NCBI GenBank assembly: GCA_050084515.1 | Contig: CM114271.1 | Location: 43,276,001-43,340,000, forward strand | Direction of reading: 5' to 3' | DNA length: 64,000 bases | Source of the DNA: Blasia pusilla | Lineage: Eukaryota | Shown: positions 1 through 64,000 of the stretch, piece by piece | Numbering within the stretch: the first letter of the stretch is position 1 | Layout: each line of letters begins with the position of its first letter | Position numbers and translations under genes: made by a program | Notes under the pieces: generated by a model | What the model was told of the DNA's origin: nothing | What the model saw: the letters and a program-made list of their open reading frames with translations, nothing else | Databases searched by the model: none

Positions 1-6
1 TCAGAG

Positions 7-2840
7 ATGGAATTGGATTCTCCATCTACTTGCTTATCTGGTTTTACACGCCCTCCTACAGCCGTAACCTCTCCCTCTGCTTCACCTCTTCATCGTAGAT
101 CTCGCCATTTTCCTCCAAATGCTAATACACCCATTACACTCGCTACATTTCTTACGGATTCTCCTCTTCTCCCTTCTTTGCCTTGTCCTATTGAGCCTAA
201 TCTTGATCCATTATTATCAAATCTTTCAACTTTTCCATCCCCACATATCTCATCTATGCCCTTGCTTCCAACTCCCATCTATTCTATCCGAATCTCCCCT
301 CTTCCTCCTCCTCCTTCCCCAACCTACTTACCCCTCGTCGGCCATCACTACCTCTTGCACCTCCCACCTCCTCCCCTTGTAATCCTTCTACTTCTCCATT
401 TGTACCAAAGGTTCATTGCATACCTTGTGGTAAGGAGTTTGCTCCTAATGGGATCAAAAGACATCAGCGATATTGTCGATCCATGCATGGGCCTTCAATC
501 CCTCACCCGATACCACCTCCTACTGCACTCCTGACAACAATTGCTTGGACTTGGTTAATCCAAATTGATCTCCTTCGCTCTTTCCATCCAAGTCTTCCTC
601 GTCCTAGACTCTACACTCTCATTCCTATTGCTCTTTGCCCCATCACCCAACAAACTTTGCTTTTCCCATTAGAAAGGTTAGCGCGAGACCCCACAGATAT
701 CAATGCTTGGTATCTCCTATTACTCTGCCCACAATAGGTTTTAGTCCTCCCTCCAAGGGGTGGTGCAACGGGTCATTGTGAAACCTCAACACGTATTCAA
801 CGCTTAATGTCTGGGGATTGGGAGAACCTTCAGAATGAGCATGTACTTCGAGCAGAGGCCTTAGCTGCGGCTCATCCCACTCAACATGCCAATCATGGGA
901 GGCCTTCAATACAACAACGCCTTCGACGAAGTCTACTGTTGGGGCACGTTGGTGAGTTTTCACGTGCAACTCGAGCATTGGGTCCTCTTTCTTCGGCGGT
1001 TCAAAGTGTGAAAACAATGGCTCTCTTACAAGCTCTTCATCCTCCTTCAAGTGGCAATGCTCCACCTTTTGTGGAAGACTATACAACGGACCTTGACTTG
1101 GAGCTTGACTTGGAGGTTTTCACTAGGGCTTTTCTCCATGCTCTTCGCTTATCAGCAAGTGGGCTATGAAGGATGGTTTTTGACCATCTCCGCGATTGCT
1201 TTATCCTAGAAAATTCAGCAAGTGGCTTTGTCTCTCTATATAAGGTGTGTGCACATATGGCGACAGGTCGTCTCCCATTCTCTATCTCTAGGCTCTTGGG
1301 GGCTTGTCGTTTGTTGGCTATGGATAAGCCTCCTTCAGGTGTGCACCCTTTGGCTATTGGAGAGGTTTTATACCGCTTGGTTAGAAGATCCCTATGCTTG
1401 CAATTTCGTCCTTATTTTAGTGCCCACTTATTTCCTGATCAATTTGGAGTGGCAACTCTTGGAGGTTGTGAGGCTGTAGTGCATGTGATTCGCTCCACTC
1501 TTGATATTCATCCAGATTGGGTAGCAATTCAAGTCGATGTGGCTAACGCATTCAATTCAGTTTCTCATGCGGCCATCTTTGAGGAGTTACGTTGTGTAGG
1601 AGGACAACTCGCGAGCCTCATTCCATATGTTCGCTCCTTCTATGCCTATGATACGCCCATTATCTATTTCCATCATGCTACTTCTGGGGAATATAGTATT
1701 CTACAATTGGCTTGTGGCACACGTCAAGGTGATCCCATGGGTGGCCCACTCTTTGCGTAAGAATTTCCATCTTGTATTTTCCCTTCTATTGCTGATGACA
1801 CTCACATTATAGGTCCTCCTTTCGAAGTGGTTCTTGCTTATACCCATTTCGTGGAGCAACTCTCTTTCTTAAACCTTAAAGTCCAGCCTAATAAATGTGG
1901 AGTATGGTCTCGTTCATGCCTTCCCTCAACATTCACACCCCCCCTACTCTTGATTTTTCCATCTACATTGAAGGGGTTATAGTTCTTGGGGTCCCAATTG
2001 GCTTATTGACTATGTCTCAAAGTTCTTGGATGAAACCCTTTTGAAAGACATGGAATGGCTTCATTTGTTACCTCATCTAGAGGATCCCCAAATGGCTTAT
2101 GGGATTCTCTCCCACTGTTTTCTACGACGTCCTTCCTACCTTCTTCGCACTTGTCCTCCCACTTCAAGATACACCGTTTGGCCACCTAAACCCATGTCCT
2201 ACCTTCAACCACACAAGCAACCTCTCGTCGGAGAGTGGATCTTGTTATGTCTCGAGGTGGATTCCGGACACTATGTGATGTGGTGGTTGCTGATCCAACA
2301 CGTTCTGACTTGGTGTGTCGAGCCGCACATACCAAAGGATTGGCGGCTGAAGCTGCAGCAAGAATCAAGGAGTTAATTTATGTTGTGAGACATGCGACTG
2401 ATGGATTTATTCCTTTTGCAGTGGAAGTATTCGATCATTTACATGTGTCTTTTGATACTTTCCTGAAAACATGTGCTCACCACTCCCTCGAGAATCATCA
2501 CCTTGCCCCTTCCCGTAGTCCTTCTCTCTCGGTAGTTACTACTTATTTTCGGCAATGCATCTCAGTGGCCTTACAACGTGCACAAGCCTTAGCATTGATA
2601 CGTCGTGCGGAGGTGGTGGGGGATTGCTCGCCTCGTCATCCATTCACGTTTGACCAACCACTCGTATTCTTGTCATATTTGTTTCAGACTATCAATCGTG
2701 TAGCTTGTTGAGCCGGTGTTTGCGTTGGCTTGTTGCCATTTTCTTTTTTGCATTCTTTTATGCATTTTTTTATTCCTCTTTTGAATTGTTATTACCTTTC
2801 TTTGTCCTCTTTTGAGGTTTATTTTATAATAAAGTGGATA
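7..2840 (+). mobile_element. Degenerate CRE-clade non-LTR retrotransposon (zinc finger, RT, C-terminal restriction-like endonuclease)
   Basis: CxxC..H..C finger (HCIPCGKEFAPNGIKRHQRYC, ~411-477); RT motifs PLAIGEVLYRL, QFGVA, DVANAFNSVS, QGDPMGGPLFA, IADD (~1790); RLE-type tail RVDLV..DVVVADP..AAEAAARIKELIY..FIPFAVEVF (2235-2711). Contains stops, frameshifts and internal deletions; T-rich 3' UTR with AATAAA at ~2830. Confidence 0.85.
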
Positions 2841-5800
2841 CATTTTAGTACTAGCTGAAGTTGAAACACGTTTAAAGCCCATCTCCTAATCATTTATAGA
2901 AGTGGAAAATTATTTTAACTATATTAATCAACGTCTACATTACTAAGAAAGGAAACCTTTCTTTTTTTCGTATTAGTAAGTCCACTTATGTTCTCCACCC
3001 CTCTAACTTAGCGCTCTCTAACTTATGTTCTCCACGCGGTGGTCTCTAGCTCCGTTTTCCGCGCCAGTCCCTTCTTCAAGCCTTGTTAGTACATCTTGGA
3101 TTTTGTTTTTAAAGTTGCCTCCGGAAAACCGCCTAAATTTTTTTAACCTCTTTGTAGAACGTATTTGAAACCGGGATTACCCTTTCCGATGGGAACCGAT
3201 CGGAATGTATCACGGGAAAACTCCCCCGAACCCTGATGCTAACCCCACGACGAATGAATTATCGTGAGCTCACAAAAGCCAATCAAAGGAATCTTTCATA
3301 GAATATTCTACAGGATGCCCTCGTCGAGAACACCTTCTCAGAGGATTTATTAATCGTTTCCGGCATACATTCAGGAAAGAACTATTCCCTTGGAAGTACA
3401 TGACCTCGAAAGAGGATATATATACGTCCTGACAAAATTCAAAAATAAAATTTATTAGCTATTATTAATTAGGGAAAAATAATAATATGTGGCAATAAAT
3501 ATTCTGGTCTTACTTTTGAGCATACATTTAATTAATTAATCAATCAACCTATCGACATTACGCATTCCCAATGATTACATACATACCCACATTTCCATGA
3601 GTCCGAGCAAGTTGTGGGGCCCACTGTCACCCGATGAAGCCCGTAGCGTTTTCTCCGTGACTCTCCAAACTATAAATGTTGGTGTCAGTTTTTCTGAAGT
3701 TGTGTTCGTTTGAGCTTTGAGGTTTGTATATTTAACTTACCTTTATCCATTTTGGAAAATGATGTGAATTCTTGTCGTGTACAGGCACTCTATCTTGAAG
3801 AAAGTCACAAATGGTCAGACGATGAAACCGGCGTCTATTCCGGAATTTTAGATCCTGCTGTCGTTGCACGGGATGGGGAACGTGCCCGGATCCATAGCTT
3901 TCCAATCTCCAAGTTTCTGTTGCATATCAGACCACGAAGTTCCACGACTTGCAACGATTTTGGCTTTAGAGTGCAAACCTGGGCTCCCTGACAGGCGAGA
4001 GACAGCTGTGAAGTTCTAGTGCTACATTCCGGAAACGTCGGGAAATTCCTACTTTGGAGTCTCTCCCCAGCACACGATGCTTCATGATCATGTGCTTAGA
4101 GAAGCATATACTTTCGAAAATAGACGCTGAGAGGACTTATTGTTTCAGTAGTCGCCTTTCAGTTTGCTCCGGTCATGACCTTTCAATCTGTGGACGAAAC
4201 CGCAAAGTTGGGATGTTAGGCGGATACTCGGCCTCTGCTACTGTAAGACGAGAGGAACAGTAGTGTCAAGAGGGAACACAATTGAGATCAGACGCCACAC
4301 CAGCGGAGCGGTATACGAGGGTGTAAAGCCATGCGGCGCAAGAGTTGCTAATTGGAGAAACGTCCTGCCATATGGAACGGTCGATACACATCGAACCCAT
4401 GGACCGGTACGATTGTGTGCATGCCACTGTGAAGCGAAGCGCTTTTGATGAAAAATGTGCCTCCGTTTGGCACCGAGATATGCGGTCCTGTCTTGCACAA
4501 CTTCCTCCATAAAGAAGCTTATGAAACCAGCCGAATTTGTGTACGATCTCTGTACTTCGTGAGAACACTTCCACAAATAAGGCACGAGAGTGTTGTGTTG
4601 AAGAGCCATTGGTTTTTCCACGAAATTTGAGAAAGAATTTCTTCAAGCTTAGTAGGATTTACAGCATGATCTGGAATCGGCGCGCTCTATGGGTGATGGA
4701 ATTGGTATTGATCGATCGCCCTCATGTCCTCCTGGATCGAATATGAGAAGGTGACGTAGCGAGCTTTATGTAACTGTTTCCGATGTCTTATGATTGACAT
4801 GGGTGTTGCACGTTCAGACATCTCCAAGCAGTTACACATACTCCCTGGCAAATACCAAACATCACGTGCACTTGAAACAGGCTCATGAAATCTGGCCACA
4901 CCATTTCACAATTCGTAGTGAGTAGCTTCGAAAGTAATGGATCCGAAAGGCCTCACACTGTTCTCCCACTCCTGAGCGTCCGTGAGGATCGTCCTCGGTG
5001 TGTCGGGGAGCGTATGTATCCATGTTCAGAACGCACGATGGATGTCTTCGGTGCAACATCACCTCGAGATGATATTCGGGTTTAGCGGCTTTAGGATCCC
5101 AGGGTGTTTCCCTCGTGTGGACATCTGGAGTGAGAGAATGACAGTCAAGCGTTATCGATGCTGTAAGCCGCAGCGAAAGAAAGTCTTCGTTAGAAGCCTG
5201 TTTCCAGGCAGAGATTTACGCACAATTCTTTCCTGATTATGAATCCTCACTCCTCACTCCACCACAAGAATGGTGGAGTCTCTACTGTAACGACCGCGGC
5301 GCATGGATGCCCAAGCCAGAAACCTTCTACTTCAAAAATGCTCTAGTCTCATATAGTGAACCCATTCGATCAGAGCTCCATTCGCATCTCCGCTTGAAAG
5401 CACAGCGCCAAAATCCAGTCGCGTAAACTCTGCAGAGGAAGAAGCATCTTCGTACTCCGTCACCTCAACAATCAGCGCCAGACCAGTAAGTGTGAGCAAC
5501 GACTCCGTCACCTCTTGGCCGCATTAAGCTCTCGCGTCCCATCACACCGTCAGTAGATCTGATTCTGGTCTCGATGTCAATCATGCTTGCATCTGGATGT
5601 CTCACAAACACACAGAAAGCCAATCCAGGAACCAAACACAATCCGCCATTTTCAGGTTCCTGAGCACCGGATCGTCCCTCCTTCACATGTTTAGTCTCGA
5701 GAATTCGATGTCCCTTCAAATCATCCTAAACTAATAAATCTTATTTTGGTTTGCATCGTCATCCGCTTAAACTAATCAATTATTTGGCACCTTCATGCGT

Positions 5801-6799
5801 TCAAGCCATTTTTTTACTAATCGTGCTATACTGTAATTAATATATTATTATATTGCTTAGCAAGTGATATTTAAATAAATAAAAGAGGAAACGTAGGAAA
5901 AGTTCACAAATGAGGGGAAGGGGGGATAAACAATAGAGACTAATTTCTTTTAAATCACAAGAAATGTTTTAAGGGTTCGAGTTTCAGAACACGAGGGAGA
6001 GAAAGAAGGATGGTTGCTTTATGGAACAATTGCAACTTCCAAGTTCGTGTTCCGGTCACTTGTTTCTTTCACGGTCAATTCGTAGTTTAGACGAGGGTTT
6101 CACACAATTTTTGCCACCATAGGCACTCGTTACTCAGCCTAGTCTAACTTCGAGGTTGGGACCATGGCGAACCAATGTTCCCCCTATTTGTAGCGATCCC
6201 ACGAAATTTCATCAATGGTGAAAATGTGGAAATGTCCAACCAATGCATGCACAAGTAGTAGCGACATTTGTTAGTGAAAGTCATGGAGTGCCTTCACCTT
6301 GTGAATAACGCGCACTTATGCCCAGCAAGGACTTCGACACGATAGCAAAGGTGTCTTTTTGGCTACTTAGCTCACGCGATTCATAGATTTGATGTTTGTG
6401 TGCCACCACCTACACCACTATGAGAAACCGTTTCACCTTAGAAAGGACATTGTCAAATATATAATCAAAAGACATATAATTAAAAGAGGATGGGTTTAGA
6501 CTTTCCTTCCTAGTTTTTGCCCTCTTCTTCTTGTAACACGTTTTATAATCAACAAAATAATCAAAATAACACTCCATAGACTTGAGAAATGTATTTTCCT
6601 TCACAACAATTTTCATCCATTATGCATTATGCTAGTCACTCGTATAACCAAGCCAAACTGATAAAGCATCCTACAAAGTTGTTTGTTATTTATGGAGTTC
6701 GGTACAGATGAAGTACGGGTAAGACTATAGTGGAAAAATGATGCGGATGAGTATACCTATGTCACAAGCATATTTTCAATGCTCTAATTTGTCCCAAGG

Positions 6800-7100
6800 A
6801 AAATGAACCACCATGTGACAATGGACAATTGTTGCAATAGTGTGGAATGTTTCATGTCTCCATTAACCTTTATGTTTTTACATAAAGATGGATGGCCAAT
6901 GGCACTATGCAATAAGCCTATCCATGTTGAGAGAGGCTCACTACTTTGGCAAGTGCATGTAGAGCACCGCATTCTAGTGTCCTTATGGATAGATTATCAC
7001 ATGCTGGGTCTTCTAACTACATATGTTGTGTATGTCCCAAAAACCATTTCGGTTATGAGACGGAAGAGTAAGTTAGGGATAAATTGCTTTAGCAACTAGT
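6800..7100 (+). pseudogene. Possible piggyBac-like transposase fragment
   Basis: HHVTMDNCCNSVECF...GWPMAL...VERGSLLW...LWIDYHMLGLLTT resembles the piggyBac 'hh..DN.f.S...RG...W.D...V..LST' block. No TTAA or TIR ends identified. Confidence 0.35.
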
Positions 7101-7614
7101 CCAAAGCCATTAGAGTATCAATAGTACCAGAGCATTTGTCAAGACCAACCGAGAGACGTAGAGGCATGAGTCTAGATGGGTGGTTAACCATAAGATGCTC
7201 AGAATGCAAGGCAAGAGGCCAAGTTGATCTTGGGAAGTAAATATGGGAGGAAACAACCATAAAACTCACATAAGTCATCTTGGGGTCCAACTGGCCAAAT
7301 TGAGAGTTGGGAGTCCTAATCCATATTTGGGTTGAGGGTCAAAATAAGTGGTTCACGACATATATTGAGGATGGAGAGGGGGCACCAAAAAGCCCAAAAG
7401 TTCCCAAAGAGGAGATACTCTCCCACTCTACGTGCTCATTACAATCACTTGAAATAAGAATTTGACCATGTTTTGTGTTTGGTCATGTTTCAAATTTTCA
7501 ATTAGGATTCTATTTGGGAAATTGGGACACACCTTGAAGATAGACGCTACACTCTAGCTTGGATAAGTGACAAAAGGAAATAGGTCAAAGCTCAAGGACA
7601 AGACTCCTTATGAG

Positions 7615-7919
7615 CAAGGTTGCATGTGGACAAAATCCGTGTCCGTAGACATGTCCATGTCTGTAGACTTATGTCCGTCCTATGGGAGGACTTATCTATA
7701 TGGGTCCCACCTTTCCCTTCTTTCTCATTCCCCTTACTTGCCTTCGTGTTCCATCCCCCATTTCTTCCTCCCTCCACCTCCACTCCCTCCTCCCTCATTG
7801 CTCCTCTCATCCTTGCCTTGCCTTCCATCATGGACTAAAAGTGTGGATCCCACCTCTTGGAACCCATGTCCAGACTTGTCCGTCCTAAGGAAGGACTTGT
7901 CCGTTTTTGTGCAACCATG
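7615..7919. mobile_element. Non-autonomous hAT-type MITE (305 bp)
   Basis: TIRs caaggttgca / tgcaaccatg; perfect 8-bp TSD cttatgag (7607-7614, 7920-7927); subterminal tgtcc repeats. Confidence 0.9.
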
Positions 7920-8039
7920 CTTATGAGTATGGAAGATATGCCCTTTCTATCACCCGACACTTGAGAGGCACGACTACTTCTCCAACTCTACCTTCCTAGA
8001 GATACATATGAATCAACACACACAAAACTAGGCCAACAC

Positions 8040-9711
8040 ATTCAATTATTGAGTCCAACAGAGACAGTAGGTACCGAAATATTTCCAATTAAACTTGTCT
8101 CTTACCATCAAAATGTGTTCAATAGTGCAGTTTAACAAGGATGCCCACCAAAATAGAAAATGAATATAATCCATCCACTCTTTAAGGTTGGGATTCTATC
8201 ATACCATCCAATTACATATTGAATTGACATGGTGACTTCTATCATGGCTTAGTTATATGGGCTACTATTGGAAATAAAACTAAACTAAGTGAATGGGCTG
8301 ATGAAATAAAGCTGCAAGCTAGAGGACAAGCAAGTTTCAAGATATCATATAGCACCTTGGATCACCTTCTCACACTTTAAGTATTGATTGAAGAAAATTC
8401 CAAGTACATAATTGGTCATAAGCCAAGAAAATGGTTCATATGTATTTCTTATGTCAAGAAGGAATTCAACACAATATCCAAGGTACTTCTCTAAAAACAA
8501 CTTGAAGACTTGGAGGCTCCAACATAGTAGCTTACTGCAATCAAAGTATTGTATGCTAGCGTGTTAGCAAAGATTTCCACTATGAAGGGGTTTGAAGGGA
8601 AGATCTTAAACTCTCTCCTCAAACACTAAAGTCAAACAAGGATGTCCCTCTCACGTATATGATTTAGACTCTACTTTGACCAACTAGAGGAGTTGCTCTC
8701 TATAGTGAATGGAGATCCACCGGAGCTAGCACGTTGCATCATCCCAGTTTTTTTGTATGTGAATGATATTTTTTTGATGTTTAAAACAACACACGGAATC
8801 TCACTAGCTACTTGAATGTACTCTCAATCTTCTGCAACAAGTCGGGCATGGTAGTTAACCTTCCCAAAATCATCTTCAAATCCTAGCTTAAAACTACACA
8901 AAGGTCCCGCACTTACCTAATTGATGGAGAAATACTGGAAGCCACATCAAAATTAATGTAGGATTGAGGAGTTAACACATGCTCCAATCTAATTGCAAAA
9001 GGATGGAACTATGAAATATCCCAAAAAAACTCCATCTCTTCAAAGCTATTGTCATCCCAACCAAGCTTTATGCGACTAGGGTTGGGCATGGCCCTAAGGT
9101 CTAGAGGCCCCTCAAAAGCTCTTCAGACAAAAAATCTTGGGCATTAGAAGAACCACTTCCCACAACAAACTACTAGTTGAGTTTGGTGAGGTTCTAAATT
9201 ATGGAGATTCACGTTGTTGAAAAATTAACAATATTCCTCCAACACCTTCAAATAGTAGTGAGGACAATTCCAATCGCCTTTCACCTAGAGCTTTTGGAAG
9301 TCTTTAAGATAAGTGACCCACCGGAGCAAAAAATTGGTACCAGGATTGCGAGGAATTAATGGCTTATGAAATGGGGTGTTTCAATCAATTGCCAACAACC
9401 ACCAACCAAGATTTCTCAATGCAACTACATCAAGCGGTAGATGACCAAGATGTCTCCACAAGCCCTCTCCTTGGTGACTTATCCACACAAGTCAACTCCT
9501 TTAACCTAAATCTACAATAGCATGACAAAAATCACTTTCAAAAAATAGAAAGAAAACTCTTCATAAATAGGGACTTTACTTGAAGTTGTATGATCCTCAA
9601 GTATCCTCTAAGTCAGCCCAAACCAAGGGGAAACATACACTTGTATGCTACCCTACTCCTCAACATGTCAACTTTCACCTCGTGGACTTCCTTGTTTAAC
9701 TCCCTTGAAGT
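8040..9711 (+). mobile_element. Highly degenerate LINE (RTE-like) reverse transcriptase remnant; host site of the copia insertion
   Basis: Fragments IIHPLFK, QARGQASFK..STLDHLLTL, VKQGCP, LYFDQLEELL, FLYVNDI (YADD-like) and FCNKSGMVVNLPK, with many stops and frameshifts. Boundaries approximate. Confidence 0.7.
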
Positions 9712-9957
9712 TGTTAGAAAGTTATCACCGAAATGTTAGGAGTAGTGACAACAACAAGTCAAGTTCAATTCCTATTAGTGAATGTATAGTGGAAGGCATT
9801 TGCACTGTCTTTCTATATCTATATATTGAATATATTGTACATAGCATGTAACGGACCAGGAGTGATGAGCTTGACACTCACTCATTTCATATCCGAAATA
9901 TGTCTCTCTTGCTTCTCACCTTGTCTCTATGATTTTTGAATCCTTGTTTTTACAACA
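9712..9957 (+). repeat. Copia 5' LTR
   Basis: tgttagaaag...ttttacaaca; homologous to 30336-30604. Confidence 0.92.
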
Positions 9958-9969
9958 TGGTATCAGAGC
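9958..9969 (+). promoter_or_regulatory. Primer binding site (tRNA-iMet)
   Basis: tggtatcagagc immediately after the LTR. Confidence 0.95.
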
Positions 9970-11517
9970 AAGCTTATGCACAGATGTGAGAGTGCCTCTA
10001 TAGATAGAAGAGCATCTGCGGGATCTAAGAGAATCTAGTGAGCATCAAACTTGCATCCAGCTTGAATACAATGTAGCAATTGATTACTGTTGCAAGAAAT
10101 AAATTCAAGAAACTTTCGTTGCTTCTTGAGGTATTCTCGATTAAGGTTGATGGAGGAAAATCAAGTCAAGACCTCATCTCAATTATAGAATTGGGGTTTA
10201 AATCTGCCCTCGTGCCTCGAATTAATTGAACCCAATTTTCTCAAAGTACGTGAATTTGAGATATTTCATTTCAAAACCAAAAGACGTGTACTAAATTGAA
10301 AACTAGAGAATAATCCAAGAGATAATTTACGGCCACAAATTTGGGAGAAATTTCTGATCTACATAGAAGAAAACAATCACAAACTTACATTATAGATGGC
10401 CCAACTTCGTCCTATTGATGTACTCAAGTTCAATGGAACTTACATCTACGTGTGGAAACAACGCATGCAAATATACTTATGCTCCGAGGGATATCTTGAC
10501 ATGGCTGACTTATGAGAAGTATGCCTCTCAATTAGAATTGTTGAATATCTTTGGCACTATATGTGGGGAGAAACAAAAAGAAAAACTATGGATTCAAGGC
10601 TTCACCTTCAAACTCACCTCAACCGAGAATATCCTGCAACGTCAAGTGTTATGACTATAATTAATTCACGCACATTCTCAAAAAAATTCCGAGGAGGTTG
10701 AAAAAGCAACAACAGACTAACTCAGCAATACATAGACTTTATATTACAGCGTTAACTACATCCACACTTCCAAATCATGTATGGTATGTTAATACTTATG
10801 CTACTCAACATATGACACGCGATGTAGAAACATTCATAGATTACAAACCAATTAACCAGATTATATCCGCTAAGGAGCAAAATATATGTATTCATTGGAG
10901 ACAACACGACTAAACCTATCATAGGTTGTGGGTCAGTTTATCTCACACTTTTAAATGGATCAAGATGGTTAATCCCTGAAGTATTACATGCACTTGGACT
11001 CATGAAGAATCTATTTCAATTGAGCAATGTGACTCTACAGGGATGAATTGATCATTCGCAATCACACGTGTATATTGAAAGATGCTTTGATTGCGACATG
11101 TATTTCAAAGGACATACTGTATGTCCTTGGCCATTCAACAAAAAATAAAACTAGCTATAATAAAAGAGGCCAATTTGTTGGGATTACACAAGCTTTGTCA
11201 ACTTCGATAGGGCAGGTTGTCGTATGACATGAAAGGCTTGGCCATATAACCCAAGCGAGACTGAAATTTCTTATCAAAACTAGCAAGGTGAAGGGTTTAA
11301 AGGTTACAGGTTTTTTATCACCTACCAACTTGTCCCATCTGTTTTTCCATCTTTAGTTGGAAATAAGTAAAGGAGAAATTTCCAACTAATGATGGAAAAA
11401 AAGCCACTAGTATTCTTGGCTTAGTGCATTCAGATGTTTGTGGTCCATTAAGTATTCACCAAAAGTGGTTTTGAGTATTTTTTGACTTTTATAGATGATT
11501 ATTCCAAATGCACTTTT

Positions 11518-11946
11518 TGTGAGAAAACCGAAAGTGACGAAATCAGTAAAATCTTTTCAAAACTTAAAGATACAAAGTGGCCTAGTCCGTCCGTGCGCTC
11601 ACAGAAGAGCTTCCATGGAACCTGAACATGGAGATAACTTGACATTTGAGAAAGCGCTACCGTTGCGGCTCCCGACTATTTCATTACTCGGGAAACTAGG
11701 GTTTTTACCTATTTTTCTTCGTTTCTATTAATAGAAAAAATTTGCTCTATATTGCATCAAGGTGCCCTGCACCTTGATGCAATATAGGGTTAGATAATCC
11801 TAATAACGCTACTCTGAAACCATCTACATCATATTACTATGACTCCTTTGACGTCTAAGTCAGAACCATCAATCTAGGCTTCTCCTCACACAAGGGGGCC
11901 GATCAGATTAATGGTGCTCAGAGAAGTGGATGTTGAGAATCCAACA
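11518..11946. mobile_element. Solo LTR inserted in the copia integrase
   Basis: TG...CA ends (tgtgag...ccaaca) and 5-bp TSD ctttt. Removing it restores DDYSKCTFVYLL. Confidence 0.88.
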
Positions 11947-13916
11947 CTTTTGTGTACCTCTTAAATCACAAATAAAAAACGTTCACAAAATTCCAATTGT
12001 ACAAAATTTTTACTGAGAAACAAACATAAAGTAAAGTAAAGATCTTAAGATCAGACAATGGTGGAGAGTTAAAATCCACATACTTTAAGTTATTTTGCCA
12101 AGAACGTGGCATACATAGACAATTTACTATACCTCACACTCCACAACACAATGGAGTAGCTGGAAGGAAGAATCGTAGTTTACTAACTATTGTAAGAGCT
12201 ATGCTACAAGGATCATGTCTTGCTAAGACTTATTCGGGAGAAGCGTTGCTCATTGCCAACTATTTACAAAATAGATTTCCTAATAAGGCACTTGAAGATG
12301 ACTTAACCCCATATGAGGTAAGGCATGGACATTCACCTAATCTCTCTCATCTTCAAGTGTTTGGTTGTACAGTGTATGAATAGATTCCTACTCACTTGAG
12401 GAAGAAGATCAACTCCAAGTCTATAGAGTGTATCTTCCTGGGTTATAATGAATCAATGAAAGGATACATATTGGAGAATAAATCAGATAGATCTATAATT
12501 GTATCCCGAGATGTTAAGTTCCAAGCTAGAGAGAGTCCAAAACCAGAAAATTTTCAGATGCAAGAACCAAAAGAATGTCAAGAGACACTTGATCTAGCTG
12601 GATTGATAGTTTTTCTAGTCATGGGTGGCTATGAACTAGTGGGATCTCCCACAAAAACCCCTATTATAACCACACCAAAGAAAGTAGTAGTATTGCCTTC
12701 ACAACTCAGTACTCTTACTAATGTCCCTTGCCAAGTTTCTTCTAATCCTTCTCTACAAACTCTTGATACTTTCCAATTACTATACCGACCAAGAGTCACA
12801 CCAAGTAAAATTAAGAATATTGTGAATGACCTTTGAGAGTCAGTGAGCCCAATTCATAAATCATGTGAAGTACACGCTCTTATAAGAAGTGAAGGGATTC
12901 AAAAGAAGCCGCAGAAGTTTGACCCTAGTCCTTAAGAGAAGCAGTCACGAATGGAGAAGAAAATAGAAGGCAAAGATAGTTTGGCTCATGCTCTTATGAG
13001 TCAAATGAATGAGCAAACCAGAATTGAAGAAAAAAAACCATTGATGAGGCTTTCAATAGCCCACAATGCATCCATTTGCAAAGAGCGATTGAAGAGGAAA
13101 TGGAGTCTATGAAAAACAAAATTGGATTGTCACAACACTTCCAAATGAAAGGGAGCATGTAAGATGCAAGTGGATATTCAAGCTTAAGTAGATTATTAAT
13201 GGGAGCATTGAAAGGTATAGGGGGAGATAAGTGGCAAAAGAGTGTTCTCGCATTTATGGAATTGATTATGCTGAAACATTCTCGCCTATGGTTAAGACTA
13301 TATTGATTCGGGTAATGCTTGCTTTAGCTGCACAATTTGATCTTGAGATACATCAATCGAATATGAAAATGGCATTCTTGAATGGTGAACTTGAAGAGGA
13401 ATTATACATGGAGATGCCTAAAGGGGTAAGTGACTCTTACCAACTTGATCAAGTGTGCAAGCTAAACAAAGCCATTTTTTACTTGAAGTAGTCGTCAAGA
13501 TTGTGATACAAAAGGATGACTCTTTCTTGCTAAGGATTAATTTCAAGAAAATTGTTTCTGATTCAAATTTTTACATTCTTAAACTTCAGAAAGACTATTT
13601 ATGCTTGGCCTTATATGAAAATGATACAATCTTGCTTGGAAACTCTACTAAGCTATTGAACTCTGTGAGGGAATCATTAAAGCAAGAATTCAAGAAGACA
13701 GACCTTGGAGAGATCCATAACTTCCTACACATCGAGGTTACGCAGAATAGAGAGGAAAGATGGATTAAACTTTCCCAAGAAAGATAAATTCTTAGAATTC
13801 TAGAAAGATTTAATAGGTCTGATAGTAAACCACTTTTGAATCCTATCAAATCAGGCCAAAGGTTGATTGAAAAGGACTCTCCAAAAACTCTAATTGAAGG
13901 ATATTCCTTATAAAAG

Positions 13917-14017
13917 AATAGAAACTTTAATAGAAACTTGGATGGAAAACCCATCGAGATATAAAGGAGGGGGGGCATAGAGAGCCAAAAAACCCGAGGG
14001 CCAAAACCGGCTGTCCT
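13917..14017 (-). mobile_element. 101-bp 5'-truncated retroposon (LINE/SINE 3' stub) in the copia RT
   Basis: 13-bp direct repeat ttccttataaaag at 13904-13916 and 14018-14030. Removal restores copia DIPYKRA..AMVCT. The tail carries a repeated aagtttctatt unit. Confidence 0.7.
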
Positions 14018-14112
14018 TTCCTTATAAAAGGGCAGCAAAAATTTTAATGTAGGCTATGGTTTGTACCATGCCTTATATATCTTTTGCTTTTAGTGTTGTA
14101 TCCCGCTACATG

Positions 14113-14881
14113 TGTCGTGCGCATACACATCGCTACACAATATACATTGATGTCAATGAACATACACACAAACACGCACGATCCCATGCTAACCCATGGC
14201 ATCCAAACAACGAGACGAGAAGTACCAAAATATCTCCAATAAATCAATGAAATCTCACATCAACATCTCACTCCAAACTCTCAATGGTATGCACTCTCTC
14301 TCATGTCAAACCAAACCCTGTCTCCTAATGAGAGGCTTGGGTTACACACACAAGACAAGGAAGACCATAGCTCCGCCACTTCATGCCAAGAGGTTCAACA
14401 AAGAGAATATGAGCTCTCAAGCTCTCTCTCTCTCTTAGAGGTATATCCCCTTCCCTCTCCCAAGCTCTCTCCTCAGTAACGAATGCTCATAGGACACCTC
14501 CTTGGCTCTTGACCTGTTGTAGCGGGTCAAGGTCCACTTTCCAAAGTGGAAATTCAACTATACTCCAAATAGAAACTGACCCAAAATAGTAAGTTTCTCT
14601 ATACGGCTCCAAATCAGCCGAAACGAAGGGGAAACCTGCTCTCTCAAGTTATCTGTGGCCTTAGCACGTCATTCTCGACCTCCAGAGGTTATCATCCAGT
14701 ATCTTTGAAGGCGCTCTACTAGATCTCGCTGATCTATCCTAAAAGTCGTGATTGTTGTCGTGCGCATACACATCGCTACACAACATACATCGTTATCAAT
14801 GAACATACACACAAACACGCACGATCCCATGCTAACCCATGGCATCCAAACAACGAGATGAGAATTAACAAAATATCAACA
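14113..14881 (-). repeat. 3' terminal repeat block of the gypsy element: Y'(14756-14881) - X(14239-14751) - Y(14113-14238)
   Basis: A ~126-bp unit tgtcgtgcgcatacac...aaaatatc occurs twice, flanking a ~510-bp unit homologous to 29209-29760. Confidence 0.92.
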
Positions 14882-15062
14882 ATTTCCCCCCTAGTTGGTG
14901 GTTAGGTCCCTCTCACTCCAGATAGCCATCTATCCCTACCTACTATGACATACATCTCTCGGACACTAAGAGCAAAAGGTTGGGTGCTCATGTGGCCCCA
15001 TCGTTAGTCGCCTTCTTGTCATTGATTTCATAGACACAAGTCGGAATCTATAATTACCTACT

Positions 15063-15206
15063 CTATGTACATCTAAGATACATCCATCATCTCTGAGGAC
15101 CCTTAATGAGAGGTGGCGTCAAACATGCCATATGCCATCCTCTCGAACACCCATCATAGACTAGCATAGTGGTTGCACCACGGGCAGAACCACACAACAT
15201 ACATCG
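15063..15206 (-). pseudogene. PHD finger at the C-terminus of the gypsy polyprotein
   Basis: RCMLCGSARGATTMLVYDGCSRGWHMACLTPPLIKGPQR*WMYLRC fits the C4HC3 PHD consensus, with two Cys->Tyr decay substitutions. Confidence 0.88.
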
Positions 15207-15399
15207 CAAGCCTGCATGAACTATTGCTAAACTTGGATCAACTATACCATCAAATTTTGGAAGGTGACATGGCGCACAGTTACGCACAAGGTCCTTCCAA
15301 ACCATACCATCGCATCCCTCCAATAAGAGAACACCTAATGGAAAAATCTTACCCACTCTCAAGATGGTGCGTCTTGCAGTCACATCCAACATCATGAGT

Positions 15400-16420
15400 G
15401 TTGTCTATTGCAAGTAGACATAGTCTCCTTGATGAAACCTCCAGATGGTAGGTCAATAACCACCTCCCCGAATAGTCGCATACCTCCACGTATCCTAATG
15501 TTCGCAATCGCTAAATTCTCAAACGCCATGAGCATCACTCTCTAAAACAACTCAGCCCTTTAAGAACATGCTCGCATCCATACATTAGGGTCATCAAGGT
15601 TCAACACCTCACCAACATCTCAAAAAATGGCCTCAAGAAAATTTGGTTCTCGACCATAAAGTAGCAAGTACGGTGAGAAAGACGCTAAGGATGTCTGCTT
15701 GCTGAATCTGAATCCCATCGCCAACCACGGCAATTGGAGGTCCCAGTCTCTTACGTGACCTCTCTGCAAGCCATACTTACGCAATCCTCTCTTCACCATC
15801 TGCACAACCCTCTCCCCTAGTCCATCCGCCTCAAGATGATCTCGCGAAGTGGTGCGGTGGTCGATCAGTGTGTGATCACACAAGGCCTAAAACTCCTCAC
15901 GGAACTCTGTGCCCTGGTCTGTCAACACCTCAGCTGGTGCACTGTAATGACTCAGCACTCAATCTAGGAAGGAATACGCTACTCCCTTACTCGCTTTGTC
16001 AAGAAATGCAACCAACTCTATCCACTTTGAGAACTACTCAACCATCACCAACACATAACAACTATGGCGCTCCGTCAAAGGTAAAGGTCCTACAAAATCC
16101 AAACTCCATCTATAACCTAAACCCATGATCCGAAGTGGATGCAATTATGGAGTCGGAGAATTGAAAGATGCTCGGATCCGATCACACACCATGCACTTGC
16201 CAAAAAAATTTGAAGGTCAGTCTGCATGCCTGCCACCAACATTGTATCCGGAGTAAGCTATACGTCCGCTTCACTCCAAAATGACCCAACTCCTCGTGGG
16301 CATGATGTACCAAATGTGCTCTCTATGAATGCTAAGGCACTACACGTACTCTATCATCCTCCCAAACTTGCAACACATATGTCCCCTCCCATCAGAACCA
16401 TCTCGCTCGCCGTAGGATCC
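15400..16420 (-). pseudogene. Gypsy DDE integrase
   Basis: HEELGHFG..CMVC (HHCC), WSLDFVGPLP, EVLTDQGTEF, ADGLGERVVQMVK, FSPYLLLYGREP. Confidence 0.92.
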
Positions 16421-16739
16421 AATCCTACGGGCTAACACCCACTGTGCTCACAACGTTGCCAGTATGTAGGTACTCCAAGACCACTCCATTTTCGTGAATA
16501 TCTCAGCCACGTGTCGTCTCCTCACCAACCTCTGGATCTAAGGACTCTCCATCAAACCTTGCCATCAAAGTCTCTGCAATTTGGCTCTCCATAGCCAACA
16601 AGCCCAAATAGGCTCACGCGTGCCATCCTGGAACCAACTCCTAATCCCCCTCTCCATGCCATCAAGCTCCAATCACATCTCGCTGACTCGGGCATGGGTT
16701 AGGGTTCAAACCATCTACGTCTTGGTTGAGCGTCCCTTG

Positions 16740-18940
16740 TCTGTGCACCACTTGGAAATCATACTCCTGCAACAATAGAGCCCACCTTGCAAGCTTCCCT
16801 GTAAGTTTTTTGGACTCCATCAACCACTTAAGTGGCTAATGATCGGTAATAATGGTAAAGAGGTTGCCGAATAGAAAACGCCTAAAATGTACGACAGCCC
16901 ACACTACAGCCAAGCACTCACCCTCATACAAGCTATACTTTGCCTCTACATCATTGTTCGAGCGACTAGTGTAAGCCACCATCATCTCTCTATCCTCATC
17001 GTCATGTTGGGTGAGCACGGCTCCAAGCCCCAACATACTCCAATCGGTATGCTGCCAGAAAGGATGCCCCCTGATCGGTCTCCTCAATATGAGCGTAGAC
17101 GTCAATCTATCCTGGAGCAACTGAAATGCTCTCTTCTCCTTATCCCCCCACTACCACTCTTGATCCACTTTGTTGAGCAAGGTGAGCGGCTTCGCAATCG
17201 AACTCAAACCCTTGACGTACGGTCGATAGAAGTTTTCCAATCCCATGAATGCACGAACTCGACTCACATCTGTAGAGCATGGAATGCGTGAAATAGCCTC
17301 TACCTTGTCTGCTGCACACCAAGGCCCCTTGGGTATATCGTATGACCCAGATACTCAATCTGGTCGTAGAAGAACTTGCACTTGCCTTGATGTAGCTTCA
17401 GCCCATGTAACTGCAATCTTCTAAACACCTCCTCTAGATGTCGCTCATGCTCTTCAACCTTGGCGCTAAAGACTACTATGTCATCAATATAACACTTGCA
17501 AAATCCAGACCTGCCGAGATCCTATCCATGACCCTCTGAAACTCAGCCAGGGCGTTCTTTAACCCAAATGGTAAGAACCACCACTAGTACAAGCAATCCT
17601 TCCCATGAGGATCAATGCCCAAAAGTACCGACTTCTGCTTGTCCTCCAATCTAATAGGCAGTTGATGGAATCCGGCTCAAAGATCTAGCAAGTAGAAGAT
17701 CTTTGCATGCCCAATAGCATCAAAGATCCCCTTAGGCATGGGCATGGCATACCTATCGGACTTCGTCTATTGATTGATAGGTTGGTAATCTCCATACATT
17801 CGCCTATCCATCCAGTTGCCATGCACATCCTTCTTGGCGGGCATCATAGTGGCAGAAGCATACTCTCCATGCGATATCTCCACTAGTCCTGCTCCAACCA
17901 AGTCGTGGGTCCTACTGTGAATCAAGGTTGCACGGAAACGAACATGTCCGTCCATGGGACAAGTCCGGACATGCCCGGATTGCACCCGGGCCCGCACTCA
18001 AGCCCGCCCCAAGCTCGCCATGTAGACCCGTGCTCACGGAGCTCGCACTTGTTGCATGGCCCGCACGGTGGGCTCCATGCGGGCAAGTGTGGGTTTCGAG
18101 CAGGGAGGTATGGGCTCAAGGTGGGCAAGCGCGGGCTATCGGATGATTGGGCGCGAGCTCCAAGCAGGCAGGCGCGGGCTCTAGATATGAGCGGGCTCTA
18201 GACATGTGCAGGTAGGTGCGGGCTCAAGGTAGGCACGTGCGGGCTAGGGCGGGCAGGTGTGAGCTCAAGGCTGATTGGGCGCGGGCTAGGGCGGGAAGTT
18301 GCAGGCTTAGAGCGGGCTAAGGCGGGCAATTTCGGGCTCAAAACGGGCAAGCGGGGTCTCAGAGTGGGCAGGTGCGGGCTCCGGCAAGCATGCGCAGGCT
18401 CAAAGCTGATTCGGCGTCGACTCTGGATGGTCAGGTGCGGGCTCCAATCGGGCAGACGCAGGGAGGGCGCGGGTAGGTGAGGGTTCCAAGCAGGGAGGCG
18501 CAGTTGAGGGCCTGCAGAATTTTGGTCCAAAATCTGGCGGGCCTTGAGCCCGCATGCGGGCTTAGGGCGGGCTTAGGGCGGGCTTAGGGCGGGCTTAGGC
18601 GGGCTTCAAGCACGTACCCAGGGCCTGCACCAAGCGCGCCCTAGGCCGGGCTGCAGGCCGCGCAACGGGTGAGGGATGTAGGTGGACTCGGGTGCGGGCC
18701 GTATGCCCTGGTGCCCAACCCCGCATGGACATGTCCGTCAATAGGACGAACATAAGTCTATGGACATGGATATGTCCGCGGACACGGACTTTGTCCGTGT
18801 GCAACCTTGCTCTGAATCACAACTCTCTCCATATCACTGTACCTGTAGGATCGTCGGAAGATCGGCGTGTCACTCGACAACTCAATGCAGATGCCTGGAC
18901 CCTTCAATGTACCCAAATCATGCATACATGCAATCTCCAT
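16740..18940 (-). pseudogene. Gypsy RT + RNase H (interrupted by a hAT MITE)
   Basis: YRYSDMER, GDYQPIN, DL*AGFHQL, PFGLKNA, CYIDDIVVFS (17471-17500), EYLGH; RNase H HTDWSMLGLGAVL, EGECLAVVWAV, ITDH. Confidence 0.93.
17923..18809. mobile_element. Non-autonomous hAT-type element (887 bp), same terminal family as 7615-7919, opposite orientation
   Basis: Perfect TIR caaggttgcac / gtgcaaccttg; 8-bp TSD ctgtgaat/ctctgaat; interrupts the gypsy RT; GC-rich interior built from gcgggct repeats. Confidence 0.92.
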
Positions 18941-19279
18941 CGTGAGTACGGTAGGACTCTCCGGCGCGGATGATGATGGTTGCTATGGGTGCAACCCCGT
19001 ATCGGACAATAGAACTCAACTGCTCCCCAGTAGCCAACTGCAAACTCTGATCTCCACGTGTAGTACCGCAAACCACGCTGGATGTTGTGGCTATCATCTC
19101 CCGGCATACCTGCAAAATATCCCAAGAAGTCCAAGGGTGTCTCTCCTGATCACCCCTAGTATGTCGATCTCCTCGGGTGTCACCCCCAACCATTGTCTCA
19201 ACCATCTCCGTAGGCATGGGGCTCACCAATGCAATAGCTTTGATGTGTCACAACCTCAAACGACGCTGCTCAGTTACTC

Positions 19280-19567
19280 CTAAACTGAAAATCCATGTCA
19301 AGCACTTTAGGTCCATCGCGTGACCTAAGACATGACATCGTGATGCCTCTCATAGTGATAGTATTATCGTCACTCCTGTGGGGAATCCCATCGCTCGCTC
19401 TCGCTCATCGGCATTGGGCTCCACCAACGGTTGTATTTGGTCATCCCAAACCAAGCCAGGCCCAACCTCCTTGAATGCATAAGGAGGAGGGAAACTCACC
19501 AATGTGGGAAAGGCTACTCGTGGCATGTCAATCCTGTTGACCACAGTCAACGACGGTCGATCATCGT
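19280..19567 (-). pseudogene. C-terminal half of a cytosine-5 DNA methyltransferase (motifs IX-X), DNMT3/DRM-like
   Basis: EPNADERERAMGFPTGVT..*EASRCHVLGHAMDL parallels DNMT3 'EMERVFGFP..YT..SRLARQRLLGRSW' and DRM 'EPDEVEMLLGFP..HT..LGNSF'. Confidence 0.85.
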
Positions 19568-20471
19568 GCCTCACTCTCGGGGATCTTACTTCCGCAGAAG
19601 AGACACATCACGTACGACAAAGTATAGGGTTTTTTAATTGGATTTAGGGGAAGACTTATAAAGAGTTGTGGAAGAACTTTAGGATATTTTTAATTTATGG
19701 CAGAAATTATTTTAAAAAATAGGGCATTGTTAATTCACTGGGTGTACATGAAAGATGTCCAAGAAAGTAAGGGGTGCCCACCATTTTTTTTTAAATGGTG
19801 GGCACAGGTGTCAACAATTTATTGGTCCACGTGTCAATCTTAGAGCTAGCCCAATAAATGACATGGATTTATTAATTAATTTTGAATTTTAAATGAATAT
19901 CTAATTTAGTATATCTAACCTAATCAGGAACGTTGGCGGGAGAGAGTGAAGCCAGTGTGGGAGAGGGAAGGAATCCAGCTTGAAGCTCGAGGAAAGGATC
20001 TCAGCTCGAGAAAAGGAATGCAACACAGCTCAGGGAAAGGAATGCAGCTCGTGAATGTTGAACGAATGTTGAACGAGGAATGCTAATCGTTTAGCATTCT
20101 CATTCTTGTTTTCTTAGCACCATCCAACCAAGCGCAAGGATTGTTTTGTGAAAAGAGTCACTTTATTTTTGTAGGTGACAGCATTTTGGTCTGGAAGACG
20201 GACGGACTCAAGGGAGGCTGGCTCTCGAGAGGATCAAGCTGCCGATGCGGATGTAGTAATTATCTTCTTTTTCTTGTCCGGGCGGGTTCTCAAGTAATAT
20301 GCATACCTCTTAGCCTGATTGTGATCGTCTACATAGGTTTCTGGAAGATAGAATGAATAGTTGCGACGACTGCCACCGAGTTTCCATCGTATTTGCATAA
20401 AACATGCAGCTGACCCAAATATCATGGGGTTGTAGGAGGCTAGGCTGAAGATTTTCTCAAGGAATAGCTTG

Positions 20472-20788
20472 CATTCAAAAACCCAATAAATTGCAGCAAA
20501 TGCCCAACAGTGATACGTTGTCGCTTGTCACTCATATATGCCGTTTGAGATACACCGACTTGTAGGAGACCATACAAGCACAAAGTTTGGTTCAACGTTC
20601 TCTAGTACTGGTATGACCTCCTGAAACCAACATTCAAAAACCAATAAATTGGAGCAAGTGCCCAACATTGATATGTTGTCGCTTGTCACTCATATATTCC
20701 GTTTGAGATACACCGACTTGAAGGAGACCATACAAGCACAAAGTTTGGTTCAACGTTCCCTAGTACTCGTATGACCTCCTGAAACCAG
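20472..20788. repeat. Tandem duplication, 2 x ~159 bp
   Basis: cattcaaaaaccaataaattg...gacctcctgaaacca occurs twice with few substitutions. Confidence 0.9.
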
Positions 20789-21448
20789 CTTGTGCTCATG
20801 GCTTGCACTCATTTGATCAACCCAGTTATCGACTTTCCTCTATAACAGTATACTTCAAAGTTTGTACGTGAGGGAACTCACCATGATAGTTAATTATTGT
20901 GAGGTCAGCAGCGGATCACCACCCATAGGACATGAAGTGATGTAGAGACTAGGATGTGCGTTGAGAGAAGAAGAACAGAAAGAGGCACTATATCAGAGCA
21001 CGGAGACACTCTCATAGAATGTCAGTGTTGTCTTTGTTTTGCCTAATGGTGATCTATATGGCTTTGGAGACCATGATGCACCTCACAATGGGACGAAAGA
21101 AATTAATCCATTGGATAGATGCTCAACTACTTGTGTCCTTGGAGATCAACATGCATCTTTGTCATATGTCACAAATGTTTATAACCACTACAAAATTCAT
21201 GAACATGGCTTGAAGTGGGATAATGTGAATAGAATTGACGAGGAAGACTTGAGTTGGGCCTCAACGAACTGCTTCAAAGAGAGTGCAAGCCTGTTTGTAT
21301 GATATGTTTGAGAGAATGGATGTTCGTCATGCCAGAAGCCTAGGGACCCAACTGTACTTGGAGGTTTTTGGTGATTACATTGATATTTTCTTCTCACGTA
21401 AGCATGACTTGAGAAGTCGTGTAGTTTTGGCATCTAAAGTGTCATGGT

Positions 21449-22141
21449 TGTCGTGCGCATACATATCGCTACACAACATACATCGCTGGTCACATCTACA
21501 CCACACAACACCGATCTTCCCCACACACGGGTCGATCCACACATGTACAAAAATCAACTCATACATATACATGGAGATCACACAACACAAATAAAGAGTA
21601 GTAAAAACAACACACCCGGCCTAAAACTCCACTCCTCAATCTACATCGACATATCGAGCCTCGTCCACCCTGTGCTATCAAGGAATCCGGACGCTAGCAC
21701 CCTAGTCCTATCTCACACACATACTAGGGAGGTGCTCCAACCGCCCAACATGAGAAAGATGGCTTAGGAAAGCCATCTTCCTCTCTTATATAGGGTTGGG
21801 AAGAGCCAAAAGGCTCTTCCCCTAAAAATAGCCCTCTCCTTGGTAACCTGCTCGCACAGGTTACCAGGGGCGGGTGACCTTGTCAACAAGTCACCCGGCT
21901 GTGAAAGACCTCAACATGAAAGTTGTCAGAAACGACGTTCCTGCCATAATGGACCTATCCTCAACCTCATCCAACACCGTGGGACAAATTTACACTCAAG
22001 ATAGTCCGCTGGCTCCTACGCCCTATCCACGATAGATCTCGGCCTATCGGCTACTCAGATGTGACATGGTTCTTTCGACTCTGGAGACTTTGGTTGAGAT
22101 ATGGTGATCATTCTGTAACAAGGAGTGTAGGATCTGTGACA
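21449..22141 (-). mobile_element. Solo LTR of a family related to the gypsy element
   Basis: tgtcgtgcgcatac...tgtgaca; shares the terminal ~37 bp with repeat Y. No TSD visible, and part of the host transposase appears deleted. Confidence 0.75.
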
Positions 22142-24055
22142 TAGAAGAACATGATATCAGTGCAAGCTTTCCATGATATCAACATGTCTTGCCATTTTCT
22201 TGTATTACTAATGTGTGTTATCCGTGACAAGTATCAATAATTGCAAGTTCCATTTCATCTCCTAGGATGTGATTGTTGTGAGATCTTCTTCAGCAAGGTA
22301 GATAATGAGTGGCCATGAACGCAACTATGATTTTGGGTCTTTGTTGGATAATGCAGTGGGATTGAATAGACTGGATGGCTTGGAATTAGGACCAGAAGGA
22401 TTAAAGATTGGCGAGTCTCATCCAAAGCAAGATCATGCGTGGGGAACTCTCCATCCGTTAGATGCACGAGAAGATGCCCCTAACCTGTTTGACTTTTCAT
22501 TGATTCAGACTAATGAGCTAGAATTTGATGCCCTTAAGGAGGGTTTGGATGAAGCAAAATCAATATTGACTAGGTTGAATATGTCTTCTAGATCTTCTAT
22601 GCCAGTAGGTCAGAGGCAATGGTGGTTGCATCCATAGGATGTGGAGGCAGAGACGTGCCCTGATTCTGCTCTTATGAATGAGGTAGTTGCATTTGATGAT
22701 TTTGAGGAATTCATAGAACACATACCAACAATAGGCCCTTGTCCACCCGAGTGTTGATGAAATAGAAGTTGAAGACCCAATACCAAAGGATTTGAATAGT
22801 CTTGATGCATGGGAAAGTGATGCACCGGCCTCTTTTGATTCTAGAATGATTGGTGAGGACTTGGCTGAAGATGCAGGTAAAGATCAATCTATAGAGACGA
22901 AAACATTTGGACATGAGCTAAGGCCTGTATTCAGTTCAATTTCGCAGAAGTGCACTGATGAAGTTCCTCTTCGAGTTGTGCCTACTGTGACCTTTGAGGG
23001 CAGAGTGCACTTCAATTCTACTTTGGTGAGTGATTGGGCGTGCAATCCTTTCATTTCTAAAGATAGGCTAACACGTATGTCACAAAAAAACATATTACAC
23101 TACAGTTAAGGTAAAAGAACCAACTATTCCAGCTTTCCTAACTTGTTATGTTGATATTGGAAGTGATATAGCTGTTTTGTTTGAATCTACCACACAAGTG
23201 TGCCCTTCTATCAAATCAAGTAAGTCAAAGAAGAGAAAACAAAAAGAGCTCCGTGAGAATAGGGTAGTCCCTACAAGTGAGTTCTGGTTAGGTTGCATTC
23301 TATTCATGAAACATAAATATGGTAGTCAATGGGATAGGTGTAGATCTCCTATTGATCTTTTGGACCAGCCTGCCCTAAAAGATGGGCAGAGAGGAAGTCT
23401 CTTTCAGATATTGTGCAATTGGTATCGACGTTGAGATAAGAGCAACACTTTGTTCACATATGATGCATGTGATGGCCAATATATTGATATTGAAATGATG
23501 ATTTCGAATGTGAGTTTGTCCATGAAGCCAAGTCTTACATCCACGATATATGAATTGGATAACTATGATTTACAAGTGGTCAATGATTATATCCGCAATG
23601 TGTCATCTTTTGCCAAGTGATGTGCATGTCATAGTGTGAAGTAATTTTTTGAGATTATGATAGGCTAGTTTTGGGAGGGGATAGGTAAGGGGGATGAGGC
23701 GTCTCAACCAATGAGCATCCTGATTATTGTGAGGTTCAATTCCTCTCCGTCATAAGTGCCAAAGTACCTATATTTGACAGTGGTGGTGCATATGGTTGAT
23801 CGTGAAGGCTGTTATCAAGTGCAACAATACAAGACCGCCACGTGAAGGTATACTTATCTTTACTTTTAAGCCCCTAAACAAATCAAGGACAAAAATTTAC
23901 TTAACAAAATATAGGGGTCATAATTTTTTAATTGGAAATTTTAAAGTAAGTAAGGGGGAGGGAAAAAATTCACTTATAAGTTAGGGGTTTCCGACCTAAA
24001 AATATTGTAGGTAATGTTGGAGTTATACATAGACTGTCCCCCCCAAGGCCTCACT

Positions 24056-24710
24056 GCCTGTGATTGACAACATGGATCCAGAATAGAATCCACCAACAAA
24101 TAGGAGGGGCGCTCCACTCTCATACGCCCTCCGTTAAACCTCATGTGGCACCAACTTGGTCCATCAAAGACGCGGGCGATGTGCTCATGAACCTACATTT
24201 TCCGCATCCAAGAACAATCCCAAGCCCATCTATGCGTGCACCAGATGTGCACTCATCCCCACGCGGGACCTCAAAGCGCCCAAAATCAGCACATTCTCCA
24301 GAATGCTGGAGAACAAGACTGATGCTCGTGTAAGTGTCGCAAAATCCACATCATCTCCCAAAACAACCTCGATCAAGAGTCCGCTAATCCACTACCCCGT
24401 CTAACACTCGACTAGCCCTGACACGCCAACCAGCAATGACCAAGTCTATGGTCCCTACCCGCTCCAAGTCATGCGTCCCCAACAATGAAATATCCCTCCG
24501 TAGGGAACTCTAGTATACCTAGATGGTAGACGTAGACAACAAGTCAGGAAATCAGAGGCATAATTGCGCCACATGATGAAGTGAATCGCGCCTCGCAACA
24601 TCATCAATCTCAACATATAGGTACTACTCCACGCGCACTCTTGCCTGCAAAACAGCATCTAAGCCACTGTTGATCCCTCCAAAGAGATCCAACACGCGAA
24701 TACCCTCCAC
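24056..24710 (-). pseudogene. N-terminal half of a cytosine-5 DNA methyltransferase (motifs I-VIII), DNMT3-like
   Basis: GIRVLDLFGGI (I), YVEID (II), RDI (III), IDLVIAGW(P)CQG (IV, 1-nt deletion), RLFWEM, LENV (VI), LDAENVGS*AHRPRL*WTKL (VIII; cf. DNMT3 IDAKEVSAAHRARYFWGNL). Confidence 0.9.
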
Positions 24711-25099
24711 TGGATGCACCACACAATCAGGGTGGTGTCCAAAGGGGTCATAGCAACAGTCATGGCTACCTTGGATTCCTCTAACCAGTCACGCTCTTGT
24801 GCAAACGCCTCACTCTAGGTCGTCTGCACGTGCTCATGAGATAAACTTTGGAGCTCCTCACTCAAGCCCCACAACGGCACCTCTCCTCCACGGAATGATG
24901 CGGCTACCATAACACTCCTCTCCCTAGAAGTGTCAAGCGCGGGGATGTCCTCTGCATGGACATGCCCCTCAATCAAATCTGAAGGCCACGTGATGGCGTT
25001 GCTGAATGCTGCTAAAGTTGCCATCTCCCCTGGCCGTCGCTCGATCACTCAACTCGTGAATCAAACGGATAATGAGCTAAGTTGCCCATCACCGGACTG

Positions 25100-27508
25100 C
25101 CATCTTGGTCTGTAGAATGATGACCCCTCCCAGTAATCCAAGGAAAACCCCATCGGATACAACACTACTCCACCAACCAAGACGTCGTAGGATTCTGCAT
25201 CGGTCACTATCGCCTTGGCTCGCACCACGGACTAATCTGTAGGATGTCTTAGGCGAATCCTTATCACAACCTCTTGTTGGGTGATAAACTGTGTGGTACT
25301 CGCTCCACCCAAGGATGTCTATATCTAGAATGAACAATGTTCCACATCGGCCCTTGTCAGGCCTAACCCTATAAATGCCACTTTCCCCAACATCAAGGGT
25401 TGCGCTCTTGAATCTAACAAGACATGCTGCAAACAAAAAAATCTAACTCTAAGACTCACCATCTGGAAGATCTCTCCCCAATTTTCCAGCAATACAACAC
25501 CAGGAGAAACCATGGCACGCTCTATCGCGGGTCTAACGAGCATCTCCGCCATCCTAGCACTCGCAACCTGCCATGAATCTAAGTTGGACGGCCCGAGCAT
25601 CAGCTCCAAGGGCATGTCCATCACCTCCTCTACAATCACCTCTGAACGTGATGCAAAAACACCATCTCCATGCTCATATAGCGTAGCGATCAACTAGAAA
25701 ATCTCGACGGGCGTCCCAACGTCAGAACATCGGAAGCAAAAAATAGCGCACCACGATATACCATCGTAGCCGCCCCCAACATCATACTCGACACATGCTT
25801 CTCCCGAGCATCAACAATAGAAGTCATCACACTCGCTTCTCCCATTTCCCTCCGTGCTTGCACACTAACACCATCAACTCTCCGAGAACTTTGATCAAGA
25901 CCCATTCATGGGGTCCTCATCGCCTCGGCCTACGTGAAAGATTGAGGAAGCTTGGTCTGTTTCCTGGCTTCCCCCTCTGTGGATCCAACTCCGCGGCGGC
26001 TCCACGTGTAACAACAACGGCTGCCTCCAATTGGACAGTTGCGGAGTTAGTCACTCCAGCCAGAATCCTCCATATCTCCGGCGGCTCCATAAGACGTCAA
26101 TGCCACGACTCCCGCATCGTGTAACCTCAATGCCCTAGCGGCAATGTACTCCTGTAGCTACTCTATCTAAGCAGCCATTCTAGTCTCACGTGCGGCCTCT
26201 CTCTCGACGCGTCTAAGTGGCGGAACTCTACCTCCTCCACAAGAAACTCCACCACCCCCTCGGGAAAATCCAACTCCTCATCCCCCAACAGAACCACCTG
26301 GTGCACGACCTCTAAGCCCACCCGGACCGGCAACTCGCTCGAGTGCCCTCTCGGGCCCTAGGTCTGGACGTAACTCAAGGTATAGGCTGAAACACGTGGG
26401 GCATGTATGACTGTACCTTTGACAATAGTCACGCTAATAACCTCTTGGTGCAACACCATCTCCTCCTCCATGTTGAGGCACGCGTCCATGAGCCTGAGGA
26501 GTGAAATTGAACTGGTCATGGGCTCCACCACATGCCCAACAAATAATCGCAGGCGGCTGCTGTTGAGCCGCATATGAAGGCGCAGGTCTTGTGGCACGGC
26601 CTCACGATCTCCTCCCTAAGCTCGTGGTGCCACAGACCTATCTCCGAATCCACGTTGTTACACTCGTGGTGCAGGAAATTGTGACTGCTCTTGCCTAGAA
26701 CCCATGGTGGATACGCTCTCTTCTGCCATGTTACGCTCAATGTTCTCCGTGGTCCTAAAAACATCTCTCAACATAGGTGAGGTGTTCATAAGAAGCACCA
26801 TCTCCCGCACCGGTGTCCGCAAGGTTTGGTCCAACATCGCATATCATGATTGGATAGCGTGGGACTTTATCACCCCCTTAGTGACATTAATCAACCGGCG
26901 CAAGCAAGTGTAAGCCTCACGCAAACTCTCACCCGGGAACCTCTGGATGTCGTGGATGCTCCGCAACTTCTCAGTCCGTACCTCCTGATAGCTTGTCCAC
27001 AACTCCGCAAAGAACTCAACCACGGGGTTGAACCTGGGACAAACCCCAATGGACAGTGCAATTGCTCCAGTGCAAGTTACCCCTCCTAAAACTTCACTGG
27101 TGAAAGAGGAAGTAGCCTCTCTTGAATCCTCCTCCTGATCAGGAACGGCTCAGTCCATGACACATAATGTGGATCATAGTAGAGTCTTCATGCCTCAATC
27201 TCCTAGGCATATCTGTGGGAGAACTCATGGTAATCGTCCATGGGTGCCCCCTCTAAATGCTGGAATATTCTGCTCCACGTTGTAAACGAGTAGAATTCTC
27301 TAGAGTTCCTAGCCCACTGTGAGTCACACCAACTCCTAAACTCTATAATAAATTCATGCAACTCTATCGTGCCTATAGCACCCGAAAACCTACGTGGTCC
27401 TCTATCACGGTCGTCCATCTCATACGCCCAACTCGTAGGACCACTCAATGTATGCGGTGATGCACTAACAAACTCCTCTACACTCTCCCCCTTCTCTAAA
27501 GACGACAC
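25100..27508 (-). pseudogene. Gypsy Gag and aspartic protease
   Basis: Gag-like PRRFSG..LHEFIIEFRSWC..HLEGAPMDDY; Cys/His knuckle-like ICWACGGAH (~26540); protease VLLDSRAQPL (D-S-G variant, ~25410). Confidence 0.75.
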
Positions 27509-29208
27509 AAAAGGAGGTTGAGGCGATCCCTCATGTAGAGAACCTCAAAACCTCGCGCCACTCCGCATGAACCCTCTAGAGCTACCCTCAGGTCCACCAC
27601 CTCGCCTCTCAAAGTCTCAAAAGGACAACATGATGACCCTCGTGTCCCTCTCACACGATCACTCTCAATCTCACGAGTAATCACTCAAACTTAACATGCG
27701 GCACTCAATCTACAGTCTCTCACTGAGATGTGTGTTGTGCGACAACAAGCGGCGTGGTGCGGCAAACTGGCTGATATATCGTCTCATGAACAGCACGTAC
27801 CCTCAACTCTGGACATCCCATATAGATCTATGTCCCCTAAACCCATACAGCATCGATGCTCTCAGCATCAGCACGAAACCCAATATCCCCAAATAACTAT
27901 CCAATACTCGGAAATCCCTAACACATGCAAGGACAAAGACCAGAATAGGTAACATGAACAAATGTCGATCGCTCGTCAGCAACTGGAAACCTCGACCCGA
28001 AATCAAACATAAAGACAAACTCCTCCAAGCAGAAGTCGTACTCCTCTGGTATTGACTATGCTCCAAAATCTCCTCGATGTGCAGTGCGGGTCAAACGATA
28101 CGGTGCGGCACTGGCGGCACGGAACGGCTACATACGGCACGTCACTCGGGAATGTGGTGCGGCACTCAACCGCATACCCTCCTCAGTCAACAAAACACAA
28201 TCTGCTCCCAAGTGATGGAGTGGCTCCGTGATCGAGACGGTACGGTGCGGCCATGAGCGACACATGGCGGCAATTGGCAATGCGTTCCGGCTACGGGCGT
28301 CACGGCACGGTACACGATCGTCGTCGAGCGGCTACCAATCACAACATAGCAAAGTGGAAAAGAAACTACGATCCCATGAATCCAAAAAAGTCACCTTGTC
28401 AAAGTCGCGAGTAAACAAGTGGCGATAACCCATACGGACTCACCAAGTATGAGATGGGCGGCCCTAGCTAGCCCTCAACGATGTTGGCGGCAAGACGTAG
28501 TTCTGAACAGCGGCGGCAGCAACTTGTGTCGGCGGAGGCAACGATAACTAACTGCAGCGACTACGAGGACGGCGGTAAGCGGCGGAGGCAAAAACTCGCA
28601 TTGGTGGCGGCGGCGGTGCAAATGGCACAGAAGGCGCGAATGGTGACGGTGATGGCAACGGTGGCAGCTGGTTTAGGGTTTGACAATTTTTACCCTAAAA
28701 TTGGCAGTTTGCAAAATTGGTCATAACTTTCTGCTCGCAACTCCAAATTGTGCATTGATTGTTGTACAGCGTGCACAGCTTCATGATCTACGATGGCATT
28801 AATATTTTTTTGATCAAAACTTCCAATAAAAATTGACGAGAACTATCATAAAGCCCTTCAATCTACTATCCTACAAGAAATTCAGCAGCGCTTCCGCGCT
28901 GATTTCTCCCAGCATAAATTTCAAACCTATAAAAATCAGAAATCAAAGAAGTTCAAGGTGCTCTTGAGAGTACTGGCATGGGGCAATCTGCCCCCATACT
29001 CAATCTCTAAAGAAACTTGGGCAGCGCTTCCGCGCGCCACTCTTCCACACAAAAAATCGGTAAAGAAACATCAAAATCAAGCGGCTCTTGCTCCAGTGAG
29101 CACTCCCATGAGCCGTTGAATGGCGAACATGGTTCCCAACATGCACCAACAGTGAGTGACTAGTGAGATCCTCTATTGAAACTCTCTCACTCCTTCATTC
29201 TCTCTATG

Positions 29209-29760
29209 TAAATCAATGAAATCTCACATCAACATCTCACACCAAGCTCTCTATGGTGTGCACTCTCGCTCATGTCAAACCAAACCCACTCTCCTAATAA
29301 GAGGCTAAGGTTACACACACAAGGCAAGGAAGACCATAGCTCCGCCGCCTCATGTCAAGATGTTCAACAAAGAGAGAATGAGCTCTCAAGCTCTCTCTCT
29401 TGGAGGTATACCCCCTTCCCTATCCCAAGTTCTCTCCTCGATAACCAATGCTCGTAGGTAGCCTCCTTGGCTCTTGACCTGGAGGTCAAGAGCCTCTATT
29501 GAACCTCCTTGGCTCTTGAACTGTTGTAGCGGGTCAAGGGCCACTTCCCAAAGTGGAGAATCAACCATACTTCAAATGGAAACTTACCCGAAATAGTAAG
29601 TTTCTTTATATGGATGCAAATGAGCCGAAACGAAGGGAAAACTTGCTCTCTCAAGTTACCCCTGGCTTCATCAAGTCATCCTTGAACTCGTGAGGTTGTC
29701 CTCTAATATCTCCAAATACGCTCTACTAGATCTCGCCGGTCTATCCTAAAAGTTGTGACA
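29209..29760 (-). repeat. 5' terminal repeat X of the gypsy element
   Basis: Homologous to 14239-14751, with an extra ~42-bp internal duplication at ~29480-29520. Not followed by unit Y or a clear PBS. Confidence 0.92.
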
Positions 29761-30335
29761 TATGGCTAATTCCGGACAGAAGCAATAGAATGTAATCAAT
29801 AGAATTGTATGATACTTTAAAGGTATAGTATCCATTGGCATAAATTATCATACGACAGAAGATTGATTGGTTACTTTGACACTAATTGGGGAGGCAACCT
29901 TGATGGCAAAAGATCAACTTCTCGATTTTTTTTCTTGTCGGATCAAAGAGCTATTTTTTGGCCAAGTAAGAAGCAAAATTCAGTTGCCTTATCAACTACA
30001 GAATCATAGTACATGGCTTAAGCAAAAGCAAGCACCAAAGCAGTTTGGTTGAGGAATTTTCTTGCTGATTTGGGACATCAACAAGATCATATTACTATGT
30101 ATTGTGACAATAAGGGTGCAATTGCATTGCTAGAGAATCGTAGATCAAGTGATAGAACAAAACATATTGACATTCGGTATCATTTTGTTAGAGAGTTGAT
30201 ACATAATGAAGTCATCGAAGTGATCTATTGTGACACTGATGACATGGTGGCAAGATATTCTTACCAAAGGATTGACTTAAGATAAGCATATTTATCACAA
30301 TAATAAACTTATTGGTTGTAGTCACTAAGTGGGAG

Positions 30336-30604
30336 TGTTAAAAAGTTACCACGAAAATGTTAGGAGTAGTGACAACATCAAAAGTCAAGTTCAGTTCCTG
30401 ATAGTGAATGTATATGTAGGATCAAACAGATAGGATTGGAAGGCATTTGCAATGTCTTTCCACATTTGTATATTGAATAGATTGTACAACGCATATAGCG
30501 GACGAGGAGTGACTCGTTTGACACTCACTCATTTCATATTTGAAATTTGTCACTCTCGCTTATCACCTTGTCTTTGTGATCTGTGAATCCTTGTTTTTCC
30601 AACA
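30336..30604 (+). repeat. Copia 3' LTR (PPT aagtgggag at 30327-30335)
   Basis: tgttaaaaag...ttttccaaca; homologous to the 5' LTR. Confidence 0.92.
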
Positions 30605-30866
30605 TAAGCTTTGCATGGATAGTCTTTGTTCCACTACGAAAGATGTGATAAGTTCTAAAGGGTCATGGATAGGATATAACCAAGTTTGGATTTGGTAGAT
30701 GTTATGCCTTTTATATCATAATCTTCAGTTTCATAATTAAGGAGCATGAACAATATCTTATAGATGTGTTTGATCAAATGTACTAATATGAACTGAAGTT
30801 ACATCCATATAAGTACAAGCTCTTCCACAATCAAATTCGATATCTAGATTACATAATATATCTTTT

Positions 30867-30951
30867 AGGCTTACGAGTTTTTTTTTTAAATGGAGGGTGC
30901 TAGACGAAATTCGTGGAATAGCCTCCATTTTTTTTTAAAACTCGTAAGCCT
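30867..30951. repeat. Short foldback (inverted repeat)
   Basis: aggcttacgagtttt..aaatggagg / cctccattt..aaaactcgtaagcct. Confidence 0.85.
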
Positions 30952-30952
30952 T

Positions 30953-31140
30953 TTCATAATCACTTAAAAACCCTTGATCTATCATTTATAGAAGCGTGTG
31001 GATTATATGAGTGCATGAAATTGACTCAAATGTTTGCTGGGCGAAATATCGTGGAATAAACATTTGAGTCAATTTCATGCACTCATATAATCCACACGCT
31101 TCTATAAATGCAAGATCAAGGGTTTTTAAGTGATTATGAA
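30953..31140. repeat. Near-perfect long hairpin, 83-bp arms and 22-nt loop
   Basis: 30953-31035 is the reverse complement of 31058-31140 with 2 mismatches. Confidence 0.95.
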
Positions 31141-31862
31141 GCCTCTTACTATGATGTTGAAGATGGATCATGAATGGTGAGGAGGGAGCGCTTTTGAGCA
31201 ATTCACGGAAAGATTTACATCCACACCCATCTTAACTCTTAAAGACCAATCAAGAAACACCATTTCCAATTGTAGAACAATTCGAATATGGAGTTTTCCT
31301 CCCATAAGATGATGATGAAGGTAGAAATTTTGTAGTGGCTTAAGCCACCCTCTCAAACAATGTTACCTAGATGAACAAGAGAGAGTGCTTAGTCACAATG
31401 TGGGTCATCACATATTTTAAATGTTGTTTGTTCACTAACCCCTTAACTAGTGTCATTGATCATCAATTGTCAAAGAGGTTGATGGATTTTTGGCAATCCT
31501 ATAATCTGTAACAAAATGACCCATATGGATTTTGTGGATCACATGACGGAATGTCAAATGAATTCTATGTGACGGCCCCTGAACTGAACTTGAACTTGAG
31601 CATTCTAGTGTGCATGTTTGAAGATTGAAGGTCCCCAACTACTTTAAGGGTCATGAATTCTTGTATTAATAAGTCTTGTGCTTGGAAATTTTGCAACACA
31701 ATTTCACCGATGCCAAAGAATATGTACAAATTGGAATAGAGATGATCAGAACAAGCTTCCAATCAAGAGGAGCAATATGTTCAACCCTGCCAGCGTAGAT
31801 TGGCAGAATGCCCAAGGAAATGTGAGGTCTTGTAAAGATCCCCAAGATGACCTCCACTTGTG

Positions 31863-34800
31863 CTACCTTGAAGCAGATCCTTGGAACTTCCTAAGTTCAC
31901 GATTCAGCAGGTCCTTGTAATTAGGACTCAAATGTGTACCATCCAACTGAAATTCCTGCTTCACTGAGCCTGCATGATTTTTTTATAATCCAGACATAAT
32001 TCACCCTCAAAGATTAGAAGGTTCTTTAAGAAACTCTTTTTCATTCTCTCTCAACAAAGTCTGGGCTACTATCCAGCATGTACCACACACCAGGTCTCCA
32101 TGTTCAAGAGAGCAGGCCATAACCTTTCAAATGTACAAGAGAACTATTCTCGAAGTTAGACTAAAAGAAACTGCTGCGCAGTAGTTGGAGATCTCTCGTG
32201 GGAAAACTCATCAAAACTGTCGAGTGTCCATACAAACGAGAGTGAACGAACTAATTTAGAAAGAGAGAAAGAGTACCTTTGGGAGTAAGCAAATCAGGAA
32301 CAATATTCAACCAGTGCAGTCGATTACACACCATGGCCGTCTGTTCCAGAGCTTCTACTCTTTGCTGAAGAATGCTGTTGAAAATGTGCACTACTGGTCT
32401 TGTTTCATCCAGCACTGGTGGTACAGGGTGTACAAATAGCTCAAAGCCCCTCTCATCGATGAGACATTGAAGCATGTCCAAGTACACCTTCACGCTCACT
32501 TCCACTCCTTCCTCTATAGTCTGCGAAGGCACATATACAAAGGCGTCAGATGTAAAATCCGTAAGCGGGAAAAAGAGTTTGCTTGGGGAATAATTTCCAA
32601 AAGTGATCACTAAAATATCATTCCAGAGCATTCAACAACAGGACACGCTTGAGAAGTATCGATTGTTTCCTTCTCATCACAGACTGTAGCTTCAAGAATA
32701 GTTGGGAAATGGAGTTTCTGGGAATGACAGTAGTGCAAAACTCATGGGAGTAGGACTTGCGATGATGACTTCAATATATGTTAAAGCGAGTTGTGCGCAA
32801 TCAGTGGAGAATAATCCATTAAAAGTTTCAGAAACTTTCGTACCTGGTATATTCCCTTCTCAACTGCTACCAGTATACCTTCTCGACAATCAATTTCTCC
32901 CAAGATCATGACCAACTTGGCTCCATCTGCAACACTTTGCATAGCATTCCTGAAAGCAATCTTGGGGTAGAAATCACTGGCAGGACGGAGATGCCACACT
33001 TTCAAACCTGTCACCAGCAAAGGTACCAGCAAACAGTCCAGGCCCCTTAGCTGAACTGTTCTCCATGCTGCTGACAAGCAATGGCTGTCCCCGGCCAAAT
33101 AGAGAGGATTGTACTCCTCAACAGGTGGTAACGGGAGAGGTATAGGATAGTTCTCCAGAATCTGCAAGACATTGAGCATTCGAATTCATTCATCCAGGAT
33201 TCCTCTAAACTGGAGAGTTATCCATTACGTGAAAAGCCTTCACACGTTTCCGAGTCCTGACTACAATAGGTACCTGATACACACAAGCAAAATAGGCAGC
33301 CTCATTACGGACTAGTGTTCGATGGAGAGGGATTGCGGATGCAGCTCTTGCAGGTTCAATGCATCTCGCTAGACGTTTAGCTCGCTGTAGTGCTCCACCA
33401 AGGAAATGTATCTTTGTAACGGTGAACAAAATTGCAAGAACCTTCAGATGCTCCTCATCATAGACACGTTGGACAATTTCGTCATTGTTGGGTAATTCAG
33501 GATATTGTTCCCTTTTCTTTGTCTGCGAAGCACCATTTGCAACTTGTTCAAACGAGGATGTAGCACAAGGACGTAATTCGTATACAGACTCACCACCTCG
33601 AATTTATGCTGCCCTTTAAGAATCGGTTGTCCTGTCCTAGTTTGAAGCCATACGGGACTCTGAACAGACTCTTACGAAGCTCGAGCCACTCGGTTTTTTC
33701 CATTTGATCCAAGTAAATAATAGCATGCTGGGAGCCTTGGAACTGATGAGATTAAACTGATCAAGGGTCCCTCCATTTACACCATCCAATGCTGAGATTG
33801 AAATTCGAATGCACAAGAACTCAACATGGTTTCAGGGCCTCAGTCATCTGCTGCTTCTCTATTTGTTAGAGATGCTGGAGAATGCCACAAAGCCACCAAT
33901 TAAGCAGTTTTACAATGCACATGATCCATCCAGAGTAGCTGATGCGCAAAGCTATTTCATTACCTGCTCATATTCAGACGACAAGTCAGACCGTCGCAAA
34001 TACTCTGCACCTGCTTGAAACCTCAAGCACTGTTGTTGTGAGTTTTGATTATAGTTATATGAAGATTGACTCCAATAATTATCTTCAAAACAAGCGATTA
34101 TGTCACTGCAACCAATCAATTCACTCAACAAGTTAAGCCCAAATTCAGATATGAAAAGTCATCAAGAACCAAGTTGTTACAACTCTCCAACCATGCAGGA
34201 GTTTTGCATTGGAGAACGTAATCTTTCTAGCCCGATGCACATAAAACTATGGAACCACTTTAATACGTAAATCTCAACGTTGATTCCTAACTAAGATGAT
34301 TCTCCATGGAAAAAGAACTCCAGTCTATTTATAGGATACTAATGGTAGGGAACTTATGAAGTATGTGCTAGCAAAACTGCTACATTCCCAAGGTACACAA
34401 GATTCTCCAAAGATTAAGTGTATTCTAGTTGTAGTCCCATAGATAGTGCAAACGCTTGAAACTATGATCCCTCAACTCAAAATATTTCGTCAAATAATGC
34501 TTGGAAACATCCTCGCTCAGAATTTTTTAAATGCATATGTTGTACTTATTCAGTACAACATATGACTTTCTTCCATAGAGAATGAACCTCTTGACTGTTT
34601 ATGGGGCCCAAGACGGGCATGAGACTTGAAATCACAACAGATGCACAATTTAGGTAGGTCAGATCATGTGAGACGAGGAATGTGACAGCAAGAGAAGGAA
34701 GCGTAATCCTAATAAGACACTTGTAGTACTCTCGCAACCAAAAATTGATATAGAAACTACTCTTGGCTGTTTGATGGTGATTGCTAGTGGCCATGAAGGC

Positions 34801-37800
34801 ATTCGATCAGGGAAGAACCCTAGAATAGTTAACGGAAACCCTCCTAATTCTCGTTTGGAACCTGCATTTTAAAAGGTATCGCACTCCATGTCCTTTGAAT
34901 GGCACTCTTTACGTATTGTGTCATTCCTTAAAAGTAGATGAAAGGTGTCTGCATTCCAGCTCTTAATCTGGACGCTGCTTTGTAGACATAGGAGCTGCAA
35001 GGAATGAATCGTGCTCAGTTGATCTCTCCAAATTCAAAACGTATTGTATCTTCTCATTCTTGGCCCATCCTCTATGCTGTCCTAAATTCCTCCCTCCCAG
35101 CTGTCCTCATGAGCATTCCGTCTGGTTTATACACAGCGATTGTGCTGCTCCTTTAGGGGAGGATTCAGACTGTCTCCATCCAGCTTTTCTTGTAATTTAG
35201 GAGAGTAGCTCCAGTTTTTGACTTATAATTCAGTCGTGCTCCCTTCGAGGGAATACCTTTGAGATAGGTTTTGAAGGCTGCTGTCTTGGAAACACTGCGA
35301 GTTTCAGAAAATTCTCATTTCAGAAGAGAGACCCTACTCATAATTTAGTAATGTGTGTCATAGCCCTGCCACCTTAGATCCTGCACACTGGTTAGACGAT
35401 CTTAGTAATGGTGTAGAAGGAAGGAGCTAAGAAAGTACTCTATACGAGAAGAGTGTGCGCACCTAAATTGTAGACTGATGAGGAAAAGTTGTGGGAGACT
35501 CCGAAACATTGACACTGCCCGGTCAAGAGCTGTGGAATAATCATTTCTTACCTACCACGTGCAATTATAATAAAATAAGGATCAGACTCTTTTGTCGGCA
35601 ACATCCTAAAAAGCAGTATGTTTGAGTTCCTTGATAACTGCTTTCCAAATTCGTGTGTGGCCAAAAATGTGCTGCAACCCTAAACAATTTCCCCAGAACT
35701 ACTATGAGGGTAGTGGAAAATTGCAGACAGTAACAGCAGTATGGGGAACTAACCTCGTAGAGATGAATTAGACTTAGGACGTAAGCAACTGACGATGGTG
35801 ATAGCTTGATTGCAAATTCATACAGCTCCACTGCCTCATTGATAGCTGTAGAAGAAATTTTCTTTGGGGTTTAGCGCTTCCATCTGTAACCCTTCCATGA
35901 TATGTAAATGTATGCAGTGCATTGGAATGTATAACAGATAAGGAAAAAAGCTTTGCGGGGAATTATTTTACCAAGAACTTGTGGGCCACTGCAAAACTTC
36001 AAATTTTGACAGGAGTTCAAGATTTTGCCAAACCTCCATAGTGTTTAAGACTTGAAGCAATAAAAGAAATAGCATGCCCTGCCAACTCCTCCGACTTGAG
36101 TTCATTCTTTACAGCTTCCATTCCTACAGAAACATAGGAATGGTCCACAAAGAATCAAATACATCTACTCATAAAGTTCCAGGACTTCTGGTATTGTACA
36201 TATGAGGACATACGGCATCTCCATTACTCAGAAGACACTAGAGTTCACATTTTGACCTCTAGCACCATGCACGCAATCCACGACTGCCAGCAGTGAGCAC
36301 CTTGTGGATGCTTAATGATCTTCGAGAAGCCAAAGCGAGTACTTTCATCAGCTGGATTCATCACGAGTTTCATGTCAGCCTGAGACTACACATGTTTGCA
36401 GACACCTCAATATTTATATAAGGTGGTTCTAGTTTGCCAAAGTTAACTCTAGCAGAAGACAAAGTAAGACGTTGAGAAGAGGAATTGCTTTTGAACAGAA
36501 ATGAATTCCTTGTAAGTGTACCCACATGGTCTAGCTAGCATCAGCTTGAGAAATATCGATAGAGCATCTTTGACGAGGCCTGCAAAAAAATACGCATGTT
36601 GAGGGTGCTATACTGTACTTAGTGGATAGAGATAACTGTGTGTAGAGGCAGCCCTGAAGCTCCATTCAACAACCAAAGTTTTCAATGGTTAATACTTTGA
36701 ACCTCACAGAACCTAGAAACCAGATATTTCACACAAAAGTTTCGAGAATGAAAATTGGTGCTAGTTTGAGCGCACCATGATCAAGTATGAGAATGCCATA
36801 GTCATGAAGAGCATCCAAATTGTTGGGATTCTTCTTCAAAAGTGTCTGCAATCCAAAAACCCTCGTCAATACAGACGTATCCAACCAAAAGTCCTCCAGT
36901 TTTCCTTCTTACTGTACTGTATCTACTACTAACATCTGAATTAGCAGATTATGGGTCCTCATAACTAAATCATGCGGCATATGGTTCAATGTACTTCCTC
37001 CCCATACCAAGACTTGCACTGAGAACATTAATGGGTATCAAGCAAGCAAACCTTTGATTTCACTGACGAGATTCATACCACAATGATAGCGTTGGCAGTC
37101 CCTCTGTCCCCCATCTTCTGGAGCACTCTTGCACAAGCAATCTGAAAATGTCCAACGTTCATCAAATTGGACAGGGATCTAAGCAACTCCAAGAACATAT
37201 CGCCTACAGTGATTACAATTTAGGTTATATTGGATACAGCTTTCCCATATGAATTTCTACCTTGGTGACAAACACAAGCAGAAAGTCTAGACATTGATCA
37301 GGGACAAATACAACTTAATCAATCATTCTGTTAGACGTGCCTTCAGTCCCTCCACTGTTACAGCACCGTGAATGTCTCCAGCATTTGGCTCATCCACATT
37401 TTGTGGTTTGGTATGGTCCTTCCCACAAGCTCCTTTTGCTGATGGAAGAGCCTCGCATACACCCAGGGTCCTTGTTTGATCTGACGAGGTCGAAGTGTCT
37501 AAAATGTTTAGGCGTACTGCAGACGTTTGCTCTTCAACCAGTCCCAATGCTTGGTCGTATTCTTCGAGTGCCTCCACATAATGCCCCAGACCGGAATGAG
37601 CATCACCCAATCTGTAACATTGCCCTCGTTCAGTCAATTTCTTCCCAATGTACGCATATCTCAAAGAATTAATACTTGTCTCTATGACTCTGAGCCTGTT
37701 TGCAAGCTGCCTTCAACTTTAAACTTATATCAAAACTTCTCTGAGTTGGAAAGGCTTAAATGCAGCAAGCAAGTATAATCAGACTATCGATGACAACAGC

Positions 37801-39810
37801 CTTCGACAACCTACCGTGCATGAAAGAGTACATCCAGTGGATAAATCCGTGCTCCTTGTTGTAGCCATGTTGCTGCGTCTGAATAGTTTTTGATCGCCAG
37901 AGCCATTGCCCCTGTTATGGACAAGAGAACTTGTCAGCGCTGAAACCTTTATATTTCACTTCTCCCTAGCTGACATTATGGTGAGTAATTGTGCTTCAAT
38001 TAGGGTAACTTCACTCCACCAAGGTTACAATATTCAGAAAGAGGTCAAGATGCAGACCTAATCCACGCAGGCAAATCTTTTCATTCGGTAGTACCCGCAA
38101 GATCTCACGAAAGAGGGAACCCGCAAGCTGCAAAAAAATTACAGTCAGTGCTGCGACATAAATGTACTCTTGTAAACTCATATATATCATAATGTTTGAT
38201 TGAGCTACATCAAGGAATACCCTGCAACTAAACAGCAGACATGAACGGTATGCTTACCTTGTAACTCTTGACATGCTGAGCCTCAAGCGCTTTGCTAAGC
38301 ACAACCTGAATCAAGGGTATGTTCAGTTCTTGGAACATGGCAGTACTAGTTCTTTGGGACACGCTTCCAACTGACAGCCAAAACGTGACATGCAGCAGAG
38401 TAAAATTACAATCTGGCATGTCACTGCTACCATTACTTCTACTAAAACATGAGGTCTTTTCGATTCACGATGTCTAGATCTAGATGCATCCATATTGCAT
38501 GTCGTTGACAATCTACAGGGTTCCAAGTGAGTGTGAACTTCGGAGGGACTCTTTGGATGAGGAACAGAATCGACAGCAACCTGAGACGATATTGCAAGTA
38601 CATGGGTAATACATACTTTAAAAAGCTATTCACGCTTTGCCTATGTTCTCAAGAAAACAAGAAAATCCATCCAACCCCATGCAAAAGGAGAAACACATGA
38701 AATCAATGTAGCCTTCCTCCGACTAACTTTCTGACAGTTAATTTTTTGCCCATGTGTCATGTCCACCCTATGTGGTGGCAAACCCCTTTGTACCTAAGTA
38801 TTGTTGCATTCTGTGTTTTCCAGAGGCATACCGAGTCAGAAACCATACAAGATCACACTCCAAACCAGATGCTAAACCTTTAGAAGAATGCTCAAGGTCT
38901 AGCACTGCTCAAATCTTTAAGTTTGACGAAAAGATGTGCGTGTGGCACAGACTCCACATAGATAGACCCTAAGCCCTAAACAGCTGTGCCACACTTATAA
39001 CATTTCCAAAGAAAAATTGGTTGAAAACTTTCATTAGATGAACACACTTGCTGCATATCTCAACTGGTAACAAGGAATGTGTACAGGGTCATGACGTTAT
39101 AATGCACAGCCAGACAGAATGCTAGAAATGAAAGAAGGAATCCTCAACAAATCGAACGTACCCTTGACATGTTGCATTGCTTTCGATGATATTAGCCCAG
39201 ACTGTCTGAAGGCATAAGAAAAAACGCTGCAGCAAAAGAAAGCTCAGAATTTGATGAAATTGTGTGGATTCAAGCAACCAGTACAGAGACTTATACTCCA
39301 GCTTTGACTTGCTAACTTTCCTCCAGTTCCTGAAACAGTTATACACCGTTTGGACAACCAAATATTTCTTGCATGCTAGCTGCAAAATAATTTAAGACCA
39401 GAGCAGCCTAATTTTTGTTAATTTAAGTCACAGAAAAGAAAGACTATTGATCGTGTACAGAACTCAAACTCTGGATGCAAATCTAGTACAATGTTCCTGT
39501 CAAACTTACCAGCACAACAATAAATGAATACTATGAGCATATAGTCCACCCAGCAATTGGATCATGGCTGGAGAAACTGCTCCATGGAATATTTTGAATG
39601 AAAGAAATGGTTTCTAACCCATTGGCAGCTTATAGGTTTCTAGGATGCATTCCAAGGTCTTTGAATGGACTCCACTGGGCAAATTCACCACCAGATTTCC
39701 AGATTCTTGGCTTGAGCTCTCAATAAATGAACTTTGCGTTTGGTGAAGGCCCAGATCTTTTACATATTTTACCTCGGGAGAAATGTAGACTCTCACAAAA
39801 GTTAGCTACA
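31863..39810 (-). CDS. Multi-exon host gene: TPR-repeat protein with a C-terminal SGNH/GDSL-like domain (5' end uncertain)
   Basis: GT-AG exons encode TPR-like helices (LGDAHSGLGHYVEALEEYDQAL; LLKKNPNNLDALHDYG; AVELYEFAIKLSP), then RNEAAYF, LYLAGDSHCL, GEIDCREG, FVHPVPPV and DGTHLSPNY; stop at 31863. Confidence 0.8.
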
Positions 39811-41681
39811 GGAACACGGGCCATCTATGCTTGGTTTACAGGATGACACTCTCCTGAGGATTTTAAGGTGGTGAAGACCTCTGAAATCTCGACGCTTTTA
39901 ATCCAGCAGAATTTCCAGATTCTACAAATAAGCGTGGTATCGTTGCGTATTAAATTAGGTCATTCGTTCTCCCAAGGACTGTTCATACGTTTCGCATGGT
40001 TAGCGTCGAGACCTCTTTCTCCGGATGATCTTAACGACGTTCAACAACACAATGCCTACGGACGGATTGATAGGGAGCTAGTGAGATGAGGTCAGCAACA
40101 AGAGTATACACAAGAGAAACTTAAGGACGTGGTTACTCACTTACATTAGCAATCACTCTCTACATCCCAAGAGAAGAACAGAAAACTATTTCATAACCTA
40201 TTGGTCTCTGGCCATACAATAGCAAAAGCAGTAGCATTCCGTTCTTGGGGATGATGGTTTTCCAGGAGCGCATTGAGTTGCAGCCTGTTGTTGCGGATAG
40301 TCACGCTTCTAGACCTTGCTCTCGATCTCCTCTTCCAGCTCAAAACAACTCCACTATCATTTTGAAACTGCTGACATCTCCTGTAACAATTCTATTTCCA
40401 TTAGTACTACAGAGCAGACCTTCAACTAACCTTGGAATGTGCCGACTTTTAGGGGGTGTTTCGACCTAGGGTGCGATCGAGAAATACAACTGAAAGACCT
40501 ATTAACACACTGCTATATTAAGCGTGGGACAATTTCTGCTGCAGAGACCAGTCATGACAGGTAGAAAGAAGCGTTGACGTCACACTTGGAGATAGTGCGT
40601 TGAGCAACGCAATACTGGCATGAACCGATCCATGATCTAAAATACAAACAATCACATTGAAGTCAGTGGGAAACACTGACGCCTAAATTCAGGTTCCAAC
40701 CTAAGAGACAACAACGGCAAGCCATAGAAACGGGAGAAGATAAATCTTCGGACGAAAAGTTTAATCCTTTCAACAACAGAAACTCAACAGGCCCCTATCA
40801 AGCAACGATGAAATACGTTCGGAGGGAGAAATGAAGACACAGAATCCGGAAGACTAAATCTCCTTTACCATGATGCGCTTAAAACAGGTCTAAGACCCAA
40901 TTGTGAGTAAAGTAGGAACTCTACTGAGGAGCGGCCCCAGACGTGACAAAAGACCCTGCAATGTGTGGGCGGATGCAGAAGGTTGAGCGAGCCCTCAGAG
41001 AGTGTCAAGGACCATCCATAAAAAGAGAGGTTTATTAAAAATGTGAAGAAGGCGAGAGCGCTAGAAAACTTGTTGGGATTCCATAATCGCCCTTCTGAAT
41101 GACTCGGTTCATTGGAACTTGAAGAACATACAAATCGAGCGTCACAGAGCTCAAGGTTGGGTTGCTAAAACTTAGCGAAGAATTATTTTGAGCTTCAGAG
41201 CCCTGGAAACCAGTCTCCACATTTTCTTCGCTGAATTGAGTCTATCTTTACTGGGACATATCAACCCGCAGAATCTACCACTCAAAGACCGTCGTGGGAA
41301 GACTTTATTTACCTTCGTGAGTTAGTGGACGTTCGAGTCTTGTGAATCTACACGACGTGCTTGTGTCCCTGCTGTCCTTCACAACGCAAACGCACTATGT
41401 TGGAACCCATCTCCCTGTCTTTGTCCGAAGATTAACGTTCAAATTAGCATCAGCATCGACCCTCCCAGGACTGAAAGCTGGAAATGACATGATTACTCAA
41501 TCGCAGCCATGAACCAGCGCAAAATTCTTGAGAAATTTCTCAAACTCTCGTTTTATGTCCTCGCTCATGCAGATGGCATCATCCAAATTTGATGTAAGTA
41601 ATCTTCACTCCCAAGCCCTTTCCAGTCAGACCCTTGTTCTCACTCGCTCAGACTCACATTCTATCTGTAGACATTCGTTTG

Positions 41682-42389
41682 CTACACTTCCCCGAGTTCA
41701 GGTGTTTCCACTGCATTGCTGCCTCGGACTCCCCGCAAGCCTATCCACCTGTTGTACTTCGATATTGATTTCATGGTCTGGTGACTGTTCGGGCGGACAC
41801 TTGTTTTGGAGCAGATCCTGGAAATTTGGGTTTCACAGAGAGGGCATACGCGTTGAATCTCCATGTCACAATCCGACAATGCGACTTGCAAAACCTCTTT
41901 GCGTGGTTTGAGTGAAAGGGTGGGAACGATGTTTCCGGAGAGTACATGGCTCCAACAACCCCAATCGTCAAGGATCATGTGATGGCAAACTTTACACGCT
42001 TTAGTGACATACTTAAAGGCAGCATATGTCGACAGCGGCCTATCTTGAGGCTGCAAGACCATGAGATACAGGACTTTCCCAGAATACACACATCCCCATT
42101 CAAATCTCACAACCATGGACACAATTTCGCTCAAGGGTCGGTAAAACTCGTAATCGATCACTTCACTTAACCGTGCAGGTGGATGGTTTACAATCTTTGA
42201 ATCATCTCGGCCAGCCCTCCGATATCGAGGGAAGAAGTAGTAGCTACGGACAATAGAGTTAGCCTCGTCAAAATTCAGGATCTCAGACTGTAACAAAACT
42301 CGGTACTGTGTGTGTTTGAGTGTCCGCAGAGGAAAGTTTGGTACGCTTGAATTAAGGCGGTGGCACTCGATGTGGACTTGTGGTGGCAA
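41682..42389 (-). CDS. Hypothetical 235-codon ORF, unknown product
   Basis: Long open frame with CKVCHH and CPLC pairs; non-ATG start and no recognised domain. Confidence 0.3.
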   Translation of the reverse strand: MPPQVHIECHRLNSSVPNFPLRTLKHTQYRVLLQSEILNFDEANSIVRSYYFFPRYRRAGRDDSKIVNHPPARLSEVIDYEFYRPLSEIVSMVVRFEWGCVYSGKVLYLMVLQPQDRPLSTYAAFKYVTKACKVCHHMILDDWGCWSHVLSGNIVPTLSLKPRKEVLQVALSDCDMEIQRVCPLCETQISRICSKTSVRPNSHQTMKSISKYNRWIGLRGVRGSNAVETPELGEV

Positions 42390-43011
42390 TCGATTCTAAC
42401 TTAGTTGATCCTCCGATCGTAATCAAGGCATACCAAACGCCTGGAAAGTAACAGCACCCAATAGAATTATGGCTCATACAACATGATCCCCGCTTGAGCA
42501 TCCCCAGAGTGGGTCCAGCCCCACTGTACCAGCCCTCAAAAACTTAACTCGGACTAATGGAATAGCCTCGAACTTCTCTGTGCGATTAGTCCAACACTTT
42601 GAAAACACCCAATACAGCATTTTCTACACTTGCGTGACCCGGACACTCCCAACACAATCACTCGTTCATCCATACAACCTCGCCATAAAATATTCCTGAG
42701 TGAGAAACTACTTTGCAAACTCCACCTTCCATGGGGTGATGATGGCATACACAACCACTATCGAATTCGCCATTACAAAAGTTGTTGTGTGCATGTAACC
42801 AACGAGGCCAAAGTTTATAACAGGATTCTCTCGTAGACATACTTAAGCTCCCGCTGAGACTTAAGAGACTCGTATGCAGAGGACTACAGGAAACTTGTGC
42901 CTTGAACTCATCTCCTCAGTAACTTCTAGCTTTGAGAAATAAGGGCGAAATCTGCAACAAGGAAACCCAGGGCATGAAGATTGCCCATTTCGACGTAAAC
43001 GAGAGCACCTC

Positions 43012-45852
43012 TCAAACTAGCTCAGATATCTGCAGACAGGACAGGCGGCGTCGATCAGAGTCTGGCTGATGAATGGGCACACAGTTCAAGTTGGACATCA
43101 GTATGAAAAAACTCCCAACCAGACACAAACGCTCTTACCTCAATTAGTAATGAGCTCTATCTAACCCAACATAGACATCAGTATGGAACGTGATTCTTAG
43201 GTTAAATGCAAGCTTTCAATGATTCTTTCTATCATCGCCAAGGAAAAGGTGAGAGCTGAGGAGCACATGGACATGAGGCTGACTTTATACAGGAACATAC
43301 ACAAGCACATACACGGAAACTCAATTGACATCTAAACAATCCCTACTCATCACATGCAGCAGTTGCTACTCTTCAATAACGACCTCTAAGATGGCCTAAC
43401 AGAGGGGGAAAAAAAAAAAAGGCAAAATTGGACATACATTTATAGGCATTTCATCAATCACGATACCCGAGCTCTCCTCAATGTTTCTAAGCGCCCCAAC
43501 GTCAGCGCCAACAATCACATTAATGACCATCCCTCCTGGAAAAGAGAAACTCAAATAAAGTTAGTCCTCCTGGGGTCACTAGCAACCGCTTTAGGTACAG
43601 CATGAAGGAAGGTCACTTCAAGATCCTCAATAGTGACTGATCATTCTCAATCGTAATATTAGGAACCCACAGTTACCCACCTGCAAACAACCCACTATTG
43701 CCAGAAACATTGATAGCTGTTGAAGTACGAGCATTCACAGGTGGTAATGCTCCGCTGCCAAATGCAGGAGTCCCTAAGCATGCTGCCATCCTCCTTGAAT
43801 AAGCTTCCTGGAGTAGGATACAAATTTCTCATGAAAATTCTAAGACCTTCCAAGTGGTTTCAGTCAGGGTTAATTCCAAAGATTTGCCTACATATCTCTC
43901 TGGATTGAAGTGCTACAAGGAAGGCAATCATTGGTGCTCGAACTGCTTTGTTCATGGGTAAAATACTGATAATCTGTCACTGGTTGGTCAGTATTGACAA
44001 AACTATTCTCCTTACCTCCACCATCCAGTTGTATACATTGGTAATATGAGTCAACCAGAAACATTAAGTACCTTCTTAGATGGAAGGTCAAAGTTAATCA
44101 TGACTCGAGCAAACAGGGGAGTCTCCCCGAGAGCGTGTAATGGTAAGCAAGCATCTGTCATCACAAGCACTGGAGATAACCCACATCTTGCCTCTTCTTC
44201 TGAGCTCTTCTCCATCGCACTCTGTTCAATATTGTCATAGTTCCATTGTGACATTGCCAGCTGAAAGTGCTCAAGTGTCGTTGCACGCTCATTGTCTCCA
44301 AGGTCACTGTGCTGCCCAGAGTTGTAACAAACGTTGCATTAACTTGCAAGAAAAAGTCAGAGCCCAATCTCAACCAGAAACGCCTGTGCACAAATCCTCC
44401 TCTTAGAAAATGGCAAGTCTAGGACTATTCAGGGAGGATCAACAGATTGTTAAAGTTCTAAAGAACTCGTAAAATGTAGGAATACCTCGGCATTGACAGA
44501 GACACTACACTACCTTCAAATAATGTAAAGACTACATGAATTCTTTGGCTTTAGAAACAACGCAAGTCCCGTCCTGGAAAGCAAGTTGAAACCACCTTAT
44601 ATCTTTGTGCATACTATTGTGGGAGAAAATAGCTCACTTTCACTCGCATGAAGTCAGCCCTGGTTCCCAAACGTCCATTACCAGTCCAAAACACAGAGAC
44701 CAATATGCATCCCTACATCTGCAAACAGACTTTTGCTTTTGGTTTTCAATTAAGCAAGACATCTAAGAAGCTCGACAGTTTTTAAAAAAAAAAAAATTAA
44801 GTGAGCCTTATAGGAAAGTGTCCAGGGCTTCACTGTGAACTTCACCAATGCACATACCTTAGCACATCACTAAACACCCGTTTACCCCAGCTTAAATTAA
44901 TACACCAGAAGGATACCCAAGATGATCATTTCAAGTTTCTATCATGTATGACCCCTTGAAGGCCAGAAGAAAAGCAACGTACCAGAAAGCTAACAGCAAA
45001 CTGATCAGAACCGGAAACAGTCGCACAAATGGCGTCCAAACTATCTCGTGCGCCGCAGCAAATCGCAACAGGAAGCCCAGCTCTTCTTCCCAGAACCTTC
45101 AGTAGATCCACGAAGGTTCCCTGTAGCCCTCAAGTGCATCATAGGTTCATCCAACGAACAGAAGCTCAAATGGTTAGATAATCAAAAATTTCATCTTCAT
45201 CTTCGCATCCTAACGTGCACACAGAACGCACCAACAGGTCCTGCAAGCGTTAAGGAAATCTCCTAAACGTGAGACTGCATCTTTACCAATCCAGGCAATT
45301 CTTAACACAACTATGCGACTTTAAGTAAACGTCGTCAGCGAAGGCAATTCTCGCTCATGCCTCTTAAAGGAGATCTCGAAATTTAAATTTCTACCAGAGA
45401 ACGCACAAATTCAGCTGTAATGTCACTGAATACAACAACTCTACTACAACTGACTTTATGCGATCACTGTTAGAAATCTAAATTTCAAGAGCAAATATCT
45501 GTCATGCACGACTAAGAAAACTCCATCAAATGACCTGAAATCATGAGTGCGGGAGGTCGGCACAGACACCATCTTAAATTGCGCGCGATCCACCGCAATG
45601 TAGTATTGTCGTACACCATCTCCATCCCGCTGCCTGCACGCAACGAAGCCTACCACTCACAATTCGCATGATACGCAGCCTTCCTTGAACTTCCCCCAAC
45701 CGGCGTCAAAATCTGGACACACGATTGCCCGAAAACATATTCCACTACACACCGTCGACCAAATCATCGCACAACACGCTTCGTCAAACGATCTCTCACC
45801 TGATACAACTGCTCGCATCCGACGCTCCGTACGACGACGCCTCTGCTGCCAT
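43012..45852 (-). CDS. Multi-exon host gene: plant eIF4A-like protein consisting of the helicase C-terminal (RecA2) domain only
   Basis: Exons join as MAAEASSY..R|QRDGDGVRQYYIAVDRAQFKM|..DLLKVLGRRAGLPVAICCGARDSLDA|..VLVMTDACLP..ARVMINFDLPSKK|EAYSRR|..MVINVIVG..IEESSGIVIDEMPIN|ISELV*, with GT-AG junctions. Confidence 0.85.
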
Positions 45853-48779
45853 GATGAACCTCTGCTGGGGCAGGACTGCCGGTCCAATCCCAAAACGAGT
45901 GACAGGAATCGCAGAAATCGGAGCGTTTACGAGAGGAGTTCGAGCGACGATGATATCGATTGAATGAGTTGCACTTCCTTCCCGTCCCACTCCAGAATCT
46001 CCCTCCCTCGCCAAAGTTTAAACCCTCCCCAAACGGTGGTAGGTAGAGACCCTCATGGAGAGAGTTTACACACGAAGTTTACGATAAATACAAATGTACA
46101 TGAAAGATATGACAGTACTTGTGTTCTAAGAATGGAAATGGAAAAGGTTTAGGGTGGTTTGCAAAGATAAAAACAAAAAAAGTATGGTTCACAAATGTAG
46201 ATGATTTTTTCCCGTAGGATGTCTTCAACTTGATATTTCCGTCCATGGAAATTTGCTCCAGCAAACCCAATGATTAAGGAAATGATGTGAAGATTACGAC
46301 ACGTGTCTCAACTACTGAAAATCATACCTAAACCCCCTTATTTGAGAGAGAAAAACAACAAATTTTCTTTACTTTGGGAATTAAAAATCATATTTTTCCC
46401 CTTCATTTGGAGAAAAACAAGGACCGCTTCCCTTTTCCAACCTTTATTTTCCCATTTCCAATGAAAATCACTCTATGTCATTTTGATATAAAAAAAAAAA
46501 TTCACTCCACCTCTTCTATTCTCATTCTCATCTTTAATCCCAAATCTTTAAGTTTTTTTTGAAATAAAAGAGGTAAAGGGGATTTTTCTTTTAAAAAAAA
46601 CTACGGTATACCTGCGCAAATCATGGATTTAAATTGCCTTAAAATAATGATTAACTCTAAATTTTTCAAATGCATTTTAAATGAACTTTGAACAATCCTA
46701 TTACCTGAGGGTGCCGAATGTCAAAAGGAGAGAAGTTTGAAAAATGAAGGGGCACTCTCCCCTAATAATATGGATAAAAGAGGAGAGGGGGGTGTTGCAA
46801 AATAGGCCAAAGGGGGTTGGAGGATTTCTAAATGAAGAAAGGACGATATATATAGTTTAAAAGTAAGAGGATGCCCAAATGGGAAGTGGAATTGAGGTTT
46901 TTTCATAAATCATCTATATTGTTGTGGGAAAATCCATACATCCATATCCAAAAAAAAATTCATAATGGTTTTACATGATGAAAAGGAATTAAAAAATTTA
47001 GGGATGAATGTCAAGACTTTTAGAAAGTTGAGTGAGGTTACACATATGGGTTCTTTATAATACTCATTCAAGAGGCAATGGTGACCTATGTGCATGGTTC
47101 TTTGTGCATTGAATGAAAACCTTGGAGAGGTTGTCCTCCCTTCTATGTTTGGTGGCATATTTTTGGGCTTACGTATTAATGATGGCATTTGGGCTTATAA
47201 ACTTCAAGTGAAATGTGTCGATACAAAAAATATCCTCATCCATAAGGTCTGCCCTTATTGTTCTCACATTTGGTTCCTATGGAGAGAACCATGTGTAGTG
47301 TCTATGTTTATGGAGAGATAGTATATTAGCACTTCGGATCATTTATGGCATGTTTTTGTTAGATAATTTATATCGCATTAAACTTCTAAGAAAGGGAATA
47401 TACCTCTTTTATTGTATGGAGCTTTAGTTCTATTGGGTTAAAAGTAGACTCAAGTTGATATTGGGGTTATACATTTGTCATAAAATGTACTAAATTACAT
47501 ATCTTTGATATAAGCATGGTGTGCATGTCTAATGTATCTAAGCCATATTATGATGGAATGTGGTGCTCAAACCATTTAAGCATATGTCTTCAAAATTCCT
47601 AACAAACACATATTTCTACATAAAGACGATAGCATGTTAATCTTCAATAATATTGCTTTTCAAATCACTTTTAGGAATCTTTCTACTCACAATTTCTAGG
47701 TTATTGGGGTTTCAAGAACATGCATTAATGTTTCTTCTCTAAACCCAAATAACCTAGAAGTTTACATGTTTGTGGCAACATCATATATTATAATGGTAGG
47801 AGAAGGTTGTAGAGAATCTTGGCTAGAAATCCATGTGGAGGCCTCATAAGAGATATGGGGGATTCTAAGGGATAGATAGAGGTCCATAAGGAGGACCACT
47901 CGTTGATTGGAGTTGGATAGTAACTAAAAATAGAAAAAAATTTCAGGAGGATATCGAGATGGATCTCAACGTCAAGAGAGATCTATGCAATGTGTGCACG
48001 GTTGGAAACCCTAAAGCTACAAGAAGAAAATTAGGTTTTTATGAATTTTCAATGAATGTCTTGTGCACAATACAACTCCATTGGTGAAGTTATATTTTAA
48101 TTATACTTTAGACCAATATGGTAATCAAATTCTAACATTAATGGAAATAAAGAAAAAAATTGCCTTTAATATTCATATTCTCAACAATTGTAAAGTGAAA
48201 ATAATCTTACACAAAGTATATAAGAATAATTTGGAAATGAATAAAATGTAAATCAATATTATGTAAAAAAATATATGATGTTAATTAAAGAAAAGGTTTA
48301 ATCAATACCTTTGAAGACATAATAAACTAAAGTTATACTCTTAATAAAGGATAGATTTATGGAATCCTTCCTCATGTTGTTAATATGTGTCCTTTAAGAA
48401 CTCCTCCCTTGTTGGACGTGCAAATTTGAAGGAGGGTGTTAAGTCCAGATAAAAAGAAGAAATCTAAGTGAAGGAGAGAGCATGCAAGAGAGACAAGACG
48501 AAGGGAATGGACCAAGAGAGAGGAGCAAGAAAGGGCATATTTGTTTTTTACCACACAAAAAAAACATACATAGTCTCCTGCATAGCACAAGGAATCCATT
48601 ACTAATTTTTCGGATGAGTATGAAGAATTTCACTTCAAACAATATAATTTGACTCACAGTATCATTTGCTTGGAAAGATTAGTTACTTTAATAACCCATA
48701 ATTAGAGCCATCCATTAAGGTATTGCATGAATCTAAGCCCTTAGATACTCCAAAACCTTACAAATTTATTTAAGGAGGA

Positions 48780-50262
48780 GGATCCCTCGGGGTGCTTGGG
48801 ACCTCAACTCTACTTTGGGAAGCCAAGGCATTGAATGCATCGGTAGGTCGACATTGAGGTGTGAACACCAAGCCGAGTCCAAGGGAGTGAATTTCGAAGT
48901 CACCCTTGGATTCCAACCCATGACTCATTTCTTGGGTCTTGGTTAGGGACTTATGCAAGGTTCGTTGGAAAATTGGAACCGCTAGACATGCGAACAAAGT
49001 TTTAGGTGCCTAAACTATCTAGAAAGTATGTCCGAAGTTTAGAAAGACTTACTACTATTTGGAAGTGAAGAGTTAGGACTCATTTATCTTAATGAATGGC
49101 CCGAGTTGAGAATTTGGGGAGTTGGAAGGCTGGCTGACTCAAACCAAGACTAACGATAGTGTGTTTGGGTGCTAATCAGCAAAGTGAGCGTGACATAATA
49201 AAGGTACACTTTCACAACATTTGAGATTAACGTTCAGGAGGAGTAGGCGCATTGTCGTGACCCTCATGACCAAACAAGTGCCAAGCGGAACATCGGAACA
49301 TTAGCGGGCTCACGCTAAGATGGTTTGCGCGTTGGAGTTGTCTCAAAGAGGAGACAAGAGACGAGACGTGAGCGAGAAGTCGCGTTTCGGATGTGATGGT
49401 CGCGACTCATAAACCTGGACCAAACGCGGAATGAGACTTGAAAGAAGTCGAGTCTAGGAAGTGGGTTGCCAAAAGGAAGATCCGGATTTGGAACGCCACT
49501 AGCGTTTGAGAAATTCCGACTATATTTATGGCCATAACTTTTAGCGCCGAGATGCGGTTGGAGCAAATAAGAGTGCGTTCGAAAGCTTATGGAGAGCCAC
49601 TCCAAACGCACTAAAGATGGATGAAAACGCATAAGCAGCGGCCGAGATACGACCCGAAAATGACTGTAAGTGGAGTCGGGTTGAGGGCCACAATGAAGGG
49701 CCCGAACCTCTTTTCCCAAAGGGGAGGGGTCATTGGAGAACCCCAGAAGTACTAGTAAGGGGTAAGGTCTCCGAGAGTGCTTGGAACCCAAACCCCACTT
49801 TGGGCGCCGCGGGGCGGCTCAAGGGCATGGAACGGAACGCGAGTTTGGGGGTTGGGTTGGAAAACCTGCACCAAGTCCAGTGAGGCGATTTTAGACATCC
49901 CTCTTAGATTCCACCCCGCGACTCAATTACTTGGGTCTCGGTTCGGAACTCACCCGAGGACCGTTGAACAGTTGGGATCGCTAGGCGCGCAAGTGCCGTT
50001 TCAGATCCTTGGACTAACCAGAAAGTCTTTCCAAGTCTTGAAGGACTTGCCATGTGTTGGAAGCTAGGAACTAAGGAAGGTTGAGCTTGATGAGACGCCG
50101 AGTTGAGGACTCGGTGGGTTGGAACGCCGGTTGGCCAAACCCGACTAACGAGAGTGCGTGTTTGGGTGCAGATCGGCGATGAGTTCGTGACCTACTGAAC
50201 GCACACTTCCGCAACACTAAAGATTGACGTTCAATGAGAGTAGGGGCGCGACACGCATGGCA
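48780..50262. mobile_element. Older LTR remnant with a younger related solo LTR nested near its end
   Basis: 48790-49250 aligns by eye with 49780-50250 (diverged). The left boundary is approximate. Confidence 0.7.
49253..50253. mobile_element. Solo LTR (1001 bp)
   Basis: tgtcgtga...gcgcgaca with a perfect 5-bp TSD cgcat. Confidence 0.9.
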
Positions 50263-53200
50263 CATATGCCATGTGACGAAAAGTCTTCACATATGGATTG
50301 CATTCATGTAACACCTTTTTAGCCCTTGTAATATCTCATAATTAAGATTAGAAGAAGACCTGGATAAAACTCCTTCATAATTCTCCAATTCTTTTGTAGT
50401 ATCATAAATGAATAATTGAGCAAATTTCACATGATCTCTTATTTGTGGATGTAAGGATCCAATAGACTAATAGATTCTACCTTAAACCATGAGCTGGCCT
50501 GTGCTACTCACTTGCTCATTTACAGGAACCCCAATAGATGTTAATTGAAGTGCATAATTGTAAGCTCAAGCACGACTAAGAAAATAAAGGATCCTAGGAC
50601 CAATGCTTCAAATTGAAGACCTTAGATTGCCATGGTTTTGCATTTATTGCAAGATCGGTCGACCCAAGCGGGCAGAAGATTTGGGCATATAATAAAAAAA
50701 AACTTTGCAAGTTAAATAATGAAGCCCCTTGCATATCACCGTAAAAGGCTTGAAGGTTAGTGAAACATGTCTTGACATGCGGGCGCAGTTGCCCAAGATT
50801 GAATCCGCCCTCGGTGCTTCATTTGGGCAATCTCCTCTTCCTAGTCTGCCCGCATCCAAGCTCCCTGGTCTCGCAATAAATGCAAAATTGCGACTTTCTA
50901 TGGGCTTCCTCTGAAATCAACTATTTCAAGAATTGAGGAGATGAATTCAAGAAGGGTAAGCTTATCTTCTTGTGGTCACAACGTGCATCATATGGTGATC
51001 CATGAAACTTTGACCCTCTCACAATTTCACATTTTCAAGATAAAGCATGGCATGCCAGGCATATTTCTAGCATATAGATGACCCAACGTATGACAATCAC
51101 TCGTAGAATTAAAACTCCTTCATAACCACTACTTCCTAATATACCTTTCTTGGATATTTGGTCTCCTTGCAAGATTGAGAAATATATTTACTCTCACAAT
51201 TGTATAAACATTAGGCAAATGAGATTTTAGAGTCAATTGGTTCAATGCCACGATGTGTTGATAACATGATTTCATGAATAGTAGAAGGCACATGATCTAG
51301 CCTTCATGTTACTTCTTTTAAAGAGACATATATAGTTCATTTATAATAGGGGTAGTGGTAGGTAATTCATGCATCTCTTTGTGTTACATGAATTGTTGGC
51401 CTCATCGTAGAAGTAGTCCCAAGATCTTCATAGTGTGAAATGTTAGGTAACTTAAGGGCCGGGTCCCATGGGCCAGCGTCAGGCACCCAGATTGGTCGTT
51501 GTTAAAGCAAATCTGCATCGGACGGTCCATAATCTTTTGAAATGGCTGGGGTCGGGGATTTGCACAGGGAGTCCTTGGTTTTCTCAATGAGTCCTTGGTT
51601 TTCTTGCGCCCAAATTCGTTAGGCGCAAGAAAGGAGTTGCGTCCTCGTGCCCTTCAAAACCTTTTGGGGCCTTTATAACTTTGAAAAAACCAATCCTTAT
51701 GGTTCCAATTTTGTCCCTTTCCATTTGGGTCCATTCCATCCATGGATGACGGAAGGGTGACGAATAGTTTCTTGAACTTGCGAGGCCCTCTTGTAGCTAG
51801 GCTTCTCTTGGGGCAGGAAGAAAATCATGAGCAAATTTGAGATTCATAATCTCCTAAATTTGACGCAGGAAGATTTTCGAAGCACCTAAATTAGACCCAT
51901 GTGCCAATATGCTTTTGAGGCTCCTCAATTCGACTCGACCCATTAGTCATGCTTCTTTTGAGGCTCCTCAATTCAACCCATTCGCCAAGCTTCTCTCGAT
52001 GCATGAAGAAAACAAGAGCCAAAATCAGGAGCAGAATTGAGATTCACAGTTTTCCCATTGTTATGTTTCCCTTTGTATGAGGAAAAGACGAGCCCGCAAG
52101 GATATTTAGGAACATTTATGCCCATAAGGCTTACGTTGGTTCCTAAGGAGGCAGGAGTGATGCGCATGGAATGGGGAGGATTGCCATTCTAGATTGAGGG
52201 GGTCAGCAGCTGCACACTACACCGCCTCTAGCACCTCACAAACGCTCATTCACAGTGGATTTTGCCACCTCTTCAAAAAAACCTTCAACTACGGATGCGG
52301 AAACTTCTCACACAAGGTCATCAGGAAATACGACAAAGAATCATAATTGTGAATTGGGGAATCCTACAAGACCAAGCACTATTCCGTGTTGAGATGCATG
52401 CGTGCCATGGACATCAAGTGCACAACCATTTTCACTCCATTTTACGCCAATTGTGCAATAGGAGCGGTAGTGTGCCCTACCTACCTGACTTTGCTTCCAG
52501 GAGCAGAGGCCCAGCAAGACGATGTCCAACCTTCGCTTTTCTAAGGAACTTAACGATTCATTTCTGCAGATCCGCGGGTAGACGATCGCCAACCTTCTCT
52601 TTTCTCATGATCATCGCGATTCATTCCCACAAATTCTCCGGATGGATTAATGAGATCTTTTTCCAATATTCCTTTGAGGCTCCTCAATTCGACCCATCCG
52701 CTAGGCTTCTCTCAAGGCAGGAAGAAAACCAAGAGCCAAGTTTAGGATCTGAATTTAGATTCATAGTTTTCCCATCATTCCGCCTCTCTCCCTCATGCCA
52801 ACCAGTGATCACAATCCAGCCCGAGCATCTATTGAGAAAATGACTCCATCCTCTTGATCCCACTACCAACCAGGTAAATTGCTTTCTTCCGGATCTAATT
52901 TCTTAAGTGCAACAATCGAAATCACGAATTCAAATGAAAGAGATCCCCGAATGCCTGCCCAACCTCCAATTATGTCTTCCTCTCTACCCCCACTTCGTCA
53001 CTCTCTTCCAGTGTGGCCACTGCTTATCTCTCTCACCACTCTCTTGTGGGCTTCACTCGTATCAATTCTCTCCATAAATTTCCGACCAGCTCCTTACTTT
53101 GTCTAAGCATGATAACATCTTTCTTTTTTGTAGGCTGATATCATCCCCGAGTCTCAATTTGATACACTTCTTCTTGGGATGTTGGTTTGCATTCATGTTA

Positions 53201-53879
53201 GGATCGACGATTTGGTAGTGCACCTTGCATTTGGTACCATACACTTAGTAACAAATTCAGGGATTTTGTGAGTAGTCCGGACCAACGCCTATGTGTGTGT
53301 GTGCTAAGATTCATTTCATTGTATTCACTTGCGACCGAGAAGGGCTCTGCATAGAACCCTGAATCCATGGTTTTCATAGAAGCATGTCAGCTGCAGGACA
53401 ACTACGTATACAAAGAAATTGGGCAACCATCCCTATGATCACAACATGGATCATCAACCCTCACGTCGATCACAAACTCTTTAACCTAGCCAAAATCAAG
53501 CTACCACAATTGATAAATATCACCTACATGTGAAACTTATGCCTTCCAAGTTGAGGAAGGAACCACTTCATTGTGCAACTACATCTCCATGTAAACCTCA
53601 ATCAATTCATACACCACTTCCTGTAGAGAGGAGGACAACATACCCACTCGACTCACAAGGCCCTGGAGGAAGCCCGTATGACATATTTGTGGAATGACCT
53701 AACGCTTAAGTCTAGTCGAATGGTTAAGATAATAACATCTCCATAAGAGTAAGCCGAATAAGTCTATTTTTTCAACAATAAAAGTTCCACTACTCCTTTT
53801 CTTGCAAAGTCGTATTATTTTTCTCCAATCAATTTTTTCAAAAATAAAAACTTCACTCCTTTTTTTCTTGCCATTGTAG

Positions 53880-55200
53880 GAAGGAAATCATATGCATGAG
53901 GATTGTGTCATACGCGATTCTCAAGTATCAACGTAGAATGCTAAGCTGATTCCACCGACGCCTTCCGAGATCCAAATTTTTATTGCAGCAAAACGATATG
54001 AAATGGAGAGATTAGAACTGAATTATACTACTCAATCTACTATGGCCACCTTAAAATAGAAGTGGAAAAAATTGGTTGGCTTTTATTAGAAAAATGGGAT
54101 GAAGCAACCTATTCTTGATGGCCAAGCCTGCAAAACGAAATGGAATGCTCTCATAAAAGAATTCAAACAAGTAAGTTAAGTTGGTGGTATCAAATTTTTA
54201 TAATGTGACGTAGAACATGAAATTTGTTTATTTTACAATTGACACTCATGTAAGTTTTCATTACAGGTTCATGGTTGGGAGCGAAAGGCCAAAAGTGGCG
54301 AATTGTCTTACTTTGACACTCGCATGTTGAGAAAGGACCGGAAAGCAATGGGTTTACCTTCAAACTTTGATGAAGTGTATTACAAGGGTCTAGTCAAATG
54401 GCTTCCCAAAAGACAAGATGTGGACCCGGAGAGGATGGGAGTGTCGACCTTTGATACTTCACCTCTACCTGATCTTAATGTTGACTTGAATCCTCCACCC
54501 ATGAGTTTGATAGCATCACTCTTGCCCCCAGGTATATCAATATGACGAGAAGAAGGCTTGTCCATTCATTTCTTAGTATCAGTGCAAGGCTATTACTAAC
54601 TTATTGGTTGTTTATATAGAGGTGGAGTCATTTGAGATACCGAGCAACGAACCTTCTCCTCCATCGTCTTCTCTAGGTACATGAACGTGACAAGAAGAAA
54701 GTTCAATTCTTTGTTAATTTCACTTATTATGCACATATGCTACTTCTAATTTACTTATTGTTTGTAAAGATGTGAAGTCATTTAGATCCTAGTGGATACA
54801 GAAGAGATCCCAACTAACCCGCGTGCGCCTCCATCGTCTTCTCATACTGAAGGTTCTTATAGATGTCTTTAATGACTTTTGTGACTTTTTTGGTCTTATG
54901 TGGAAATGTAGTTAATGACTTTAGTGGTATTATGGCAATATAGATTTCGGCAATTTCTTTGGAAATGACAAGGAAAGTTCGAAAGGGAAGATCCTCAAGG
55001 ATGGGATTAGAGGAAAACAACGACATAATAGCTCCATGGGAGATGCCATGAAGGATTCTACTAATGCCATGATAGAAGTTATACATGATAGTCAAAGAAT
55101 GGATATTGAACAGCGAAAATTAGAGTTGGAAGTCCTAAAATAGAATGCAGATGCTCTCACAATGATATTTAGAGCCTTTTGTCATACCTTTGGTAGGGGC
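53880..55200 (+). pseudogene. PIF/Harbinger Myb/SANT (trihelix-like) DNA-binding protein, intron-containing and degenerate
   Basis: KWKKLVGFL..DGQACKTKWNALIKEFKQ|VHGWERK..SYFD..RKAMGLPSNFDEVYY; convergent with the transposase. Confidence 0.75.
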
Positions 55201-55384
55201 TTCCAAGGAAGATCTTGAGATTTTACATTAAAAAATAATTGAACTCCATTGAGGACACAATGAACAAAAATAGTCATATGAAATGTACTCATATGTAAAA
55301 CATATATATATGGATATATGAGGTACTTCTACATGTGTTCTATATGTACGTGTAATTATATGCATTTCTACAAGTATGTTGGAA

Positions 55385-57000
55385 TTACTTTTCAACTCTT
55401 GCCATGATATGCTTGAAAAGAGCATCAAGATTTCTCCTTCCTTGAAATGTTGTTTCATTGTTTGGAGGATCGCTACGACCTCGTGCTACATTCATCCTTG
55501 TCGAGGAGGAGGGATCCATGATATTATCTACTAGAGGATCTTCTCTATCTATCATGATGTTATGAAGACCACATGTAGCAAATATCATCTTCGGTAGTGC
55601 TTGTAAGTTTGGCTTGTAAATGACTCGATTAAGTATGTGCCATGTCCCTTTTAGTCGGCCGAAAGCTCTCTCCACACACATCCTCATGGAAGAATGATAA
55701 AAGTTCCAAGTGTCCTTTTGTCCAATAGGTGCTACAGGATAAGGAACTATGAGCCATGGCAAGAGTGGATATCCTGCATCACCAATAATGTACTCTCGAA
55801 TCTTCCCACCACTTCTTAATGGAAGTGAATGTCCATCTAGGATGTCATGCCTTTTAGGATAGATCGACGAGATTTAGTAGAGCGTCTTTGGAGATACTGG
55901 AGGACAACCTCAAGAGGTCAAGGATGACCTGTTGAGGCCACGGGTAACGTGAGAGAGCATGTTTCCCCTTCGTTATGGCTCATTTGGAGCCATATAGAAC
56001 AATTTACTATTTCCGATAAGTTTCCATTTGGATTAAAGTTGACGTTCCACTTTGGGAAGCGACTCTTAACACGTTACAACAGATCAAGAGCCAAGGAGGT
56101 GACCTGTGAGCATAGGTTACCGAGGAGAGAGCTTGGGAGAGGGAAGAGGGTATACCTCCAAGAGAGAGAGCTTGAGAGCTTATTCTCTCTTTGTTGAACT
56201 TCTTGGCATGAGGCGGCGGAGCTATGGTCCTCCTTGCCTTATGTGTGTAACCCAAGCCTCTCATTAGGAGAGTGGGTTTGGTTTGATATGAGAGAGAGTG
56301 CACACCATGGAGAGCTTGGTGTGAGATTTCTTAAATTTGTTGGAGATATTTTGGTACTTCTCGTCTCCTTGTTTGGATGCCATGAGTTACCATCGGATCA
56401 TGCGTGTTTATGTGTATGTTTGGTGATAGCAATGTATGTTGTGTAGCAATGTGTATGCACACGACAAGGATCCTTTGGTTGGAAGTGGCATTTTTGAAGA
56501 TTTCGAGTATCATGAATAGAAGCATGATATCCGATGAACACATCTAGAAATTACAGTCTTGAATGGACGATAGCTTGCATCGCACAAGCATAAGATTTGT
56601 TTTTATGACTATACCAAACTGTGGAATTTGCATCCGCTGGTAGTTTCATGAGGAAGTGAGTGACGTCAATTGCACCGCAATAATTTAAAAATCCATGTTG
56701 TGATTTGGAATCTGATTTCACCCTCTCCCTATGTTGTCCTTTTGGCCAAGTCACTGCCCCACGTGCCTCCTTCACAAGTGCATTAATGACTCTGAAGACA
56801 ACTTGCAAAGTTGTAGATTTTCCGATACTAAAGAGCTCTCCAATCCCCTTCATTAGATCCCGTGTGGCAAGACGTCGTCAAGTAATAGCAACTTGTCTCT
56901 TAGCACTCAACAACCTATTTGGTAAGACTTGTAGGGAATGGGGAGGATTAGAAATTAGTCGACTCCGTAACATATCACAAATGAAGTCAAATGTATTTAC
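55385..57000 (-). pseudogene. PIF/Harbinger (HARBI1-like) DDE transposase, interrupted by a solo LTR
   Basis: ELFSIGKST, CGAIDVTH, MQAIV, HDTR, IIGDAGYPLLPWLIVPY, FYHSSMRMCVERAFGRLKGTW, CGLHN. Candidate left end taa|gggccgggtcccat at 51456; right TIR not found. Confidence 0.92.
55843..56466 (+). mobile_element. Solo X+Y repeat of the methyltransferase-bearing gypsy family
   Basis: Reverse complement of 14113-14751; TGTCA...CGACA ends; perfect 4-bp TSD agga. Confidence 0.93.
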
Positions 57001-59020
57001 TAATCTAAAGAAAAAAAATATCTAAATCGCGCTAAATGATCTCTCCTTACTATAGCTTCGTTAATGAAAATACATGTGAATGTCATAGATCGTGGTAAAA
57101 TATACCAAGGAGAGAACATGCAACGTGATGTAGTACTTGACGTGGCATTCATTGTGAATTGGAAATAAAAGAGAGCACGATAATGAAGGAGGGACCTTCT
57201 ACGCCTAACTCGAAGGAAAAAAAAAGACGAGTAGAAAGAATTTGAATCACAGGAACAAAATAGATAGTCAAAAAGCACATGTTCATTGAAGCATCCATTA
57301 TGTCTTCACCTAAAATATCCATGATTTAAAAAATTGAAAGAAAAAAGAAAAAAGAAAAAAAATCCTATTATGAAAAAAGAAATGAATTGATGCAATGAGA
57401 TGCGACCGTATGAATGGACTTCCATTATTTGGTGTCTCAATAATTAGAATATTTGGAATGATCTCTACTACTTGAGCAAAAGCCGAGTGACCTTGATGTG
57501 CTTTCCTTCTTCTCTTATACTATAAGTGGCAGTCCTCTTATTTTGTCAAAGAACTACCATTTTATTACCACAAAGGGACCATTTTTCTTTTTGGGCATTG
57601 CCATGTAGAACCTTTTGATAATCACATATATCTAAGGAATTTGATGGAATTGGGAGTTTGGAACAACATGACAAGTGTTAACATGAGATGTTAAGTGGGA
57701 ATAAATTGGCATAGTGAATGGATTGGACTTACATTGGAGATATATTATTGAATGAATCATTCTGTGCCTCTACTTTGTGTGCTAGGTTCTGGGCACAAAG
57801 GGCCGACACAACTACTTTTTTGGTCCCTTGCATGCGCCAATTTGCACAAATCACGTAGGTTGGTAAGATTGAATGGAAGAGGAAGTATGCGTAGGATTTT
57901 TTTCTACTCCTCTTTTTTACCACCCTCCCGCTTCCCAACCTTCTCTCACGCTTATTTTGTTCTTCGCTTATTCCTCCTTGCCCTCCCCTCAGTTTCTTTC
58001 TCCTACGACTCCCTTGTTCGCTTCCCTCTCCCATTTGCATGCCTTCTCGTACAGTCCTTCACGACTTCTTGTGTAGTGTAGGGTTCTCTAGTGTTGGGGG
58101 CTTGAGGTGGGAAATTATTGGGATGTGCTCGTGGAGCCATGTGAAGAGCCGCTCATGTTGTCGTCCCTCTACCTTGAGTCCCTCTCCCCTCTCATCTCCT
58201 TGTCCCTTGGACTTCATGCCATAGTGTTTCTTTGATGAAGCTACAACTTGTGATTTTTCTTCCCCTTTCCATGAGTGCTCTTCCTAGCCATTCTTCTCAT
58301 TACCATTGAGTAATTCTATAGTGTGTTGCGGGGACTATCTCTTTCAAGCTGTATGGACGTATACGAGTTGAACTAGAGCAAGTGGGCCAACCAAGGGTTA
58401 GGGTGTAGCAGGACAAAGTGGGAGCAGAGCATGGAGTTGCACCAAGCGTGAGCAAGGTGTGCAACCATGGGAAAAGTGCATAGAGCGGGATATGCAAACA
58501 AAGGAGCTGGAACTCTCTGAAGAACTTGAACAATACCGATACAATGATGTTATAAAGGCAATAATATAGTTGCAAAGTTATCCTACGCCCAACTAAGTAG
58601 ACAAATAAGAACACAATACATTTGGAATCAAGTAGAAACTATTCATTGCTCAAAGTGACTTAATAAAGCTCATGGAAGCTTAACTGCTTTGGTATATGTA
58701 ATACTTGTTACATCTATACGGGAAAGTAAAGCACATGTTACTTGAGTAATTTCCGATCGAATCCTTGCATATGTGGCACTCGTTGGTGGATATCAACTAG
58801 GTAGTCCTCAAATTGAATAACAATCAAAGCCGGAAAATCGTAGAACCTAGGCCATTATTTGATGTACGTTTGTTGGGCCAAAGATTGTAATTGTCAAGAG
58901 GGGGAAAAAAAAACACGAGAAAAATTAAAAATTTGAAATGTTGATCATTATGGGTACATTGGTACATTGGACGCCCTAGGTAAGTAAGTTGCCTCTAAGA
59001 ACTAGTAAGGACACTAGTAA

Positions 59021-59371
59021 GGACCTGTAAGGGACCGTGTGATGCACGGACCCCCTATCAATAGCTCATGTTTAAACGGAACTCTCATTACCAATTATTA
59101 TGCGACCTCCTTAAACTAACCAAAAATAAATTTGAAAGAAGTCTAGTGATACATGTCATATCAAGGAGCAATTAAGAAAACTACATAATGTAATTAATAT
59201 CTATACTATTAACAGAGGAGCCACTTTTCAATGGCGACACGAGAGAATGGGACACGTATCTTTTTTGAATCAAGAAAATGACACGTGGGTAAGCGGGGCA
59301 TTCAAGTAGGGGGGCCTTAGAGGAAGGGAACATGGAGGAAATCGTGCATCGCACGGTCCCTTCACGGGCCC
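59021..59371. mobile_element. Tourist-like MITE
   Basis: ~28-bp imperfect TIR ggacctgtaagggaccgtgtgatgcacg / cgtgcatcgcacggtcccttcacgggccc; TAA TSD on both sides. Confidence 0.8.
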
Positions 59372-60921
59372 TAACTATTATAGATTTATATTTATATAAT
59401 AATGGGCGACTACGCATATATAATACGACAAGATAGCGGGGCAATAAGACAAAATAGGCAACATCCTTGAATTTTGTTTCTTGAGTCCTATTAGATGCAT
59501 ATAAATAGAAGAAAGGAAACGAATAGGGATTTGACTTGAAGTCTATATTAATTAATTAATAATTAATTTAGTGTTATAATAGGTAATTATAAAATTTAAT
59601 AAAATAGAATGAATAAAATAAATATCCAAAATTTTAGAAATTTTATCTCAATTCATATATCATGGAAAAAGGAAATAAAAATGTAATGGAGGAATAGATT
59701 TTGTTTAAATTTGATGGAAAGATAAAATTACTTAGAGTATTGGGATATCATTTAAATTTGAATGAAGAATTTTTGTTATTAATTTTATTTTTCTTCTAAA
59801 ATTTTATAAAATACAAATAATTTTTAAAATTAATTTTTTTTTCATATGTTATGAATTGATATTTTTTTTGGAATATGTGTACAACATCATTAATCCCTTA
59901 TGTGTATATTATCATTGGAAATAGTATCTTGGCTATTCGGATGTGATATTCTTATCCGTTCATTTTTCAAACTCTTAGACACTCTCAACCAATAGAATCC
60001 TTATAAACCAATAAAAGTTAATTTTCATTTTAGGCGCACACTAGTTAATAAAAATAAACCCTTTCCAGATATTTAAAAAAAATGGCCGTCGTAGGTCCGC
60101 TTCCATGTCCATATTTTTTCATTCAAGCCTCAATGTCGATTACGCGTTCGTAGAACCACGTGACACGTCGCGATTGAACCCGCGTCCCAGAAGTTGACGT
60201 GGTTGATGCCTAGAAGTTGACGTTCTGAAGGGATATGGCACGCAGTAGACTATGGTAGGTGGGCCGCTCGGAACTGCGAGAATGTTGGTCATTACTGCGC
60301 ACGAAGGCAACTCACTGGGTCGCGTTTGAATTCCTGCATGATCGGGTTCCCGGTTCCTGGAATTCAAACGCACAGGGAAAAAATAGACAACTGACCACAG
60401 ATCCAGTGCAGGACCGGTGGGAAGAGGTGCCGTTGTAGGTGAAATTTGCCGCTGCGCTTATCGATCTACCAGAGCTCCTGGAGAGCAGTCCATGTCTGCC
60501 CCCTTTCTGTGCTCCCTGGAAGACTATTTGTCTCCATCCTCTGTGTGCGTGTGTCTCTCCCTCCGTCTGTCTTCCTGTGCAAGATATTCGTTGCTGTTTT
60601 TTCGACGAGTTGTGTGTGTGTGTGTGCGTATGACTGCCCGTCTCGTATTCCAGAACGAGACGTTGGGTGCAGCACTTCGATCACCGCCACCTCTCTGCGC
60701 TGCCTGGCAGCCTCGACCTCGATCTGTTGCGGAGACTTGAGTGTCTGCCCCGGTGGATTACGATCGTCACGGAGGATGTGACAGAGCCTGAGTGGTTTTG
60801 AGAGAGTGAGCGGGAAGAAGAGACGAATTTGTTGTCGTCGGGAGCTTGGATTGGAGGTTGGACTTGTGCAGTGTGATCCTGCATTAAGGCGGTGTTGTAG
60901 CCCTTCCGCGGATTCAGGAGA

Positions 60922-63890
60922 ATGGTTTCAATGTCCGCGAGGAGCGTGAGGCAGGCCACGGGACCGACAGGTCCTGCTAAGATCACCATCATTCAAGACA
61001 AGGAGGACACGTTTGAAGAATCGAAGGAAAATATTCTCAATTGCAGTTTGTACTCTATGTTCGAGTCTCACCTGGAGACAGCGAACATGCCAGTGGAAGC
61101 TAACAAGGGCACGGGAGATGGGAAAAGAGGGCGAAGTGCTCTTCAGCCTCGAAAGCGCTCGGTCAATGAGGCGCAGTCTGGTCCAACTCGTGAGCTGACG
61201 CCTCCAGAGCTCACGACGTCGGACAACTTCAAGCCCGCCAAGCGAATCGTCGGGCCTAAACTTGCAGTTGCCGAAGGAAAGAAGCGCCTCCTTCCTATTA
61301 AAACAAGTGTCTCTCCCGCTGCTCGTGCTCCTAGTCCAGCGATGAATGCGTCCAAATTGGGAACACCTTCAGAGGCTCGGAAGCGCGAGTCGATGGGTTC
61401 TACAAGTCGCAGAGACTCGACCAAGAGGGCTTCCAGCCTTGGGCGCAGAATGAGTGTTGTACGAGTGAGTCTCGCTCGAGAGAAAGGGGGTCTTTTGAGT
61501 TTGAAGAAGGAAACGGTTTCGTCGTCGAAGAAGGTCGAGAGAACCCCTCTTAGCGCCCCAAAGGAGATGATGTTCTCAACTAAGAAAGGCCAACGATCAT
61601 CCCTAGGTGGTCTAAAGGACATGGTTTTCTCTGCCAAGAAGATCGAACGTCCTTCGCTTAGCGGTAAAAAAGACCCAGCGTTCTCTGCCAAGAAGACTGA
61701 ACAACCACCTGCTAGCATCCAGAAGGAGGTGGAGAAGGCCCGCTTGCGAGTGCTGGAAAGAAAGGCTTCCCTCGGGACAAGTTCCTCTTCAAAGCCCCCT
61801 GCTACTTCAGGTCGACCTTCCTCCGTTCTCAGCAGAGCAACATCGTCTGACACACCCGTCGATGAACCTGCGAAAAGTCGTGCCATTGCCCGGCAATCCA
61901 GCACCATCAAACTGCAGACTGAAAATATAAGATCGCACAAGCTGTCGATTGTTTTGCAAAACGAACAACGGCTTCAAGAGAAGAATGAGCAGTACGAGCT
62001 GCAGCTGCGACAGCTCCAGGAACAGCTTGTAGAAAAGGACCACGAGGTATTTCTTTCCATCTCACATATGGATGACCAGGTTGTATGGCCTTGTCCTTTC
62101 TTTCCTTGCGCTTTTGGATCGATGACTGCATTTGTCCAGCGGTGGTTACAATCACCCGACTTAGGTTGTACTGTTGCCATGTTCAGATCGAAAGGTTGAG
62201 GAGTGCAGGCCTAATTCTCAACAATCTAGTTAACTCTCAAAGTGATGAGGTGAGAGAACTCAAGTTCAGACTAAAAGAGACCTTCAACGAAAACTCGGAA
62301 GTACGTGACGTGTGCGAGAAGCTTGAGAAAGAGAGGCAGGATGCGCATGATTCAGCAATGTTGGCCAAAGAGCAACAAGAGACAAGCCGGGCACTTGAGA
62401 AGCAGTTAGCTCTACTCACATCTCAGTTGATGAACATGGGGTTAGTCAGGCCCAGGTTGTCAATTCTCTTCCTCACCCTTATGATTCTGGTGATTGTAAA
62501 ACAAGTCTCTACACGAAATTGTATAGTGGTTCCACCATGCCGACCGGGCTTATCAGGATGCCTAGGGTTTAACTTGAGTATCATCGGCCACCGTTGTGCA
62601 GCTGAGCATGAAATCGTCTCGCAGCGAAGATCATGAAGGCGGAGTTGAGGGGCAGCCTGGTCCTGCGCATGATGTGGTCCCTAGTGAGAGTACGAGTGGC
62701 GAGGAGGTTCTTCCCTCTCTCTTAATGGGATGTCTAAATGTGGCGTCTAGAATCAAAGAAGACTACCTGCAAAATCTTAAGGTGTGGTGGCTGGCTAACT
62801 CAAAAAATAATTTCTGTGATTTGGCATCATAAATAAATAATTAGTTCTTGATGTTGATGCGGTTCTTGCCGGTGAACTAAGATATACCCGGATGTCTTGT
62901 ATTTCTTCTCTGGCTCGATTCAAATGATTCATCGATTCTCTCCGCAATGCGTGACCCTTGAACCGAAGTTGTTCCTCACTTGCGAGATGATTTCTGTCGT
63001 TGTCAGCTAGGAGGGTAAGAAAGGTAAACAATAATCTTGTGAATGACGTGCTGCAGCCTCTGGAGATATGCAGTCCCAGAGAGTCCGAGGAGGACAGTGA
63101 CGAAACAGAATCATCTCCACCGCGCCCGAGCGTTCAATGGAGTGTAGCGAGTGAGCAGGTGATTTCTCTTTCCCAGACCTTGTCTCAGTTGTTCATCCAT
63201 TTGATTAAAATATTCTCACTTCAGAAATATTGCCTGCGTGTATTCACGAGATCCTCATGTAATCGTTTCCGCGGCAGCAGGGGTCATCTGACCTTTACAC
63301 CCATCTGCAACCTATTCGTTTTGGAGTCTATTCGGAAACCGGGCTGTTGTGTAGGCGGCGGTTCCTTTTCTCTTTCAGGTCTATGTGACGGGGTCACTGA
63401 CCGTGGTTGTAGTGGATCTTTTTTCCCCTTTCTGCATTTGAGGCAGGACTTTTTCGGTGTGTAGTGTGATGGATTTAGGCCTAATATGATCGCATTGGCA
63501 AATGTTCCTTTCGTTGTCTTCAATATGGAGCTATTCGTGATAATTGTGAATGGACTCTTTCTTATTCATTGATGTCACAAGATTGTTACCAAGAATATCA
63601 CACAAGGGAGTTTTCACCCGAAAGTTATTGTGATTGGTCCCGTTGTAACCCTAGCTTTTTTTTGGGATATGATTCATTTTTGGGCTTGGAGACTACGCAG
63701 TGGATTCTGATGAGGATTGAAACCTTTTACAGGAAGTGCCAGTTGTTGGGAATCATGAGGAATTTCAGTCTGCCATCCGAAGTTTGCAGGATGTAGTTGA
63801 ACGAGAAGGCAACACTACTATGGACCCAATGCCACATGAGTTTCACGTGGTAGAAGAGTGTTCCTTGGATGCTCTTGAAATTCAGAAGGA
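60922..63890 (+). CDS. Multi-exon host gene, K/R/S-rich disordered N-terminus plus coiled coil; probably continues beyond the window
   Basis: Exon 1 60922-62046 (GAG|GT), exon 2 from 62187, further exons at ~62602-62781, 63057-63158 and ~63733 onward; heptad-like LQNEQRLQEKNEQYELQLRQLQEQL. Confidence 0.75.
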
Positions 63891-64000
63891 GTTTCTAGTC
63901 AGCCAGTGCGCTATGTTCAACCCTAATGCTTGAAGCTAGACCGTAGATTATATCTCAATTTGTTCTGAGAACTGCGGAGTTATCTGATCAACATTGGCAC

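Follow-up and report, generated by a model that had tools for sequence, protein, structure and literature searches.

A liverwort Ty3/gypsy lineage with split direct repeats and a possibly permuted route from cDNA to insertion

Introduction

The normal integrated layout of an abundant Ty3/gypsy lineage of a liverwort is X...Y-NN-X-Y, an arrangement of split direct repeats that is found throughout the lineage. Its insertions run from X to Y, whereas the repeat used in reverse transcription appears to be Y-NN-X. Because these two frames conflict, we infer that the integrated copy is a circular permutation of the cDNA, the ends of which would have been joined and the resulting molecule opened by the integrase at a CA-NN-TG joint. 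In the textbook view, LTR retrotransposons and retroviruses insert linear cDNA by its own ends, and circles are dead ends. Here, the ends set by reverse transcription and those on which the integrase acts would lie at different positions on a circularly permuted molecule, and the lineage offers a natural system in which to ask if a DDE integrase is able to make productive use of a circle joint.

The element described here spans 15.6 kb, at 14113-29760 of a 64,000-nucleotide stretch of Blasia pusilla DNA (the window). It is an old, decayed, twice-interrupted copy of this very abundant lineage.

Repeat layout of the element

The order X...Y-X-Y is confirmed in the sequence of the element, which is read here in element sense, i.e. 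on the minus strand. It starts with X5 (A1; 29209-29760), which opens with TG and has no adjoining Y; none was seen downstream of X5 when the sequence of the element was inspected. The coding region is followed by the polypurine tract AGGGGGGAAA (14883-14892), in which a run of six G (14891-14886) is succeeded by AAA and then directly by Y' (B1; 14756-14882), ending in CA. After a 2-nt spacer, AC (14754-14755), come X3 (A2; 14239-14753), with its TG decayed to AA, and Y3 (B2; 14113-14238), whose terminal CA is the right boundary of the insertion. X5 (29760-29209) and X3 (14751-14240) are 79.4-79.8% identical with gaps (E about 1e-149) and 86.7% identical without them. Y' (14881-14756) and Y3 (14238-14113) are 94.3% identical by BLAST (E 1e-50) and 92.9% identical in a global alignment.

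An earlier note on this DNA had described the 5' X without Y and the purine tract against Y', both of which are seen in the sequence. It had read the junction of Y' and X3 as acaa followed by an X lacking its TG. The TG is indeed missing, but a spacer AC followed by a TG decayed to AA is the better reading, because this junction reads CA-GC-TG or CA-AC-TG in a sister family of the same genome and CA-GC-TG in relatives. A solo X+Y, pointed out in the same note, is present on the plus strand at 55843-56466, with TG..CA ends and a perfect duplication AGGA/AGGA (55839-55842 and 56467-56470). Its X is 84.6% identical to X3 and its Y 88.9% identical to Y3, in X-then-Y order.

Spread of the layout

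Whole-genome reads of the same species were mapped to the window and counted at 80% or more identity. At this threshold 185,707 of 12,434,590 reads fell on the window, and the lineage supplies about 1.5% of the liverwort's reads. Joints in which Y begins immediately at the purine tract (14240->14887/8/9/91) are represented by 106 reads in their commonest form, and two other runs have them in 18 and 4 contigs. For the sister family, 333 reads carry the joint 22066->21449/21447, composed of the Y end, GC or AC, and the X start, and 1243 loose ends past the Y end have as their consensus GC and then the start of X. Neither a joint from the purine tract to the start of X nor one from the end of Y to the leader is among the 15 best-supported joints listed (670 others). 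By a rough estimate (agreement 0.46 plus joints), about half of the Y ends in the host genome continue into X.

Relatives were drawn from 80 related metagenome loci, all of which were mapped. Among these, the order purine tract-Y-NN-X-Y follows pol in nine distinct insertions (L004, L013, L019, L039, L063, L071; L042, L059, L067), and together with the same-genome reads they make the layout reproducible, as had been proposed from the single copy. Two X+Y LTRs, the arrangement that in other copies would have made this layout a local deletion plus duplication, were not found: a Y after or before X is seen at 0 of the 12 distinct 5' ends of relatives. A repeat-free form, X...Y, accounts for 13 distinct insertions against 9 for X...YXY. 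The purine tract adjoins Y in 7/7 copies displayed, its flank being kept in relatives, and five out of six distinct copies have CA-GC-(TG or decayed TA) as their Y-NN-X joint. The joint between X and Y is variable among copies: it is exact or overlaps by 1 nt, lacks 1 nt, or contains a 17-nt filler that is similar to X sequence close by. The filler is carried by L004, the joint of L071 differs again, and an identical joint is common to L019, L039 and L013. In L063, X is followed by primer-site sequence and then by an inverted copy of X 1-180.

Integration frame

TG...CA ends with 4-bp target duplications bound X...Y. The duplications are perfect in 3/3 full X...YXY relatives (AAGG, CATA and TCTC), in 5/6 X...Y relatives having both ends, and in both solos of the window (2/2). 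Of the 12 insertions for which both ends are available, 10 have a perfect 4-bp duplication, and the remaining two match in 3 of 4 bases. The duplication of the full window element is itself imperfect, with CATA on the left (29761-29764, element sense) and CATG as its partner (14109-14112). Rather than two identical LTRs, X and Y bound the insertion, with the purine tract adjoining Y' and the primer site adjoining X5.

Primer site and reverse-transcription frame

No TGG primer site was found at the 5' end of the element, in agreement with the earlier note. A candidate self-priming primer-binding site (29195-29208) instead starts from the first base after X5, and relatives have it at the same placement with a different sequence. 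The first 14 bases past X pair with a stretch of X that follows a TATA box at a distance of about 28-33 nt. For the window element, this stretch is the RNA's predicted 5' end (X positions 380-393; 29368-29381), and a TATA-like motif of putative function (X position 351; 29406-29410) lies 29 nt upstream of it. Pairing reaches 13/14 in the window element and 14/14 in L019 and L023, with 0/2000 shuffles as good in each, and 12/14 in L029 (10/2000 shuffles as good). The paired sequences differ between families and therefore co-vary. In the families F3 and F4, pairing in copies is only 10/14, no better than in shuffles, and the agreement is in position only. In predicted folds the RNA's 5' end is closed onto the primer site, in MFE and centroid structures alike (z -2.74 and -3.00); the 5' end of the folded RNAs was set at the paired stretch by choice, and the folds are not independent of the pairing. 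Strong complementarity is present in two families and the folds agree, with a transcript start predicted solely from the TATA box. As judged from sequence, priming looks tRNA-independent.

Where the purine tract and the primer site lie is plain in the copies. Since the purine tract adjoins Y and the self-priming site follows X, the reverse-transcription repeat is taken to be Y-NN-X. Read in this way, reverse transcription itself looks orthodox, as the purine tract adjoins the start of the repeat and the primer site its end. The non-canonical reverse transcription suggested earlier is therefore not favoured, and the unusual step would sit between cDNA and insertion. Self-priming is already known in Tf1/sushi/Tcn1 elements (Neumann et al., 2019, PMC6317226).

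From RNA to insertion

A presumed route, from transcription start through end joining and circle to cleavage by the integrase, would run as follows. Y-NN-X would act as the long terminal repeat in reverse transcription. The minus strand would be primed in the manner of Tf1 by the RNA's own 5' end, which would lie ~30 nt past the TATA box in X and pair with the bases directly after X, and the plus strand would begin at the purine tract adjoining Y. The cDNA ends (X end and Y start) would be joined first, as in a two-LTR circle. The integrase would recognise the TG at the start of X and the CA at the end of Y, which stand back to back in the repeat, 2 nt apart, and would open the CA-NN-TG joint of the upstream repeat, giving an insertion with a 4-bp duplication. 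As a whole, this explanation (Y-NN-X repeat, self-priming, joined ends, opening of CA-NN-TG by the integrase) has, in our judgement, a slightly better than even chance of being right.

Besides the lineage-wide layout and the placement of the two frames, several observations favour this explanation. The variable joint between X and Y resembles an end-joining product, unlike the constant Y-NN-X joint, the structure of L063 matches plus-strand strong-stop DNA folded back on the primer site, and no tyrosine recombinase was found in the window element or L019. Others stand against it. Where a circle carries two identical joints, opening would be expected at one as well as the other, yet the alternative product, X-Y-NN-X-leader...Y, is seen at 0 of 12 distinct 5' ends, so that a bias, or fast loss through recombination of two close X copies, would be needed. 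The joint common to L019, L039 and L013 looks inherited, unless the same cDNA ends are produced again and again by members of a subfamily. Furthermore, Y' and Y3 (92.9%) are closer than X5 and X3 (86.7%), although both pairs are predicted to be equally old, and the neighbouring Y copies would have to have undergone gene conversion.

It is possible, though unlikely, that a permuted or circular form is made by the reverse transcriptase itself, in the way suggested for PAT/Ngaro elements, with an RNA running from inside X5 into Y3, Y'-NN-X3 acting as the bridge or template by which the cDNA ends meet, and the integrase only inserting. The layout is the same as that of tyrosine-recombinase elements (PMC8969392, PMC5890265), and the single joint between X and Y in L019, L039 and L013 would be expected if it were copied from the parent RNA; the joints of L004, with its filler, and of L071 do not fit this expectation. 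Moreover, the purine tract and self-priming site are exactly where the orthodox Y-NN-X scheme needs them, and this reading is without a known step that halts synthesis precisely at TG and CA.

Rather improbable is a cut-and-paste style of insertion, in which the integrase would cut two inner sites on a linear Y-NN-X...Y-NN-X cDNA, with X...Y as the main product and X...Y-NN-X-Y made occasionally via head-to-tail dimers or template jumps. The excess of distinct X...Y insertions (13 vs 9) and the perfect duplications in 5/6 of those with both ends would agree with this, but a deletion between Y' and Y3, or the opening of one-LTR circles, would explain X...Y equally well. X...Y copies are also without a 3' copy of R and hence unable to make the first strand transfer, so the lineage would persist only via X...YXY copies, and roughly half of the Y ends in the host genome (a rough estimate) continue into X.

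Close to refuted is the reading in which X+Y would be the true LTR and reverse transcription would follow the canonical course, Y' being an inherited partial tandem LTR, the 5' Y having been lost in old copies, and the purine tract and primer site having been misidentified. It would account for the textbook TG..CA ends with their short terminal inverted repeat and 4-bp duplications, and for solos consisting of X+Y. However, 0/12 distinct 5' ends retain any Y, the purine run is absent before X3 and the G-run adjoins Y' in every copy displayed, and in two families, whose sequences differ here, the predicted RNA start is complementary to the bases past X. A private rearrangement of one copy, with the 5' Y deleted and Y duplicated locally at the 3' end, would suit an old copy that bears two other insertions and in which Y' and Y3 are more alike than X5 and X3, but it is ruled out by the identical layout in nine distinct related insertions and hundreds of same-species reads.

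Comparison with known systems

On the joined-cDNA explanation, this would be a streptophyte DDE-integrase LTR lineage with joined-end cDNA (two-LTR circle or head-to-tail) as its obligatory insertion substrate, its back-to-back integrase ends, 2 nt apart, being opened in an IS3/IS30-like way. We put this forward tentatively, as somewhat short of an even chance. If true, solo X+Y and repeat-free X...Y copies could be direct insertion products, and not recombination scars alone. In bacterial insertion sequences of the IS3/IS30 type, ends abutted 2-3 bp apart in a circle or dimer are the reactive joint for the DDE enzyme. These are DNA-only bacterial elements, and the comparison is one of analogy, not membership.

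Retroviral integrase has been reported to cleave the palindromic LTR-LTR joint of two-LTR circles (PMC1180852, PMC1905944, PMC4372172). There, cutting within abutted CA...TG ends regenerates insertable ends, but for retroviruses the reaction is at most a side path, whereas in the liverwort lineage it would be obligatory and the joint permanent, with a 2-nt spacer. PAT/Ngaro/DIRS elements share the split direct repeats A1-internal-B1-A2-B2, which imply a joined-end or circular intermediate. They rely on a tyrosine recombinase and leave the target unduplicated, in contrast to the DDE integrase, TG..CA ends and 4-bp duplications found here. Tf1/sushi elements and plant Tcn1 chromoviruses, as described in PMC6317226, have a primer site directly past the repeat, complementary to the start of their own RNA, and no tRNA site, as is predicted for the liverwort lineage; they differ in having ordinary LTRs and a chromodomain, where the liverwort lineage has a PHD finger, a DNA methyltransferase (DNMT) and permuted repeats.

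A close likeness is seen in KnitGypsy-Dnmt3 of Klebsormidium nitens, for which the Fig. 4c legend of de Mendoza et al. (2018, PMC5890265) notes the same repeat layout on a gypsy LTR retrotransposon whose pol contains a Dnmt domain. Both features, a C5 DNA methyltransferase inside pol and repeats in the order A-coding-B-A-B, occur in the liverwort lineage; the host there is a charophyte alga. The description at that figure does not give a primer site, purine tract, spacer, duplications or mechanism, and relatedness of the two may be supposed from their shared architecture alone. The layout had thus been noted once before, in an alga, and the liverwort lineage joins that unexplained kind, with less novelty than the earlier note supposed.

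The lineage may show the origin of split repeats in tyrosine-recombinase and gypsy elements, convergent or otherwise. LTR-finding software built to look for a pair of equal LTRs will mis-annotate X...Y-X-Y elements, and dating these by LTR divergence needs care.

Coding content and later insertions

The lineage encodes a protease, DNMT, reverse transcriptase, RNase H, DDE integrase and PHD finger. The pol order protease-reverse transcriptase-RNase H-integrase is seen with the DNMT sitting between protease and reverse transcriptase, as in the relative L019. All coding features of the window element lie on the minus strand. A decayed, protease-containing part of pol (24725-25708) was located by tblastn with the Marchantia proteins P0130 and P0132. 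The cytosine-5 DNMT domain is in two parts, 24116-24704 (P0132 residues 381-578) and 19290-19574 (residues 600-694), both also found by tblastn. Precomputed annotation assigns Pfam PF00145 to Marchantia P0130, P0132, P0141 and P0149, and L019 matches Pfam DNA_methylase at 9e-5.

The reverse transcriptase (17303-17925; Pfam RVT_1 and tblastn) and RNase H (16760-17150; RT_RNaseH, 3.6e-32) are followed by the DDE integrase already recognised in the earlier note, with its zinc-binding domain and catalytic core (15844-16330; Integrase_H2C2 and rve). A search of three sense frames in the window element and L019 gave no Phage_integrase match at E<=0.01, so the failure to see a tyrosine recombinase recurs here. 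At the integrase's C-terminal end is a probable PHD finger (15080-15200), whose Pfam PHD match of 2.6e-4 is below the cut-off; the match in L019 is 3.7e-8, and PHD is annotated (precomputed) in many relatives.

Two later insertions are private to this copy. The larger, of 4480 bp (19568-24047), splits the DNMT domain, as seen from the gap in the protein match and from 536 reads with the joint 19567->24048. No Pfam families were found in it, and it contains a minus-strand solo X+Y of the sister family (21449-22066; alignment and read joint 22066->21449), with TG..CA ends and the duplication ACCA/ACCA. The other, of 895 bp (17915-18809), is G+C-rich with 40-nt repeats, and its joint 17914->18810 is carried by 511 reads.

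Repeat layout of the element and its relatives

A direct-repeat search, together with BLAST of the pieces against the window, bore out the X...Y-X-Y layout claimed in the earlier note for a split end repeat. In element sense its parts are X5 (29760-29209), Y' (14881-14756), X3 (14753-14239) and Y3 (14238-14113), all on the minus strand, with a solo X+Y on the plus strand at 55843-56466. X5 and X3 are 79.4-79.8% identical with gaps and 86.7% without, Y' and Y3 are 94.3% (BLAST) or 92.9% (global alignment) identical, and X3 is 84.6-84.7% identical to the solo X. Read directly, X5 begins with TG, and Y' and Y3 both end in CA. As had also been described, the purine tract (a run of six Gs, then AAA) abuts Y', and nothing of Y follows X5 in the window copy. 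The solo is bounded by a perfect AGGA duplication. The 4-bp duplication claimed for the full element is present but imperfect, as CATA/CATG share only three of their four bases.

Metagenome contigs were scanned with an alignment of 14 relatives, which yielded 80 loci. Self-comparison was applied to the 27 with long flanks, while probes for X, Y, the leader (the region after X5) and the sequence before the purine tract were mapped on all 80, loci with common flanks being merged into distinct insertions. The order purine tract-Y-NN-X-Y, where NN is a 2-nt spacer, occurs in nine distinct insertions among the 80 loci probed (L004, L013, L019, L039, L063 and L071, with L042, L059 and L067 from two further families). 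Three of these are complete from X5 to Y3 (L004, L019, L071) and carry perfect 4-bp duplications, TCTC, AAGG and CATA respectively. All 12 distinct 5' ends (L004, L005, L008, L010, L018, L019, L029, L045, L071, L070, L064, L078) read as flank followed by X, with the leader directly after X in 11; L018, which lacks the leader, has apparently suffered an internal deletion. Y before X, Y after X and X-Y-NN-X were each seen at none of these 12 ends. The X...Y-X-Y layout is not private to the window copy: it recurs across the family, and the two X+Y LTRs that the earlier note had named as the result that would speak against it are found at none of the 12 5' ends, because none has Y beside X. In the more distant loci L015, L073 and L079 no Y pair lies within the 1.4-2.1 kb downstream of pol, and these loci are uninformative.

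Copies elsewhere in the same genome are known through reads. Four sequencing runs of the species were compared with 14000-29900 at a likeness of at least 80%, and 185,707 of 12,434,590 whole-genome reads match this region. At the joint 14240->14887, and at close variants of it, the purine tract directly meets the start of Y; the commonest form has 106 reads, and two other runs show it in 18 and 4 contigs. In a related (sister) family, the joint 22066->21449/21447, supported by 333 reads, joins the Y end through GC or AC to the X start. The 1243 loose ends past the sister-family Y end give a consensus of GC and then the X start, with an agreement of 0.46, as expected if about a third to half of Y ends continue into X. 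The best 15 joints listed include none from purine tract to X start and none from Y end to leader; 670 more joints exist, and rare forms are possible.

A repeat-free form, X-leader...purine tract-Y followed by unrelated flank, is as common as the X...YXY form, with 13 distinct insertions (L005, L007, L010, L029, L014, L022, L035, L045, L051, L054, L070, L078, L056).

Integration ends and reverse-transcription ends

The integration frame consists of TG at the X start, CA at the Y end and a 4-bp duplication. Perfect duplications flank all three full X...YXY relatives, five of six X...Y relatives (L005, L010, L029, L070, L078; L045 matches at three of four bases) and both solos in the window.

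The ends used in reverse transcription lie elsewhere. A conserved purine tract stands against Y', not X3, in all seven copies shown, and the first bases after X5 can pair with a part of X lying 28-33 nt past a TATA box. This pairing covers 13 of 14 positions in the window and 14 of 14 in L019 and L023 (one insertion), neither equalled in 2000 shuffles, and 12 of 14 in L029, equalled in 10 of 2000; in older copies of the L029 family it is weaker because one partner has mutated. In two further families, F3 (L070, L064) and F4 (L078), 9-10 of 14 positions pair, which alone is not significant, although their best site falls in the same position. Between the window and L019 families the paired sequences are unrelated, and the pairing therefore co-varies. 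When RNAs running from the predicted start to a little beyond the putative primer site were folded, the 5' end closed onto that site in both MFE and centroid structures (z -2.74 and -3.00), their 5' end being set by us and the folds not being independent evidence. By eye, the 12 bases that come after X contain no TGG primer site in any of the four families, in agreement with the earlier note, and ARAGORN found no tRNA genes in the window or the 80 loci for comparison with the primer site. The same arrangement is described for Tf1/sushi elements, in which self-priming is known, and for plant Tcn1, in which it is predicted (PMC6317226).

Since the purine tract abuts Y and the putative self-priming site abuts X, the repeat of reverse transcription would be Y-NN-X. 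Its U3 would consist of Y together with two thirds of X, counted from the X start, and the final 160-175 nt of X would be R-U5. The best-supported tables of the raw RNA run X14 show neither a read start at 29381, the predicted RNA start, nor a poly(A) end. In the same run, 7,564 of 10,132,408 RNA reads match the element at a likeness of at least 80%, and in most of them it is the first mate that lies on the plus strand; in a library of the usual stranded type, this means sense transcripts of family members.

A possible joined-end intermediate

An orthodox cycle on the element RNA would produce a linear Y-NN-X...Y-NN-X. The inserted X...Y-NN-X-Y would be the same molecule with its X end joined to its Y start and then cut open within the upstream repeat, at its CA-NN-TG joint, so that a permuted, joined-end intermediate would stand between cDNA and insertion. 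Retroviral integrases have been reported to cleave a palindromic LTR-LTR joint (PMC1180852, PMC1905944). Among copies the X|Y joint varies, with a 1-nt overlap in L071, the loss of 1 nt in L019, L039 and L013, and in L004 a 17-nt filler, like X sequence 25 nt away, plus four bases from the purine-tract side. Across six distinct copies the Y-NN-X joint is CA-GC-TG in four, CA-GC-TA (a decayed TG) in one and CA-AT-TG in L004. The X end has no conserved CA, reading TTTTCA, GATTTA, CTTTTG and ACTTTG in four families, which would explain why integrase does not use the right end of the cDNA itself. Together, a variable X|Y joint, a mostly constant, RNA-copied Y-NN-X joint and an X end without a conserved CA are consistent with joining by the cell.

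The circular intermediate is one which we infer, and is a weak point of the model. None of the 12 5' ends shows the mirror product that a two-joint circle would also give. Further weak points are that L019, L039 and L013 have one common X|Y joint, and that Y pairs are slightly more alike than X pairs in every case: 93.8 vs 92.1% in L019, 93.9 vs 90.8% in L071, 91.5 vs 85.8% in L004, 93.0 vs 90.7% in L076, and 92.9 vs 86.7% in the window.

The X...Y insertions could have arisen from opened one-LTR circles, by direct excision from linear cDNA, or by deletion, either between Y' and Y3 or between both X copies of the mirror form; each is possible. Such copies should be dead ends because they are without a 3' R. 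At L063:3361-3878 the primer-site sequence comes after X, and an inverted copy of X 1-180 comes after that; judged from this order, it looks like fossil plus-strand strong-stop DNA folded back on the putative self-priming site.

A comparable layout has been noted in the alga Klebsormidium nitens, in which KnitGypsy-Dnmt3 has repeats arranged as in DIRS and domains as in gypsy (de Mendoza et al., 2018, Fig. 4c legend, PMC5890265). The article offers no mechanism for it, and its supplements may hold more (de Mendoza et al., 2018). In the literature we found no second description of a gypsy element that has both an integrase and split repeats; the window element is a new, liverwort member of a kind noted once before. 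New here are the putative self-priming site against X, the purine tract against Y, the 2-nt spacer, the 4-bp duplications, the X...Y derivative and the proposed permuted, joined-end intermediate.

Coding content and later insertions

Pfam searches of X-read-through frames matched RT, RNase H, an integrase zinc domain, an rve core and a weak PHD finger at 17.8-15.1 kb, in keeping with the DDE integrase previously ascribed to the element; likewise, no tyrosine recombinase was found in three sense frames of the window element and its relative L019. At 22000-30000 Pfam matched nothing, and hence no gag. The nearest proteins, about 60% identical, are from liverworts (Calypogeia, Riccia, Marchantia). 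In tblastn with relatives' proteins, the protease region lies at 25.7-24.7 kb and a split DNMT domain at 24704-24116 and 19574-19290, all on the minus strand. A cytosine-5 DNA methyltransferase domain lies in pol between protease and RT, as it does in the Marchantia proteins P0130 and P0132 and in many metagenome relatives; PF00145 (DNA methylase) and PF00628 (PHD) accompany RT and integrase in many longer relatives. The PHD finger (15200-15080, minus strand) lies at the integrase C-terminus, the position of the chromodomain in chromoviruses; it is matched at 3.7e-8 in L019 and is precomputed in dozens of relatives.

The DNMT domain is split, and a further gap precedes RT, because of later insertions peculiar to the window copy: whole-genome reads skip 19568-24047 (536 reads) and about 17915-18809 (511 reads). 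The first is 4480 bp long and mostly low-copy, with 10 bases that fit either side of the joint, a 158-bp tandem duplication (20472-20787), sharp loose ends of RNA reads at 20983 and 21027, and no matched Pfam family. Within it lies a sister-family solo repeat (22066-21449) with TG..CA ends and an ACCA/ACCA duplication. A stray Y fragment at 21449-21485 had suggested a chimeric element; this was rejected because the fragment is the end of that solo. The second insertion is 895 bp long and G+C-rich with degenerate 40-nt repeats, and reads show that its place is taken in some other copies by 40 nt of different sequence.

The element adjoins another gypsy RT/RNase H fragment, which is more diverged (30650-31487, plus strand), and a direct repeat pair (9712-9958 and 30336-30605, 78.5%) brackets the region. 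The element may be nested in an older one. Between the copy and the reads over 14000-29900, the commonest differences are C>T (1393 places) and G>A (1339), each of the other ten kinds numbering 137-624; deamination of methylated cytosine would be expected to give such an excess.

Follow-up and report, generated by a model that had tools for sequence, protein, structure and literature searches.

The window, by which we mean the whole 64,000-nt stretch of Blasia pusilla DNA analysed, holds between 14113 and 29760 on the minus strand a sequence that is best explained as an old, dead Ty3/gypsy LTR retrotransposon of the organization gag-PR-DNMT3-like / leaky UAG / RT-RNaseH-integrase-PHD (Table 1). 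On this strand Pfam returned RVT_1, RT_RNaseH, Integrase_H2C2, rve and PHD in this order, and the succession PR-RT-RNaseH-INT is enclosed by direct LTRs and a target-site duplication, which assigns the element to Ty3/gypsy. LTR-derived sequence begins 180 nt downstream of the PHD region, and a partial LTR copy of 128 nt (14756-14883) adjoins the 3' LTR. Two insertions interrupt the coding region. The GC-rich one is absent in relatives, as DNA and RNA reads jump from 17889/17914 to 18810/18825 with a depth of about zero within; at the edge of the nested ~4.4 kb insertion the read depth falls above ~19575, and among the ORFs of ≥85 aa in this insertion no Pfam match was obtained. When three minus-strand frames of 22000-30000 were scanned against Pfam, no family was obtained at E≤0.01; in the window, DNMT and protease were recognised via motifs and relatives only. 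No gag was recognised in the window, where ORF1 of the intact relative L030 had tblastn matches from residue 665 onwards only. Towards the 3' end, residues 886-1034 of L030 ORF2 align to 15518-15069. Both insertions of the family in the window are located inside other TEs, as an earlier note on this DNA had stated; because the window is TE-dense, and two nested insertions are expected in any TE-dense region, this observation with n=2 says little on targeting.

Table 1. Positions of the element, its parts and a related solo LTR in the window
Feature	Position	Strand	Remarks
Target-site duplication	14109..14112 / 29761-29764	none	left CATG, right TATG; 3/4 match
3' LTR	14113..14751	minus	TG..CA type end; ~80% identity to 5' LTR
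Terminal stop codon of the pol ORF	15063..15065	minus	two codons past last PHD Cys
Decayed PHD finger, C1 to C8	15069..15203	minus	aligned to intact relatives
Integrase C-terminal (SH3-like) part	15258..15518	minus	frame shared with PHD from 15404 downward
Integrase: H2C2 (~16283), rve core (~16030-15900)	15494..16283	minus	frameshifts and stops present
Reverse transcriptase (YIDD 17491-17480) and RNase H	16233..17922	minus	Pfam and relatives
GC-rich minisatellite-like insertion, ~900 bp	17915..18810	none	private to window copy; parts RT N-terminus from RT core
In-frame TAG between DNMT and RT	18983..18985	minus	context CCA TAG CAA CCA; homologous to single ORF1/ORF2 stop of intact relatives
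DNMT C-terminal part (target-recognition region)	19263..19607	minus	motif IX ERERAMGFP at 19406, motif X at 19331
Nested foreign insertion, ~4.4 kb, dividing the DNMT domain	19610..24020	none	L030 ORF1 residue 1128 at 24137, residue 1157 at 19574
DNMT N-terminal part	24137..24734	minus	motifs I LDLFGG 24692, IV DLVIAGW 24446, VI ENV 24307, VIII 24211
Protease and pre-DNMT region of ORF1	24827..25558	minus	L030 ORF1 residues 665-909
5' LTR	29209..29760	minus	~80% identity to 3' LTR; final ~128 nt unrecognisable
Solo LTR, same family	55843..56466	plus	flanked by perfect 4-bp AGGA (55839-55842, 56467-56470)

The PHD finger as C-terminal module of the integrase

The stretch reading R-CMLCG...RCT-stop on the minus strand spans 15063-15206, with the codon of the first ligand at 15203-15201 and that of the last Cys at 15071-15069. 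The earlier note had seen a C4HC3 PHD finger following the integrase here. Its position holds, as rve and the integrase C-terminus are followed by the PHD, but an intact finger is not present in the window: two of the eight zinc ligands are replaced by Tyr (ligand 3 at 15158-15156 and ligand 7 at 15080-15078) and a premature in-frame TGA is found at 15089-15087, so that C4HC3 with canonical spacing is no longer given and this copy of the element is dead. Profile scores agree with decay. PF00628 has a gathering cut-off of 24 bits, and the window remains just below it both in the read-through frame (21.3 bits, E 2.8e-4) and in the 105-aa ORF at 15090-15404 (23.6 bits, E 5.4e-5), in which the C-terminus of the integrase and ligand positions one to six share a single frame, whereas relatives score clearly with 33.7-50.4 bits. 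The profile check proposed in the earlier note thus succeeds for the relatives and narrowly fails for the window copy, and judged by these scores the family is a member of the PHD fingers with the window copy as a decayed remnant.

Sub-threshold scores and six ligands out of eight are also what speaks for a chance Cys-rich match, or for a host exon captured by a single copy. We rejected this explanation, the probability of which we consider negligible. The 105-aa ORF matched 27 longer proteins with E-values down to 1.2e-40 and 58-77% identity, PF00628 was found in 23 of them (in several together with rve, RH and RT), and this homology makes the PHD of the window more than a chance resemblance. 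The database relatives in this identity range come from Marchantia, Calypogeia and Sphagnum. In the relatives the ligand pattern is C-x2-C-x10-C-x2-C-x4-H-x2-C-x13-C-x2-C, and a stop follows 2-13 residues past the finger. A survey of copies comprised 81 sequences (80 fetched loci and the window), 76 of which matched the integrase C-terminus. The full finger was covered by 44 copies, and in 43 of these, all from other DNA, integrase to PHD formed one in-frame match; 38 of the 44 retain all eight ligands without a stop. Moreover, the finger is situated inside the LTR pair and is covered by transcripts of relatives. In three RNA-seq runs labelled Blasia pusilla the bin 15061-15221 containing the PHD showed strand-biased depths of 166/200/174 versus 19/20/19; nearly all of these reads are <90% alike to the window, and the transcripts therefore come from relatives. 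Among the best-supported differences listed for the RNA reads, none lies inside 15063-15206.

Two of the copies, L030 and L037, each contain a 1047-aa ORF in which Pfam recognised RVT_1, RNase H, Integrase_H2C2, rve and PHD, with the C-terminal end 13 residues past the finger. The PHD is consequently in frame with the integrase in intact copies, and the domain order there and in the window confirms that it occupies the place at the integrase C-terminus where chromoviruses carry their chromodomain. Comparison of L030 with L037 gave Ka/Ks values of 0.044 for 47 PHD codons (20.5 synonymous versus 8.5 non-synonymous differences), 0.039 for RT-RH and 0.032 for INT, all of them rough as Ks is saturated (1.2-1.8). 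The PHD is an integral and selected C-terminal module of the integrase of this family.

The DNMT3-like domain and the in-frame UAG

The same element bears a C5-DNMT, as claimed before, and motifs I, IV, ENV, VIII, IX and X could be located in the window. They are disrupted there by stops and a frameshift, the N-terminal part containing one frameshift and seven stops. In L030 ORF1 PF00145 was found with E 1.8e-13, and the family was also detected in Marchantia relatives; all four catalytic motifs (I FxGxG, IV PCQ, VI ENV, VIII RxR) are readable in this ORF, and Ka/Ks of the DNMT between L030 and L037 is 0.14. All 25 PDB matches of the relative P0218 were DNMT3A/B/C (best E 2.3e-6), so that a DNMT3-type C5-DNMT resides within a gypsy coding region. 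In a word-indexed search against longer proteins the middle DNMT piece (24026-24400) found no match at E≤1e-3, which we regard as a miss in sensitivity because the N- and C-terminal pieces did match. Of 30 relatives looked up by name none was from Klebsormidium; they belonged to Calypogeia, Closterium and Scenedesmus and otherwise were metagenome proteins. Regarding the association with the PHD, nine gypsy-type polyproteins matched the DNMT and continued for ≥250 residues past rve, and all of them contain the finger. In a second architecture among the DNMT relatives the DNMT is flanked by RNase H and integrase and does not adjoin the PHD.

In L030 ORF1 (protease, DNA_methylase) and ORF2 (RT to PHD) lie in one frame with one TAG between them, and in both L030 and L037 this TAG is the sole break between the long ORFs. 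An RT N-terminal motif located 15 places, and at 10 of them the first in-frame stop met on going upstream is a TAG followed by CAR YYN; its distance from the motif is 68-76 codons in nine of the ten and 40 codons in the window. The following six bases are CAR YYA in six of these conserved sites and CAR YYC in four. A UAG CAR YYN context thus separates gag-PR-DNMT from RT-RH-INT-PHD, and UAG with CAR YYA, conserved among diverged copies, is the sequence of type I readthrough. The earlier note had described writer and reader as parts of one TE polyprotein. They do share the element and the frame, but since the conserved UAG intervenes, DNMT and PHD are predicted to be joined in a polyprotein only after readthrough of the stop.

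Histone reading and the roles of reader and writer

By sequence, the closest solved PHDs are those of KMT2C/D, CHD4, PHF12, DPF2/3, PHF21A, KDM5A/B (PHD1), ATXR5, UHRF1 and AIRE (E 3.5e-16 to 1e-8). The fold was compared using an AlphaFold model of the C-terminus of the intact relative L030 in place of the window copy, with a pLDDT of 71-84 over the finger (mean 49.8, residues 1-106 mostly <50). The predicted fold is that of a PHD, the best matches being solved PHDs: ATXR5 with H3 (Z 8.2, rmsd 1.4, 52 residues aligned, 40% identity), DPF2 (Z 8.2) and Arabidopsis ORC1b BAH-PHD with unmodified H3 peptide (Z 7.5, 40% identity), where the structure-search tool itself rates a Z of 7-8 as no more than middling. 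Taken together, ATXR5, ORC1b, UHRF1 and CHD4 range at Z 6.5-8.2 with 37-40% identity, and the H3K4me3 readers rank lower, with BPTF at Z 5.5, TAF3 at 5.0 and ING at 4.3-4.5 and with 17-28% identity. The marks read by solved PHDs are taken partly from entry titles and partly from general knowledge; ATXR5, ORC1b, CHD4, PHF21A and KDM5 are mainly readers of the unmodified H3 tail, and KMT2C/D and PHF12, which are among the top matches, are not classical H3K4me0 readers. By sequence and by fold, the finger hence resembles solved readers of H3K4me0 or unmodified H3 more than it resembles those of H3K4me3. Some H3K4me0 readers have acidic residues before C1; the residues just before C1 in this family (e.g. 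A-G-L-R) are not acidic.

The PHD could also serve the integrase as a structural or protein-interaction zinc module, for multimerisation, nuclear import or contact with a host factor or DNA, and read no histone tail. Some of the nearest solved PHDs act mainly between proteins (PHF12 in SIN3B, KMT2D PHD2/3 with ASXL2), and purifying selection is silent on the identity of the ligand. On the other hand, the finger has kept the motif PP-x3-P-x-G-x-W-x-C and, immediately before the His ligand, an aromatic residue that the alignments show to be common to CHD4, KMT2C and PHF12; among structural matches representing complexes, the best two (5vab, 5hh7) have an H3 peptide bound; and in the distant relative P0118 a Tudor domain follows the PHD, which fits a chromatin-reading slot. 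We judge a structural or protein-interaction role of this kind unlikely.

The best explanation, and one we consider fairly probable on the basis of sequence and modelled fold, is a PHD that tethers the integrase to H3 tails with unmethylated K4, together with a DNMT acting separately. After processing by the protease the PHD would remain fused to the integrase and would bind the N-terminal tail of H3, most likely with K4 unmethylated; it may thereby hold the intasome on nucleosomes distant from active promoters and direct new copies to TE-rich, silent chromatin, a task performed in chromoviruses by the chromodomain. The upstream ORF would yield DNMT at Gag-like abundance, and this enzyme probably acts on its own, e.g. 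by methylating the cDNA or the copies of the element, as has been proposed for KnitGypsy-Dnmt3.

The idea put forward in the earlier note, of a PHD directing the DNMT3-like enzyme of the same element to a chromatin state in the manner of an ADD domain, would require an unprocessed readthrough polyprotein or a complex and would place 5mC at PHD sites. The joint presence of DNMT and PHD in the nine long gypsy-type relatives, in two domain orders, suggests a functional link; the DNMT is nearest to the catalytic domains of DNMT3A/B/C; and the PHD resembles readers of unmodified H3, the mark also read by the ADD of animal DNMT3. However, ~1,300 residues and the leaky stop lie between the two domains, and the bulk of the DNMT would accordingly be translated without a PHD. 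The protease is encoded upstream in the same ORF, and in the second architecture the DNMT is again non-adjacent to the PHD. Guidance of the DNMT by the PHD is thus unsupported and probably does not occur, and we regard it as quite improbable.

Keeping to integrase tethering with a separately acting DNMT, a wider reading is possible, if rather doubtful. Intact and transcribed relatives of the dead window copy are found in liverworts, mosses and green algae, and an ancient green-plant gypsy lineage, with a range that would include Scenedesmus and Closterium as well as mosses and liverworts, may carry an 'epigenetic kit' of a catalytically competent DNMT3-type writer at Gag-like levels, an integrase-fused H3K4me0 PHD and a tobamovirus-like leaky UAG balancing the two, with which it would pick silent chromatin and methylate its own new copies. 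The element would then be hidden as heterochromatin from the start, and TE-encoded de novo methylation would add to the methylome of high-copy hosts like Blasia pusilla. Irrespective of this, gypsy-DNMT3 elements, earlier described for the charophyte Klebsormidium, are abundant and transcribed in a land plant, and close relatives sit as hypothetical genes in the annotations of Marchantia, Calypogeia and Sphagnum. A selected integrase PHD and a predicted leaky stop setting the ratio of writer to integrase offer a system for tests in a liverwort with tractable genetics. They raise the questions of how a TE lacking a chromodomain chooses its integration chromatin, whether plant methylomes are shaped by DNMTs encoded in TEs, and whether bryophyte genes annotated as 'DNMT' or 'PHD-type domain' are really TE fragments.

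Comparison with known systems

The text of de Mendoza et al. 2018 (PMC5890265) describes KnitGypsy-Dnmt3 of Klebsormidium nitens as a Ty3/gypsy element that bears DIRS-like repeats and an intron-less domain of DNMT3 type, with conserved catalytic motifs and a DNMT Ka/Ks <0.2 indicating purifying selection. As far as described there, our element is similar in its DNMT3-type domain within the gypsy coding region, in the conserved motifs and in purifying selection (Ka/Ks 0.14 between L030 and L037). It differs in its ordinary direct LTRs and 4-bp duplication in place of DIRS-like repeats, and in its land-plant host, with nearest named relatives in Marchantia, Calypogeia and Sphagnum, the two elements being likened by description. 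The text and three supplements of that paper, figures apart, make no mention of a PHD in KnitGypsy-Dnmt3.

Chromoviruses are Ty3/gypsy elements with a chromodomain fused to the integrase (Gao et al. 2008, as cited in PMC6673714). To the extent of this description they share with our family a chromatin-reader module in the same position on the integrase C-terminus, presumably steering integration. Here the module is a PHD in place of a chromodomain, no Chromo being found by Pfam (E≤1e-3) in the intact ORF2s of L030 and L037, and it probably recognises the unmodified H3 tail and not H3K9me.

That PHD fingers occur in TEs of green algae, as stated in the earlier note, is already in print for REM1 (Perez-Alegre 2005), Gypsy-7a_cRei (PMC9940879) and Chlamys PLEs (PMC8557442), and passages of the latter paper call the PHD a 'common accessory domain' in Chlamydomonas TEs. 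According to these passages the accessory PHD is a feature in common with our element, although in Gypsy-7a_cRei it stands between RH and INT (PMC9940879) and here it comes last, after INT. No DNMT is listed for the algal PHD elements in the Fig 6 legend of PMC9940879 or in the PHD passages on other elements. The companion statement on a PHD in Selgy of Selaginella found no support in the text of Neumann 2019 (PMC6317226), where 'PHD' has 0 occurrences.

EpiLTRs of Cymbomonas and Euglena are outlined as combining DAM, a DNMT4-related DNMT and a chromodomain (bioRxiv 10.64898/2026.05.21.726589). By this outline they likewise join a DNA-methyltransferase writer with a chromatin reader in an LTR element, and in contrast our family has a DNMT3-like domain and a PHD, lacks DAM and is found in streptophytes and Scenedesmus. 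The combination of a DNMT with an integrase-fused PHD was not encountered in the text of the literature searched, which would let depictions in figures escape. Gypsy-DNMT3 elements and PHD-bearing TEs have each been published, and the element is real and only partly new in kind.

Finally, the tobamovirus-type leaky stop is given as UAG_CAR_YYA in the relevant passage of Firth and Brierley 2012 (PMC3542737). Of the ten conserved sites in our family, six conform to it in the hexanucleotide that follows the ORF1 stop, and the other four read CAR YYC; unlike in tobamoviruses, the predicted leaky motif is situated here in an LTR retrotransposon, between DNMT and RT.

The PHD stretch and the element around it

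The earlier note had reported a C4HC3 PHD finger behind the integrase at 15063-15206. Its place and kind are right, and these limits enclose exactly the PHD-like stretch and its stop on the minus strand (translation of 15404-15063), but the finger of this copy is not intact and the copy is a ruin. Two of the eight zinc ligands are tyrosines, a TGA lies inside the finger and leucine replaces a conserved proline, each of these changes being one transition (C-to-T or G-to-A kind) away from intact relatives. The PF00628 profile, suggested as a check, gave 21.3 and 23.6 bits in two Pfam scans, just under the cut-off of 24 bits.

The Ty3/gypsy copy as a whole is dead, with dozens of stops and several frameshifts, and is flanked by the 4-mers CATG and TATG. 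The minisatellite-like array in its RT N-terminus consists of degenerate, GCGGGCT-like units of 10-21 nt. The 4.4-kb insertion has no Pfam match among its ORFs of at least 85 aa and holds a 158-bp tandem duplication. A 128-nt copy of the LTR terminal part is separated by 4 nt from the 3' LTR on its inner side, creating an LTR-end to LTR-start junction that is found again as a 50-nt fragment within this insertion.

Coordinates of features in the window
Feature	Position	Strand	Remark
Ty1/copia rve	12030-12380	plus	Pfam
Ty1/copia SH3_retrovirus	12384-12833	plus	Pfam
Ty1/copia RVT_2	13231-13784	plus	Pfam
Ty1/copia host element	11982-13880 and 29863-30144	plus	
Direct repeat, candidate LTRs of this host	9790-9958 and 30437-30605		85% identical
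LTRs of gypsy element	14113-14751 and 29209-29760	minus	about 80% identical; TG..CA type ends
128-nt copy of LTR terminal part	14752-14883		93% identical to 14113-14240
LTR-end/LTR-start junction	14742-14792		found again at 21436-21485
Terminal stop TAG	15065-15063	minus	preceded by WMYLRCT
Ligand 7	15080-15078	minus	Tyr
Premature stop TGA	15089-15087	minus	inside finger, before WMYLRCT
Ligand 3	15158-15156	minus	Tyr
Single open frame, 105 residues	15404-15090	minus	integrase C-terminal region to ...AGLRCMLCGSARGATTMLVYDGCSRGWHMACLTPPLIKGPQR
rve	16030-15900	minus	then integrase C-terminus, PHD
Integrase zinc domain	16283	minus	
RT (YIDD)	17491	minus	RNase H next
GC-rich minisatellite-like insertion, about 900 bp	17915-18810		in RT N-terminus
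In-frame TAG between ORF1 and ORF2	18985-18983	minus	then RT N-terminus; L030 5083-5085, L037 4661-4663
DNMT motif X	19331	minus	
DNMT motif IX, with target-recognition region	19406	minus	
Foreign insertion, about 4.4 kb	about 24020-19610		splits DNMT
158-bp tandem duplication	20472-20787		in foreign insertion
DNMT motif VIII	24211	minus	
DNMT motif VI (ENV)	24307	minus	past a frameshift
DNMT motif IV	24446	minus	
DNMT motif I	24692	minus	
Protease-like region	25558-24827	minus	
Fragment of other gypsy family	30676-31487	plus	RT and RNase H
PIF/Harbinger DDE_Tnp_4 frame	55388-55873	minus	
Solo LTR of gypsy family	55843-56466	plus	perfect AGGA duplication

Both insertions of the family lie inside other TEs, as had been noted. 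The full element breaks a Ty1/copia pol, across which the copia-type protein P0157 aligns on either side (residues 833-941 at 13512-13880, residues 1018-1112 at 29863-30144), and the solo LTR abuts a PIF/Harbinger frame whose DDE_Tnp_4 match starts at profile position 76 of 158, exactly at the LTR edge. TE domains make up most of the window's Pfam matches, so such nesting is to be expected of any insertion there. The other gypsy fragment, just past the copia remnant, is about 40% identical to ORF2 of L030, a related metagenome locus with long intact ORFs.

The finger in the family and the stop before it

With the 105-aa ORF as query we found 27 longer proteins from Marchantia polymorpha, Calypogeia fissa, Sphagnum fallax and metagenome contigs (58-77% identity, E down to 1.2e-40), 23 of which carry PF00628. 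Several combine the PHD with rve, Integrase_H2C2, RNase H and RVT_1 in one protein (P0011, P0022, P0023), the finger follows the pattern C-x2-C-x10-C-x2-C-x4-H-x2-C-x13-C-x2-C, and the proteins end 2-13 residues beyond it. Among 81 sequences (80 related loci from metagenome contigs plus the window) the integrase C-terminus was matched in 76 and the whole finger covered in 44. Integrase and PHD form a single in-frame match in 43 of these 44, and all eight ligands are kept without a stop in 38, the exceptions being the window, L009, L053, L063, L067 and L068. L030 and L037, the two loci with long intact ORFs, each encode RVT_1, RNase H, Integrase_H2C2, rve and PHD in a single ORF of 1047 aa (PHD match E 2.6e-10 and 4.3e-10). 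A PHD out of frame with the integrase, which the earlier note had named as a refutation, does not occur in intact copies. Between these two loci Ka/Ks is 0.044 for the PHD (47 codons; 20.5 synonymous and 8.5 non-synonymous differences), 0.039 for RT-RNase H, 0.032 for the integrase, 0.059 for the whole ORF2 and 0.14 for the DNMT; as Ks is saturated (1.0-1.8), these figures are rough, their direction clear. The PHD is a genuine domain and belongs to a genuine element family. Eight Marchantia polymorpha models (P0001, P0008, P0010, P0018, P0020, P0202, P0203, P0218), which are hypothetical proteins annotated as 'PHD-type domain', 'CCHC-type domain' or 'DNA (cytosine-5)-methyltransferase', are fragments of this retrotransposon family and not host genes.

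Among 1.84 billion representatives the N-terminal piece of the DNMT yielded 241 matches at E<=1e-3. The C-terminal piece yielded 65, including Calypogeia, Sphagnum and gene models from Marchantia that are 1150-1330 residues long (Mp_4g09160, Mp_6g11220, Mp_8g17980 and others). Against solved structures, P0218 (Mp_8g17980) matched DNMT3A/3B/3C only (25 sequences, best E 2.3e-6), and motif I, PCQ, ENV and RxR are all legible in L030. In L030 and L037 both ORFs share one frame: ORF1, of 1369 residues in L030, encodes gag-protease-DNMT, and ORF2, of 1047 residues, RT-RH-INT-PHD, with one TAG between them (GAT TAG CAG TTA and GAC TAG CAA TCA, respectively). A search with an RT N-terminal motif across all loci and the window found 15 places. 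In ten, the window included, the first in-frame stop met on going upstream is a TAG with CAR YYN after it; it lies 68-76 codons away in nine and 40 codons away in the window (CCA TAG CAA CCA), and the codon after TAG CAR is YYA in six and YYC in four; the other five have a closer, evidently secondary stop. The ORF1 stop, here between DNMT and RT of a gypsy family, fits UAG_CAR_YYA, the tobamovirus-type readthrough signal according to Firth and Brierley (2012, PMC3542737).

The claim that a chromatin reader and a DNA methylation writer share one TE polyprotein thus needs qualifying: given the conserved TAG in this context, it holds for the readthrough product only. The putative reader and writer belong to one element family, with a predicted recoding signal between them, and most of the DNMT would be produced together with Gag and protease, without integrase-PHD. 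As for the PHD, its most likely role is to target the integrase, not to guide the DNMT, and the interpretation in the earlier note is partly right. A stop-free run from DNMT into RT is present in some Marchantia models (P0203, P0211) and in P0250.

Copy number, transcription and the possible ligand

Reads from public runs labelled with the window's species were mapped on 14900-19700 at >=80% likeness, about 1 in 100 reads being used from the DNA run. DNA depth is 1100-1800 per orientation over the element and 1-5 over the copy-private insert, which makes the family several hundred-fold repeated, fragments included. DNA and RNA reads both jump from 17889/17914 to 18810/18825, so the insert of about 900 bp is private to the window copy. 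In three RNA-seq runs plus-strand first mates gave a depth of roughly 70-250 versus 0.4-20 for those on the minus strand (166/200/174 versus 19/20/19 in the PHD bin, 15061-15221). In most stranded libraries a first mate on plus means RNA of the minus strand; if these are stranded as most are, the signal is the element's sense strand. Most RNA reads are <90% alike (3547/4253, 3778/4616 and 3580/4323) and nearly none >=99% (0, 0 and 3), indicating transcripts from other copies and not the window copy. At 15226, 81, 77 and 73 RNA reads have a loose end that in the element's frame reads ...MIRASLRCML, the integrase-PHD junction of expressed relatives. Window-versus-read differences in the DNA run comprise 348 A>G or T>C (175 and 173) and 152 G>A or C>T (82 and 70), an about twofold excess as expected if C-to-T changes account for the decay of the window copy.

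The intact finger is closest by sequence (E 3.5e-16 to 1e-8) to those of KMT2C/D, CHD4 PHD1/2, PHF12, DPF2/3 PHD2, PHF21A, KDM5A/B PHD1, ATXR5, KAT6A/B, UHRF1 and AIRE; the aligned fingers share a ...PP...P.G.W.C..C tail and an aromatic residue immediately preceding the His ligand. The L030 C-terminus was modelled with AlphaFold, and the model, confident over the finger only (pLDDT 71-84; mean 49.8), was compared with 48,161 solved chains. The highest Z-scores, only middling on this tool's scale at 7-8, were obtained for the ATXR5 PHD bound to H3 (8.2; rmsd 1.4, 52 aligned, 40% identity), DPF2 (8.2), KDM5D (7.5) and the Arabidopsis ORC1b BAH-PHD with unmodified H3 peptide (7.5; 40% identity), then UHRF1 (6.5-6.7) and CHD4 PHD2 (6.6). 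The H3K4me3-type readers BPTF (with H3K4me3, 5.5), ARID5 (5.1), TAF3 (5.0) and ING-type fingers (4.3-4.5) are 17-28% identical to the model. In BPTF/ING-type readers a cage Trp lies two residues ahead of the His, where the element family has Gly; this favours a reader of the unmodified H3 tail (H3K4me0), a role suggested by likeness in sequence and modelled fold. Some H3K4me0 readers have acidic residues before the first Cys, which are absent from the family's finger.

Related architectures and known systems

More distant DNMT-matching proteins have the order RT-RH-DNMT-INT-PHD (among them P0074, P0127, P0133, P0139, P0159, P0248 and P0141, a 'pol' of Scenedesmus sp. PABB004). The window's PR-DNMT-RT order is seen again in P0182 of Closterium, which has a zinc knuckle, a protease, a DNMT and RVT_1. 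A PHD was found in 9/9 scanned gypsy-type proteins running at least 250 residues past rve; P0098, P0155 and P0174 end too early for a call. Two distant DNMT-bearing gypsy relatives from metagenomes have a G-patch before the integrase (P0093) or a PTM/DIR17-like Tudor directly after the integrase PHD (P0118). The DNMT piece also matches copia-type polyproteins with rve or SH3_retrovirus plus RVT_2 (P0157 and P0253 from Closterium sp. NIES-53/54, and P0112; PF00145 at E 5.8e-6 in P0157), which points to DNMT capture also in Ty1/copia of a charophyte.

Our literature search found no text on a DNMT3-bearing gypsy element with an integrase-fused PHD, on such an element in land plants or on its leaky-stop organisation; figures or supplements could hold one. 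The land-plant host, high copy number, ongoing transcription and conserved leaky stop raise the interest of the family. Gypsy-DNMT3 was published for Klebsormidium nitens (de Mendoza 2018, PMC5890265), and is referred to in an MBE 2025 paper; a 2026 preprint (bioRxiv 10.64898/2026.05.21.726589) mentions it under 'streptophytes (Gypsy-DNMT3)'. The same preprint describes EpiLTRs, reader-plus-writer elements that combine a chromodomain with DAM and a DNMT4-like domain. TE-borne PHD fingers are published for CR1 elements, for REM1, for Gypsy-7a_cRei (PMC9940879) and for Chlamys elements (PMC8557442); in Gypsy-7a_cRei, as described there, the PHD lies between RH and INT, whereas in the present family it follows the integrase C-terminus.

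Follow-up and report, generated by a model that had tools for sequence, protein, structure and literature searches.

Retrotransposons that carry a DNA methyltransferase (MTase) have been described from algae, and no printed report of such elements in land plants was found in the literature searched. The sections of PMC5890265 on KnitGypsy-Dnmt3, from Klebsormidium nitens, describe a Gypsy domain set with a DNMT3-like domain in the polyprotein, conserved key catalytic residues and purifying selection (Ka/Ks < 0.2), and stress that K. nitens has few copies; according to the legend of Fig. 4c, the repeats of this element have a DIRS-like arrangement, in the order A-coding-B-A-B. Two Symbiodinium elements covered in the same sections are considered independent acquisitions by the authors, namely, SymbioDIRS-Dnmt3, which is DNMT3-like and methylates CG de novo in yeast, and SymbioLINE-Dnmt, which was inactive on DNA in yeast (PMC5890265). 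In its passage on such elements, a review refers to Gypsy and DIRS elements of green algae that encode a methylase and states that land plants lack methylase-encoding transposons (PMC6338049).

We analyzed a 64,000-nucleotide stretch of DNA from Blasia pusilla (the window). On its minus strand, a Ty3/gypsy element of ~15.6 kb spans positions 14113-29760 (Table 1) and, very likely, contains the wrecked MTase of a dead copy from a family laid out as Gag, protease (PR), DNMT3-like MTase (MT), stop codon, reverse transcriptase (RT), RNase H (RH), integrase (INT) and PHD finger. RT, RNase H, the integrase zinc domain and the integrase core were recognized, in this order, with Pfam, and gag and protease with tblastn, the gag region giving no Pfam match; the order gag, PR, RT, RNase H, INT, all on one strand, is that of Ty3/gypsy elements. 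The original prediction had proposed a Gypsy retrotransposon with a protease at ~25410 and an RT at ~18940 on either side of the MTase, which agrees with the LLDSR stretch of the protease active site (25406-25420) and with ELSSDTPIF, the beginning of the RT (18857-18883). Short GC-rich tandem repeats totalling ~870 bp split the RT at about 17930-18800 (TRF rows 18174-18797). The PHD finger (PF00628), below the cut-off in this copy, scores 50.4 bits in the intact relative P0074.

The terminal repeats are split (a1 ... b1-a2-b2), with outer ends TG and CA, and no clean 5-bp duplication surrounds this old copy. Repeat a1 is 79.8% identical to 14240-14751 over 554 columns (blastn), with ungapped blocks 84-91% alike, and between b1 and b2 the similarity is 93% over 128 nt; the flanks of a2 align locally with a score of 110 over 128, and local alignment of the flanks found no b repeat after a1. 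The resulting order, A-coding-B-A-B, recurs in all four moss-metagenome loci for which both flanks are available.

Table 1. Features of the element and of the insertion within it, listed in element orientation
Feature	Position	Strand	Details
Upstream repeat a1, 5' LTR-like	29209-29760	-	starts TGTCAC in element orientation
Gag region	26371-27403	-	degenerate, three frames; tblastn with Marchantia P0026 residues 9-354
Protease region and linker	24719-25708	-	tblastn P0026 543-874, 40% identity
MTase, N-terminal two thirds	24056-24707	-	motifs I, IV, VI, VIII; three frames, 10 in-frame stops
Motif I, IRVLDLFGGI	24672-24701	-	located in translation
YVEID	24603-24617	-	located in translation
Motif IV	24426-24446 (DLVIAGW), 24415-24426 (ACQG)	-	the two parts in different frames
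Motif VI, LENV	24290-24301	-	
Motif VIII, AHRPRL*W	24161-24184	-	
Insertion, window copy only	19568-24047	.	4,480 bp, 8-bp target duplication gcctcact
Solo a-b repeat unit	21449-22066	-	TG...CA ends; inside insertion; same or close family
MTase, C-terminal third	19116-19567	-	target-recognition region, motifs IX and X; 2 in-frame stops
Motif IX, ERERAMGFP	19380-19406	-	
Motif X, LGHAM	19314-19328	-	
Family-conserved stop ending ORF1 (Gag-PR-MTase)	18983-18985	-	context TAG CAA CCA
Reverse transcriptase	17303-18925	-	RVT_1 E 7e-13 and 5e-5; tblastn P0057 and P0074
RNase H	16665-17306	-	RT_RNaseH E 2.6e-32; tblastn P0074
Integrase, H2C2 zinc domain and catalytic core	15494-16502	-	Integrase_H2C2 E 2.4e-6, rve E 1.9e-11; tblastn P0074 1190-1524
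PHD-finger-like domain, integrase C-terminus	15081-15203	-	PF00628 E 2e-4, 21.8 bits, under cut-off of 24
Downstream repeat block	14113-14883	-	b1 14756-14883, a2 14240-14751, b2 14113-14240

Between the protease and the RT, the C5-MTase motifs I, IV, VI, VIII, IX and X follow each other in unpermuted order, every one of them where the prediction had put it on the minus strand. The domain is disrupted by 12 in-frame stops, at least three frame changes, one of which eliminated the proline codon of motif IV, and the 4,480-bp insertion, so that this copy, an old one, is dead, again as anticipated. The 4.5-kb insertion with its gcctcact target duplication (copies at 19568-19575 and 24048-24055) was likewise borne out: once it is excised with one gcctcact kept, a single frame is open over the junction, and the Marchantia Gag-PR-MTase protein P0026 is collinear with the window across the excision, without a gap at the junction (tblastn). 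Residues 879-1077 of P0026 align to 24707-24116 in three frames, and residues 1099-1243 to 19574-19116 with 55% identity (E 8e-44). The proposed PF00145 check gave a split result: five of the six intact relatives scanned exceed the cut-off of 22 bits (24.7-48.9 bits), but none of the six single frames of the window copy has a match at E<=1 (Pfam, stops as X), and motifs IV-VI, where the profile scores highest, are broken there by frame changes. Nevertheless, the match is far beyond chance because the 102-residue C-terminal piece alone, used as a query, finds 78 proteins with E values from 7e-37 to 4e-13, many of them with PF00145.

No protein family was identified in any of the six frames of the insertion. 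Its empty site (joint 19567->24048) is represented by 536 DNA reads and by 19, 13 and 23 reads in the three RNA runs. The solo a-b unit nested inside starts with 35-50 bases that are 92-94% like the b starts and the a2/b1 boundary (14113-14147, 14742-14792), and shares the GTGACA end with a1. DNA depth around this unit is ~510-1170 per direction (bins 21166-22248), and reads join 22066->21449 and 29760->21449 as well as its empty site, 21444->22067, where 5 letters fit either side.

In the window's own species, DNA depth per direction is 564-919 in the MTase bins and 546-1063 in the gag/PR bins, compared to ~0.3-3 where the insertion has unique sequence, which amounts to family copies (counted as copy-equivalents) on the order of hundreds. 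In the three RNA runs, the depth of first mates on the plus strand is roughly 5- to 90-fold above that on the minus strand; apparently sense transcripts, assuming the usual library orientation, thus cross the uninserted MTase region with a strand bias. Only 6, 13 and 1 of 3339, 3462 and 3795 RNA reads, respectively, are at least 99% identical to the window copy, which itself is probably silent.

The MTase is a fixed part of this retrotransposon family. Within the extent of each locus, all 80 from moss metagenomes are arranged as GAG-PR-MT-RT-RH-INT-PHD, and the sibling elements, as the prediction required, carry the domain: in every one of the 49 loci in which an RT comes after the protease, the two are separated by it. 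Neither of the outcomes named as refuting the prediction has come about. Most copies are dead; the MTase is complete in a single frame in 33 metagenome copies, and only two of these have no stop in it. Named relatives come from Marchantia polymorpha (17 clusters), Calypogeia fissa (3), Sphagnum jensenii and S. fallax, with Gag-PR-MTase in one frame in Marchantia, Calypogeia and Sphagnum proteins, and a PR-MT relative carries the name of the charophyte Closterium. In a tree of TE-borne domains only, the window copy groups with the named liverwort and moss relatives (99% SH-aLRT), in support of the proposed extension of the lineage into a land plant. Green algae have a second layout, RT-RH-MTase-INT-PHD, found in the "pol" of Scenedesmus sp. 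PABB004 and in a protein of Cymbomonas tetramitiformis, which forms a separate clade of 26 rows in the same tree (100% SH-aLRT). Given the two positions, PR-MT-RT and RH-MT-INT, the module can move.

Judging by profile and fold matching, the family MTase is of the DNMT3 type and unpermuted, as the prediction had it. Against PDB, the family profile aligns collinearly with DNMT3A/B/C (2e-18; 69 bits) and much more weakly with DNMT2 (~2e-6; about 30 bits) and M.HhaI (2.4e-6), and no DNMT1 or CMT was found at E<=0.01; the top Foldseek matches are all DNMT3, for a structure model of low confidence (mean pLDDT 50.4). Plant DRM1/2, which act de novo on transposons, are circularly permuted, motifs VI-X preceding I-V, and DRM matches (5e-10 to 9e-8) were obtained in the permuted register only, with profile positions 81-209 (the motif I-IV part) on chain positions 225-350, the C-terminal part of DRM. 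DRM identity was therefore rejected. Animal host DNMT3 enzymes have the N-terminal readers PWWP and ADD, neither of which was detected by Pfam in the six relatives scanned, as expected of a captured catalytic domain.

The catalytic residues are retained almost throughout 215 relatives (Cys in 212, Glu of ENV in 215, Arg-x-Arg in 212 and 213), and the domain evolves under constraint: in the proposed dN/dS check, the median was 0.58, with values below 1 in all 520 pairs. This constraint is weaker than that on RT (0.39) or RNase H (0.36), although we would argue that post-insertion decay inflates the MTase figure.

A stop codon follows the MTase at an identical codon in 47 of 48 metagenome copies, within the context TAG CAA CCC in 35 and TAA CAA CCC in 10 of 49, so that the family layout is Gag-PR-MTase, a leaky-looking stop and then RT-RH-INT-PHD. 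The MTase is, therefore, the C-terminal part of ORF1, and the original placement "inside pol" is imprecise. A codon context of this type is known from read-through in plant viruses, and we infer that RT-RH-INT-PHD is produced by read-through of the conserved UAG-CAA-CCN stop; alternatively, translation may re-initiate at a Met two codons past the stop.

That the bryophyte-type family captured a DNMT3-like domain independently, as a lineage separate from KnitGypsy-Dnmt3, seems unlikely to us. Consistent with such a capture, the three protein lists, of 78, 61 and 24 entries, contain no match named Klebsormidium, nor do the five of 20 looked-up clusters that carry an organism name, and the domain occupies two different positions. 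However, the A-coding-B-A-B layout is common to KnitGypsy-Dnmt3, as given in the figure legend (PMC5890265), the window copy and all four metagenome loci; one PR-MT relative is named from a charophyte; and the MTases of the two layouts are homologous (33-42% identity), both accompanied by INT-PHD. Continuity with the charophyte elements is thus suggested by the odd repeat layout that they share and by the Closterium relative.

It is less probable still that the domain no longer methylates DNA, acting instead as an RNA methyltransferase, like DNMT2, or as a non-catalytic binding module, like DNMT3L. The dN/dS is just moderately below 1, and SymbioLINE showed no activity on DNA in the yeast assay reported in PMC5890265; yet, unlike in DNMT3L, the residues of the catalytic motifs are kept in 212-215 of the 215 relatives, and the profile score for DNMT3 is more than twice that for DNMT2. 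There is very little to recommend the notion that domestication has turned the annotated proteins of Marchantia, Sphagnum and Calypogeia into host genes and that the window copy is a pseudogene of one: their annotation is that of ordinary genes, one being called DNA (cytosine-5)-methyltransferase in UniRef, but at least 17 Marchantia clusters come with gag, protease and RT, the copies are repeat-flanked and mostly decayed, and the window's species harbors hundreds of copy-equivalents along with solo repeat units. Finally, a chance resemblance or a host DNMT3/DRM fragment caught once by a single copy, unrelated to the family, is scarcely credible, and one-off capture is refuted by the own-species reads and the 49 metagenome loci, for although the window holds a single copy whose own frames fail Pfam, DNA depth over the MTase equals that over gag/PR, empty-site reads cross the domain, P0026 is collinear with the window, and one-frame Gag-PR-MTase proteins exist in three bryophyte genera.

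For the family MTase as a DNMT3-like part of the element, the following scheme can be proposed. The enzyme would be made as the C-terminal piece of the Gag-PR-MTase product of ORF1 and hence, presumably, in Gag-like amounts, with read-through of UAG-CAA-CCN yielding RT-RH-INT-PHD; the protease would free the MTase from the polyprotein, and the putative enzyme would act as a de novo DNA methyltransferase whose likeliest substrate is the cDNA of the element or its fresh insertion. The PHD finger of the integrase might read histone tails for targeting. Candidate gains for the element are stealth, self-limitation or cDNA protection. A far-reaching extension, possible but tentative and, on balance, doubtful, is that one ancient, green-plant-wide Ty3/gypsy lineage with a DNMT3-like writer and a PHD reader persisted when plants colonized land and remains transcribed today, with hundreds of copies in a genome of bryophyte size, and that, in its land-plant branch, the MTase shifted into the Gag-protease frame ahead of a leaky UAG, so that it is made in capsid-like amounts, packaged, and methylates the cDNA before or at integration. 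If true, methylation would be a self-imposed epigenetic mark.

Among known systems, host DNMT3A/B/C and plant DNMT3 are the best sequence and fold match, with collinear motifs I-X and all catalytic residues in common; here, however, the MTase is part of a Gag-PR polyprotein, and the only PHD-type reader of the element is far off, at the integrase C-terminus. Plant DRM1/2 are distant homologues from the same catalytic superfamily, permuted and scoring far lower. Chromoviruses are Ty3/gypsy elements whose integrase likewise has a chromatin reader at its C-terminus, a chromodomain; in the present family, the reader is a PHD finger. With leaky-stop gag-pol expression of the murine leukaemia virus and tobacco mosaic virus type, the family shares a UAG that lies in frame, with CAA-CCN after it, and separates the upstream from the downstream frame, read-through being postulated here, but its stop comes after the protease and MTase rather than after gag. 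The green-algal elements have a homologous MTase and the INT-PHD end in common with it and differ in the place of the MTase, which comes after RNase H and before integrase instead of separating protease from RT. SymbioDIRS-Dnmt3 and SymbioLINE-Dnmt, as far as described in PMC5890265, are also retrotransposon-borne C5 methyltransferases, with a tyrosine recombinase or LINE backbone and in another host kingdom. KnitGypsy-Dnmt3, compared by its description in PMC5890265 only, resembles the present family in the unpermuted DNMT3-like domain, the catalytic residues, the purifying selection and the A-coding-B-A-B layout; the family differs in its land-plant hosts, the named relatives being from liverworts and mosses, in having hundreds of copies where K. 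nitens has few, and in a dN/dS which, measured on decayed copies, is far above the Klebsormidium value. The presence of this lineage in land plants contradicts the statement quoted above from PMC6338049, a point on which the proposed mechanism does not bear.

The original prediction placed a C5-methyltransferase (MTase) domain between the protease (PR) and the reverse transcriptase (RT) of this minus-strand Ty3/gypsy copy, and three-frame translation of the minus strand over 24000-24900 and 19200-19700 recovered every motif that it listed, with motif IV divided between two frames. The gcctcact duplication said to bound the insertion that breaks the domain is likewise present, with one octamer at 19568-19575 and the other at 24048-24055. 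None of the six single frames of the window MTase, read with stops as X, matched PF00145 at E<=1; a frame change falls exactly at the strongest part of that profile, between motifs IV and VI. Pfam also gave no match in the gag/PR part (24701-29800), and both regions were recovered by tblastn with relatives. In particular, P0026, the 1278-aa Gag-PR-MTase protein Mp_4g09160 of Marchantia polymorpha, aligns collinearly through gag (27403), the protease region (25708-24719) and then the MTase on both sides of the insertion, and the 21 P0026 residues between the flanking blocks correspond to a frame that reads through the junction without a stop when the insertion and one octamer are excised. The four tblastn frames spanning the domain contain 12 stop codons and at least three frame changes, which, along with the insertion, bears out the claim that this copy is dead. 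This is the only copy of the family that tblastn detected within the window; it is a fossil, and the interest rests in the family.

Methyltransferase features and conserved stop codon of the window copy
Feature	Position	Strand	Evidence
Motif I, IRVLDLFGGI	24672-24701	-	three-frame translation
YVEID	24603-24617	-	three-frame translation
Motif IV, DLVIAGW	24426-24446	-	three-frame translation
Motif IV continued, ACQG (different frame)	24415-24426	-	three-frame translation
SRLFWEM	24352-24372	-	three-frame translation
Motif VI, LENV	24290-24301	-	three-frame translation
Motif VIII, AHRPRL*W	24161-24184	-	three-frame translation
Motif IX, ERERAMGFP	19380-19406	-	three-frame translation
Motif X, LGHAM	19314-19328	-	three-frame translation
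P0026 residues 879-972	24707-24426	-	tblastn, 59.6% identity
P0026 residues 954-1014	24468-24301	-	tblastn
P0026 residues 1015-1077	24304-24116	-	tblastn
P0026 residues 1099-1243, past the insertion	19574-19116	-	tblastn, 55% identity, E 8e-44
Conserved stop, TAG CAA CCA	18983-18985	-	window copy

Three independent lines of evidence, namely, public proteins, metagenome DNA and reads from the species itself, show that the MTase is part of the family. Among public proteins, a 102-residue C-terminal piece of the MTase retrieved 78 matches (E 7e-37 to 4e-13) and the Marchantia MTase domain retrieved 61; the named matches included 17 Marchantia polymorpha clusters, 3 of Calypogeia fissa, Sphagnum jensenii and S. 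fallax. PF00145 scored above the Pfam cut-off in five of six relatives (P0026, P0077, P0074, P0062 and P0012) and not in the sixth, P0057, a patchy gene model of S. fallax. A scan of moss metagenomes with P0012 produced 80 loci, all with the order GAG-PR-MT-RT-RH-INT-PHD (RH, RNase H; INT, integrase) as far as each extends, and the MTase lies between PR and RT in all 49 loci that have PR followed by RT, in a locus set biased towards MTase carriers because the scan patterns were partly drawn from the MTase itself. These copies look Sphagnum-like because the S. jensenii protein P0003 shares the terminal residues of their first reading frame, ORF1.

For the species itself, raw reads from one DNA run and three RNA runs were aligned to 19000-29800 at 80% likeness. 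DNA depth per direction was 564-919 in the MTase bins and 546-1063 in the gag/PR bins, compared with ~0.3-3 in the unique stretch of the insertion (19722-20804). The species therefore contains roughly some hundreds of copy-equivalents, in which the MTase is as frequent as gag. With ~1,966 million letters read and a depth of ~2-5 in unique bins, its genome size is estimated at a few hundred megabases, a value that, along with the tree, would suit a bryophyte. The joint 19567->24048, with the octamer fitting both sides, occurs in 536 DNA reads and represents the empty site of sibling elements; at the frame changes (24711, 24424 and 24116), between one-fifth and one-half of the DNA reads show length differences relative to the window copy. 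Thus, the two doubts attached to the original prediction, that the domain might escape PF00145 and that sibling elements might lack it, are answered by the five relatives above the cut-off and by the siblings, which carry the domain. Over 19000-29800, most family DNA reads have G or C where the window copy has A or T at 623 places, and the reverse at 349; this excess of C-to-T and G-to-A changes in the window copy is as expected for the decay of methylated DNA. The element has an observed/expected CpG ratio of 0.67-0.77, compared with 0.62 for the remainder of the window and 0.52 for the insertion, values with no clear bearing on self-methylation.

The domain was described at the outset as DNMT3-like and unpermuted, a description that the sequence comparisons support. 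P0026 matched DNMT3A best (1.7e-8), collinearly, with residues 881-1089 on chain positions 9-199, followed by DNMT3B and 3C, M.HaeIII (1e-3) and tobacco DRM (2.6e-3), the latter in the permuted register. A family profile built from an alignment of eight family MTase domains (A1) again placed DNMT3A/B/C first, at ~2e-18 (69 bits), and matched DRM more weakly, at 5e-10 to 9e-8 and only in the permuted register (profile 81-209 on chain 225-350); DNMT2 (2e-6) and M.HhaI (2.4e-6) followed, and neither DNMT1 nor CMT was found at E<=0.01. The AlphaFold model made from the eight-row alignment is poor (mean pLDDT 50.4), and the Foldseek matches of this model, all to DNMT3A/B/C (best E 3.8e-11, target TM 0.52-0.56), weakly support the same class. 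With the Marchantia domain as the query, the ESM Atlas gave generic PF00145 clusters only. By similarity, the predicted enzyme is assigned to the DNMT3 class.

The catalytic residues are conserved almost without exception. Of 215 relatives whose sequences span the domain, 212 retain the motif IV cysteine, all 215 the ENV glutamate, 212 and 213 the two motif VIII arginines, and 214 the second motif I glycine. We estimated pairwise Nei-Gojobori dN/dS, the measure of constraint suggested with the original prediction, among those metagenome copies in which the whole domain lies in a single frame; the median for the MTase was 0.58 (33 copies, 520 pairs), with every pair below 1. The values for the other regions were 0.39 for RT, 0.36 for RNase H, 0.48 for integrase and 0.75 for the protease-linker region. 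The MTase ratio drops from 0.82 at dS<0.1 to 0.54 at dS 0.2-0.4, and RT behaves likewise, a trend that decay after insertion, superimposed on older constraint, would give. A stop-free MTase domain is present in only 2 of the 33 copies.

The family profile matched 10,237 cluster representatives at E<=1e-3, 2,190 at 1e-10 and 473, clustered at 50% identity, at 1e-30. Among the best 150 of the 10,237, the MTase lies between RNase H and integrase in 93 (RT-RH-MT-INT-PHD and parts thereof), lies after the protease or before RT in 11, and stands alone in 46; the first of these arrangements is a second and, among these 150, far more common layout (P0074, an intact relative, P0127-P0247, P0206 and P0220). 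Of the 20 clusters that were looked up, five carried an organism name, and these include two “pol” proteins of the chlorophyte Scenedesmus sp. PABB004 and one of the chlorophyte Cymbomonas tetramitiformis, all RH-MT-INT, and a protein of the zygnematophyte Closterium sp. NIES-68 with the PR-MT layout; no protein named as Klebsormidium appeared among the listed matches of three protein searches or the looked-up clusters. In a quick IQ-TREE analysis of 59 domains, all transposon-borne and midpoint-rooted without an outgroup, a single clade (100% SH-aLRT) unites 26 of the 27 RH-MT-INT rows, and the Closterium protein falls in a separate PR-MT clade. The window copy, with X at each break, belongs to a 10-row clade (99% SH-aLRT) with Marchantia, Calypogeia and moss-like copies which, together with the named liverwort and moss relatives, supports the predicted extension of the lineage into land plants. 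Overall, these results suggest that the family is not rare and that its range extends beyond algae, spanning 473 clusters with named members from chlorophytes, a zygnematophyte, liverworts and mosses.

Downstream of the MTase, Pfam recognized RVT_1, RT_RNaseH, Integrase_H2C2, rve and a weak PHD finger, in this order on the minus strand, in X-read frames of 14100-19600. The N-terminal part of RT is split by ~870 bp of GC-rich degenerate short tandem repeats at 17930-18800 (TRF rows 18174-18797), with units of 11-31 bases built on GCGGGCT. The PHD finger at the integrase C-terminus (15081-15203, minus strand) scores 21.8 bits in the window copy and is clear in relatives (50.4 bits for P0074 residues 1623-1667), and is common to both domain-order variants. 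In chromoviruses, the same position is occupied by a chromodomain.

The 4.5-kb insertion had no Pfam match in six frames and is compatible with a non-autonomous DNA transposon, given the 8-bp duplication and a weak 7-base terminal inverted likeness noted by eye. Within it, ~45 bases at 20983-21027 are matched in each of the three RNA runs by hundreds of reads, at equal depth on both strands, whose flanking parts are unlike the window on either side (loose ends in 285-506 reads); this may be a short piece in common with a transcript or repeat of high abundance. Overall, the window appears transposon-rich. An RVT_1 fragment at 1170-1760 on the plus strand (E 5.6e-9), which probes of the MTase-bearing family did not match, was the sole Pfam match among nine long frames elsewhere in the window, where no host gene was recognized; Rfam had no match in the whole window.

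Split direct repeats replace the two equal LTRs. Unit a1 (29760 down to 29209) is 79.8% identical to a2 (14751 down to 14240) over 554 columns, and a 128-nt unit that is absent after a1 flanks a2 on both sides (b1, 14883-14756; b2, 14240-14113; 93% alike), resulting in an a1 ... b1-a2-b2 layout. The same layout was found in all four metagenome loci with both flanks (L058, L065, L051 and L013); b-a-b junctions are also seen in reads from many further copies. Furthermore, the insertion contains a nested solo a-b unit (21449-22066) that has TG...CA ends and belongs to the same family or one close to it, so that the MTase-bearing family or a close relative moved after this copy was hit.

The family is transcribed. 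Gag, protease and MTase are all covered in all three RNA runs with a strong strand bias: over bins 24054-27663 and 19000-19721, depth was 12.7-60 with the first mate on the plus strand and 0-5.6 on the minus strand, which, by the usual library orientation, is sense RNA of the minus-strand element. The empty-site joint was found in 19, 13 and 23 RNA reads in the three runs, and the transcripts come from siblings because most aligned reads are less than 90% alike to the window copy. This RNA evidence comes from raw-read alignment to the window; an index search of sequencing runs matched no RNA run, and DNA runs at small shares (0.08-0.12).

The MTase and RT share a frame in 33 of 43 metagenome loci, and a single stop codon occupies the same position between them in 47 of the 48 copies in which the flanking peptide is preserved. 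Its context in metagenome copies (loci L001-L077) is TAG CAA CCC in 35 of 49, TAA CAA CCC in 10 and other in 4. The Marchantia, Calypogeia and S. jensenii proteins end ~30-55 residues past the conserved HPW motif of the domain, and the same motif lies shortly upstream of the stop in the metagenome copies. Given this conserved in-frame stop, ORF1 of the family encodes Gag-PR-MTase and ORF2 encodes RT-RH-INT-PHD in one frame. UAG-CAR-YYA is the classic leaky stop context of plant viruses, and the resemblance of the family stop to it suggests read-through. Alternatively, translation might re-initiate at a methionine two codons after the stop. P0077 is open from the MTase into RT. The predicted ORF1 product would be Gag-PR-MTase, from which the protease might release the enzyme; its substrate would be DNA, and it could act on the cDNA or the insertion of the element itself, with the integrase PHD finger possibly involved in targeting.

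The Marchantia polymorpha annotation includes full-length Gag-PR-MTase reading frames. Genetic work is feasible in this liverwort, and the methylation enzymes of the host are already being studied, so the role of the enzyme for the element is testable in a land plant. Counts of bryophyte “DNMT3” genes and methylome phenotypes may be affected by the transposon-borne copies. In the portions drawn on here, such copies are mentioned neither in the Marchantia sperm-methylation preprint (10.1101/2021.02.12.428880), which names the host gene MpDNMT3b (Mp5g09290), nor by Yaari et al. 2019 (PMC6453930). The body text of openly available papers yielded no report of a land-plant retrotransposon bearing an MTase and no mention of Mp4g09160, Mp6g11220 or Mp8g17980.

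Retrotransposon-borne DNMTs, members of an enzyme class with which hosts silence retrotransposons, are known from dinoflagellates and one charophyte alga, their benefit to the element being left open by de Mendoza et al. 2018 (PMC5890265, as far as cited here), who place the Gypsy acquisition “in the K. nitens lineage”; a 2025 paper (PMC12344493) and a 2026 preprint (10.64898/2026.05.21.726589), in the passages that cite this work, name “streptophytes”. Overall, the predicted finding is real and its interpretation essentially right: the family is a new land-plant member of an already known kind of element. Possible variant features are the position of the MTase within the Gag-PR frame, before a conserved UAG, together with the PHD finger of the integrase and the split repeats. 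In the KnitGypsy-Dnmt3 elements of Klebsormidium nitens, the reported constraint (Ka/Ks < 0.2; PMC5890265) is stronger than that of the family described here. These elements combine Gypsy domains with the repeat structure of DIRS elements, according to the legend of Fig. 4c of the same paper, and the likeness lies in this DIRS-like repeat layout, shared by the window copy and the four related loci, which is the best link that we found to the charophyte elements.
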